From assembly GCA_009103225.1 (NCBI GenBank), contig RHPI01000638.1, forward strand, positions 558,001 to 622,000: a stretch of DNA of 64,000 bases, written 5' to 3'. The DNA comes from Chlorokybus atmophyticus (lineage: Eukaryota; Plantae; Mesostigma and Chlorokybus algae). Below, in pieces: positions 1 to 64,000 of this stretch. A program made the translations under genes and the position numbers. The notes beneath the pieces are model-generated. The model was not told the DNA's origin. It saw only the letters and a program-made list of their open reading frames with translations, and did not search any database. The number at the start of each line of letters is the position of its first letter. Positions within the stretch are counted from its first letter, which is position 1.

Positions 1-1130
1 CACACTGTCATGGCACCTACTCTAGCCGCAGTACGCACAAAATACAGGCTAGCTTCTAGGCCTAGGACATACAACACCTCTGCCGAAATTACTTGCCTCA
101 CCGCTCTTCCAACCTTGCTTATAATCTTGGCCGTTCCCACACCAACCGCAAGCTCCACCGTGCTCCCAATCTTCACTGTCATAGGCTTTTCAGGACTTTG
201 TACTCTGCCAACCTCCATTGCTCCCCAATCATATACCTCATGCAACTAGGGTCCACCACCCAACCAGCTGACTCACCATCCGTTGTTGCATGAAAGGCTA
301 TTGGCTTCTCCTTCACATGTCCTACCATAGCTTGAGCCTTGTCACCATCATTTTCCCCTCCAGCTACTTCTTCAACCAGCAGTGCATCTTGATGTGGCCC
401 TTGTTCCCCGCAATAGTAGCAGTCACCTTTGAACACTCTTCGTTTGCCACCACCGCCGCCACCACCAGCACCTTGCCCTTATCCTGAAGTCATTCAGAAT
501 GCCATACCATCCGGGCATTCCTCATGCTTCTTTGCCAGCCTCGACTCCACTTGCAACAATTTTCAAACCACCTCGTCCACCGTGGGTTCCACCTCCAAGC
601 CCTCAACCACCGTGATCACCATGTCATAGTTGTCAGGGCACAACCTGACAAGCCTTGCCACACCAACTCGAACTCTTTCACCTCATAATCTACTCCTTTA
701 AGGTCTTTTTGCACCTCTTGTGCATGCGACACATACTTGGTGATAGGCTCGCCTGCTCCTTGCTTCTTTAGCCCAACAAGCTCCCTCTTGAGCTGCACCT
801 TCGTTGCGCTATTATTCGCCTTGTGCGATGCTAGCTTCTTTCAAGCTTTTATAAGCGTGTTGCAGCCGTCCACCAACACAAAATCATAATCCTTCACGTT
901 GAGGCCAATCAAAGCAAGCGCTCTCTCACTCTGCTGCTTGAACTTCGAGCTTTGCCTTATAAAAATGGGGTCAGCCTCTACCTAGTCCACCCACTCCCAC
1001 AAACTGTTGTATACCAGCAATATCTTCATGCGCACACATCATGTGTTGTGGTTATCCACGTCCAAAAGGCTCCACCGTCACCTTATCGTAGTTGTCATTT
1101 TTCAAGACTCAACCCAATCTCACAAGACTC
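1..1130 (-). pseudogene. Degenerate Ty1/copia gag-protease remnant
   Basis: Minus-strand fragments: gag N-terminus (YDKVTVEPLDVDN), UBN2-like QLKRELVGLKK..EPITKYV, zinc knuckle CYYCGEQG, protease-like WVVDPSC and EVLYVLGLEASL; many stops and frameshifts. Confidence 0.8.
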
Positions 1131-1200
1131 GGCTAGAACTCCATGCCTAGCCTACTGCCGCATTCATATCTCTACACGCATGGTTGATCAGCGTAGTGTG

Positions 1201-1452
1201 GGTCCATAACCTGTAAAGATTTTGACACACTTCTACACATGCATGGAGCTGGTGCACACACTGATACACATATGCATGCTAAACCATAAGCATAAGCACG
1301 CACAAGAAGCTTTAATTACCATGAGTTCACAAGCTTTTGTACCCCGCCCGTCTTTACACACGTTTACTCTAGCAGGCACCACGTGAGCTATACTCAGCTA
1401 AACGCGGCGCTGTAAGTTTTGCCATATAGCCAGCTTCACGCGCTTTTCAATA
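1201..1452 (-). mobile_element. PBS (1201-1211) and probable 5' LTR (1212-1452) of that copia remnant
   Basis: Minus strand reads ...TTTACA GGTTATGGACCC, a PBS variant. The putative LTR starts TATTGAAAAG (decayed TGTTGA) at 1452. Confidence 0.5.
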
Positions 1453-1870
1453 AACCATGTCACGCGCCATAAGACCGACTACACATGTAGTTCTTGTTAA
1501 GAACTAGTGTGCATGTATGCGCCGTAACTCATACAAGCGGTCTCATTAGAGGAACACCAAGTGTAACATACAAGCATATTAACACCAAAGAGAAATGTAT
1601 TGTGGTTTGACCTATATGCACCACATACAATGACTTCTGCACTAAGCTAGTTTACACTAGAAAGAACTAGTCAACTCTACTCAACACTAGTCAAAGGTCA
1701 AAGTCCACACTAGTCCACACTAGTCAACGGTCAAAGTCAAAGTTGATCATAACTATTATAGCTCCTATAACTTCCATAACTCCCATTAATTGTAACTCCC
1801 ATAGCGTAACCGCCGCACATGGTCTAATAACAAGCTGACGGTAATATAAGCGAACAATACCAGCAAACCT

Positions 1871-4186
1871 GGTTAAATGTTATAGCTTGTTGCAAACCTA
1901 CATGTATAAGTGGCGCCTACATGTAGTTGGTACGATCAGCTTAACCTTTATGGTTACGGGAGTTGCGAGAGTTAGGAGAGTTACGGCAAATTTGGTCAAC
2001 CATGGTCAACTTTAACTTTGAACATTGACATTGACCGTTGACTAGTGTTGACTTTGACCAGAGTTGACTAGAGTTGACTAGTACTTAGTAGCATAGTATA
2101 TAAGACACTGTATACTGCTTAATACAGTGGGACGCACATTGTCTCTATAATTGGCGTGCTTGCTGCACTTGTCCTTGGTGTGTGCACAGTTGTATGTAAG
2201 AGGCAAATACACACACACTAGGCGCATCACTAGTTCTCAACAGGTTATGGGCCCACACTCGCTTATGTGATCGCTTGTGCTAGTGAGAGAAAGTGTTGAG
2301 CATAGGCGCCTACTAGTAGAGTGTTCTTGGGGAGAGGGTGAGTTCAACTATTGTGTAGCAAGCAATGGCTGACACAGATAGGATGCCCATCGAGTCCCTT
2401 AATCTGCACAACTACGCTTCATAGTCGCTGAAGATGAAGTTGGTGCTGGTCCGCAAGAAGCTCTAGAGTCTTGTCGATCCCACTCCTCCACATCATTGCG
2501 GCCAAGAACAGGTGACACTGGTATCTGGACAGAGAACTCACAATCAGCTTTTGCGCTGATAGGCTTGCACGATAAAGACTTCCATCTCCCTCTTATTGCG
2601 GATTGTAACACTGGACGTGAGGCGTGGGAGGTCTTTGACACCCTCTTCAAGGCTAATTGCAACTCGCAGAAGTAGCAGCTGAGACGCAAGCTGACACTTC
2701 CAAAGATGGAGCGCAAAGAGCCAATCCAGAAGTATATCTCACGTGCAAGGGAGCTTTGGCAAGACCTTGCAGCAGTGGGCCATGATGTGAAGGTAGAGGA
2801 GGTGATGTGGGCAGTCTTAGCTGGCTTAGGAAAGAGCTTTGCTACGCTAGTGACTGTGCTGGAGTCCTCAGATGTGGTTTTGAAGTTTGCTAATGTAGTG
2901 CCTAAGCTGCTAGCTGTGGAAGGCAAGTTGGATGTTTAGGAGATAGAGAATGGAGGAGAACCTATCGCACTTGCTGCCTTATCTTCTTAACACACACGAA
3001 GCAGGAGCAAAGCAGGTGGTGGGAAGCCATCACGTGACAAAGAGTGTCACTATTGCAAGATGAAGGGCCACTTCATTCGCGAGTGCCTGAAAAGGATCCA
3101 CAGTGAGGCAACCAAGGAGGAGCATGCCACGGTGGCAATTGCTTTCTAGCATTGGTGAGGACCTCAAGGAGTTGCAGTGGATGGTGTTCGTTCGTCCTCT
3201 CCCACTGCAAGGGCGCGTGAAGGACATGCGTAAACGGAGGTCGCAGACACAAGGGTCTGTGAGAGTTACTGCTAGCCTATGAGTAGTTGCTGCGGGTGTT
3301 GAGCTGCATACACTAGAGGTTGCATTGCTGTGGAGTTGTTTTTAAGTAGCACACATGTGTGCGGTACTTGATAAAACACTTCATTTGACTGGCATGCAAG
3401 GACTGAGTTGTGTAGCTAGCTAACAGGAGATGGGAGGGGTGCTTTCCTTAGTAGAAGGGTCTAATCAACCTTTGCACGGCCTACACTCTGGTACAGCATT
3501 GCTAAGGTAGAGAACTCAGTGTAGAATATAGCATAGTTTGCCATTGAGGGAGTCTTCGAAACCACATGAGCAAGGTCAAGCTTGGCGTGGTGGAACCTGA
3601 TGCGACAACTATGAGGAGGAAACAAGAGGTATTTGAACCTCGTAGTCCTGCTGGCAGCATGAGGAGAAGGATGGTGTCATGGAGACAAGTATCAAGTCCG
3701 TGGGAGCAACACATCCGTGGGAGTGTTCAATGGAGTAAGTTAATGTGGGTAAGCCTGCAAGAAGAACTTGGAGTTCAAGGTCAAGCTTCTCGCGTGGGAG
3801 TGTTAAATGTTATAGCTTGTTGCAAGTACATGTATAGGTGGCGCCTACATGTAGTTGGTACGATCAGCTTAACCTTATAGTTACGAGAGATACGAGAGTT
3901 AGGAGAGTTACGGCAGGTACGGCAGTTATGGTCAACCATGGTCAACCTAAACTTTGACCATTGACTTTGACCATTGACTAGTGTTGACTAGTGTTGACTT
4001 TGACCAGAGTTGATTAGAGTTGACTAGTACTTAGTAGCATAGTATTTAAGACACTGTAAACTGCTTAATACAGTGGGTCGCACATTGTCTCTATAGTTGG
4101 CGTGCTTGCTAGACTTGTGCTTGGTGTGCACACTTGTATATAAGAGGCAATTACACACACACTAGGCGCATCACTAGTTCTCAACA
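1871..4186 (+). mobile_element. Gag-only copia element A1 (TR-GAG-like), 2316 bp, inserted in the family B 3' LTR
   Basis: LTRs 1871-2242 and 3801-4186, PBS GGTTATGGGCCCA 2243-2255, PPT CGCGTGGGAG 3791-3800, TSD AACCT at 1866-1870 and 4187-4191. The uninterrupted site has a single AACCT in the B LTR at ~23860. Confidence 0.93.
2365..3149 (+). pseudogene. Disrupted gag of element A1
   Basis: Colinear with the intact gag at 26863-27648; carries several TAG/TAA stops and a 1-bp deletion; CHYCKMKGHFIREC knuckle retained. Confidence 0.9.
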
Positions 4187-4651
4187 AACCTCATATGCTT
4201 AACCTTCAACACTCTCCCGCAGGCAGCTTTGTGCACCTGCACATCAATATGCACAAGCTCCCACGCTATTATTGGTTTTATGTTATGAACCTGGAACTTC
4301 TTGCCCCACCGCATTATGCTAGCATCAACCTGAAGCTGCTTGCTCCCAATGCTTGTTATTATCTCTGCAAACTGCTCCCATGTGCATATAGCGTACCTCG
4401 TGCACGATATCATGCTCGCAGAATGCAACTTCCGCGCTTCTTGTGTTCAGCTACTCTATTGAGATTGCACAGTAGCAACAATGACGGACACAAGTGTGGC
4501 GTTGACAACAGAGCAGAGTAAATCTTATTGAATTGCACAACATACAGTGTTTTATATAGTACACTGGTGGGTGCTAGTCAACACTAGTCAACACTAGTCA
4601 ACTCTAGTCAAAGTCAACACTAGTCGACATGAGTCAATTGCCTGAGTCAAT

Positions 4652-7600
4652 TGCTCTGTCACGCTCTATCACCATGCCAAGAAGTAACTTGACCGCTCCA
4701 AGGTCGCGCACTGCGAATGCTTGCTGTAGTCCGTTTTTTGTCTCCTTTAGGTCTTCAACTCGCTTGGCCGTGACAATGATGTCGTCCACATACACGAGCA
4801 AGTAAACCTTCTTTTTTTCGTGAATGAAGAGCCTCGGATCCGTTGAGGATGCTTTGTAGCCGAGTTTCTCCAACTCTTTCGTGAGGCCAATGTGCCACAC
4901 GCGTGGTGCTTGTCGCAGCCCATACAAAGCCTTGGTCAACTTGCAAGCCATGCCTGACTCCCCTTCTGCGTAGCCTGGTGGTTGCTTAATGTAGATTTCT
5001 TCCTCTCGCTCACCGTAAAGGAAAGCAGTCTTCACATCAAGGTGGTGACACTCGAGGTCTTCAGCAGCAACCACGGCAAGCAAAGTGCGAAAGGTTGCGT
5101 GCTTACTTGCGGGTGCAAACACCTCGTTGAAGTCTACACCTTCTTGTTGCAGAAATCCCTTTGCTACTACCCTTGCCTTGTAGCGCTCAATGTTGCCTTG
5201 ACCATCACGCTTCACCTTGAACACCCACTTGACTGAAATGGGTTTCACACCTTGCGGGGCCTTCTGCAACACCCAAGTGTTGTTGGCATGAAGCGATGCA
5301 TGCAATCTCATCATCCATAGCTCGCTGCCATTGCTCTGCATCTGGTGCTTGCAATGCCTCCTCGTAGGTGCTTGATTCTTCACTCTCTTCATCGTGCACA
5401 CTGGCGACGTGTGCCTTGTGGAAGTCAGGTGCTTGTCTCTCCCTCACGGGGTAGCGTCGAGCTTGCTTCTGCTGCTTCTGCTTCTCGCCTGCTACAGCTG
5501 AGCTCTGCTCTTTATTGATGACTGATGCCTCGCCTTCAACCTCTTCTCTGCTTGAAAGCTCTTCAGGTTGTGCTTTGTCATCTTCATCTCGAGGGTAGAA
5601 ACCTTTTTCAGCTTCAACTTGTGATGAGCCTTCGTGGAACACAACTTCTCTGCTCACCACAACTTTGCGCGTGTCCTCCAGTAGGACCTTATACGCCTTT
5701 GATCCTGGTTCGTAATCAACGAAGATGCCCTTCTTGCTGACTGGCTCCAACTTGTGTCGCAATTAACTTGGCACAAGTGCATATGCCACATATCCAAACA
5801 CACGCATGCCACTCACATCTGGCGCTTTACCGTAAAAGAGCTCCCACGGAGTCTTTTACTCATAGCTGACTGGTTAACGGTTGCGAATGTAATTGGCAGT
5901 AAGAACGGCTTCTTTCCACAGACTATCCTCCAACTTGGTATCATTGAGCATGGCTCGAACACGCTCCAACAATGTTCGGTTGAGACGTTCAGCTGCTCCA
6001 TTATGTTGCGGAGTGTATGGTGCTATTGTCTCATGCCGTATGCCTTTGTTGGCGAAGAACTCTTTAAGCTGGGCGTTTATGTACTCCCCTCCTCGATCAC
6101 TCCTCATTGCCTTCATCTTCTTGCCCGATTGGGTCTCCAGCAATGAAATGACTGTGTGCACAGCTCCAGCGACTTTTAACTTGTGAACTTAAGGGAAGAC
6201 GATGAAAAGCTTGCTGTAGTCGTCGAGGAAAGTCGCGAAGTACCTTACCCCTCCTTTCGCCACAATGCGCATAGGCCCGCACACGTCCATGTGCACAAGC
6301 TCGCAAGGATGCTTGCTACTTGAAGTAGATGATGGGAACGGCATGCGATGCTGTTTGGCCAACACACAGGGTTTACAGAGCGTAGTTGAAGACGCTTGAA
6401 AATCTTCCTTGCTCACAGTGATGCCCTTTACCATGTCTTCAGCGACCAGGCGTGTGAGGTTGCTATAGCCCAAATGCCCGAACCTCCGATGCCAAAGCTT
6501 AGTTGTCTCCCTTTCTTTCGCCATCATAGCCTTGTTGCCAAGAGTCTGCTCCACAATACAGAGCCCTCCTCATTGGGTGCCGACCATTTACTCGACCCCA
6601 TCCATGTGTATGGAGCAGCGTCCCTAACGGATCACTATCTCAGCTGCAACGTGTTCAGCAACTCTCACCCAGAACAAGCTTGCAGCAGCTCCGGGTACAT
6701 GCGACACTTCACGCAACACCACCTCTCTCTCACCATCACCAACCTTGCATTGAAGCCTTACTTCACCAACTTCTATTGCTTCCAGCTCGTGACCACTAAA
6801 GCCTTCCACCTTCCACCTTCCTTGTGGTTGACAGCTTCTTGTAGTTCTCCATCACCTCCTTGTGCGGTGTGACATGCTGGTCACAGCCTGAGTCAATTGC
6901 CCATGAAGTTGTATCAAACTTCCTTGAGGCAGTAAATGCAACACCCTTCTCTTTGCGTTGAGTGTTGCTATTGGTGCCTGCTTTAGATTGCTCCCGTTGG
7001 CGCTTGCGACAATCCTTTAGTATATGTCCTTTGATACCACAATAGTGGCATGTGAGATTCTTGAACTTTAAGTCGCTGCCTTTCGCCTTGTTCTTGTCTT
7101 CATAGTTGCTTGATTTCTTGTGTTTGTCTCGTATGTAGAAGGCCACAGAGTCTGCTTGCTCTTCCTTCTTAAAGACGCGTTGCTCCACGGTGAGCAACTT
7201 AGGTAGCACATCGTCCAGGGTTAGCTCCGATAACGATGTCTCGAGCAGAGTAGCGACAACTTCGTACTCTAATGGTAGCCCTGCAACAATCGCCAATACG
7301 ACCTCCGTCTCTTTCATCTTGTGGCCGACATTGATAAGGTTTACCCACAGCTCTCTCGCACGCGCAACATACTTTGTGACCGGCTCTGCCGTCTTTTGTT
7401 TGAAGCGCGCTCAGCTGCTTGCGTAATTGTATCTTTCTAGCGTTGTTCTTGGCTTGAAATGCAGCAGCAAGCTTTTCCCAAGCTTGTCTGCCATCTTCAC
7501 ATGCTGTGAGCATGGGAAAGTGATGTGGCTTGCAGTTAAGCACCATTAGTGAGTGTGCTTCAACTCAATGTTCAAGCCAAACGCTTTCTTCTCCTGCTCT

Positions 7601-8279
7601 TGGTGCAGATTTCTTCAGATCAACATACTTCCACATCTTCTTGTGGAGCAGTAGTGCCTTCATCTCTATGCACCAAGTGCTGTAGTTGTTTGTGTCCAGC
7701 TTTGTGATCAGCCCCATATCATAGCTTGCCTCCATCTTTGCCGCGCCTGATTTCTTCTTGCAGTTAGCACTTGAGACTTGCTTTAACAATCTTCACGTGT
7801 TGTGACTTGAGCGACTTCAGTCTTCACTTCAGTCCTTTATGACTGCAACAACTTCAGCCTTCACTTCACTCTTCAGTGATCCTACTTCACTTCACTTCAC
7901 TTCACGTGATGTAGCGATTTCAGTAACTTCTGTCTTCAATGACTTCAATCTTCACTTTAATGCACTTTCTCACAGCCTTCACGCGTGGTGTGGGCCCATA
8001 ACCTGTTCAGAAGCAAGCATGCAAGTGAAGAGGGCAAGCAATGACACACAAGAGAAGGCAACACACTTCCCACTTGATTACCAACAGACCGCGGGGTTAT
8101 ATACCCGCCAGTCAGTACACAGTTTGTACACACTGCTGGTCTACACGCAACAGCGTCCGATATACTGAACTATATCCTACGCTGAAAGATGTGCCACGTA
8201 GCTAACTTGATCAGCTTTATAACAAGCTATGTGACGTCCTATAAGACTGAGTATCCTAGGAGATATAACGATTCTCCTA
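4652..8279 (-). mobile_element. Copia family D, 5' part (partial LTR 8279-8004, PBS 8003-7991, gag-PR-IN-RT N-half; pseudogenised)
   Basis: ORF pieces with CHYCGIKGHILKDC, WAIDSG, LWHRRFGHLG, VHMDVCGP, RSDRGGEY, YVDDII; ends inside RT at VIERDRA. Confidence 0.93.
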
Positions 8280-9552
8280 AGAAGCAAGCATGCAGGTGAA
8301 GAGGGCAAGCAATGACACACAGGAGAAGGCAACACACTTCCCACTTGATTACCAACAGACCGCGGGGTTATGTACCCGCCAGTTAGCACACGGTTTGTAC
8401 ACACTGATGGTCTACACGCAACAGCGTCCGATATATTGAACTATATCCTACGCTGTAAGATGTGCCACGTAGCTAACTTGATCAGCTTTCTAACAAGCTA
8501 TGCCACGTCCTATAAGATTGAGTATCCTAGGAGATATAACGATTCTCCTAGGACCCTTCTCTGCAGTCCGCGCCAAGACCTTCATGTCCGGAGTCTTCGA
8601 GGTCCTCCCATCGAGGTCCCTTCTCTTCTCTCTTGTATGCAGGGCAGGCTGACCGGATGTAGGAATATCTTCAACACTCCCACGCGGGCAGCTTGGCCTC
8701 CAATGCTTGGTCTTCTTTCACCTAAGCACATATGCCGAGTCCCGTGTAACATGCCTTGAACTTCACTGGTGACAGTGACTTCGTCATGAAGTCCGCGAGC
8801 ATGTCTTCCGTATTGCAATACTGAAACTCAACCTCCTTCTTTATGACCCTGTCACGCACAAAGTGATGCATGACATCAATGTGCTTCGCCTTTGTCGAGG
8901 CGATGGGGTGCTTCAGCAACTTAAAGGCGCCTTGATTGTCGCAGTTGATCGTGATGCACGCCATCGGGTGCTCCAGATTTGCCATCAGCTTGCGAAACCA
9001 TAACGCCTCCTTTACTGCGGCCGATGCTGCCATGTACTCCGCTTCTAAAGTAAATGCTGCTGTTGTAGGTTGCAGCCTACTGTTCCAGCTCACCACGTCT
9101 CCATTCAACTTAAAGACGTCAGCTGTTGCAGACCTCCTGCTGTCGAGGTCGCCTGCAAAGTCTGCGTCGCAGTAGCCCTCCATCTCTGTGCTCCCGCAAC
9201 CAAACTTGATGCCAACACCTGCGCTTCCAGCCACGTAGCGCAACACTCCCTTCGCGGCACGTCAATGCTCCATGCTTGGTGCTGACATGTAGCGCGCAAA
9301 CACTCCTACTGCATGTGCGATGTCGGGTCTTGTGCACACTGCTAGGTAGAGCATACTCCCAACAAGCTCACCATCGGGGTACTGAGCCTTGTCGAGTATC
9401 TCCTCATCCTTTGCTTTGACGAGGTTGATGCCGAGTGCCAATGGAGTAGACTTGGTCTTTGCTTACTTGAGTCCGAACTTTGTGACGGGTCGTTTTACCA
9501 TCTGCTCTTGACTGATCTTGATTGTGCGTGCTGCTCTGTCACGCTCTATCAC
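8280..9552 (-). mobile_element. Copia family D, 3' part (RT C-terminus, RNase H, PPT, LTR 8676-8280)
   Basis: Begins at VIERDRA; RNase H motifs EGYCDADFAGD, EAEY, CDNQGA, KHID; PPT CGCGTGGGAG; the LTR lacks its last 5 bp. Confidence 0.92.
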
Positions 9553-9943
9553 TGTGTTGAGAAGCAAGCATGCAAGTGAAGTGTGTTGCCTTCTCCTGTG
9601 TGTCATTGCTTGCCCTCTTCACTTGCATGCTTGGTTCTCAATAGGTTATGGGCCCACACCACGCGTGAAGGTTGTGAGAAAGAGAAAGAAAGCAAAGTGA
9701 AGCAAAGTGAGAATGTGCAGTAAAGTGAAGATTGAAGTCATTGAAGATGGAAGTCATTGAAATCGCTACATCACATAAAATGAAGTAAAGTGAAGTAGGA
9801 TCATTAAAGAGTGAAGTGAAGACTGAAGTCGTTGCAGTCATAAAGACTGAAGTGAAGACTGAAGTCGCTCAGGTCACAACACGTGAAGATTGTTAAAGCA
9901 AGTCTCAAGTGCTAACTGCAAGAAGAAATCAGGCGCGGCAAAG

Positions 9944-10882
9944 ATGGAGGCAAGCTACGATATGGGGCTGATCACAAAGCTGGACACAAACAACTACAGC
10001 ACTTGGTGCGTAGAGATGAAGGCACTACTGATCCACAAGAAGATGTGGAAGTATGTTGATCCGAAGAAATCTGCACCAAGAGCAGGAGAAGAAAGCGTTT
10101 GGCTTGAACATTCAGTTGAAGCACACTCACTAATGGAGCTTAACTGCAAGCCACATCACTTTCCCATGCTCACAGCATGTGAAGATGGCAGACAAGCTTG
10201 GGAGAAGCTTGCTGCTGTATTTCAAGCCAAGAACAACGCTAGAAAGATACAATTACGCAAGCAGCTGAGCGCGCTTCATAAAGAGACGGCAGAGCCGGTC
10301 ACAAAGTATGTTGCGCGTGCAAGAGAGCTGTGGGCGGACCTCATCAATGTCGGCCGCAAGATGGAAGAGACGGAGGTCGTATCGGCGATTGTTGCAGGGC
10401 TACCATCAGAGTACGAAGTTGTCGCTACTCTGCTTGAGACATCGTTATCGGAGCTAACCCTGGATGATGTGCTACATAAGTTGCTCACCGTGGAGCAACG
10501 CGTCTTTAAGAAGGAAGAGCAAGCAGACTCTGTGGCCTTTTACATACGAGACAAACACAAGAAATCAAGCAAATATGAAGACAAGAACAAGGCGAAAGGC
10601 AGCGACTTAAAGTTCAAGAATCTCACATGCCACTATTGTGGTATCAAAGGACATATCTTAAAGGATTGTCGCAAGCGCCAACAGGAGCAATCTGAAGCAG
10701 GCACCAATAGCAACACTCAACGCAAAGAAAAGGGTGTTGCATTTACTGCCTCAAGGAAGTTTGATACAACTTCATGGGCAATCGACTCAGGCTGTGATCA
10801 GCATCTGACACCGCACAAGGAGGTGATGGAGAACTACAGGAAGCTGTCAACCATAAGGAAGGTGGAAGGTGGAAGGCTTTAG
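9944..10882 (+). CDS. Copia D Gag plus start of protease (frameshifted after KVEGGRL)
   Basis: Open frame with UBN2-type Gag, CCHC knuckle and WAIDSGCDQH. Probable start MEASYDMG at 9944. Confidence 0.85.
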   Translation: MEASYDMGLITKLDTNNYSTWCVEMKALLIHKKMWKYVDPKKSAPRAGEESVWLEHSVEAHSLMELNCKPHHFPMLTACEDGRQAWEKLAAVFQAKNNARKIQLRKQLSALHKETAEPVTKYVARARELWADLINVGRKMEETEVVSAIVAGLPSEYEVVATLLETSLSELTLDDVLHKLLTVEQRVFKKEEQADSVAFYIRDKHKKSSKYEDKNKAKGSDLKFKNLTCHYCGIKGHILKDCRKRQQEQSEAGTNSNTQRKEKGVAFTASRKFDTTSWAIDSGCDQHLTPHKEVMENYRKLSTIRKVEGGRL

Positions 10883-13830
10883 TGGTCACGAGCTGGAAGC
10901 AATAGAAGTTGGTGAAGTAAGGCTTCAATGCAAGGTTGGTGATGGTGAGAGAGAGGTGGTGTTGCGTGAAGTGTCGCATGTACCCGGAGCTGCTGCAAGC
11001 TTGTTCTGGGTGAGAGTTGCTGAACACGTGGGAGCTGAGATAGTGATCCGTTAGGGACGCTGCTCCATACGCATGGATGAGGTCGAGTACATGGTCGGCA
11101 CCCAATGAGGAGGGCTCTGTATTGTGGAGCAGACTCATGGCAACCAGGCTATGATGGTGAAGGAAAGGGAGACAACTAAGCTTTGGCATCGGAGGTTCGG
11201 GCATTTGGGCTATAGCAACCTCACACGCCTGGTCGCTGAAGACATGGTAAAGGGCATCACTGTGAGCAAGGAAGATTTTCAAGCGTCTTCAACCACGCTC
11301 TGTAAACCCTGTGTGTTGGCCAAACAGCATCGCATGCCGTTCCCATCATCTACTTCAAGTAGCAAGCATCCTTGCGAGCTTGTGCACATGGACGTGTGCG
11401 GGCCTATGCGCATTGTGGCGAAAGGAGGGGTAAGGTACTTCGCGACTTTCCTCGACGACTACAGTAAGCTTTCCATCGTCTTCCCTTAAGTTCAAAAGTT
11501 AGAAGTCGCTGGAGCTGTGCACACAGTCATTTCATTGCTGGAGACCCAATCGGGCAAGAAGATGAAGGCAATGAGGAGTGATCGAGGAGGGGAGTACATA
11601 AACGCCCAGCTTAAAGAGTCCTTCGCCAACAAAGGCATACGGCATGAGACAACAGCACCATACACTCCGCAGCAGAATGGAGCAGTTGAACGTCTCAACC
11701 GAACGTTGTTGGAGCGTGTTCGAGCCATGCTCAATGATACCAAGTTGGAGGATAGTCTGTGGAAAGAAGCCGTTCTTACTGCCAATTACATCCGCAACCG
11801 TTCACCAGTCAGCTGTGAGCAAGAGACTCCGTGGGAGCTCTTTTACGGTGAAGCGCCAGCTGTGAGTGGCATGCGTGTGTTTGGATGTGTGGCATATGCA
11901 CTTGTGCCAAGTCAATTGCGACACAAGTTGGAGCCAATCAGCAAGAAGGGCATCTTCGTTGATTACGAACCAGGCTCAAAGGCGTACAAGGTCCTACTGG
12001 AGGACACGCGCAAAGTTGTGGTGAGCAGAAAAGTTGTGTTCCACGAAGGCTCATCACAAGTTGAAGCTGAAAAAGGTTTCTACCCTCGAGGTGAAGATGA
12101 CAAAGCACAACCTGAAGAGCTTTCAAGCAGAGAAGAGGTTGAAGGCGAGGCATCAGTCATCAATAAAGAGCAGAGCTCTGCTGTAGCAGGCGAGAAGCAG
12201 AAGCAGCAGAAGCAAGCTCGACGCTACCCCGTGAGGGAGAGACAAGCACCTGACTTCCACAAGGCACACGTCGCCAGTGTGCACGATGAAGAGAGTGAAG
12301 AATCAAGCACCTACGAGGAGGCATTGCAAGCACCAGATGCAGAGCAATGGCAGCGAGCTATGGATGATGAGATTGCATGCATCGCTTCATGCCAACAACA
12401 CTTGGGTGTTGCAGAAGGCCCCGCAAGGTGTGAAACCCATTCCAGTCAAGTGGGTGTTCAAGGTGAAGCGTGATGGTCAAGGCAACATTGAGCGCTACAA
12501 GGCAAGGGTAGTAGCAAAGGGATTTCTGCAACAAGAAGGTGTAGACTTCAACGAGGTGTTTGCACCCGCAAGTAAGCACGCAACCTTTCGCACTTTGCTT
12601 GCCGTGGTTGCTGCTGAAGACCTCGAGTGTCACCACCTTGATGTGAAGACTGCTTTCCTTTACGGTGAGCGAGAGGAAGAGATCTACATTAAGCAACCAC
12701 CAGGCTACGCAGAAGGGGAGCCAGGCATGGCTTGCAAGTTGACCAAGGCTTTGTATGGGCTGCGACAAGCACCACGCGTGTGGCACATTGGCCTCACGAA
12801 AGAGTTGGAGAAACTCGGCTACAAAGCATCCTCAACGGATCCGAGGCTCTTCATTCACGAAGAAAAGAAGGTTTACTTGCTCGTGTATGTGGACGACATC
12901 ATTGTCACGGCCAAGCGAGTTGAAGACCTGAAGGAGACAAAAAACGGACTACAGCAAGCATTCGCAGTGCGCGACCTTGGAGAGGTCAAGTTACTCCTTG
13001 GCATGGTGATAGAGCGTGACAGAGCAGCACGCACAATCAAGATCAGCTAAGAGCAGATGGTTGAAACGACTTGTCACAAAGTTCGGACTCAATGAAGCAA
13101 AGACCAAGTCTACTCCATTAGCACTCGGCATCAACCTCGTAAAAGCAAAGGATGAGGAGATACTTGACAAGGCTCAGTACCCCGATGGTGAGCTTGTTGG
13201 GAGTATGCTCTACCTAGCAGTGTGCACAAGACCCGACATCGCACATGCAATTGGAGTGCTTGCGCGCTACATGTCAGCACCAAGCATGGAGCATTGGCGT
13301 GCCGCGAAGGGAATGTTGCGCTACATGGCTGGAAGCGCAGGTGTTGGCATCAAGTTTGATTGCGGGAGCACAGAGATGGAGGGCTACTGCGACGCAGACT
13401 TTGCAGGCGACCTCGACAGCAGGAGGTCCACTACGGCTTACGTCTTTAAGTTGAATGGAGGTGTGGTGAGCTGGAACAGTAGGCTGCAACCTACAACAGC
13501 AGCATCTACTTTGAAAGCGGAGTACATGACAGCATCGGCTGCAGTAAAGGAGGCGTTATGGTTTGGCAAGCTGATGGCGGATCTGGAGCACCCGATGGCG
13601 TGCATCACGATCAATTGCGACAACCAAGGCGCCATTAAGTTGCTGAAGCACCCTATCGCCTCGACAAGGACGAAGCACATTAATGTCATGCATCACTTTG
13701 TGCGTGACAGGGGTCACAAGGAAGGAGGTTGAGTTTCAGTATTGCAATATAGAAGACATGCTCGCGGACTTCATGACGAAGTCACTGTTACCAATGAAGT
13801 TCAAGGCATGTTGCACGGGACTCGGCATAG
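10883..13830 (+). pseudogene. Copia D pol (PR C-terminus, GAG-pre-integrase, integrase, RT, RNase H) broken by frameshifts and stops
   Basis: ORFs 11124-11489, 11517-12473, 12277-13050 and 13016-13732 carry canonical copia IN, RT and RH motifs in copia order. Confidence 0.93.
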
Positions 13831-14282
13831 GTGCTTAGGTGAAAGAAGTCCAAGCATTGGAGGCCAAGCTGCCCGCGCGGGAGTGTTGAAGATATTCCTA
13901 CATCCGGTCAGCCTGCCCTGCATACAAGAGAGAAGAGAAGGGACCTCGATGAGAGGACCTCGAAGACTCCGGACATGAAGATCCTGGCGCGGATTGCAGA
14001 GAAGGGTCCTAGGAGAATCATTATATCTTCTAGGATACTCAGTCTTATAAGACGTGGCATAGCTTACAAAGCTGATGAAGTTAGCTACGTGGCACATCTT
14101 ACAGCGTAGGACATAGTTCAGTATATCGGACGCTGTTGCGTGTAGACCAGCAGTGTGTACAAACTGTGTACTGACTGGCGGGTATATAACCCCGCGGTCT
14201 GTTGGTAATCAAGTGGGAAGTGTGTTGCCTTCTCCTGTGTGTCATTGCGTGCCCTCTTCACTTGCATGCTTGCTTCTCAACA

Positions 14283-16623
14283 TGATAGCCGCATGGTAGG
14301 TGCTTGGCTCTTTCTCCTTAATAATATCAGCGCTCATAGCTTGAAACCTTTGGGTGAAGTGTGGTGGCGCTCTTGTTCGCAGAGGGTAGCGCCTCTCTTG
14401 CTCCTCAACAGGTGCAATCACTTCCTCCTCGAGGTGTGGCGCATCGCCAGGGACCTCCGTATTAACAAGTGGTGCGACAACGACCTCCGACTCATCGGTA
14501 ATGTTAATGTCCATAATTGGTGAAGGTGTTGTCAATGTTGTTGCCACCATCTTAACATTGAAAACAACATCCCTGCGAACCATAATCTTGCCGTCCTCAT
14601 GTAAGATCATGTACGCCTTGCAGTTGCGCTCATATCCTATAAAGACGCCTGTCTCCCTCACATTCTCCAGCTTCCTCCTCAAGTGCTTAGGGATGTGCGG
14701 ATATGTCTTGGCTCCAAACACACGCATGTGCATATCATCGGGCTTCTCACCATGAAACAACTCCCACGGGGTCTTGGCTTGGTTGCTCGTAGGTGACCTG
14801 TTACGGACGTAGTTGGCCGTGACAAATGCCTCAGCCCATAAAGCTTTCTTCAGCTTTGCACCTGTAAGCATGGCACGCACACGCTCCACAAGTGTGCGGT
14901 TGAGACGCTCGGCAGCACCGTTTTGCTCAGGGGTGTAAGGTGCAGTGGTCTCATGCTTGACACCGTGCTCTTCCAGGTAGCTCTTCAATGTGTGGTTGAG
15001 GTATTCAGCGCCCCGATCACTTCTCAACGCCAACACCTTTGTCTTTGCTTGTGTAGCCAGTAGAGTGAGAGTCCTCTTAACTACAGCAGCAACAGGTACC
15101 ATGGCAGACAGCTTGCTGAAGTCATCTAAGAATCTGGCAACGTACCAACTCCTCCTATGGATGCAACTGGCATGGGTCCGCACACGTCCATGTGTACGAG
15201 CTGCAAGGGTGCTGTACTGGTGCGAGAAGAAGTGGGAAAGGATTGCCTAGGCATCTTGCTCAACACACACGTCTCGCACAGATCACCTTTTGCTGCTTTT
15301 ATGTCCTCCACTTGTATGTTGATCCCATTCACCATGTGTTTAGCCACCAATCTTGCCATATTGTCCCACCCCAGATGTTCAAATCGCCGATGCCATGGGT
15401 GTGCTGTTGCTGATGCAGTGACTGCCGCAGACATCGCATGCTGCCGGTCCAGTTTGATGCAATACAGACTCCCTAGCAGTGTGCCCTCCACAACCATGAT
15501 GTTGTTCATTTTGACTTGACACTTCGCAGCAGTGAAGTAAACTTTGGCGCCCGCGCTTGTAGCTCTTCGATCAGAGAACAGGCTGGAGGCTAGTCCCGGC
15601 ACGCGGATTACCTCCTTCAAGGCCACTTCTCGTATAGCGCCCGCCACCTTTGTGTGTAGAATGACGGTGCCCACTCCCACAGCTTGCAAGTGCAGCTTGT
15701 TGCTAAAGCTCACTTTCACAGCAGCAGCATCGCTCAGAGCATGATATTCCTGGAACTCATATCTGTGTGGGGTCATATGCTGGGTGCACGCAGATGCGAA
15801 CAACCAAGCGCTCTCGATAGTAGTAGTGCTAGCAGCAAGTGCTACAGCATGCATATCAAAACCTTGAATCTGTTACTGATTGCGCTTGAACTTTCGGCAG
15901 TCCTTCTTTAGGTGTCCCTTCTTGGCGCAGTAGTGGCAGTTACGCGTCTCCTTGTTCCCACCACCATTGTTGTTGTTGAAAAGTGGATTGGATTGTGCCG
16001 CGAGTGCTATAGCTTCAGCCTCATCCTGGCGTAAAATGGATGCGCGTTGCTCGACTTGAAGTAGGCGTGGGGTGATGGTCTCGAGGGTGAGCTCCTTACT
16101 GGCTGACTCCATAATGGTGACAGTCATCTGGAACTCCTTAGGTAAGCTAGCAAGGATGACCCAAACCACCTCTACCTCCTTCACTTCATGTCTAATGGCA
16201 AGCAAGTCGTCCCACAGCTGCCTGGCTCGTGAGATGAACTTCATGACAGGTTCAGCAGCATCCTTTCTCAAAGCATTCAACTGCTTCCTCAACTGCAACT
16301 TCCTAGCATTGTTCTTAGCCTTGTAATCCTCCAGAAAAACTTCTGCCACAATTCTCTAGCAGACTTGCAACGTGCAACAAGCGCTAAGTGATGTTGTACC
16401 ACACATTCAATTCTATCAACGCAAGTGCCTGATTGGACTTTTTCTGTGTGGGTGCGTCCTCTAAGTCAAGAGGGCGCTCCGTGGGATCCACCACCGACCA
16501 TGAAATTTTATGCATGAGTAGCATATGCATCCGGATGCTCCATGTCGCATAGTTGTCGAGGTCCAGTGGCTCGACGTTCACCTTGTCATAGCTGGTCGCC
16601 ATGCTTCCTTTGCTAGCTTTCAA
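14283..16623 (-). pseudogene. Copia E gag-PR-integrase (frameshifted, truncated by element D)
   Basis: CHYCAKKGHLKKDC, WLFASACTQHMT (decayed DSG), PWHRRFEHLG, VHMDVCGP, RSDRGAEY, QNGAAERLNRTL. Confidence 0.92.
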
Positions 16624-17879
16624 GGAAGACGGCGCCTCCCAAAGCTACACCAACTTGTACTTGCTATGCTTGCGCTAGTGTGGGCCCATAACCTATTGAA
16701 ATTGCACAGTAGCAACAATGACAAACACAAGTGTGGCGCTGACAGTAGAGCAGAGTGGATCTCACTGTATTGCACAACATACAGTGTCTTATATAGTACA
16801 CTAGTGGGTGCTAGTCAACACTAGTCAACACTAGTCAACTCTAGTCAAAGTCAACACTAGTCAACACTAGTCAAAATGAAAGTCAATGGTCAACGTCAAA
16901 GTCAAAGTCAATGTTGACCAAGGTTGACTGTAACTCCCGTAACTCCCGTAACGGCCATTGACCATAACTCCCGTAACTCTTGAAGATAAGTTGATCGTAG
17001 AAGTTTAGCTAAGGCGCCACTTACATAGGTACCTTTTTCAAACTCCTCTCTATCCATGTTCCATTGTCACACTTGAACACCATGCTGTGGAGTAGGCAGC
17101 TCCCACGCGCTCGCGGCACACCTTGCAAGTACTTCACGCACTGCAACACTCCAAGCTAGCGTACACCAACTTCCACATATAAAGGACGCCTCCTCCATTA
17201 ACTACCTCTCACACTTGGCACCAAGCTAAACTTACCCAGCTTCCACCATTACCAAGAGATTGCCACCATCTTTTTGTTTTTCTCTCCAACCTTTACCATA
17301 GCCTTACAATGCAACTCTCTCACCCTTTTTGCTATCGATGCTCCCGAAGGTGGATGTCTTTCCTTGAGAACATTGGTGCTTGAAGTGACCACACTCGCCA
17401 CAGCGCGAGCACTCCTTGCCATTATCGTGAGTGCCTTTCTTCACCATGCAAGCTATAGCTGCTCCTGATCATTCTTCCCACCCTTCATTTTGCAAGCGCT
17501 GCTCTTCATAAAGAAGCCATGGTATCATGCCATTAAGTGTCGATTCCTCCGTGGCAAAGTCCATAACAGTCACCATTCCGTACTCCATCGCCAACTTTGA
17601 AAGCACAACCCACACCACTTCTTGCTCTTATAGCTCGTGCCCAACACCCAACAAGTCCTTCCACATCGGTTTTGCTCGCGCCACAAACATGGTACTAGGC
17701 TCTCCACTCTCCTTGCGCAATGCAATCAGCTCTTGCCTCAATTACAGCCTCCTCGCCATGTTTTGAGCTGTTAAGTGGAACTCACACACGAGTTGTATGC
17801 GACACACCGCTCATGCTGGGGGGTTGCTATGGGGTGATGAATAGATAAGAACAGCATGAGCGCGTACCACTTAAGCCGA

Positions 17880-18881
17880 GGCATCTCGTGAGTGTGTGCA
17901 ACTTAAGCAACGCCGCACGCATATAGCCCTCAGCTGCAGTGGAAGACTTTCAACGCCGAAACGTCATGCCACACGTGCTGGGGCACAGCAGCCTGCACCG
18001 CCTGGGTTGCAGCGCCCGAATAGGCAAAGTGTGTGCCAAGACGTGTTGGGTCCTCCCCCGCCGCCTCGATAGCGACCTTCTCCCAACCCAAAATGGTGCT
18101 ATATAGTACAACGGTGTCGCGTATATTGTACGTTCCCCCCACTCGCGTGATAGAGCACAGTCACTTGCTTGGCCTGGCTTGCTTATAGCCCGAACCAAAC
18201 AACAACTTTTTGGTGTGCATCACAGGGCACAAATTACCCCCAACAGCAGCTATGTGCACTGTCGCGCCCACACTATATTGATCGGTCTGCACGAAATGAC
18301 GAGATTCATGCAATCCGATCAAAAGATGATGTCCTGCGTGTTGACTTCTGCCAAGTTTAAGTAATGCATCATACTTGCAAACCGCAGCAGCACACCACCG
18401 TTTTTAATCTAGCCACAAAGTCCCACCCAGTACGAGCAAAGCGCGAGACCGTGGCTCGCAAGAGCTCAGGCGTGTAGGCATCTTTCTTCCGCGTGCTCAA
18501 TGGTAGCAACCTGGCAGCGGCCTCACGCACCACCGCAACGAGTGCATGCGCAGTGGGAGAAGCCTGGCCTGCCATGGTATGCGCAGTGTGTATGGCCAAA
18601 TTGGCATGTTTCAAAAGTGCCGAAGTGGTGGACTCCATCAACACCTTTGTGACGAACCTGGCCACTGTGCTGGGATCTGCCGGTAAAGCAGCCCAACCAT
18701 GAGGCGTGCAGGAACTCCACAAAGGGATGCCAGTAGCCCAATGGCCTCGCAGGGTGCTAGTAGCACGTGACGCCGTTGCCACTGCCGGGTGTAAGGTGCG
18801 CACGCGCCCAATCGCGTCTTCTCCGGGGACATTGGGCATAAGCAACTGTAGGCTATGCTCAACAGCAGCTGCACACAGCAT
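17880..18881 (-). pseudogene. DIRS tyrosine recombinase
   Basis: SAM-like N-terminal region, then GTHFAYSGAATQA (H-x-x-R box decayed) and ..KSSTAAEGY catalytic Tyr region. Confidence 0.8.
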
Positions 18882-18989
18882 GTGTCAATGGCTAAGAAGC
18901 AAGTCAATTCGCAATGCCCACCTATGACAATTGGGCGCGCCCTCTTGAGGTTTCTAAACTTGAGGGCTAGGCCACAAGTAGGCTGGTCC

Positions 18990-19330
18990 ACTTGGTAGGC
19001 TCATAACATCTGTGACAAATGGTGCCCACACCCCGTCGGGGCAGAGCACGGGCCGCCAAGTTTGTTGTCCACTCGACACAATGAGGCACATGCGAGCCTT
19101 GCATTCGCGGGTAGAACGTAGCACAATGCCCACACGGTGTGGTGGGGGATGGCACCAGTTGTTGCAACCACTCTAGTGAGAGTGAAAGGCATTGCCCAAT
19201 AAGCCGGCACATGATAACACCGAGTTGAAGGCCACACACACAGTATCGGCATCCATGGCGAAGCGGTCCACATCAAAGGGGCCCCTTGCGGGCGAGCAAG
19301 CGCACCCAGGTTTCTTCAAAGTCCAACCAT
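18990..19330 (-). pseudogene. DIRS methyltransferase-like (Dam-type) domain remnant
   Basis: GPFDVDRFA..FNS..GNAF followed by NWCHP (NPP-like), typical of the DIRS MT domain. Confidence 0.6.
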
Positions 19331-20760
19331 TCCAATCCGGTGCCTTGGAGAGCGCGTTTGCCTTTGCATTAAGCTCCGCGTGGCAACCACTCCATGTGCA
19401 AACGGATGCAATTGCGGTGGCAATGTAAAATGATGCGACATGCCACTTGCTGTAAGTGTGCGGCCTCACTGCCCCCTTTGCACATAATGTAGTACACATT
19501 GCGGGGATCGCCATACCACAGCACCGTGCGTTCATGTAGCCTCCTCCTCCACAGTGAGTTGGGTACGCTCAAGTCCAAGTAGTACGCGAGATGTTTATGA
19601 AGTCAAGCACTCATCCGGTGTAGATGTGCCTTTCACCCCAGGGGCAGCTGTGCCATGGCGCACTAGTCCCCAGCCCGTGCCGCTAGCATACACAAACCGC
19701 ACTATGTTCGGCTACATTGTCGGCCACATAGGTGCCATGTTCATGCTCCTTAAAGTGGTCTCGCAACCACGTCAACTTATCAATCTCCGCCTTGCGCAGC
19801 ACCATGTGTGAACTTCAGAACCCGCGTCTCAATCAAGCGGCATGTATGCCAAGTCATGAATTTGACTGCGGGCCCCAACACCAAGGACATAGATTGTGGC
19901 TTGCCACAAATGCGGGCCAGCAACTTTATTGGCACATGGCGCCTATCACCAAATGCACGCTGCAAGTCTCTGAGCAAAGCATCGCGCTTCTTGCTGAGAA
20001 TATAATCAGTGCCAGCGTGTGTATCCCACACAAAGCCCAGGAATACAATCACTCGACTGAGCACCACACCGCACCATGCTGCATCCGCTTTCACAACGGC
20101 CAGGGTGGAGGCATGCTCAGCCTTGGAGCGAGCAGCAAACAAGAAATTCTCCATGTATGGCAGGACGCGGTTGCCTTGTACACACCTACGGCACACCAAT
20201 TGCTTCATGACCTTGGTAAATATGAAGTAAGCTCTGCTCAACCCAAATGGCAACGAGCAACAGTTGTACACCGTGCCCGCCGCGAATGAGAACCCCGAGT
20301 AGCCCTTGAAGGTGGGGAGGGGGTGTCTACATGATGGTATCCGGACTTGAAGTCCGTGGAGAGCAACCAGTCCTCGGGCTGCAGCAAGTCCTGGGATGCT
20401 GCGCACATCCTCATATTTAAACGGCGTGTTGACCAAGTAAGAGTTGACATAGCGCAAGTCTATGATGAGGCGCAGCTTGCGACCATCATCAACCGCGTTA
20501 CGTGGGCTCACCACGAGGGGGGTCGCACACTCTTGTGCGGCCCCACTATGCGCTAGGTTGGCAATGACAGCCGTAGTGAAGTCCGCAAACTCATGCACAC
20601 ACTTGTGGTTAATGAATGCCCATATGGGGGGGGGGGGGGGGGCTATCGCCCATGGTAGCTTGTACCCGTACTCCACCCATGAGAGCACCATGGTAGACTC
20701 ACAAAAGTTGTTGTTGCCATGCTGGCAGGGCCCCCCATAAGTGGTGCCTCATGTATGGGC
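19330..20760 (-). pseudogene. DIRS reverse transcriptase-RNase H
   Basis: VLSWVEYGYKLPW, KLRLIIDLRYVN, DFKSGYHH, LPFGLS, LPYMENFLF (decayed YxDD), VLWYGDPRNV (RH). Confidence 0.88.
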
Positions 20761-21509
20761 CTTCCACCACCAAATTGCTAGGTGCTCGTGCAAACTCATG
20801 GTGTGTCATCCAGTCCGCCACAAAATTTGACTCAATTGAAATGTAGTCAAGTGCCACATTGCACGCAGCCGCCGTTTCTGCACCCCGTATGTGCAACAAG
20901 TAAGTGCATGCACTCTAATCTTGGCACGGTCATAACTTTTGCAAATGATGTCCAATGGAGACGTTCAAAGTGTTAAAAGGAAGCGTTTCTCAGCGCTCAT
21001 GCCAAAGAGCGTACGTCAAGTAACTTTCGTCTGGCTGGGGCCTCAAACGAAAGTTATGAGCCAAACAAGTTGCAATCATAGCAAATCGTTTGCAAAGTTC
21101 ATGTTCTTTGGCTCTACTCGAGCGTCACTGTGTTATGATTATAATTAAGAGTTTCATTCCATATAAGGGTCAATTAAGACCTCAAGAAGTTACAAACAAT
21201 CATTGCGCACAAGTGTACAGCTATTAGGCTATCATGACATAGCTATGGGGCTGTTATGTAAGCTAATGGGCCCCACGCCTTGCAGGCTCACGGCAATAGG
21301 CACGCAAATGCGCGGGCTTCCTTCAGAGCTAGCACGTGTGGACATCCCGCTGGCCCCCAGTAAAAGCCGCCTGAAATTGCATAGGAGCGGTCTTATAACT
21401 GGTTTGCCCCGCGTCAGCTGCATAAGACCCAGTGTAGCGAGGGGGGGGGGGGGGGGGGGNNNNNNNNNNNNNNNNNNNNNNNGGGGGGGGGGGGGGGGGG
21501 GGGGGGGGG

Positions 21510-22780
21510 GTACTAGCCTCGCCCGTTGTTGGGATGGTAGGCAGGCTTTACCTTGGGCTTGGGTTGCGCCGCAGCCATAGCCTTCAACGCTTTCTTCAGG
21601 CGCTTTGCCTTATCATCATTCATTGTGAGGGGGTTGCACACCAGCTCGTTCACGACCTTTCAATTATGCTTATTGACCACTTCTACATAGTGGGATTGCT
21701 TGCACACCTCATCCAATGCTGCGCACAGAGTACACACAAGCAACATGCGTTGCATGTTCATATGGACTCAAAGCCACCAGGTCTAGCGCCAAGCGCACTC
21801 TAAATCCAATCCTGTAACCGTCATGTGCATATGCAGATATTGTGCCCTGGTGTGCTCGTTCCCTTACTGCAGGGTAGTCATTATGTGAATACAGGGTGAA
21901 CATACAATGGTGTTAAGCGGGCCCCTCCACCCCCGGCGGGCATGGGGGGAGGAGGGATGTGGACCACATGTAAGTAATGGAATGACTGTGCATCTATATA
22001 AATGTCGGGCTGGCGCCTTCACAAGGCCCATGATGCACGCATGTGCAAGTGTGCGTGGGCCAAGTCCGCACCCACATGATGATATGCGTCTCTGCGCGTG
22101 CATGTGGCGATGCTCAACAACAAATGAGCCCACCTTTCATGTTGTTTGTGTGTACTACGGCCTTCATGGAAGTGGGGGTCCTCAATGAGGGGAGCGGGCA
22201 CACGATCGAAGGAGGATGCCGTCGAGCCGAGTTGAGCCGCAACCTTGAGGTGTTGTTGAGCCCGCTGTTTCAAGGTCTCCTTCCAAGGGGTAACGAGCTT
22301 ACTAAACTTGGTGGCCATGGCTCCCACTCGGGCATTGGGGTTGGTAGAGTCGCCGTTGTCACGACAAAGGATGCTCACAAGTAGGGGGTAGTTGGGCTCG
22401 TTAATGGGCTCGTCACGAGGGATTGCGGGCGCCTTCCCATGCTTAAGGTGCATGTTCTTCGCCTCCAATATCTCCAATATTTCCTCGTCATTGCTTGTAA
22501 GGACTTTAAGGATGGAGCGGAGGAGCGGCTTTGCGGGCTTGGAGCCCGCTTCGCGCGCTTGCGGTGGTAGTCCACATCCTCCTCCTCATCGTCTTCCGTC
22601 GCAACACCATCCTCCTCCTCTCGTCCGGGGGGGCGCACCTCTCCTTCCTTCCCTCCTCTTCCTCACGCTCGAATTGCTCTTAGCCCGCGCCAAGCAATTG
22701 GCGGCAACCAAGGCCGCCGTTGCGAACGCCGCTATGTCCTCTCCATCTTCACGGCTTCGCGACCTTATGGTGGAAGGCAT
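21510..22780 (-). pseudogene. DIRS gag-like ORF remnant
   Basis: EVVNKHN*KVVNELVCNPLTMNDDKAKRLKKA resembles the DIRS gag NPLAxDxEDxKR motif; a second copy lies at 30030-32360. Confidence 0.55.
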
Positions 22781-23162
22781 AGTGGAGTGCGTGCTCCCCT
22801 CAACCAGTAAACTACACTCGCCACCCATGCAGCGTGCTAAGGATGGCGCCCCCGTGCTAGGGTTATGGCGACTAGATAAGGAGCTTACAACTCACAACTC
22901 ACTGTAGTGAGCGCTTGTGCCCACAAGTGCCTAGGGCATTAGGGGCACATGAGTCTCATACCTCATTAACGAGTTCTTGAATAATGGGTGCGCATGTCAT
23001 GCGCGTCATAAATGTACATCTCTCAAGCTTTGCCCAAAACTTTTTTGCACCTTTGCACTCTCTCACCATGAGTAAGTGATGCTCAACAACGTGCCATCTT
23101 AGCAATGCTAAAGCCTTCTTCCCTTTTTTGTGCCCACGTCGCCTCCTTCCCTGAAGGCACTT

Positions 23163-23236
23163 TGTTATGATCCAGACTAGCTTACTTGGTTAGCCTCGCG
23201 CGAGGCTAGCCAAGTGGGCTAGTCAGGATTTTAACA
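23163..23236. mobile_element. Solo 74-bp palindromic unit with 5-bp TSD
   Basis: Decayed copy of the terminal palindromes at 31478 and 31820, centred on CTCGCGCGAG; flanked by CACTT at 23158-23162 and 23237-23241; interrupts the family B gag. Confidence 0.9.
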
Positions 23237-23893
23237 CACTTCTAATTGGGGTCCACATATTTGCACATAATTTTGTGTACCAGCAACAACTCCATCTTGA
23301 TGCTCCATGTATTGTAATTATAAAAAAATAAAAAAAAGCGTCCAATGGCTTGACAATGAACTTAATGTTGTCTATGCCTTTGGTAAGATTGCCCATCCAC
23401 TACTTGCAGAACTTGCAACCTATTTCACTACCAACAACCACAACTTCACGCGCTCTGAGGTATGTGTGGGCCCATAACCTGTTAACTAGTGTGCATGTAT
23501 GCGCCCTACCTTATACGTGCGCTTACATTAGGGGAACACCAAGTGTAACATACAAGCATGGTAACACCAAAGGGAAATGTGTTGCAGTTCCACCGACATG
23601 CGCCACACACAGTGACTTATACACTAAGCTAGGCTTAACTGAAAAGGACTAGTCAACTCTGGTGAAAATCAATTTCAATCATCAATAGTCATTGGTCAAA
23701 GTTAACACTAGTCAACGGTCAAAGTGAAAGTTTACCATAACCGTCATAACTTTCATAACTTTCATAACTCATTTGGACTGTAACTCCCATAGCATAACCG
23801 CCGCACATGGTCTGATTATCATCAATAAGCTGACCGTACTATAGCATAATACTCTCGCAAACCTCATATGCTTAACCTCAGCCTCAGCATCCA

Positions 23894-24058
23894 AAGGAGT
23901 GCTTGCACACTTTGCACTCAACACTGGCAGCAGCTGCTCATGCTATAGGCACCTTGCGGAGCTATGAGAGCTGCTAGCATTGCGTTGTGAAGTATTGCAA
24001 ACAGTGTGTCAATAGCAGCTGCTGCCAATGTTGAGTGCAAAGTGTGCAAGCACTCCTT
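23894..24058. repeat. 165-bp fold-back (45-bp inverted arms, 1 mismatch), MITE-like
   Basis: 23894-23938 is the reverse complement of 24014-24058; no clean TSD. Confidence 0.8.
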
Positions 24059-26361
24059 AGGCAGTCCCTATACATAGTGGACCTATTAATAATACTGTTG
24101 TTGGTGGAGTCCCTCCACCCTAGCACTTGTAAAGCATACCTGCGCGCCCATACATGCCATATGTACCATGACATGTTGGGCTAAATCTCTCCCACTGCAT
24201 AGGCATTATGGTAGTAATGCATGAGGACGTGTTATAGGTTATAGGTTGTTGAAGGTACATGTATGGGAGGCGCCTACATGTAGTTGGTATCATCAGCTTA
24301 ACCGTAAAAGGGACGGGAGTTACGAGAGTTATAGGAGTTACGGCAGTTATGGTCAACCATGGTCGGCTTTAACTTTGACCGTTAAGTTTGACTATTGACT
24401 CGTGTTAATTAGAAGTAACTAAAGTGGACTAGTGCTTAGTAGCATAGTATATGAGACACTGTGTATAGCTTAATACAATGGGTCGGACACTGTCTTTGTA
24501 GTTGGCGTGCTTGCTGCACTAGTCCATAGTGTGTGCACGCTGGTATGTGTGAGGCGCTTACACACACTCTACGCGCATCACTAGTTCACAACAGGTTATG
24601 GGCCCACACTCGCTTGTGTGACTGCTTATGTTAGAAATAGAATGTGTTGAGCATAGGAGCCTATTGGTAGGAGTGTTCTTGGGGAGAGGGTGAGTTATAC
24701 TATTGCGTAGCAAGCATTGGCTGACACATATAGGATCCCCTTCGAGTCCCTTGATCCGCACAACCATGCTTGATCGTCGATGAAGGTGACATTGATGCTG
24801 ATCCGCAAAAACCTCTAGAGTTTTGTAGACCCACCTCCTCCCCATGATTATGGCTAAGAATAAGTGACACTTGGATAAAGAACCTGCATAAAGAAATCAC
24901 AATCGGCTTTTGCGCTGATGGGCTTGCACATCAATGACTTCCATCTCCCTCTTATTGTGGATTACAAGACTAGATGTAAGGCGTGGGAGGTCTTTAACAC
25001 CCTCTTCGAGGCCAACAGCACCTCGCGTACGTTGCAATTGAGACGCAAGCTAACACTCCTGAAGATGGAGCATGGGGAACCCGTACACAAGTACATTCTG
25101 CATGCAGGGGGTGTGTGGCATGACCTGACCATTATTGGGCACGATATGAAAAAAGAGGAGGTGATGTGGGCAATCTTAGCCGGCTTAAAACACAGCTTTG
25201 CTATGCCAGTGACTGTGTTGAAATCCTCAGATGTGGTGTTGAAGTTTGCTGATATGGTGCCTACATTGCTTGCTGTGGAAGGCAACACGGGTGTTGAGGA
25301 GATAGAGAATGATGGAGAACCTATCGCACTTGCTGCCTTATCTTCTCAACACACACGAAGCAGGAGCAAAGCAGGTGGTGGGAAGTCATCATGTGACAAT
25401 GAGTGTCACTACTGCAAGATGAAGGGCCACATTATTTGCGAGTGACAAAAGGGATCTACAATGAGGGAATGAAGGAGGAACACGCCACAATGGCGATGGC
25501 TTTCTGACATTGGTGAGGACTTTAATCATGCAGTAAATGTTTGTGCGTCCTCTCCCATTGCAAAGGCGTGTAAAAATATATGCGTAGATGGAGGTTGCAG
25601 ACACAAAGGTCTGTGAGAGTTTCTGCTAGCCTATAAGTAGTTGCTGGTGTTGAGTCGCATACAATGGAGGTTGCATTGCTGTGGATTTGCATTTAATAGC
25701 ACACAAATGTGCGGTATCAGTGAAAGCACTTCACCACACTGGCATGCAAGGACTGAGTTGCATAACATGAGATAGGAGGGGTGCTTTCCTGAGTGAAAGG
25801 GTTTCATCAACCCTTGCACGGCATTCACTTTGATACAGCATTGCTAAGGTAGAGAACTTGGTGTAGTTTATAAGATGGTTTGCCATTGAAAGAGTCTTCA
25901 AAACCACTTAAGCAAGGTCAGGCGTGGCGTGGTGAAACCTAATGCGACAACTACGAGGAGGAATCAAGGAGTGTTGGAAACTTTGTAGTGTTGCTGGCGG
26001 TACGAGAGGAGAGATGGTGGCATGGAGACAAGCATTAACTTTGTGGGAGCAACACATGCGCGGGAGTATTAAATGGAGTAAATTACGGTGGGTAAGCTTG
26101 CTAGAAGAACTTGGAGTTTAGAGTCAAGCTACTCGCGTGGGAGTGTTAAAGGCTGTATGTTGTTGAAGGTACATGTACAGGCGGCGCTTGCATGTAGTTG
26201 GTCCGATTAGCTTAACCATAATACTTATGGGAGTTATGAGAGTTTGAGGCATTACGCCTGTTATAATAAACCATGGTCAACTTTGACTTTAACCATTGAC
26301 TTTGACCATTGCTTAGTGTTGACTTTGACTGATGTTAATGAAAGTTGTCTAGTGCTTAATA

Positions 26362-28672
26362 TGTTAGATGTTATAGCTTGTTGAAAGTACATGTATAGGC
26401 GGCGCCTACATGTAGTTGGTACGATCAGCTTAACCTTTATAGTTACGAGAGTTACGGGAGTTACGGGAGTTACGGCAGTTACGGCAGTTATGGTCAACCA
26501 TGGTCAACTTCGACTTTGACCGTTGACTTTGACCATTGACTAGTGTTGACTAGTATTGACTTTGACTAGAGTTGACTAGTGCTTAGTAGCATAGTATATA
26601 AGACACTGTATACTGCTTAATACAGTGGGTCGCACATTGTCTCTATAGTTGGCGTGCTTGCTGCACTTGTCCTTAGTGTGTGCACACTTATATGTAGGAG
26701 GCAAATACACACACACTAGGCGCATCACTAGTGCTCAACAGGTTATGGGCCCACACTCGCTTGTGTAATCGCTTGTGCTAGTGAGAGAAAGTGTTGAGCA
26801 TAGGCGCCTACTAGTAGAGTGTTCTTGGGGAGAGGGTGAGTTGTACTATTGTGTAGCAAGCAATGGCTGACACAGATAGGATGCCCATCGAGTCCCTTGA
26901 TCTGCACAACTATGCTTCATGGTCGCTGAAGATGAAGTTGGTGCTGATCCGCAAGAAGCTCTGGAGTTATGTCGATCCCACCTCCTCCACATCATTGCGG
27001 CCAAGAACAGGTGACACTGGTACCTGGATAGAGAACTCACAATCAGCTTTTGCGCTGATAGGCTTGCACGTCAAAGACTTCCATCTCCCTCTTATTGCGG
27101 ATTGCAAGACTGGACGTGAGGCGTGGGAGGTCTTCGACACCCTTTTCAAGGCCAATAGCAACTCGCGCAAGTTGCAGCTGAGACGCAAGCTGACACTTCT
27201 GAAGATGGAGCACAAAGAGCCAATCCAGAAGTACATCTCGCGTGCAAGGGAGCTTTGGCAAGACCTTGCAGCAGTGGGCCACGATGTGAAGGAAGAGGAG
27301 GTGATGTGGGCAGTCTTAGCTGGCTTAGGAAAGAGCTTTGCTACGCTAGTGACTGTGTTGGAGTCCTCAGATGTGGTTTTGAAGTTTGCTGATGTAGTGC
27401 CTAAGCTGCTAGCTGTGGAAGGCAAGTTGGATGTTCAGGAGATAGAGAATGGTGGAGAGCCTATTGCATTTTCTGCCTCATCTTCTCAACACACGCGAAG
27501 CAGGAGCAAAGCAGGTGGTGGGAAGCCATCACGTGACAAAGAGTGTCACTATTGCAAGATGAAGGGCCACTTCATTCGCGAGTGCCAGAAGAGGATCCAC
27601 GATGAGGCAACCAAGGAGGAGCACGCCACGGTGGCGATTGCCTTCTAGCATTGGTGAGGACCTCAAGGAGTTGCAGTGGATGGTGTTCGTCCGTCCTCTC
27701 CCACTGCAAGGGCGCGTGAAGGACATGCGCAGACGGAGGTCGTAGACACAAAGGTCTGTGAGAGTTACTGCTAGCCTATGAGTGGTTGCTGGTGTTGAGC
27801 TGCATACACCAGAGGTTGCATTGCTGTGGAGTTGTTTTTTGGTAGCACACAGGTGCGGTACTAGTTAGAACACTTCACTTGATTGGCATGCAAGGACTGG
27901 GTTGTATAGCTAGCTAACAGGAGATGGGAGGGGTGCTTCCTTGGTAGAAGGGTCTGATCAACCCTTGCACGGCCTACACTCTGGTACAGCATTGCTAAGG
28001 TAGAGAACTCATTGTACTTTATAGTATAGTTTGCCATCGAGGGAGTCTTCGAAACCACCTGAGCAAGGTCAGGCGTGGCGTGGTGGAACCTGATGCGACA
28101 ACTATGAGGAGGAAACAAGGAGTATTGGAACCTTGTAGTCCTGGTGGCAGCATGAGGAGAAAGATGGTGTCATGGAGACAAGCATCAAGTCCGTGGGAGC
28201 AACAGATCCGTGGGAGTGTTCAGTGGAGTAAGTTAATGTGGGTAAGCTTGCGAGATGAACCTGGAGTTCAAGGTCAAGCTGCTCGCGTGGGAGTGTTAGA
28301 TGTTATAGCTTGTTGAAAGTACATGTATAGGCGGCGCCTACATGTAGTTGGTACGATCAGCTTAACCTTTATAGTTACGAGAGTTACGGGAGTTACGGGA
28401 GTTACGGCAGTTACGGCAGTTATGGTCAACCATGGTCAACTTCGACTTTGACCGTTGACTTTGACCATTGACTAGTGTTGACTAGTGTTGACTTTGACTA
28501 GAGTTGACTAGTGCTTAGTAGCATAGTATATAAGACACTGTATACTGCTTAATACAGTGGGTCGCACATTGTCTCTATAGTTGGCGTGCTTGCTGCACTT
28601 GTCCTTAGTGTGTGCACACTTATATGTAGGAGGCAAATACACACACACTAGGCGCATCACTAGTGCTCAACA
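26362..28672 (+). mobile_element. Very young gag-only copia element A3, 2311 bp
   Basis: 379-bp LTRs 26362-26740 and 28294-28672 differ at one base by eye; PBS 26741-26753; PPT 28284-28293; perfect TSD TAATA. Confidence 0.96.
26863..27648 (+). CDS. Intact copia-type Gag (261 aa, UBN2 domain plus CCHC knuckle) with no pol downstream
   Basis: Uninterrupted ORF ending ..TVAIAF*; the remaining ~650 bp to the PPT shows no protease, IN or RT motifs. Confidence 0.92.
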   Translation: MADTDRMPIESLDLHNYASWSLKMKLVLIRKKLWSYVDPTSSTSLRPRTGDTGTWIENSQSAFALIGLHVKDFHLPLIADCKTGREAWEVFDTLFKANSNSRKLQLRRKLTLLKMEHKEPIQKYISRARELWQDLAAVGHDVKEEEVMWAVLAGLGKSFATLVTVLESSDVVLKFADVVPKLLAVEGKLDVQEIENGGEPIAFSASSSQHTRSRSKAGGGKPSRDKECHYCKMKGHFIRECQKRIHDEATKEEHATVAIAF

Positions 28673-30243
28673 TAATAGCCTAGTATATAAGACATTGTAT
28701 ACAGCATAATGCAGTGGGTTGTACATTGTCACTGTACTTGGCATGCTTGCTATGCTTGTTCTTAATATGTGCACACTTGTAAGCGAGAGGCGCAAACACA
28801 CACACTAGGCGCATCACTAGTTCTCAACAGGGTGGTGCTATATCACGCGCCGCGGGCACTTGTAAGTAGGTTTCATACACCCGAGTTATTCAAGGGCATG
28901 ATCTCGCACTCCGCCCGCAATGGGTGAGACTTGATGGCGAAGCTAGCAATAGTACTTATGCTCATGTTAATTACAAGTAGGTTGCAATCCTCCAACTTCC
29001 GAGTAATCACCTAGCAAGACACTAGTTTTCATACATTCCGCATGCACCATATAATCGCTCGTAGCAAGAACGACCTGTATGGTGTGGATGCAAATGTATA
29101 GTACAATTATGGGAGGGGCCTTGTGTATAATAATGCTCACATATAAGTTGTTGTTTAGCTCAGGCTATAAGCATGTGGGCCCAAGCAAATTGCTGCGCTG
29201 CGTCACATTCGTAAGCGCACATGCATGATATGGGACACCGTTATGCTCTACAACACTATTCTTACCATAATAAAGGCAGCCATGAAGGCAGCTGTTGAGG
29301 ATTCTTCGCGCTTTGGAACGCAACTTGGCCATTTGGGTAATGCAACCCAAGTGATAAAAGCTGGTATGCTCCAACTTGGGTAATAGCGGATTGCGCATAA
29401 GACGCATACCATATGCCACCATTTTGCTGTACATCGAATTTTAAAGCAGACATTAAGGCAGCTGTTAAAAATTCTTTGCGCATTGGCATATATTGTAAGC
29501 TAGTGGTCAAAATATGAAAGTTTGAACGTTTACGTAGCGCATGACGTGCGCAAATGATAGGAAATTGCGTCTGCCTGGGGCCTCAAGCGAAAGTTATAAG
29601 CCCAACGATATGCAAACCCTGTTTAATTTCACACACATTTTTGCGCTCTACTTGAGCGTTTCTGTGTCATAACCATAAACTTAAGTCTTATTGCATGCGA
29701 GGGTCATTGGAGACCTTACATAAAAAGGTTACATGCAATACATGCGCACAAATATACAGCTATTAGACTGTCACGACATAGTCACGGGGCTGCTATGAGA
29801 GCTAGTGGCCCCCACGCCTTGCAGGCTCACGGCAATAGGCACGCAGGTGCCATAGCTTCTTACAATTGTAGCAGCTTCTACTGGGGGCGAGCGGGACATC
29901 CCGCAAGCCCCCAGACAAAGCTGCCTAAGGCTGCATAGGAGCGGTTTTATGCCTGGTTTGCCCCGCGCCAAATGCATAGGACCCAAAGTAGCAGGGGGGG
30001 AAACCGGCCCCGCCCCTTGTTGGGATAGTGGGCTTTGCCTTGGGCTTGGGCTGCGCCGCAGCCACGTCCTTTTTTCGCTTCTACGCGCGCTTTACCTCCT
30101 CGTCATCTACGGCAAAGGGGTTGTGCACTAGCTCATCCGCGACCTTCCGCCCTTGCTTATTGGCCACTTCCACATAGTGAAATTGCTTACACACCTAATC
30201 CATCCATTATTGCGCACAGAGCACGCATAAACAACATGCATTG

Positions 30244-30612
30244 TGTTAAATGTTATAGGTTGTAGGAAGTACATGTATACGCGGCGCCTACATGTAGTGG
30301 TTACGATCAGCTTAACCTTCATAGTTACGAGAGTTACGGAAGTTACGGCAATTATGGTCAACCATGGTCAACTTTTACTTTGACCGTGGACTCTGACCAT
30401 TGACTAGTGTTGATTAGTGTTGACTTTGACCAGAGTTGACTAGAGTTGACTAGTGCTTAGTAGCATAGTATATAAGACACTGTATACTGCTTAATACAGT
30501 GGGTCGCACATTGTCTCTATAGTTGGCGTGCTTGCTGCACTTGTGCTTGATGTGTGCACACTTGTATGTAGGAGGCAAATACACACACTAGGCGCATCAC
30601 TAGTTCTCAACA
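30244..30612 (+). mobile_element. Solo LTR of family A
   Basis: TGTTAAATG...TCTCAACA, 369 bp, TSD CATTG at 30239-30243 and 30613-30617. Confidence 0.95.
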
Positions 30613-30680
30613 CATTGCATATTCATACGGGCTCAGAACCACCAGGTCTAGCGCCAAGCGCACCCTCAATCCATTCCCAA

Positions 30681-30702
30681 TTAGGGTTAGGGTTAGGGTT
30701 AG
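30681..30702 (+). repeat. Interstitial telomere-type repeat (TTAGGG)3.7
   Basis: TTAGGGTTAGGGTTAGGGTTAG at the junction between the DIRS gag and a family B fragment. Confidence 0.85.
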
Positions 30703-30714
30703 TGCCCCCCGTGA

Positions 30715-31374
30715 TGCTTAGACATGGATAGGAGAGAAGTAGCTGAGCGCAAGATGTGTGGAGGTTACACCCTGCGAGTATGGTATTGTGCTCGAGGTAC
30801 ACTATATGCAAGCGAGCATTTTGCAGCAATGACAACAAGCATTAGGCGCGAGCAGCTTGAGGTTAATGCTAGCATCATGTGGTGTGGCAAGAGTTCCAGG
30901 TTAATTCGAGACAATAAAAGCGTGGGAGTTTGTGCATATCAATGTGCAGGTGCACAGAACAAGCTGCCTGAGTGGGAGTGTTAAAGGTTAAGCATAAGAT
31001 GTTCGCTAGTATAGTATGCTTATGGTACGGTAAGCTTGTTGATGTTACTTAGACAATGCGCAGCGGTTATGCTATGGGAGTTACAGTCAACAAGAGTTAT
31101 GGGAGTTATGGGCGTTTCTCATGATTATATGTAACTTTAACCGTTAACTAGTGTTGTTGAGTGTTGACTTTGACCATCAACTATTATTGAGTAGAGTTGA
31201 CTTTGACTCGTGTTGACTAGCTTAGTATGTAAGTCACCATATGTGGCGTATACAGGTGGAAATGCAGTACATTTCTCTTTGATATTAACTTGCTTGAATG
31301 CGACACTTGGTGTTGCCCCAATGTGAGCATATATGTATGAGGTAGGGCGCATACATGCACACTAGCTCTTAACA
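30715..31374 (+). mobile_element. Family B 3' fragment with PPT and 3' LTR (30979-31374)
   Basis: Reverse-complement homology to 4212-4456 and to the B LTRs; GCTGCCTGAGTGGGAG precedes TGTTAAAGG. Confidence 0.85.
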
Positions 31375-31477
31375 TGCGGGCCCCTCCCCCATCTCCGGAC
31401 ATTGGGGGGAGGGATGCGGAACATACGTAATGGAATGATTGTGCGTTTTTTATGTCGGGCTTGCGTCTTTATAAGGC

Positions 31478-31893
31478 TGTTGAGATCCGGACTAACCCAC
31501 TCGGCTAGCCTCGCGCGAGGCTAGCCGAGTGGGCTAGTCGGGATCTCAACAAAAGGTGCTGCCCTAGCGACCTGAGTTCAAGTCCCACCGGATGCACTGC
31601 AAATTGGCAGTGAGAGAGAGCCCAATTTTTGGCACTGCTCCATAATTCGGCGCGGCAAGTGCAGCCGCCGCAGTAGCTCGCGCGCTCGTTGTAAGACAGC
31701 CATGGACGGAGGCTACCGCGCGCCAAGCACGCTTAGGGACAGGCCGCTGCTTGACCTGGGGGGAGGTGAATTGAACAATAAAAGGCCTTAAAACGGCCGG
31801 GTCGCAGGGCCCCACCTTTTGTTGAGATCCGGACTAGCCCACTCGGCTAGCCTCGCGCGAGGCTAGCCGAGTGGGCTAGTTCGGATCTCAACA
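31478..31893. mobile_element. 416-bp non-coding element with 74-bp palindromic termini
   Basis: Palindromes at 31478-31551 (2 mismatches) and 31820-31893 (1 mismatch); TGT...ACA ends; TSD AAGGC at 31473-31477 and 31894-31898. The empty site is visible in the homologous DIRS copy at ~22022. Confidence 0.93.
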
Positions 31894-32364
31894 AAGGCCC
31901 ATAATGTACGCATGTGGGAATGTGCGTGGGGCAAGTCCGCACTCACATGATGGTTTGCATATGTGCACATGCATATGGTCATGCTCAACCAAAAATGAGC
32001 CCACCTTTTATGTTCCCTTAGCGGCCTTTCTACGACGTGGGGATCCTTGACAAAATGAGCGAGCTTACAATTGTAAGAGAATGCCGCCGAGCCGAGATGA
32101 GCCGCAATCTCAAGGTGTGTTATCAAGCCCGCTCCTGCAAGTTTTCCTTTCAAGGGGTAACGGGCTCGATGAAGCGGGTGGCCATGGCTCCCATTCAAGT
32201 GTTGGTAGTGTCGCCGTTATCATGATGAGAGGTGCTCACAAATAGGGGGAGGTTGGGGTCACTAATGGGCTTATCACAAGACATAGCGGGCGCCGTCTCG
32301 CGTTGAAGGCGCATGTTCTCCACATCCAACTCCTCCAACCTCCACGCTATTGCCTTCGTGGGGG

Positions 32365-35300
32365 CGTAGTTTATGAGAAAGGGGGTGACACCGGTGCTTG
32401 CATTGGTGTGGTGTTGGTGGCAACTGCCACCACTTTTAGCAATTCACTCTAATGGTCTTCCCGTGCATTCACGTAATTGCGCAACATATCTTCAATCACA
32501 AGTTGGCTCGCTCCGTTGGGCCAACAGCTTGCGGGTGGAAAGCCTTGCTAAAGTTTAAGGCAATACCCAGTGCACTATGCAGCACCTCTAAAAACCTACT
32601 TGCGAAGCGGGAATCACGATCGCTCACAATGCTTTATGGTAGTTCGTGGGAATGAAAGACATACTTCATACAAGCTTGCTGCCTCTAGTGCCGTGCAAAA
32701 CTCACAGCACGGTGCCAAGCGTACCATTCTGCTGAATTTGTCTACGAACATGAGTATTGCGTCGTACCCTTCTAGTGTCTTCGGCAGCCATATAATGAAG
32801 TCCATAGTAACTTGCTCCCACTTGGACAGTGGCACGGGAAGAGGTTGTAGCAACCCACCTGGCTTGTGGTTGCTTGCTTTCACCCTTTAACATGCGTTGC
32901 ACAACGCCACATAGTCGCATACATCACGATGCAGTTCTCGCCAATAAAAGCGTGGTTTCAAGCTTGCCAACGTTCTTGCCACTACTTGGTGGCCAGCAAT
33001 GGGTACGTCATGAGCTTTCCTTAAGTTGAACGCGTATATGTGTCACTTTGGGGATGTACAAGCGGCCGTGATGCCATAATAGGCCGTTTTGCTTTGTTCA
33101 ATGTCCACTTGTGTCCGTTGCTGTGCTCTCCATGTCCTGCAAGACTCTCCTACTTTCTGTGTCTTTGCAAAGCACTTGTCGAATCCGGTCGGCTTACTCC
33201 GGTTGCACTTGAGCGAGTGCTTCAATCGCATTCAATTGGCTTAGCGCGCCGGCCACACTATAAGACGTACTGGGCTTGTACTTGATCATACGATCATAAA
33301 GTTGAAAGAACTCCAACCACACCGCACTTGTCTCCGGCTTTGTGGTTGTGTCTGTGAGTACTTCAATGGGGAATGGTTTGTCTTCAGCACGAACCTTTTG
33401 CCCTCAAAAAAGCATCGCCATTGTCGCAGCGCCATCACTTGCGCCAATAGCTCCTTGTTGTGCACAGGGTAGTTCAGCTCTGCTTGACTCAGTTTGTTAT
33501 GAAAGAACGCTACAGGTTGAAGACCCATGCCTCGGTCTTGCTATAACGCAGTTCCCACAACTGTGTCGAATGCGTCACATCCCAAAATGAAGGGGTTTAT
33601 CCATGTCGGGGTGAGCCTAGACGGGTGCCTATGTCAACGCCTTCTTCAACGCATCAATTGCATGCTCTTTCTTTGTAGACCAACTCCAAGACTTCCCTTT
33701 CTTGAATAGGGTGGTCAAAGAGGCCGCAATGCGCGAAAATCCCATGATAATCTTGCGATAATACCCCGCAAGGCTCAAGAACGACATTACCTCCTTCACG
33801 TTGATCGGGGCAGACCATTCGCACACCACTTGCACTTTGTTGGGGTCCGGCTTCATCCCTTTCTGTGTAACAATTCAGCGCAAGTACTCCACCTCGCATA
33901 GCAGAAACGTGCACTTCTGTAGCTGAGCGTTCAACTTGTGCTCACGCAACCGTTGCGACACGCGCCATAGAAGGCTCACCTTCTCGTTTTTCGTCTTCAA
34001 GTACATCAAAAAGTCGTCAAAGTACACGAGGACTCCCTTACATAGCAAGTCAGCAAAAGCGATGTTTATCAACACTTAAAATATCGATGGCGTGTTCGTA
34101 AGCCCAAACAACATCACTAACCACTCGTTATATCCATAGCGCGTGTTGAACGATGTCTTCTTCACGTCCTTAGGTGCGATGCGGATCTGACGGTAACCTC
34201 CAGCAAGACCAACTGTGTAAAGTACTGCGCACCTTGTAGCTGATCTAGCAACTCGTTAATACGCGGTAGTGGAAAGCACTTCTTCTTAATAATGGTGTCA
34301 AGCGCTCGGTAGTCAATGCACATACGCAGGCTCCCGTTCTTCTTCCGCAAAAACAGTATTGGTGCATCGTAAGGTGAATTACTTGACCGGATGTAACCTC
34401 GCTTTAGAAGATCCGCTATCTGCTTCTCGGCCTCCTCTAACTCCCCAGGTGACAACTTTTATACAGGCGTGTAGGGTGGCTTGTGTGCACGCCCTCAATC
34501 CACACGGTGATCAACGCTCCACGAGGGTGGTAGACCAGCTAGAAGTCCGTCCACCGTGATATCTTGGTAGTCCTGAACAAGTTTGCACACCTTGGGGTCC
34601 ATTGTGGCTGTCTCAGTGCAGTCACTCAGCTTCGGTGCTGACTTTGATGTGCTCTGATGCACCACGCACAACCATGCAGCTTTAGCTTTTTGTGGGGATA
34701 GCAGCCTCCTCAATTGCACATAAAAAACTTGAGCAATGCTAATCCCACCTAACTGCGTGTGCCGTGCCTTTCCGCTGCTTGTATCCCCTTGCAGGTGCTT
34801 CACACACGTGCGCATACTTACCCCGAAGTCCAACGCAGCTATGACAAAGCCCTTTTTGCTTTCCTCGCAAGAGTGGTCTTCCACTTCGATGGAGCACGCG
34901 CGTAGACCTTAAAATGGACTCTCCATTGTTTCCCTTGATGGTGAGCACACGCTTCCTCCAATTGATAGATGGGTTATGTTGCCACAGCCACGGTCGTCCA
35001 AAAATTCCATCAAACCCGTTCCGTAAGGTGATGCAGCAAAAACGCATATTCACCTTCAACTTCCCCATGTGAACACACAACTCTTTGGTTAAAGATGCAG
35101 CACCGTTACCTTCCAAGGGTGGTTTCCTATCAGCGAGTTTCACTACTCCTCCCATAATCGTGAAAGCCAACCGTAGCGCCGTGCAGCCTCCTCACTTATG
35201 AAGTTGCTGTTTGCTCCACTATCAACCATAACGTTACACTCCCTCCATTGTCCTCGGTCATTGCAAATGCGTGCTGAGCGCCCAATGTACTTTGTTGCAT

Positions 35301-37222
35301 CCTCGCTTGCATAACTTACCACCATGGGCGTGTTTATACCCATCTCCACTTTCTTCCATGGTTGCGATGTCACGATCTTTATTTGTGTATAAGGCTCCCC
35401 CTCATCCCCAGCAGTAGCCTCCTTAGCTACAGGGGGAAGTCGGTGCCTTGATCCTCCATGCCAACTTTTTCAATTGCGTTGATGTCGTGCGCGATATGTG
35501 TTGCCAGCTGATGCAGATGTTTGCATGCGCCCCTTTGAGCAGTTCAACGCCAAATGTTCAGTCGAACCGCACACATAACACTTGCGCACGCTGCTACCTG
35601 CCTCACCACGTCCACCGTGCTTCGCCACGCCGTTACGCGTGTGTACGGCACCCACCTCCATTGGTGAAGGTTAAAAATCAGCTCCACCTTCCTTTGCAAG
35701 TTGTGAACTTGGTTTCCTTCGTGTCCATGCATGTTGAAAGCTTCCCCTGAGCTGATCACCACGCTCTTGCTTGCTTCCACGCCTGCAGTCAGCGTTTGTT
35801 GCAGACACTTGAAGTACAACGCGTCGAGACGCTTCACGATGCGTATAGCTTTCGCCAAAGTTTTAGGGTCCCGTAGCTCCACTTCTTTGCGTCTCAAAGG
35901 TTTCAAACCACGTGTGTACATGTCCATCTGCTCTCCCTTAGTCATGTTGGGTGTGGACATCATCAAACGTTAAAACATAGCCATGTACGCCGTCACCGGA
36001 CCCGTTTGCACAAGGGCTGCAATTTTATCACGTGCGGCCTTTACACTCTCCATGGAAACAAACTGATGCCTGATCTCCAAAGCCAACTCTTCCATGGTGG
36101 TCGATGGTAGCGCCAACCCACTTGCAACACGCGTACAACAATGTCTCCACCATACAAGTGCTGCACCTTCAAGCAATGTCGCTTCAACCTTCACCTGCAG
36201 ATGCGTGGGCACCTCCGTTAGCTTCAACCAAGACAGATACTTGAAAAATCCACTCATCTTCATCATAATGACCCTTGAATGGCTTGGGTTTGGGCACCTT
36301 CACATGCACGCGCGAGCTTGATGCCATGGGAACTTGTGCACGCGCCATCGCATGCTCATACGCCTCGCGTTGTGCTTGTGCCGCCGTTTGAGTGTGATGA
36401 AGCTCTTCCCTCAATGCTAAGATGGCAGCTTGAAGCTCTTCCATACGAGCATCCTTCATCTCCACTAACACTATACACTCTGCTTTCAAATCAAAAGTGC
36501 AAATGCCCACACACTTCCTCTCTCACCTTCGTAAACCGTGCTCCGATACCAGTTGTGACGGTGCTTGTGCCTTGTCACCTATGAGTTGGTGCAATCAATA
36601 ACCCTCTCACCAAGACACGGTATTCACACCGGAACCTTGCCCCCTCTGCCAAGTACACACGCGCGCCCAGCCACTTGCGTTCGCACGCGCATGCGCGAAG
36701 CTACACACCGACTTGTGTAGCGCCTTGGATCGTTTCACAAGCGAGCACCCACCAGTGGACACACGCTAGCAACCCCTGCTAACCACCACCAAGCTTGCAC
36801 ACCAGAAACTAGGGAGCTAAAGGTCGTATTGCACATTGTGTGATGTCGCTTTTATACCTACCAGTCTGCACAACCTACATTTTAAACGATTCCCGTGCTA
36901 CACATATATAGATGCTAAGATGTTAATGCAAAATCTTGTAGTATACTCCTGGAACTTTCTTACGCACCATAGATATTCTGATTAGGTGCTTATATGGTTA
37001 AGTTATGCTACTTGGCGCCAGGCCCTTTCAGAGATCTAGGCGAGCCCTTTTCGACTAGCCCTCCGTTCTTTTGGCACCTTCCGGACTGGTCCAGGGGCCC
37101 CGATCGATATCCGTGGCAGACTCATAAGTCGCCGATATCTGCCACAAGTTGTGAAAACATGGTGCTCGATAAATGGGCCAAAAATGGTCACAAAATCATG
37201 AAACTTGGCCTCGATTATTACA
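32365..37222 (-). mobile_element. Ty3/gypsy element, 3'-truncated and degenerate
   Basis: 5' LTR 37222-36554, PBS TGGTATCGGAGC 36551-36540, gag with CYVCGSTEHLALNC, protease VDSGANSNF, RT LRMCIDYRAL and YFDD, RNase H, integrase GLLQPLP..VTMDF; order PR-RT-RH-IN. Confidence 0.93.
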
Positions 37223-37687
37223 CCCACTATGCTCTCTGGCAGGAACAACGGAGCAGCAACATTGAGGAGGGTTGGTTGTTGCCTGCCTGCAAAATGCCGC
37301 CATTGGTCTGCTGGCGACTGGTTTGTTTCAATCTGTGTTTATGTCTCATACACGCTCACTAACATATGTGTATGCATGAGTAAAAGCACACCGCACATGT
37401 AATCAGCTTGGCATGCACCTACCAAGTCATGGTGCATGTGTGTGAGCGTGCTTACTGATTTGCTGCTTCTTCTTTGAATGCGTGCGCAGCCACGCACATG
37501 CACAATGTGTGTGTCTACACACTGAGTGCACCCTTCTGCTCTTCCCACTTGCAGGCTCTTCAATCACGGATGTTCATCCCCTGTGAAGTTCAACAGCCCT
37601 TAGACAGTCCTGCACTGTTTAATAGGCGCCCTTTTATTTCAAAACCCATTTTGTCCTGACATGCGCGCTCTCCGCCCCCCCCCCCAC

Positions 37688-38606
37688 TGCACTATGCAGC
37701 ACCTCTAAAAACCTACTTGCGAAGCGGGAATCACGATCGCTCACAATGCTTTATGGTAGTTCGTGGGAATGAAAGACATACTTCATACAAGCTTGCTGCC
37801 TCTAGTGCCGTGCAAAACTCACAGCACGGTGCCAAGCGTACCATTCTGCTGAATTTGTCTACGAACATGAGTATTGCGTCGTACCCTTCTAGTGTCTTCG
37901 GCAGCCATATAATGAAGTCCATAGTAACTTGCTCCCACTTGGACAGTGGCACGGGAAGAGGTTGTAGCAACCCACCTGGCTTGTGGTTGCTTGCTTTCAC
38001 CCTTTAACATGCGTTGCACAACGCCACATAGTCGCATACATCACGATGCAGTTCTCGCCAATAAAAGCGTGGTTTCAAGCTTGCCAACGTTCTTGCCACT
38101 ACTTGGTGGCCAGCAATGGGTACGTCATGAGCTTTCCTTAAGTTGAACGCGTATATGTGTCACTTTGGGGATGTACAAGCGGCCGTGATGCCATAATAGG
38201 CCGTTTTGCTTTGTTCAATGTCCACTTGTGTCCGTTGCTGTGCTCTCCATGTCCTGCAAGACTCTCCTACTTTCTGTGTCTTTGCAAAGCACTTGTCGAA
38301 TCCGGTCGGCTTACTCCGGTTGCACTTGAGCGAGTGCTTCAATCGCATTCAATTGGCTTAGCGCGCCGGCCACACTATAAGACGTACTGGGCTTGTACTT
38401 GATCATACGATCATAAAGTTGAAAGAACTCCAACCACACCGCACTTGTCTCCGGCTTTGTGGTTGTGTCTGTGAGTACTTCAATGGGGAATGGTTTGTCT
38501 TCAGCACGAACCTTTTGCCCTCAAAAAAGCATCGCCATTGTCGCAGCGCCATCACTTGCGCCAATAGCTCCTTGTTGTGCACAGGGTAGTTCAGCTCTGC
38601 TTGACT
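37688..38606 (-). repeat. 919-bp direct duplicate of gypsy RH-integrase segment 32571-33489
   Basis: Identical ORF translations at offset 5117; bounded by a C-run on the left and an N at 38607. Confidence 0.9.
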
Positions 38607-38642
38607 NAAAGGTTGATCGAGGTTGTCAACAGGGTTGTTAAT

Positions 38643-39710
38643 GACAGCCCTATTGACAGCCTCGACTGTTGAGTCTTAACAGTTGGATTAAACTGTCAAC
38701 TTACCAACCAACATGCGCGCTCAGGCTCTGCACGTGAATGGGTAAATGTACAAGCGGTGCATGTCTTGCAACCATTATTTGTATGTGTCAACAAGCAAGT
38801 GCATACCTGCACTCACAATCTTGCATGCGTGCACGTGTGCGCGCGCACACAGTAGGGTTGGCTACTTGCATTGCAACCCACCCAACTCTGATGCCAGCTG
38901 CCTCTATGTTTGTTGCAGGATCTCAAGCCTTGTCTGACAACCCTTAATTGCTGAGCGGGCAAGTTCTGAATTGTCTTTTTAACAATTGAGGGCTATTCGA
39001 CAGATCAGGACTGTCGACAATCGCCGTCAGTCCCACCATCAAGCAAGGTGCGTGCAAGGCTTGGATCGCATGCATAGCCATTAATGAAAGCGCACGAACT
39101 AACACATATAGTGCCATATATACCAGTTGCGCATACAGTCACACTCACACACCCACATATGCGTGCGCACGCGCATGTACGCAGCGCATGAGGAACAGTC
39201 CAAGCGATCCTCGCGGCGAGAACGCATGCGTGCGTTTACATGTTACTGGCGGTTGTGACAAGCACAGGCGTGCACGCAATCACCTGCAAGCTTGTGCGCA
39301 TGCACACTGACATGCACAGACTCGCACACACGTGCACGCGCACACTCACGCTCATGCGCACAAGTGCAGGCTCTGCCAACCAGCTAATTTAGCTGGAAGT
39401 TGTGGGAGCACTTGAGGGCAAGTTCTCCCAGGAGCCTTGATGGCACGAACCCTCCATCAAACACTCACATGCCAACTTGTTGTACTTTTTGCGGGAGACG
39501 CTGGCCATGGAAAGCCTGAGGTGTGGCTGGAAAAGCTGCAGGTGGTGCACAACACGTGAGTCACACTGATCGTATGTATCAGCACAGTATGTGATGCACA
39601 ACATATTGGCAGCCCTTCCCGCGATAGTCTCAAAGTCTTCACAACGCTTCTTACAGCCTCAACTGTTGGCTATAGATAGCCAACAGTTGAGGACTGTCAA
39701 TAGGGCTGTC
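38643..39710. mobile_element. Inverted-repeat-bracketed segment containing intron/exon-like sequence
   Basis: 38643-38671 is approximately the reverse complement of 39681-39710; perfect 17-bp hairpin at 39657-39692; internal GT..AG introns with CA-rich tracts. Confidence 0.45.
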
Positions 39711-39720
39711 GACGAAAGGT

Positions 39721-40274
39721 TGTTGAAGGTTAAGCATATGAAGTTTGCTAATTTTGTATGCTTATAACGCAGTCAGCTTGTTGATGGTACTTAGCTTATG
39801 TGCGATGGTTATGCTATGAGAGTTATAGTCAATAAAAGTTATGGGAGCTATGGGAGTTACGACAGTTATGGTCAACTTTAACTTTAACCGTTGACTAATG
39901 TTGACTAATGTTGACTTTAACCGTTGACTTTTCCTAGAGTTGACTAGTTGTTTTTAGTGTTGACGAGCTTAGTATATAAGTCACTATGTGTGGCGCATAC
40001 AAGTGGAACTGCAATACAGTTCTCTTTGTTGTTGACATGCTTGTATGTTACACTTGCGCCACATACACTGCCTTATATACCAAGCTAGTCAACACTAGAA
40101 ATAACTAGTCAACTCTCATTTAAGTTAACACTAGTCAACAGTTAAAGTCAAAGTGAACCATAACTGTCGTAACTCCCATAGCATAACCGCCGCGCATGGT
40201 CTAAATAACATCAACAAGCTAACTGTACCATAAGCATACCATACTAGCAAACCCTATATGCTGAACTTGCAACA
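39721..40274. mobile_element. Fold-back of two partial family B LTRs joined in inverted orientation
   Basis: 39721-~40056 is a B LTR 5' part on the plus strand; ~40057-40274 is a B LTR 5' part on the minus strand; ends are TGTTG...CAACA. Confidence 0.85.
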
Positions 40275-41389
40275 GGAAGGTAAATAAGGAGGACGACGGT
40301 CACACGGCTTGACGTTTAAGGACCATGAATGGTCCTTCTATAGACCCCGCGGGCCATACATGTATATGGTCCATGCTCCCGAGGACCACGAGTGCCTGGT
40401 CTCTGGGGGACGGACCGTTCATGGTCCTTTCAGGGCCCAAATACCTGGCGCGCAATCGTGCACCATGCACGGTCCGCGGTCGGACCAGGCATATTTCGGC
40501 TGTTGACCATGTTTGATGACGCAGTAACTATAGCGTGTAATCAATTATCATGAAATAGTAGAGTGGATCAGTTGGAACGAGGGTGAGTAGTGGCGGCATG
40601 TCTTTGGGGTATGGGGCCTGTCCCGACCTCGTACCGCCAAAAACGCGGCCATTTTAACCACTAGCTGTGCTGCAATTGCACCGAATCCCTAGCCAATTTG
40701 GGTCGCCGTTGGCAAGCAGTTGCCGCCGAGATAGTTTTCTGCATCTTTTGTGCATCTCTGCAATGATTGGCCAGTTCGCTGCCTTTTTCAGCAACGGCTG
40801 TTGTCACCGTTGTCATCCCATTTAATCAAATTAATGCGTGATCAAATGGTGGCCTAACAATACAATTTTTCGTTTAGTTGAACCTTAACGTTAAGGTAAT
40901 TTTGGTTAACATTATTGTGATGATGGTAACCTTGGCATTACTAACTGAACATCTGAGCACCTACCGTGGCGTGAACGTTACGTTGGATTGAGTTTTGTAA
41001 CACTTATCTGCAGTTTTGTAACACTTAACTGCAGGTTGCTAGCCAGAGTGCACCATATTGCAGCATATCTATCAATATTATTACTGTATTATTACTGTAA
41101 CACATTAAAGTGATCAACATGCAGCCATAAGCGGCCACGTATGCAGAACTTTGCTTAATTTTACATTTATTGGCATGCGTTTAAACGATCGGATTTGCTT
41201 TGGACGGCCACGATCTTTTTCAGGCAGATCTAACGGTGTAACGCTTGTTCTCGCCGCCTAGCCAATGAGAAGCAGGCGGGCCGCACATACTGCCGCGCAG
41301 CCCGGCAGTCGCGGGTGCCGAGTGATGGCCCTAGCGCGGGATGTGTGATGTAGGTTGAATGCCGACAGGCCAACCGGCCCGACCCATAG

Positions 41390-41539
41390 GCGTGCTGGGC
41401 GTAATGAATCTGCGCTTATAGCATATATATGCTCTTAACGTTCAAGAGCATATTATGCCCTTAGTCGCCAATAGCATAACCCTGCCAAGAGCATACGATT
41501 TTTGAGGATAACAGTATGCTCTTACAAGAGGGTAGATTA
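41390..41539 (-). mobile_element. Partial pogo/Tc1-type MITE end
   Basis: Inverted homolog of 42056-42190 with AAGAGCATA repeats, ending GAGGGTAGATTA. Confidence 0.55.
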
Positions 41540-41541
41540 TA

Positions 41542-42005
41542 TAGTCTACCCCCGTAAAAAGACTTTGGTTTAAGAGAATAACCCCGTTGAGATCATAGAT
41601 TTGCAAAAGACCAATGGTTTTACAGGCAAATATCATCGGTTAGTGGAATAGTTTGTACGCAATAAGACTACAACGGGGGGTTGAAATTTTGAGTGAGCTC
41701 AGCCTTAATACGGGGGAATACCTCGATAATGGCATGCTTATTCTAATGGTATAAGCATAAACATGTTACGAGACTCATATATATTTACGTACATAATCAA
41801 TTATTTGTTAAATATTATCAATTTAATTTATGCTACGTTAAAATATGATAACGTGGCTTACGGTTATTTTGCAATACCTTTGTTAGTAGAATATATATTA
41901 TGTAAAGAATAAGAGAGTATATATTATTAAAAACGCCAAGAGAATAACCCCGTTAATGGAATGAAACTGAAGGATACACGTGATTTTAATAGCGGAGGTT
42001 GACTG
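41542..42005. mobile_element. pogo/Tc1-mariner-type MITE (464 bp)
   Basis: TA-(C>T)AGTCTACCCCCG...CGGAGGTTGACTG-TA; inverted homolog of 43124-43589. Confidence 0.85.
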
Positions 42006-42055
42006 TACAGTTAAGGTACATAGTTGTACCTAATTACATTAAAACATTTAGTGTA

Positions 42056-42518
42056 CAGTCTACCCCCCTTAAGAGCATACGATTTGTCTTCAAAGATAGT
42101 TTGCTCCTAGCGGTTATGCTCTTAGCAACAAAGAGCATAATATGCTCTTAAACATCAAGAGCATCTGTATGCTATAAAGCAGTTTAATACGCCCATCACG
42201 CCATTACGTCACGCCCATTACGTCACGTCTATTATGCCATCACGCTCATTACGCTGATTACGCATTGCACTGTACCCATCACGCCTTGTCCATCACACTC
42301 ATTACGCCTTATGACAAACCCATCACGCACTACTCTTTCGATGTTTGGAATATGCACACTTACATTTGCAGAAATGTCATGGAAAATAATATGCTCTTTG
42401 CGATTAGTCATTTTCTCTTAAGCAGTAACATGTACCTGTAAAACATTGGTGATCCCAAAACGTAGGCTACAAGCGGGGTTATTCTCTTAGAGCGAAGTCT
42501 TTTAGCGGGGGTGGACTG
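42056..42518. mobile_element. pogo/Tc1-mariner-type MITE (463 bp) with internal CCAT(C/T)ACGC repeats
   Basis: TA-CAGTCTACCCCC...GGGGGTGGACTG-TA; right end homologous to that of 43124-43589. Confidence 0.85.
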
Positions 42519-43123
42519 TACAACGCACACATGCATATGTGCAACGTGCATGTTGTGCTCAAAATGAATGGATTCTTTCATTTATTTGCATACTTTGTGC
42601 AATTGCACAATATGGGGATGTGCTTTGGAAGGTTGAGATTTGTTTTACAAAAATAGGACGGGCCGATAGCTGATGAAGGTTGCATAGCCAATGAGAAGCA
42701 GGCGGGCTGCTCGGTATGCGCGGCACGCAAGTAGTCTCGGGTGCCGTATGTGATGGTCAGTGCGCTGTGTGCCCTAATGCCGGCCTCCCGGCCGGCATTA
42801 GCTAATGATTGCCGCCTAGCCAATGAGAGGCAGGCGGGTGCGCGTGTGATGTGTCTTGTGCCCTAATACCGGCCGGCCGGCCGGCCCAATCACACGCCCA
42901 ATCAGCCGCACCGCTAGTTTTGGTCCAATATGCCGCGCGAGTCCGGACCATGCATGGACCGCGTCGGACCAAGTACAGTCTCTAGTTCGACTGCCAACTT
43001 TCATATGACCGAAAAATGGTCTGTCAATGGCTGCACGCACCCCAGTGCGGATGTCCACAATTATACGTACCATGCACGGTGCGGTGCGCGGAGAACGCAT
43101 TAGACATGGTTCGTATACATGTA

Positions 43124-43589
43124 CAGTCTACCCCCGTTATAAGAATCACGTTTATCTTTCAGCTTTTCATTCCACTAACGGGGTTATTCTCTTGGCGCTT
43201 ATAAGATTATATATTCTTTTATTGTTTAAAGAATATATATTCTGTTAATGGGGGTATCGACCGATAACCTCAGGCCACGTCATCATTTACTGACGTGGCA
43301 AAATTCACATTCATATTTCCTCTATAAACCATACAATATAATATGAACTTAATGATTTAATCTATAGAATTATTTTAATATCAATAAGATTATCATGCTA
43401 TTAACAAGGTATTCCCCCGTTACAAGTCTGAGCCCACTTAGATTTTCAAGCCTTCTCTTTAGTCTTATTACGTACAAGACTATTCCACTAACCGAAGATA
43501 TTTGCCTGTAAAACCATTGGTCTTATTATAATCCATGATTTTATCGGGGTTATTCCCTTAAAGCGAAGTCTTTTAACAGGGGTAGACTG
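43124..43589. mobile_element. pogo/Tc1-mariner-type MITE (466 bp)
   Basis: TA-CAGTCTACCCCCG...CAGGGGTAGACTG-TA. Confidence 0.9.
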
Positions 43590-43929
43590 TAGTAGGGTTC
43601 ATGCGTACGCCTCGCGCACAAGCAGAGCTTCACAGAGTTGGACTGTCGTTGCTCTCGGTGCTGGAGCGGTGGAAGAGGAGGCGGCGGCGAGTGGTGTTGT
43701 TGCTAGTCGAGCAGCTGAGTTTAATGTGGCTTTGCTAAATTTAATTGTAGGACTGGTGCCCGATTGCATCACCTTTCGTGGTTTTTGTGCACGCACAAGC
43801 CAGTACACTGATGCTGCTGCTTGAGCGGCTTCTGCCGTTGTAGTCGTTTGCTTGTTGCTTGTGATCGTTGTTGCAAAGACTGCGCATAAGTTTGCCTGCT
43901 TCGACTTGCTGTTAGCCGCTGCAGCAGTA

Positions 43930-44440
43930 GCGACAGCCGCTGCTGTCAGCAACTATTGTTGTCGTTTGTTAACTTTATGGAATTTTTGAATTTGATTGTT
44001 GATGTTGAGCAGCTTGACCATACGGGTGTAAGTGCGCAGAGGATCCTCCCCTGCTTTGCTTAAAGTGACGCAACTCCTCCACCTTCTGACTGGTCTGTGG
44101 TGGGAATGTGCGCCGAAGCGCAGATAGATACAAGTCTTGCAAGGGTGACAATGTACGGTCCACCCTGACGGTGAGGGCGGGTTCTCGCATGCTGACCGAG
44201 CCTGAAGACAGTGTCCTGCCTGCAACCGTGTCTCATGTTCCCTGGGTCCTTTTCCGGAATGGAGTATCAGGTACGGCGACGTGTTGTCGTGCTTGTGCTT
44301 CCTCAAGCGCAGTTTGTTGCTCCGCCATAAGCCCGATCGCCAAAACTTGCACCTGAGACCGGCGTGCTTGTTGCGCCGCCATCTTGCGGTCGACCAATGC
44401 AGGATCAACTGCTGGTATATCTGCTTCAGCTGTCAACTGC
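43930..44440 (-). pseudogene. Possible retrotransposon gag remnant
   Basis: Across a frameshift reads KVEELRHFKQ..GEDPLRTYTRMVKL, resembling the retrotransposon gag LxxFxQxxGExxxxYxxR motif. Confidence 0.35.
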
Positions 44441-45888
44441 GCTGCGGCGAAAGCTTCCGTAAGAGTAGGGCCTTACAGTGGGGCAGCTGGAACAATGGGC
44501 GTGGCAGGGACGCCAGGAGTTGATGCTTCCATGGGCAGAGCTCCGGTGCCGGCCAGGACTCCGTACCCTCCAATTTCATGCTGTGCAGCAACTGACCTAT
44601 ACACCTCATGTGCCTCGTGATCTAAGCAAGTTGCAGCTACGAAAAGACATTACATCTGACCAGTTGGGAGTGTGATCGCATGGTAGCTCATCATGAAGTC
44701 GGACTTAATGATCCATTGGTCCAGTGGTGTTGTGCCTGGACGTCCGGAGAAGATGAGACCATGAGTGGAACCGGATGCCTCCATGTCGTCGCTATCGAGC
44801 TGATCGATAAAGCTTTCAACCAGATGACGAGACTGAGTATGTCTGAAACAGGGTACTGGTGAAGACCAGGGGCTGTCGCTATTGTCGCCGCCCTCTTCTT
44901 CGCCGCATCGTCCGTGAGATAGGTTCGAGCCCAACCAACTGTCGAAATCGCTGGTGGTCTCCTCGGCCGCAGGGGAATGCCCGTTGGGATGAGTGGACTC
45001 TCTGACTGGTGTAGACTCACTTATGCAAGTTGCACGGTGAGCGCCGGAGAGAGCGAGGCAGAGTATGTGTGCTCTACTGGTGCTCCCCCAATGCTACCAC
45101 CCAACACACTAGTGCTTGTGAATGCACTATGTGTTGGAAATGATAACACAACACTAATGCAACCATCGCCACTGCAAGAATGCAAGCCACGCTGATGCAC
45201 GACACTCACTTATACAAGGAGGATGACACTGTAAGTCAACAAGCCACTACTAGAGGTAGTGCTGCTTATACAGTTGCTTGCAAGAGGTCAAGATAATTCC
45301 ACTGTTAAGTGAGGTGTCTGAATGCGGCAACACGTGCATATCACACTCTGATACGGACTACATAACGTGCACCCCCGTAACCACAATCACATCAAGTGAC
45401 AAGCAATGCACGTGTGCATACACTGCATTCTCTCATGTGTATACGTGTCTTGGCAAACGGGGCGGCAAGGTGATGCAGTCACATCAAGCCACAACCTTCA
45501 GATAGCAAGTCCCGAGCACTCCAAAGATCAACATTCGTACTTCTTAATTTCAAGTCTTGCAGTTCTCACTTACAGTGTCATCAACATACAGAGACTAAGT
45601 CTTTATAGTCAAGTGACAACTGTTCAGTTATAAGATAACGGCTAGTTTATGAAATGACCTAAATCAAGCCTAATTCAAACTCGCAATGGATCAGCTATTA
45701 CGGCTGGTACTAGGTACCTACGAAGACTGACTGACAACTGCTCTGTGTCGCGCGGGACTCATGCCAGTAGTTGGGGTCAATGTCTGGCTGAAGGCATGGC
45801 TGATAAAAAGGGTTACTGATGCTTGTAGCACGGGAACGATGCCCGGCTGTAGGCATCAATGAGGAAGTTGGCCCCTCCTGGATCACTG

Positions 45889-45999
45889 GCATGACAAGGC
45901 TACCCGATGCATGAAGCCACTTCGGAACCGGAGGAGCACCTGGCAAATGCAAAACATATCCTGCAAAAGTATTTGCAACGACGACCAGAGAATCTTTGA
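45889..45999 (+). pseudogene. Chromodomain C-terminus of a gypsy integrase
   Basis: *QGYPMHEATSEPEEHLANAKHILQKY, matching WxGYxxxxxTWEPxxxL with two decayed Trp codons. Confidence 0.75.
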
Positions 46000-46053
46000 G
46001 AGCTTCGTCCTCGAAGCTCCCAATCTTGAGAGCTTCGAGGACGAAGCTTACCT

Positions 46054-46728
46054 AGGGGAGGAGTGTAACAGTTGAGGCCAAGTTTCATGATTTTAAAACC
46101 TTTTGGCCCATTTATCGAACACCACGTTTTCATGACTTGTGGTAGATATCGGCGACTTATGAGTCTGCCGTGGATATCGACCGGGGCCCCAGGAGCAGTC
46201 CGGAAGGAAGGTGCCAGAAAACGGAGGGCCAGTCAAGAAGGGCTCGACCAGATTTCTGGAAGGGCCTGGCGCCAAGTAGTATAACTTAACCATATGAGCG
46301 CCTAATCAGGAGATCTTTGGTGTGCAGGAAAGGTTTAGAAGTATACTACAAGGTTCTGCAATAACATCTTGGCATCTGGTTCTGTGCAGCACGGGTCTAG
46401 ACAGTAGCATGTGCAGACAGGTAGGTATCAAAGCGACATTTTACACTGTGCAATACAACCTTTTTATCCCTAGTTTCTTGTGTGCAAGCTTGGTAGTGGT
46501 AAGCAGGGGTTGCTAGTGTGTCCACTGGTGTGTGCTTGCTTGTGTGATGATTCAAGGCGCTACACAAGTCGGTGTGTAGCTTCGAGCGCGTGCGCGTGCG
46601 TACGCGAGTGGCGGGGCGCGCGTTTGTGCTTGGCAAAGGGGGTAAGGTTCCGGTGTGAATACCGTGCCGTAATGAGAGGGTTTTTAATTGGACCGACTCA
46701 CAGATGACAAGGCACGAGCACCGTCACA
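46054..46728 (+). mobile_element. Gypsy PPT (46054-46063) and 3' LTR (46064-46728), same family as 36554-37222
   Basis: AGGGGAGGAG then TGTAAC...GTCACA; inverted homolog of the LTR at 36554-37222. Confidence 0.9.
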
Positions 46729-46739
46729 TGACGTCCCCG

Positions 46740-47790
46740 GAGACTATGAGGTTGAGCACTTGTGCAAATTGCAATGAACAGTGGTAGCGGCTGCTATTAG
46801 CAGTTTGCAGGGCCATGAGGACTACTGGCATTATGTTAAGCAGTTTTGCACGCCTTGTGGTACAACACCCCTATAGACGGATCCTGGCACAGTGGCCCTA
46901 TTTCTAACCAAGGTGTCGGTGGAGTCTTCCACCTGGCATCTACAAACTAAGCCTTAGCGACCATACATGCTATGCATGCCATGACAGGTCTCTCACCGTG
47001 CGCATGCACTTGTGACCATGATGCATGAGGCCGATGCTAAGCTACTTAGCGCGGGCACTCGCAAGAACACCTCTTCACCGTCAAATTGGTTGAGGGCATC
47101 ATCTTGCACTTTGCCCATAAGACGTGGGACTTGGTGGCCAGGCAACAAATTGTGGCCATGTCTATAAGATATGCGGGTATGCTGCAGTCCTCCAATCTAG
47201 CGGCGGTCCGCTGACAGAATATAGCCTGAAGTTCAGACCAAATGGAGTTTAAAATTGCGCGCTGCAAGATAGACCAACATGGTGTGTGGATGCAATGATG
47301 GACATTGCTACTATGGAGGGGCATTGTGTCCATTGCTGCCCAGTTGTAAGTTGTTGTACTGCTCGGGCTACAAGCTAGCGGGCTCGGGCAAGTTGCTGCG
47401 CTCAATCCCATGTGTGGGCCCCACACATCCCCCCGGGGGGACGTGCATTGAATGACAAGGTTGTGCCCTATGGCACTATTCTTGGCTAAATGACGGCAGC
47501 CATTACGGCAGCGGGATTCTTTACACGTTGGCACACAATGTTGCCGCTCGAGTGGTGCAACCCAAGTGGTGAAGGTTGATGTGCCCCATTATGTGTGGCA
47601 GCAGTTTGGGCGCTGGAAGTCTTCCACCGTTGCTGAAGGCTACTTGGGCACGGCGTTGCCAACGTTGAACGCATTCACGTTAAGCCTCGCCGATGGTGCA
47701 CAATCTCATTGGTTTTATTTAAGAATCGCACATAGTAAATCCCGTGCATGAGCTGTATTTGTCGCGTATATATCGCATGTGAGTTTGCAT
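46740..47790 (+). mobile_element. DIRS tyrosine recombinase remnant and 3' end
   Basis: Colinear with 18830-17780; WDLVARQQ..YAGML, KIDQ, QQFGRWKSSTVAEGYL. Confidence 0.82.
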
Positions 47791-48199
47791 CTGCTTATTT
47801 TGCACTAAATCCTAAACATCTATTGAACTGCTATGGCCGCCACTGGCCAGATAGATATGCTTATGGGCCAGGCTGGTAGCCAACAAGCTCGTTGCTAATT
47901 AATACGTCTGGAGTAGTAGAGCATCAGCAGGCGCCCTCGATATAATCCTTAACAAAAAGACCAAATTGTGACCTCCAACTGCCACCTCCGCTACAATATT
48001 ATTAAGTACTACATAGGTGGTGCCTGCATCAGCACTGTGGCCATGATTGGAAAAGAGTTAATTTCGGCTCTAGTGGGTGAACATAAGCGACCATAAGCAT
48101 CAAAGCCCGCATCGCCATGAGCATTCACCGACCATGAAAGTACATATGAATATGCCGCTATTTAGCGGCTGTTATTGTCAACTGGATGCATAGCAGACT

Positions 48200-49150
48200 G
48201 GCTGCAATGCGTAGCCCACCAAACGTGGTGGACAATGGTTACAAGCTTCGCCTTATCACTGGTGGTATGTCGACCCCACTTGGTGCACGCAAAGTGAGAG
48301 TCTTACTCAAAAAGGTACCTAAATATATGCAGCATCTCAAACTCATTGCAATGTGAGGATTGGTTGTGCTACAAAGATTTAAAGTTCGGTCACCATCTCA
48401 AAACGATGACTTGCTTTTCTGATGTTACTTAAACTCCCTTTTGCAAGCAGCGAATATAACTTTTAATTATTACTAGTGGACATGCATACGGCCCACATTA
48501 CTTATAAAGGTCATATTGGTGTACCATTGGCGTGTACAAAGCATTTATATGTTGCCATGCCTTGAAAGCTTCCCATGTGCTGTTTATCTATGGCATTATC
48601 ACGCCTCCAACTCAACTGTGGTGCATATGAATCCAGTACGGTGTGGGTTGGTATTGAACATCACGGCGCCGACCATGCTAAACAGAGTTATAATTATTTT
48701 GGGCTTTGTAGAGGATACATGTTTTGAGATGAAGTATGTCCATGGCCGATATGCGCTTTAACTCGGTGTTACCCTGGTTGGGCTTGTGCAACAACAAAGC
48801 CTTTTGCTGCCATTGAAGCAGCCATAACCAATGGTGCCATCCACCTCTAGCGTGTTAGCAAGCTCTTATAGCATGCTAAAAATTGCTAAGCCCGTATATG
48901 CCTTGTTGGTCTAGAATGGCCCCACCCAGACTTGGCCAATGCTATACTCCAAGGCATGTGGCATGAATCGTGCACGGTGTGGGTAGCCTACCCATGATTG
49001 ATGCGTGCTTATGGCCTAGCCTTCAAGCTACAGAACAGTGAAAAGGACGCCCTCACTTAGATGTGCAAGACTCAATAACTATCGTGTTTGGTGCCCGCAC
49101 ACGTAGTGTATCGCCGCTACCGTTTGAAAGACGCTTATGCCCCAAGTCGT
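48200..49150 (+). pseudogene. Highly decayed DIRS RT-to-MT remnant
   Basis: VDNGYKL, DLKFGHH, HWRVQSIYMLPCLESF; ~49020 matches the MT/YR linker at ~18960. Confidence 0.45.
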
Positions 49151-51091
49151 ATGGACGGTAACTACTACAGTTATGCTGCAAGGTTGGGGTCGATGGACAG
49201 GGATATATTGACTTAAAAACTCACTACGTGAGTGCTTGTGCCCTTTAATGTCTAGAAAACCAAGGGCACAAGTATCTCATAGCTCATTAATAAGATCATG
49301 AGATCATAATTGCTCACTTCATCAGCTTCACAAACTCGTGTACCATGCACATAAATGACTCACGACGCTCAATTCATACTTCGGGGTCGCTAGGGTCGAA
49401 GGTTACACACAGTAAGAATGTCTGCCATTCAACCCAGGCTTTGCATGAGCATATATAATCCGTTTAAAGGTATCCCATAATCGCTGTAGACTTTCAGCAT
49501 GCATGTAATGTTATACATGTTGTGGCACACCCACTTGTGCCGGAATAACACGCTCTGCGCAGTTTACAATGGGTCTCGAAAGATAGAGAATCTTTGCATG
49601 CCGCCTTAAAGTTATCTCAGCCTTCACCCATCGCAAAGTGATGTAATAGGGGACAACTGCGTTGCTGATCACACGCAAGCCCCCCACACGCATTATTGAG
49701 TGCAGCAGCTTATTCGGGCCTACGTATGTGTAGCCCGAACCGTATACAAGCTTGTCCAAGTGCATTACACCCGCATGCACCAACATCAATATCAATACAT
49801 GAAACCGCACGCATGCAAATATAAACCTAAAACACTTTGTAATTGGGTTTAACGATTCGACATGGCAGCAATATTGAGCAAGTTGTGATAAACATAGCAT
49901 TATTGCGGTAGGCCAGACGCAAGCTCAAGTAGCCCTTTTACGCTAGGCTAAGTGCGAGCATGCAACAGCCCCGTTATTAATAGAATCGTGAAGCTAAGAA
50001 CAGTAAGCATGCAACAACCCCCATTTTGCACGACCAAGCAATGCAAATATGTTTTCACTATTATATTGACGCTGCGCCACATTGCACCCGTTTTGCAATG
50101 TGTTAAAAGACATTCCATTACAAAGTTTAATGAGCTCATCATGCGTTTATGTATACCATAAATTGAATGGCGGACGCGAGACCTCAACATATTATATCAT
50201 GCATAGGTGGACTGCGCGCGCTAATAAATCATTAATTAGTGAAATGATTTCACTACATCAACTGCTGCATTAGGCTGTAAGATACAACAAGCATATCATT
50301 TGTGATCAGTACACAATTTTGATGACAACGTCTGTGTGTGAATCGGTTATCATAACAGCCGTAAACCTTACTTGTATACCACAGTGTTACCAAGATCGCA
50401 ACATGTACAATTAGCGAAAAAGTAAAACATCCCGTACTTGTTATCAAACAATTTAACATACGCCACATATATATGTGAACATTGAGGAGTTTAGCAAATG
50501 AATACATAAAAAGGGCAAAACATGCCATGCGTACGATGTACTAGTTGTATCCATCATGGAGCATATTTACGTCGATCTGTACACACATAATAATAACAAG
50601 CTCTTTATAATTGAAACCGGGTGAGCTCCTTTTCAGATGCGTAGGTCAAAACTTGTATTCAATAGGCATGGGCTTGCATGTCGAAGCATGTACTGCTCAA
50701 GCACCAACGGTTTGTGCTCGAGCCTTGTTAGACGCAGCTGTTCAAAGTACATGCGTGCGTTGTTGTTATTGTGTATGAGGTGCGAGCTACGCACGCTTAA
50801 ATATTTGCTTGCACAACGTGACTTGAGCGCTTGGACAGATGGATGACATGAAATGCAGTCATTGTTTCTCGCGGGCAATTGTTCTGTAAACTTGATGACT
50901 GAATTCATCATGCTCATGTAGCTTTCTCTTACACATGCTTCACACTACGGCAACAACACTTGTTGTGGTTATGCATTAACACTTGCAATGGTGCCAGAGA
51001 TGCATGCGTACGCAGCACTGACAAATTTGCCTGCCTGGCAACAATGGATGCATAAGTGCATGGTAACGCATATATGCTGAAGTTTATCACC

Positions 51092-54000
51092 TTACATCCC
51101 CGCGCCATAGCCAACAATGTTGTGCCCTCGGCTCGCCTCATAACTAAGCCTCCCGTGGGTCTTCCTTAAAAAGGATTCCTGCGCCTTGGGCGACAGCGGC
51201 AGCATCTCCGCTCGCCGGCCCCACGGCCTCACCTCCTCACGGATGCTCCCCATCAACAAATCCAACAACTCCGCCGAGTCCTGCGCATGACGGTGATGAC
51301 ATCTGTAAAAGCTCACGATGGACCGCACACACACGCACGTATGCGCGCACGCATGTGCCTGCACAAGCATGCATATGCGCTCGCGCACGCACAGGTTCAT
51401 GTGCGCACACACGCTCACTCAATCAATAGCTGTGCACCGTGCATTGGACTTTACCGTGGAGGTTTGTGTGCTGGTACTGCGCATAGGCCTGTATGGACTG
51501 CCCCCTGTGTGGCTGTTGGCCACACTGGTCTCGCTGTCTTCATGCGCAAGAGCAAGCACCGAAGACAGCGCGTTCGCCTGCCCTTTACTCGCAGGTATAG
51601 CTGTGCAAGCCAACAGTTTATGTGCAACTCACAAGCGCTTAACAATACTACTCCACCTCAATGAGTTTATTATGGCGTACGTGGCAACACGAGGTCGTGT
51701 AAAGGGTTGGATGTGGGCGATGCCGCGGCTTGAGCTTTGTTGTTGTTGTTTCCAAAGGCCAACTTGTTACTGAGGTTGCTGTTGTGGAATGCGTGTAGTC
51801 GGTCGAGTAGGTACGCCAGCACACGCTCACGCTGCTTAAGACTGAGCTCGTCCAGCGTCCCGGGAAGGACAACAAGCTCAGCCGTGCGTTCGCCATCCTC
51901 ATCGCCACCGCTGTGACAACGCAACTCACATCAACAACAACACCATCCTTGTTGTCCGCTGCTGCCCAGATGATGTGACTTGCATGCGCAGCACCCCAAA
52001 CGTTGTACAAACCCGATCGTGCCCGTGTATGGACACATGCACGCATGCACATGCGCATACCCCCACCTACTACTCCCCCTGCAAAAGACCAATGGTTTTA
52101 CAGGCAAATATCATCGGTNNNNNNNNNNNNNNNNNNNNNNNNNNNNNNNNNNNNNNNNNNNNNNNNNNNNNNNNNNNNNNNNNNNNNNNNNNNNNNNNNN
52201 NNNNNNNNNNNNNNNNNNNNNNNNNNNNNNNNNNNCCCAACCCCCACCTGTCTTTAACCACCGTGACGATCTGCGCCTTGACATCCTGTAGGCAGTTTAT
52301 AAGGAACTTGGAGGCCTCGTCCATGCGCGCGTGCATGTCGGCCAACACCGACCGCTGCTCCTGCGCTTCCCTCTTCGCCACCGCAACATCCTGACAAAAC
52401 GCACACATTCAACTTGGTTTGCTTTGTAAGTACTCAGCTTGTGTGTGATCAATCAAAGACTGTGCTGTTCACCTTGAGAGCGGTCTGTAGTTTGTCTTGC
52501 GCGCTGCGTGCCTGGTTGTCTGCCTCGCGGCGCGCGTGGGATGCGCGCGCGGCCTCGTCGGCAAGCTGCTGACGGAGACTCTCCTGGGCTGGCGTGTAAC
52601 CGACCGTCTAATAAGTAAAGCATGCGAGAATGCATGCGTGAGCGTGTGTGTGCGCGCGCGCGCGCATATGAAGGGAAAGGCTACTCACCTTTGAGTTTGG
52701 CGAGGAGCGTGCCAACCGTTTTCCTGTACACTTGGTTGCGGCGCACCACTTCACCTTGCGTCGCAGCCGACAGCTCCGCGTCCCGTCTCAGCGATGCATT
52801 TTCTGTGATGACCATGGCAGGGTTTGCATCACACCGATTGTGGTAATGTGCATCAGAAAAACGTTCCAGACTGGCATTGTACCGGCGATGAGCTTTGCGT
52901 TGTGCTGGATGAGTTTTTCTGCCTGGCGGCTCTGATATGCCAGCTCGCTGCTCATCCGCTCGTTCTCAGTGATCGTCCGCTTTGTCGTCTGTCAAGGTAG
53001 TAGTGATACATTCAACACCTTCTTATACTTCACAAGCACCCAAAGAAATAGATACACATGCGTACACGTGCGCACGCGCACGCGCACGCGCACACACACA
53101 CGCGCGCGGGCACAGGTTCACACGCACACGCACGCACGCATGCACGCACGCGTCCCACCCACCTCTTCCAGTTGGTCGTCCGTGAGCTTCATCATCCCGG
53201 CCCTCGTCTCTCTTATCCTTGCCGCCATCTCCTTCTTGAGCCTGTCCTTCTCCTGCACGGCACGTCTCTCGACCTCCGCGAGCCTGTCCTCCGCGGCGTG
53301 CCTCTCGGCCTCGGCCGCCGCCTCGGACGCGGCCACGGCGCCCTCCAGCTCTCCCTTGCGCTCCTGGAAGTCTTTCAGCTCCTGCAGCTTAGACTCGTAC
53401 TTGTCGATCGCGCGCTGCAGCTCTGAGGGAGATTCAAACACAAGGGTTGACGCAACGTACAACTAAGACCAACCGGTAGTTGTCATGGATGCAGGTGGCC
53501 TTGCTCACTCTCAGATGACACGCAATGTCACACCTGCGATGGTTGCTTCTGACTGGTTCCTCAGCTGGTGCAGCTCGCTCGCAGAAGACGCACGCAACGC
53601 CTCACGCTCGCGCTCGGACTTGGACAACTCCTACGAGAGTGTGTGCGGGTGTGCGCGTGCGAGCACGCATGTGCGTGTATGCAAGCAGAGAAGTCGAGAG
53701 CATGTGCTGATGCTCTTGCTCGCCGTTCGCGCTGCTTGCCGTTATCTGAATGAGTGCAGGCAAAGCACGGAGTACAGTACAATAGAGTAGCGACTTGATA
53801 CTGTGATGCCTTGATCAAGAAGAACAGTGTACGTTGAAGAACGATCGATGCCAGACCAGTTACATCCAAGGGGGTTTGCTCGTGAATTGCAAACACAGGA
53901 ACGAAAGTTAAAGTGAGGCTGTATATCTGTAATCACCTGTGATAGATGAGCGGCGAGCTGTTCCTTGGTGCGCAGGTCGGCGGTGAGGTGGTCGTTGATG

Positions 54001-54411
54001 TCGCGGAGGTTGCTCTGCTCAGCCTCGAGTGCAGAGCTCAGCCTAGCGCACTCACCACTCAACACCTGTGTACGTGTGTTTGGACTTTGTGCAAATCTCA
54101 AAACCCAACATGAGAGGCAAAGTAGGTTGCTCAGGCCCTCTACGAAAATCTCACTATCCATCCCCCCTTGCCTCTGTCTTTCCCTTCCAGGCGGAGACTC
54201 TGCTGCGCATGACGCCCAGGAGGAGCTCCCTGTCCAGACCGGTGACGTCGTCGTCATCGTTCATGTCCGCCGCCGCTGCTGATGCAGCGCCTCCTCCCGC
54301 CATGGCGTCGCCTCTGGCGCTTGCAGAGGCGGCGGCGGCGGAGGACGAGGGAGATGCAGAGGCGGCGGCGGCGACGCCGGCGCCCGCGGTCGACTCCTTC
54401 TTGGACGGCAT
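51092..54411 (-). CDS. CFAP157: Ciliary coiled-coil protein, CFAP157/BBOF1 family (multi-exon)
   Basis: Phase-consistent exons 54411-54172, 54065-53937, 53630-53534, 53422-53163, 52988-52883, 52802-52689, 52588-52473, 52390-52248, 51910-?; the last exon ends at 51092. Motifs EKDRLKKEM..TTKRTITENERMSSELAYQSRQ and LDELSLKQRERVLAYLL. The 3' exon boundaries and the N gap are unresolved. CFAP157 rather than BBOF1 is from memory of the family. Confidence 0.75.
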
Positions 54412-56629
54412 GAGGTAATCGACTAACGAGCGCTTTGACAATCTGGAAGGGTGACGATGGCGATGACAGCCACGACGCCGCCGGAGAGGCGGCAGTCAAC
54501 GTGGCGCGAAGGCAAGTGGGTCACGTGACAGACAACCTACTAGTATCGATGGCTCATGAATGAATCGTTGATGATGCATGCATGCATTGCAAGTTCCAAT
54601 CAGGAATGACACTCGTCATTCCAAGGCACATGTGCTTCGCTAAGCCCACCGGGAGTGGGTGCGAAATAAACTCATGCTTAATGGTGTCATGGTACTATCA
54701 TGTTAGTAGGCGTCACGAGAAACAACTTTTCATAATTGATCATGAAAATACATACCGATACCCATAATCTCACATACACTGGTTTACAGGCTTGTATTCA
54801 GCAGCCATATTCATGGTAAAATAGATCATGAACATTCATTCTGCGGTAGTGTTTTGAATAATTCGTGCCGAACGCTAAAAATATATGGGCTTTTTTCACG
54901 TTAAAACCCCGAAAAACTATGCGACTTAATGCATTAGACAATGGAATTCAATGCATAGTTGATACCGCCAAGGGGGGTCTTAAGTTCGTAAAGTGCCCTT
55001 ACACAACGAATTATATTACGAATAATTCGTGGCAGTGCGGTATTCATAATGCATACGGAGTTTACATATAATACTCCGGGGCGGATGCAGCCCTCCTCAT
55101 AATTGAATATGAAATGAACTATCCATAAAAAGGGGGTTATCCTTGCGGGGGATGATAGTTGGGTACTGTACTACGGTAACAATATAAGTGATTAATATTA
55201 GTGATTACTAGTGATTATTGCAAACTTACAGTGACACGGTAACAATATGATTCATTAATGATAGTGACCACTGTAAATTTACGCAAAACCGTATACACAA
55301 AATTCATCACGAACGCATTGATAGTTAATGAAGCTAGGGTGGTGACCAGATTTGCTGCATTACATTTCAAAAACATTATACCAATACAATGCACCCTAAA
55401 AATGTCCAACCATCATACATATGCAATATTTATTAACAATGTCTAAATTATGGAATGATGAACGAATAAAGCTAATTAACTCACGGTTGTTGCGTATCAT
55501 ATGAACTATTCAGGTAATGACATAAGCTTGCATAATCTACCTTTGTTGAACAACTTGAATATACACCACAAATATGCTGCAAGTGCGCGAATGAACGGGA
55601 ACATATACTGGTAGCACCTAATGCTATCATTAATAGCGCTTTGCAAAATTGCAGATCTACTCACCCTCATTCTGCTTGGATTGGCATAATGTACTCATAC
55701 TTGTACACGTAGCGCTTGCGGTGTAGCAAGACTTGATAATTGTAAGCATGCTACACTTTGAATGCTGACAACACTTTTCTCTTGTGTGCATAACAATGCT
55801 ACTATTTTTGGAAGGCGTGTTGTAAAGTACCAAAAATACATGCTTTGTTCAGAGCATGGTGATTAAAAAATGTCCTATTTTTGGAGCAAAAAGCATGAGT
55901 TTTCAGGAGCACAACAGCTACCATAGTGTCATAAGTTTCACAATTACCAAGCTTTGTTGTTGTACTTACTTTTGTGGAGTGAGGGTATTTCGCCTTGTAA
56001 AAAGCTATAGTTTATCAGCTAAGGCTCGTTCCAAACCCCAACGATATGCAAGCATATAAGATGTGTGGGTATGTTTCTGTTTCCGTTAGCGACACACTAC
56101 ATTCTTACTTGCATTGTTCAGGCGTCTCATGGTTGCATGCCCTTTGGCGACAAAAGTTCAAGCATGCACGCATTTGCATGTGTACAAGGATCGTATGCCA
56201 CATATTGTGCATGCATGTCACACAAGGCATTCACCACAATGCATGGGGTGTTACTCAACAAAAACGCATGCATCACATGCAACACCTCATTTACATAATC
56301 TACCACCGGGCTACTCTACCTACGCCACTACACTACCTACTCGCCATCCCCGTTACTCACGCACAAGCATGCAAGTGTTTCAAGCCATCACCTGTACAGC
56401 ACGCAGCAGCAGCGTTAGCCCCGGTTGTTCTTCATGTCAAGTTTGGAATGCGGTCAGCATGCAAGCAGCATGCGCAGTCCGGCCCTCTCTCCCTCCCCTC
56501 TCTCCCTCTCTCCCTCCCTCTTTCCCTCTGTCCGCATGCAGACGCTGCAACCCTTACTGATTTGCCAGGCCGGGCCCCTCTGCCCCGCCCCTCTGCTGTG
56601 TCTGTCTCTCTCCTTGCACTTTCGGTGTA

Positions 56630-57600
56630 CCATTGTATGCACTTCATGGTGCAGCAACTGTGCGGTTGCTGGTGGGGTTGGGTGTTGATGTCCTGCGCAC
56701 GGGCAAGCTTGTCCACCGGTTAGCCTGCTCCCCATGCAGTGGATGTAGCACTGCACCACACCGTCAGGCGCGGTGTTTGCGTACTTCCGCAAACAGTAGG
56801 TTGTACAACAGCTCCAGTGGGGCGGCATCAAAAAATACAAGGCAAGAGGTGACCAGGCCGCAGTGCACATCCCAATGGCTACACCGTTTAGCCAGTCCCA
56901 CCGCGGCTATACATGCAGATCCGCATGTAGTTGAACTCTTGCTACCGAAGCTGGCGCAAGATGTGTAGACACATGAATGTTGCCTAGATGCACATGAGCG
57001 CTTGTATTGAGTGCGGACGCAAGCTCACATCGTTGACTTTCGAGAAAATAGGACATGTCAGAATTGCAAACCCCAGCTACTCAATCAGTGACAGTGCACA
57101 AGCATACATCTGTGAGCACACAGACGGATGCATATATGCCCACAATGCCAGCATCCATACGCATTGCGAACAACCGGTACATCATCTCAAGCAGCCATAC
57201 ATGCATTTGCAGTGCAGCAGGGCAGTGCTCACCTAATGCTTGCTATCTTGTGACTGCAAGCGCTTCTCCCGCAGCTGCCGCCTCCACGCCACTCGCTAAG
57301 GCATTTGAAACGCACATTCTGCATCATCCACCTTATGCCCAACCTGCCAGTGTTGCATGCGTTTACAACCATTGGTTAAGTGCATGTGTCCGACAATGCG
57401 TTCACATGTGGTAATCTTAATCCCCCCCCACCCCCTCCTTTACTCCCGTTGTATCCAGTTTTTGTTACCAAGCAACACTCTGTGCAACAATTCCCACCTC
57501 ACCACACGTCATGCAGCAATATACGTCTTTGGTGCTTGAGTAGCTTGAGCAGGCGGTCTTGGAACGGCTGGATGGCCCTGTTGATGACATCGTGACTGCA
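56630..57600 (+). pseudogene. Possible decayed ankyrin-repeat gene
   Basis: Scattered fragments ALHGAATVRLLVGLGVDV, ALHHTVRRG, AAIHADPHVVELLL, NGWMALLM in different frames. Confidence 0.35.
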
Positions 57601-57979
57601 TGTCGCCAGCGTGGCGTTGTGCCCTATGGCCCGCGTCAATAACGCTGCGTATTCACAACACCTTGGAATGCTCCTTGACGACACGTTTGGGCAACAAGTA
57701 CATAACAAGCATAACGTTAGGTACAGCAGAGTGTGCTGGGCGCATACAAGTATGTATGGTGATATGTGCAGGTAGTGATAGCTTCTTGAGCGGGGGACTG
57801 TGCACATGAACTCAGCCACATATATGCGTCAAGGGCACATCATCAATCTGCTGTTTGCCCGTACAATACACATAGTCAATGAACATTTCGAGGCAAATAT
57901 ATACTACACCATAACCGGCAAGAGGTTAACCCGATAAGGAGGCGAGATGTGTGTGCATACACACATGTTTGGACGTGTA

Positions 57980-59670
57980 GTCACTTGGCACACTTCTCTT
58001 GCTCAGCGGCCGCATTACATGCCGCAGCATATCGTGCCTGCTCCTGCTGATTGTACTCATCACAGGTCCAAACAAACCTTCTGGGCTCGTGGACCTAGTT
58101 CCCAATGTCATTGTCATCCGCCTCCGCTTCCCATGTTCCTTCCCATACCTCCTCCAACACATACTCCTCCAGCGTGCATGCAGTGTACGCATGCGCTTCC
58201 CCTCTCTGTTTGGTAATCATGCCAGCGACATCACTATCCGTTGTATTGAGAGAGTTGCATGATTCTTTCGACAGAAGTAGATAAGTGTAGCGGTGTTTTT
58301 GTTATTATGTAAAATTGGTAGTACCTAACACTGTTGCGAGAAGAGCTAGCTACTGCTACTTACACTCAGGTCGACGACAGCAAACAGGCTGTGCTGCTAC
58401 GGCATGCCTTGTTAAACTGCGAGCGGGGGGTATCACCCTATGGGTGCCAGTGAGACTTCTCTGAGAGACTTCCACATCATCTCTATATGACACTGAAGCT
58501 TCACAAAGACCCCCCACGCCCACAGTATATTGCAGCGGAATGCAACGTCCTTGACATCTGTTAGCGTGTGGCTAACTTGTGCTTACAAGTAAATGTTCCC
58601 TGCTCTTAACTTGCTGTGGTTAAAAATTGTGCAGGTGCCCGGGGTGTGTGTGGTGCATTGCAGTTGGATTCTGAACGATGCCCTCGCGGTTATGGACTTG
58701 GTGCACCGCATCAACACCTCACGCTCCATGCAAGATAAGCACCAACACATGGTCATGCACATGTATGACCTCATCAACCCCAGGTGTATAGGCTATACAC
58801 TTACTTGTGACGCGAGGAGTTGCTAGAGGGAATGCGTAATTTGGTTGAAGAACTATTTGTGCATGCCGCATGCATTACATGGCTGATACCTTATACGTTA
58901 CATTCCACAACGGGGAAACCACCCATGATTGGGGATGTGGGGCAAACAGGGCCATTCTGCGTTAAGAGCAAACACGTGTTTTTATCAAGCATGCATTGAG
59001 TGCTATGCTGACGTATTTTGTTGTCAACTTGTTTGTGCAGACTGCAGCGGATAAATTGCATCAGCAAACCATTGAAATCCCAATGGGAAACAAGGCGGGA
59101 GTTTACTAGCAAACTACTATTTGAAGTACTTACTGGTGCTGACCATAGCGATGAACGTGGTGAGAGATGTTGATGATTTGTTGGTTGAAATTCTCGGAGT
59201 TTTAATCAGTCATGTATCAGTCACTTCATACCCTAGCAGGTGGCATCTACTCGCAGCACATACTAACACCAACTGCATCCGCTGTTGGCACGTCGGAGCC
59301 CTTTCTGGACATAATGTTGTTTGAAACTTGTGATGTTGGATTGTGCACGAGAGTGTACAGCAAACCAACCTTGCCACAGTTTGCTACAATACCATGACGA
59401 AGGGCACCGCACCACAGAGGAACATTGCTAGAGTATCCAAGTTAAGGGTAATGGTCTCACAATGCATTAGGTTCTTACACTTATCTACATACCGTTCCCA
59501 CTTCTTGCAAGATGTTCTGCCCCTACGACCAGTTATAATAGGAGAGGGCTATCATAAGCAGATGTTGTTGGGAGTACTGTGCAAGTGGATGTCACGACAA
59601 GAAAGAGTTATCCTTGGAGGGACATACATGTACCTGTACCACCTCATCCACCCGAGACTGCACCAGTAAA
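57980..59670 (+). mobile_element. Penelope-like element RT remnant
   Basis: QQTIEIPMG..ANYYL (~59060-59120), RDVDDLL, PFLDIML..LCTRVYSKPT, MVSQCIRF..EGY in the order of PLE RT and thumb motifs. Confidence 0.7.
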
Positions 59671-61519
59671 CAGGTAAGTACAGGTGAGTGCTTAGGTCAG
59701 AAGTGCGGGGAGCAGGTCACAATGCCCGCTTATAAGTTGGGGACTTGGGACTTGCTACTTGCTACTATGCTACTACTGGCTGCTATGCTACTTGCTGCTT
59801 GCTGCCATGCTACTACTATGCTACTTGCTGGTGCTGTGTTGCTGGTGCTGATGCTGGTGATGCTTGTAACCAGTATGCAGTACATGTCACAGAGATGCTT
59901 CATGCTAGTCATGTTGGAGACCGTTGAAACAAATGACCAACAGAACGCCTGCAGGCGATGTGACAGGGATTAGGTATACAGCCGCCATCGGAGCTGCTCG
60001 GAGGCGGGGGGTCCAGTCAGTCGTCAACATTGTCCAAGTCCTGCTGGTCTACCCCCTCCACAAGGACTAAGCCCGGACCTCTGCTGCGCAGGTGGTTACC
60101 CCGTGCTTAAACCTCTCCATCCCTCATCCCCTGCTCTGCCTGTTTGTGGTTGTCATGCTAGCTAGCTGTGTCAAAGCTTAGCAATTTGCTAGCGCTGGTC
60201 GNNNNNNNNNNNNNNNNNNNNNNNNNNNNNNNNNNNNNNNNNNNNNNNNNNNNNNNNNNNNNNNNNNNNNNNNNNNNNNNNNNNNNNNNNNNNNNNNNNN
60301 NNNNNNNNNNNNNNNNNNNNNNNNNNNNNNNNNNNNNNNNNNNNNNNNNNNNNNNNNNNNNNNNNNNNNNNNNNNNNNNNNNNNNNNNNNNNNNCCCCCC
60401 CAAACTTGCAATGGTAATGTACAGAAAATGCGAGAGGGGTATGCTCGTTCAGACAACACCACGCATGCAACACTCTGCAGAACACACTCACCTCGTTACT
60501 ACATACGCGACCACCGGGCTACCTACTCTACTCCTACACCTACATCTACGCCCCCCTGTCAGTCATGCATGCACACGTTGCAATCGTGGTTACCTGCACC
60601 AGCGCCACCTGGTTAGCGGCCCATTTGCAGCAGCACCAGCGGTTACAAGAGCAGCAGGACTTGGACTCCCCCTCCCTCCTCCCTTCCCTACACCCTCCCT
60701 GTGTGTGTGATTGCCTTGACACTGCTTTTGCACCACACTTGCATCTATATTGCATTACATAGTGGTGTTGTGACCCAGTGGCATGTAAAGCAATGAGATG
60801 CAAGTAGTTGTGCCAGCAAACAACACACCCGCACACACAAGCAATGGTATTACCAAAGAGATTAGGCATGTACAAAAGATGCGAGTGGGATACTTTACAC
60901 AAGATGCAACGGGATGTCATGCATGCAAGGCAACCATAGATGTATGCGAGTGGGATAGTGTATATAAAGGGTATGGTACTATGGCATGTGTGTGCTTGCA
61001 ACAGCGTTGGGGGGAGTAGCAGTAGGGTGTTGCCAATACTATCTGCGTCCATGCTCCTGACAATTGACTAATGCATGGCCACTGCACGGACAATTCGTGG
61101 CAATACAGCAGTGATACAAAAATGAGGACAAATGCTCAATGCAGCTGCAACATGAAGGTGAGCTCTCATGGCACGCTTACACAAGGACATGAATATAACA
61201 ACTGCAATCAACGCATGTTAACTAGACTGCATTCCGCGCGATTTCGATGGAACAATGTCATGCTATCTCCATGCGAAATGGGATGATGTCATAGCAAGAC
61301 AGCGTTGCAACAGATTGATTAAACGCGAACACCAACGCGCACCCTTAAGTACATGTGACTCGCAAGCACTCACCCAAGCAAGCACTGGCGCCGTAACAAA
61401 CGGCCAACATCACTCTCGATTATCAAATGTCTTTAGGCCCCGTCAATCCAGACTGGATGCAATGCAGTCATGTAATAAGGCCAGAACATGTAGGCAGTGG
61501 ACAGTTGGTCAGTTTGTGC

Positions 61520-62469
61520 TCAGGGAGCTGTGGAGTTGATACTGTTCTTGGCAGCGCTCACAACATCGTCGTCTGAACGCAGCTGCGCGGATACGTCGTC
61601 AATGGCCGTGTTGAGCTGCGCAATCTTCTCATTGAGACTCCTGCGCGTGCTCTGCAGCCAGAACAATGGATGAAAGCGATGCGCAACCAATGCAGCGACT
61701 GCGATGGGATTGGCTGAAACGAGCAGAGTTGTGTGCGAACTGCTTGCAATCACAACACATTTAAAGCACGCTTGGCTTAGTGCAACAACTGACATTGCAA
61801 CAGAACAGGTGGACGATCACAGTTACAAACGCGCGAGTGGTACACACGCACCGACAGACAAGTGATGATGGTATTATCATTGTTGTGGTGGTGGCACGGA
61901 CGACTGTCACGTCATTGACTGCATGCACACATAAGCACCCCAACTCACACGCCTAGGTCAGCGAGAGAAAATGTGCTGGAATGAATTCTGTCGGAAAAGA
62001 TTGCACCACACGCAAAGCAAGAAGCTGTGGAAGTGGAGTGACAGGCAATGTAAGCATGCATGCACTTGTCTACCTCAAGTGATCCATCCTCGTCCTCTAG
62101 GAAGCTGCGTAGTCTGCTTCGTGTTCCCCCCGCGCCCCCCTCTCCCAGCAGCGCGCGCGACAGCTGCGGCGCGAAGATGAACCCCAGCGCCCCAAACACC
62201 GCGCCGCCCAGCGCAAACCCCAGCGCGAACGATGTCCCCGAGCCTCCTGACGAGGAGGAGGAGGACGACGGGCCCGCCCCCTCGGCCCTGACCGCGGGGG
62301 CCGCCGCCCGCTGCCGCCGTGTGGGACGGGAGCAACAGGCGTGAGGGAAGGCAAGCCCAGGCGGCAGGCGAGCGCGTCCTCGCCTGCGGTAGGCGGATGC
62401 TGAGTGCGGCAGCGTGGCGACGTGGGCAGCGAGCGGGGCCATGGCCATGGCTCCCACCGTAGATGCCAT
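61520..62469 (-). CDS. Plastid-targeted membrane protein of the At5g16660/At1g42960 type (YtxH-like segment), 2 exons, ~175 aa
   Basis: Exons 62469-62074 and 61651-61520 in phase 0 with GT-AG; Ala/Arg/Ser-rich transit peptide, FALGFALGGAVFGALGFIFAPQL, TRRSLNEKIAQLNTAIDDVSAQL. Confidence 0.88.
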
Positions 62470-63718
62470 GACTGGCAAGCGCGACAACGGCGCGTGAAAA
62501 GTGAAGGTGCCTGCCTGGGTGGGGTGGTCCAGAGCAGTGCGCTGCCTGCCTGCCTGAGGGCGGGCGGCACTGTCGCCGTCGAGGTTTGTGCTGGCGCGCG
62601 CAAGCGTTTAGGGTTTGCTTGCTCTATTCGGAATAGACCATCTCCAATCAATACTAACCATGCAACACTCGAAAGCCCAACGAATAATAGCGAGGGCAAG
62701 AAGTGCTTGCTACAATCATAACTCGCCAATGAGCGACACGTTGCGCGGCGGCTGCATCCACGACCCAGCTGCGGCCCGCGACGGAGGGCCTGTAGCTTAG
62801 CAGGTGCGTGCGACCCCTGCTGCTGGCTGCGCTCGCGCTCGCACTGTGAGACGCAGCAGGCCAAGGAGGAAGCCCCAGCAGCACCGCATGCAGCGAAAGA
62901 CGAGAAGACGAGAAGCGACACCCTTCCAAGCCAAGCCGGTCGGTGACGCTTCAGCGACTTGTGGGATTACCCCCCCTTGCTGCCGCACAAGCCAACAGTA
63001 GAGTTTGAGGATGGTCATCTAGGTCATCTTGCTTGTCGCCTGGGGATGGCCTGCTTTGTGGGACTTGAGTGCTAGATGCATACGCACAATCCCCTCGCAA
63101 CCACCAGCCACCAGCGTGGTAACGGTCCAGCAGGGAACTAGAAAAACCGCAAATGCAGTTTATGGATGGTCGTTTGTAACTGGCCTCCACAGCAGAGCAG
63201 ATTTTGCGAGAACAATGACACCAGGGCTTACTTGGTTGTGTTGTTTGGCAGCAGCGTCCATGTCACCGAGCCCAATTGGTTGCGACCAACAGTGCGTAGC
63301 TAAGTGCACAAGCGCTGACTTCACGACAACTGACCAATGAGACGCAGCAGGTGAGCAGCTATGACCAATTAGTTTGCTAAAGCCCAAGCAGCATGACTTA
63401 CCTAATTGTTTTGCTCGCAACGCCTCCTGTGACATGCGTTTATTGTGCTGTCCCCGTCAGGATCCAACAGCTTGCCTGCAGTGCGCAATCTGGGAACCAT
63501 TTCTAACGTTGAAATTGTCAACACAGTATGTGAACCGTGTTCTCGCAGCATCTCTACGAATTGCGCACGCCTTGCGTGTGGCAGGTGCGCAGCGCAGTTG
63601 TAGGAGGTGTCATGCTGCATGTCGTGTCGATTGCGCACCATGCCATCGTGATAATGCTATTGTTCTTGGATGTTATGTTGTGTGTCATACGCAAGGAGGT
63701 GTTGAGAGTGCGGTGGGG

Positions 63719-63918
63719 ATGGCGGTGGACGACTTCAACGTGTCGCAACAGAGCGTGCTGGCATGGCTCAGCCGCCTTGGCAACAGCCTCTCCCTTGCGG
63801 GCAGCCTCTTCATCATCGCGTGCTATCTGGGCCTCGGCGCCATCCGCCGCTTCTCCTTCTCACTCATATTCTTCCTCTCTCTCGCGGACGCCGTCAACGC
63901 CATCGCGCACCTCCTCGG
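63719..63918 (+). CDS. GCR1: First coding exon of a GCR1-like (cAMP-receptor family) 7TM receptor
   Basis: MAVDDF..LSLAGSLFIIACYLGLGAIRRFSFSLIFFLSLADAV resembles TM1-TM2 of plant GCR1; donor GG|GTAC at 63919; the gene continues beyond the window. Confidence 0.8.
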
Positions 63919-64000
63919 GTACATGCGTGCATGCCAGACTACATGCAGCCGCTCAGATTAGTGTTGAGTATTTGTTTTGTCTTGGCTAGGCTGAGTAGCG

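Follow-up and report, generated by a model that had tools for sequence, protein, structure and literature searches.

The region of interest lies within a 64-kb window, by which we mean the whole stretch of DNA that was analysed, and contains a short non-coding insertion with a palindromic repeat at either end and a small duplication of its target outside them. Its features are given below, along with the empty site that is kept in a paralogous repeat of the window; no strand is assigned to any of them.

31473-31477, no strand: left target-site duplication AAGGC, 5 bp
31478-31893, no strand: the mobile element, 416 bp, non-coding
31478-31551, no strand: terminal repeat P1, a 74-bp palindrome with outer end TGTTGAGA
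31552-31572, no strand: inward continuation of the left inverted arm, 21 nt
31552-31819, no strand: non-coding core, 268 bp, 59% G+C, unique in the window
31800-31819, no strand: inward continuation of the right inverted arm, 20 nt
31820-31893, no strand: terminal repeat P2, a 74-bp palindrome with outer end TCTCAACA
31894-31898, no strand: right target-site duplication AAGGC, 5 bp
22023-22027, no strand: empty target site, a single AAGGC in the paralogous repeat, at the overlap of the flank alignments

Both terminal repeats are built of two 37-nt arms with no spacer between them, the arms being 95% self-complementary in P1 and 97% in P2, and the two repeats share 96% identity with each other. 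The outermost bases of the element read TGTTGAGA...TCTCAACA, and the duplication that flanks them is exactly 5 bp long, with the next outward base mismatched on either side. In alignments with the paralog, the left flank of the element (31376-31477) matched 21917-22027 and the right flank (31894-32338) matched 22023-22477, such that the two alignments share exactly 5 bp, namely the single AAGGC at 22023-22027. The segment 31478-31893 is a genuine insertion with a 5-bp duplication. Given the clean empty site in the paralog, the 268-bp core must have come in together with the palindromes. Neither palindrome is bordered by a separate duplication within the element (AAGGC versus AAAGG beside P1 and CCTTT versus AAGGC beside P2). 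These observations agree with the original prediction, which had been made from the bare sequence and had described two near-perfect 74-bp palindromes around a 268-bp non-coding core, a perfect 5-bp AAGGC duplication and an empty site surviving in the paralog at about position 22022; its more general claim, namely that the insertion is non-autonomous and bears integrase-type ends next to a 5-bp duplication, is likewise upheld by the ends, the AAGGC duplication and the empty site. The DIRS label that it gave to the host repeat fared differently, in that the sole coding hint nearby is a sub-threshold RVT_1 match, and we found no tyrosine recombinase. An RT-like ORF at 19780-20691 (minus strand) has an RVT_1 match below threshold, and just two distant relatives with 25-29% identity were recovered for it from among 5.8 billion proteins. 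Relative to 21516-22477, the region 30007-32338 has received at least three insertions.

The palindromes stand out strongly in terms of their folding potential. As single strands P1 and P2 reach -38.5 kcal/mol (z -11.9) and -43.6 kcal/mol (z -14.2), respectively, against about -11 kcal/mol on an average for shuffles, and in both cases 0 of 200 shuffles folded as well. The entire 416-bp element folds with a z of -17.9 against its shuffles, and the 24-nt centre of the palindrome did not occur in any of 100 shuffles of the window. A near-palindrome of 48 nt elsewhere in the window (46001-46048), with 23-nt arms that are 96% complementary and a spacer of 2 nt, does not belong to this family.

We also detected a third palindromic unit of the same family, standing on its own about 8 kb away from the element:

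23158-23162, no strand: left duplication CACTT of the single unit, 5 bp
23163-23236, no strand: single palindromic unit of the same family, 74 bp, 84% identical to P1/P2
23237-23241, no strand: right duplication CACTT of the single unit, 5 bp

The arms of this unit are 84% complementary to each other, and its fold has a z of -9.1 against shuffles. As this third unit, which was absent from the original prediction, carries its own 5-bp duplication, it makes mobility more credible; the chance of encountering both AAGGC and CACTT, each as a perfect 5-bp duplication and independently of the other, is about 1e-6. The combination of TG..CA ends with a 5-bp staggered cut points to insertion by a retroviral-type DDE enzyme. 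We are accordingly highly confident that the element is non-autonomous, non-coding and mobile, that it was inserted by such an enzyme, and that its family has inserted at least twice within the 64 kb. The alternative that nothing here is mobile, and that a local rearrangement or an assembly artefact produced the palindromes, draws on the artefact-prone nature of palindromes and on the assembly gaps in the window. Against it stand the exact 5-bp length of the duplication, the unoccupied site in the paralog and, 8 kb off, an independent and diverged unit that is flanked by a duplication as well, and we consider its probability to be close to negligible. The gaps themselves are runs of N (334 in all) at 21460-21482, 38607, 52119-52235 and 60202-60394, and about 540 bp separate one of them from the empty site.

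Sensitive BLAST searches of the window with the core and the 95-nt inverted arms of the element recovered no further copies beyond the three known units, and the census of the 64-kb window thus stands at one two-unit copy and one single unit. A scan of metagenomes, which did not include the source genome, gave one chance match on a high-G+C bacterial contig (L001), and no copies were found in genome and viral collections that do not hold the source genome. Searches with the resident proteins gave no exact record; the nearest gag has 42% identity, and the contigs reached in this way (L002 and L003) come from unrelated organisms.

Miniature mobile elements usually fall into two kinds, namely the LTR-type, which carry direct repeats and multiply via an RNA copy, and the TIR-type, whose repeats are inverted and which move by cut-and-paste. 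The present element reads as both, and its ends in addition match those of LTRs of resident copia elements (see below). The direct-repeat identity between its two ends coincides with the palindromes, extended by 2 bp through a coincidence with the duplication. The inverted symmetry goes 21 nt further inside each palindrome, pairing 31552-31572 with 31800-31819 at the cost of 2 mismatches and 1 indel, a score that was reached by 0 of 1000 shuffles; the original prediction had put this inward symmetry at about 22 bp. In total the inverted arms span 95 nt with 93.7% identity, leaving an asymmetric remainder of about 226 bp in the core.

These inner complementary stretches bear on a composite origin, in which the 74-bp palindrome alone would be the mobile unit, and two such units lying 268 bp apart would later have travelled as one, taking along the DNA captured between them. 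The single unit with its own 5-bp duplication, the two outward-capable ends that each palindrome possesses and the lack of any relationship between the core and the rest of the window are all in line with such a history. Against it, complementary stretches of 21 nt abutting both palindromes are unexpected for randomly captured DNA, and neither palindrome has a separate duplication inside the element; we regard the composite as very improbable.

The core itself has no second copy within the window in sensitive BLAST searches. A captured gene fragment was rejected as its source, given that no Pfam family was recovered above threshold with the core ORFs. ARAGORN found no tRNA in the core and no Rfam family reached its gathering threshold there; the best Rfam match of the element was MIR1151 (46.7 bits, where the threshold is 90), a non-specific match to a long hairpin, and the miRNA precursors matched in Rfam were all sub-threshold and of the hairpin type. 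A tRNA-derived SINE was also set aside, with nothing tRNA-like emerging from ARAGORN or Rfam and no A-rich or simple-repeat tail being present. Matches to A-box and B-box patterns, used as printed in PMC12193147 and PMC2774510, are at chance level in the window (30 A-box-like motifs against 21 expected, and 102 B-box-like motifs against 107 expected).

The window as a whole is a nest of Ty1/copia-type elements, whose ORFs contain RVT_2, rve, gag_pre-integrs, Retrotran_gag_2 and SH3-like domains; the abundance of such elements marks the DNA as eukaryotic and unlike that of human. One set of repeats is a family of 370-390-bp LTRs (1872-2242, 3800-4186, 24229-24593, 26362-26740, 28293-28672 and 30244-30612) that start with TGTTA(A/G)AT. 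Of these, the copies ending at 2242, 4186 and 30612 end exactly in TCTCAACA, as does a partial duplicate ending at 28829, while those ending at 24593, 26740 and 28672 are each one base off in the terminal 8-mer. The final 8 bases of the element also recur in a second LTR type, which ends at 14282. The terminal 8-mer of the element thus closes the U5 side of the LTRs in two resident families of the copia type, with exact matches at 2242, 4186, 14282, 28829 and 30612; a match to copia LTR ends had been proposed earlier. The 370-bp family opens with TGTTA, while its last bases are the complement of TGTTGAGA. Once the 8 outermost bases are left aside, no similarity was found between the palindrome and the resident LTRs, and a derivation of the palindrome from these LTRs was rejected on this ground. 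One member of the family serves as a comparator:

30244-30612, plus strand: solo copia-type LTR (TGTTA...TCTCAACA) in the same paralog as the element

This solo LTR is flanked by a 5-bp duplication (CATTG at 30239-30243 and 30613-30617). The paralog that keeps the empty site of the element also preserves that of the solo LTR, near 21748-21752. Its end and its 5-bp duplication indicate that an integrase using such ends and this duplication length has acted at this very locus. With the TGTNR pattern granted, we estimate that an 8/8 match of the ends would arise by coincidence in under ~1% of cases. As an exact match over 8 bases would be a coincidence for an unrelated transposase, the resident copia integrase would be the simplest candidate for the inserting enzyme.

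Several further arrangements were noted among the resident elements. The regions 1872-4186 and 24229-28829 are tandem arrays of LTR-interior-LTR units with a period of ~1.93-2.15 kb, and their interiors encode a gag-type protein only (261 aa, with Retrotran_gag_2 and a zinc knuckle), thereby representing a gag-only LTR element in arrays that share their LTRs. A 271-nt segment is tandemly duplicated with 95% identity at 8009-8550, in a minus-strand copia LTR region. One 14-nt PBS-like sequence follows eight LTR ends that belong to several LTR families and lie on both strands (1198-1211, 2243, 7990, 9644, 16680, 23466, 24594 and 26741), and it has no direct TGG start.

With these comparators in hand, we tentatively favor the reading that the element is a TRIM/SMART-like non-autonomous miniature element that depends on copia proteins, and we place the likelihood of this reading somewhat short of even. 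The element would offer a copia-type integrase recognition end (TGTTGAGA...TCTCAACA, with CA-3') at either side, and would be inserted by a retroviral-type DDE integrase, most likely that of the Ty1/copia elements crowding the window. It would have been copied through RNA by borrowed copia proteins prior to integration with a 5-bp duplication, and recombination between its repeats could leave behind single-repeat remnants. The palindromic nature of the 74-bp repeat would place an integrase end on both of its faces, and a transcript running through the repeat may fold into a 37-bp hairpin. Consistent with this reading are the perfect 5-bp duplication with the kept empty site and the second locus with its own 5-bp duplication, the identity of the outer 8 bases to the U5-side termini of LTRs from two resident families of the copia type, the solo LTR that likewise made a 5-bp duplication and whose empty site is preserved by the very same paralog, and the Ty1/copia affiliation of the neighbours by domain content.

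Other features fit the TRIM/SMART-like reading poorly. Inverted symmetry continues for 21 nt past the palindromes, whereas direct identity stops at their edge, and an LTR-type element predicts no such symmetry; the resident LTR-gag-LTR units have no complementary pair resembling the interior ends of the element. The resident 14-nt PBS-like sequence is missing from the element, with local alignment doing no better than shuffles, although this comparison is with the resident 14-mer and the window is without tRNA genes, and a different tRNA may serve as primer. Purine tracts are missing next to both repeats, whichever orientation is taken, and in both orientations the sequence before the repeat ends in ...CACCTTT. 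The lack of a PBS and a PPT noted in the original prediction was hence recovered with regard to both the resident-type PBS and the PPT. There is also no partner by internal homology, in that the palindrome beyond its 8 terminal bases and the core match nothing else in the window, and the sample consists of one two-unit copy and one single unit.

Among published elements the closest in size and layout is the SMART family (PMC3281118). Like SMART/FRetro129 of grasses, the element is tiny and non-coding, with lengths of 292 bp in SMART and 416 bp here. It resembles SMART in having short terminal direct repeats (85 bp in SMART and 74 bp here), TGT..ACA ends, a 5-bp duplication and single repeats that are themselves flanked by 5-bp duplications (79-87 bp for the solo repeats of SMART; PMC3281118), as well as a short terminal motif that provides the link to an autonomous LTR element. 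It shares with the TRIMs a length below 1 kb, the lack of autonomy and the presence of two terminal direct repeats around a short interior (PMC6934838), the repeats being 96% identical and the interior 268 bp long in the 416-bp element. Its outer ends and duplication (TGTTGAGA...TCTCAACA, AAGGC) fall within the TGT..ACA pattern and 4-6 bp range typical of TRIM/SMART elements, and the unit at 23163-23236 with CACTT corresponds to a solo repeat with its own duplication. As the SMART/TRIM class already combines such repeats, ends, duplications and solo units, much of this anatomy is ordinary. SMART differs in possessing a PBS and a PPT in common with its partner, while the element shares just the terminal 8 bases with the copia LTRs resident in the window; further, the repeats of SMART are not reported as palindromes, as far as the two can be compared by description. 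The element is thus unlike SMART in its palindromic repeats, its mutually complementary interior ends and its lack of a recognisable PBS or PPT. TRIM repeats, too, are usually 100-250 bp long and non-palindromic, in contrast to the palindromic 74 bp seen here, but TRIM families without a canonical PBS and with interior inverted repeats are on record (PMC6934838). The interior ends could also be read in light of the CYC5/CYC3 pair of Ty1, a 5'-3' complementary pair that is required for reverse transcription (PMC3592414). At the DNA level, the element has comparable complementary sequences near both ends; unlike CYC5/CYC3, its pair of 21 nt directly abuts the repeats. No polypurine tract lies upstream of the 3' repeat in either orientation, and we do not file the element as a TRIM.

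The features that fit poorly with an LTR-type element are those expected of a cut-and-paste MITE with 95-bp TIRs, moved as DNA by an integrase-related DDE transposase of the Ginger2/TDD type. The 95-nt inverted arms exceed the direct identity, the absence of a PBS and a PPT is natural for a DNA transposon, and a single unit with a complete pair of ends could move alone; the 74-bp single unit would then be a minimal derivative consisting of two abutting 37-bp ends. The single unit with its CACTT duplication indeed fits the independent movement of one unit. The ends conform to TGTNR (as TGTTG), a pattern common to Gypsy and Ginger (PMC2836005), and the 95-nt arms fall in the range of TIRs of about 50-180 bp recorded for Ginger2/TDD elements (PMC2836005) and of 40-270 bp for Ginger elements more generally, with 5-bp duplications being made by TDD-4 and TDD-5 (PMC2836005, PMC10045372). 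The element is thus like Ginger2/TDD in its LTR-like TGTNR ends, in TIRs of tens to hundreds of bp, in a duplication of the 4- or 5-bp kind and in the involvement of an integrase-related enzyme.

The targets and the enzyme complement of the window are harder to reconcile with a MITE of this kind. Ginger2 elements mostly make 4-bp duplications at AT-rich RTATAY targets, TDD-4 and TDD-5 being the only ones to make 5 bp (PMC2836005), and the 5-bp duplications observed here fit the TDD type alone, at two targets (AAGGC and CACTT) that are not AT-rich. All rve-domain ORFs of the window sit in copia elements beside RVT_2, and neither an integrase-only gene nor any other gene of the Ginger type was seen in the window. 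Under such an origin the 8/8 match of the ends to the resident copia LTRs would moreover be a coincidence, with the probability of under ~1% given above once TGTNR is granted. Palindromic TIRs, as found in the element, are not described for Ginger in PMC2836005 and PMC10045372. We consider the MITE unlikely on balance, and the element is not filed as Ginger; it works like an integrase-dependent miniature element.

A different route to the palindromes would be fold-back, that is self-primed, synthesis on a short U5-side end, which would both make and renew them; the resulting DNA with two U5-type ends would be inserted by a copia integrase with no need for a PBS or a PPT, neither of which was found. 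Such an origin would explain why every unit has sequence of the U5-side type at both of its ends. We examined the divergence of the individual arms and noted that the arms of the single unit differ from the left arm of P2 at 7 and 4 positions, with 8 of these 11 differences being C-to-T or G-to-A, while the three remaining arms of P1 and P2 each carry one substitution relative to the same arm. Two changes are identical on both arms of the single unit (positions 5 and 25), as though one arm had been copied from the other; this would occur by chance in about 4% of cases, and one of the two mirrored changes falls at a CpG. The outer and inner parts of the arms showed no significant difference in decay (p 0.12).

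A resident copia copy at 9555-14282 provides a potential parallel to such fold-back synthesis. Its left end (9555-9643) is an 89-nt hairpin with a 27-nt stem (z -8.6), and the outer 27 nt of this hairpin repeat the U5-side end at 14256-14282 perfectly in inverted orientation. Of the LTR, about the last 70 nt are retained, and the outer arm of the hairpin meets them in an overlap of 4 nt; we infer that this junction is what fold-back synthesis on a short end would be expected to give. A rearrangement at the DNA level would explain it equally well, as there is no matching duplication and the nest is rearranged. This copy is not intact, its gag-pol being distributed over at least five separate ORFs. 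For the palindromic family itself, self-templating is a pure inference from three units, and it would leave the unique 226-bp centre of the element unexplained when taken by itself; we judge it improbable. The same low standing applies to its fuller form, in which the 74-bp palindrome would be a self-templating integrase substrate, a minimal mobile DNA made by fold-back on a copia U5-side end and able to bracket and carry other DNA.

What sets the element apart is hence the combination of palindromic repeats with a double reading as direct and inverted repeats, the latter extending over 95 nt; the rest resembles the known anatomy of SMART/TRIM elements. With one full copy and a single unit known so far, it is a well-documented curiosity rather than a new class. 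If the family were confirmed genome-wide, it would represent either the parasitism of a copia-type integrase by a substrate whose two ends are identical, or the convergence of an integrase-derived transposase on copia ends, and it would provide a natural case for how perfect palindromes persist in a eukaryotic genome. Self-templating through a hairpin, if true, would constitute a form of parasitism on the machinery of LTR retrotransposons that is distinct from both TRIMs and MITEs.

Downstream of the element, a pair of 924-bp repeats (32566-33489 and 37683-38606) with 99.9% identity encloses ORFs that include a weak match to a Ty3 capsid; a single N at 38607 follows directly after the second repeat, and the pair could represent a young LTR element or an assembly effect. 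Among the larger ORFs tested between 40000 and 64000 there was no Pfam match, and the G+C content climbs to 59% in the last 2 kb of the window.
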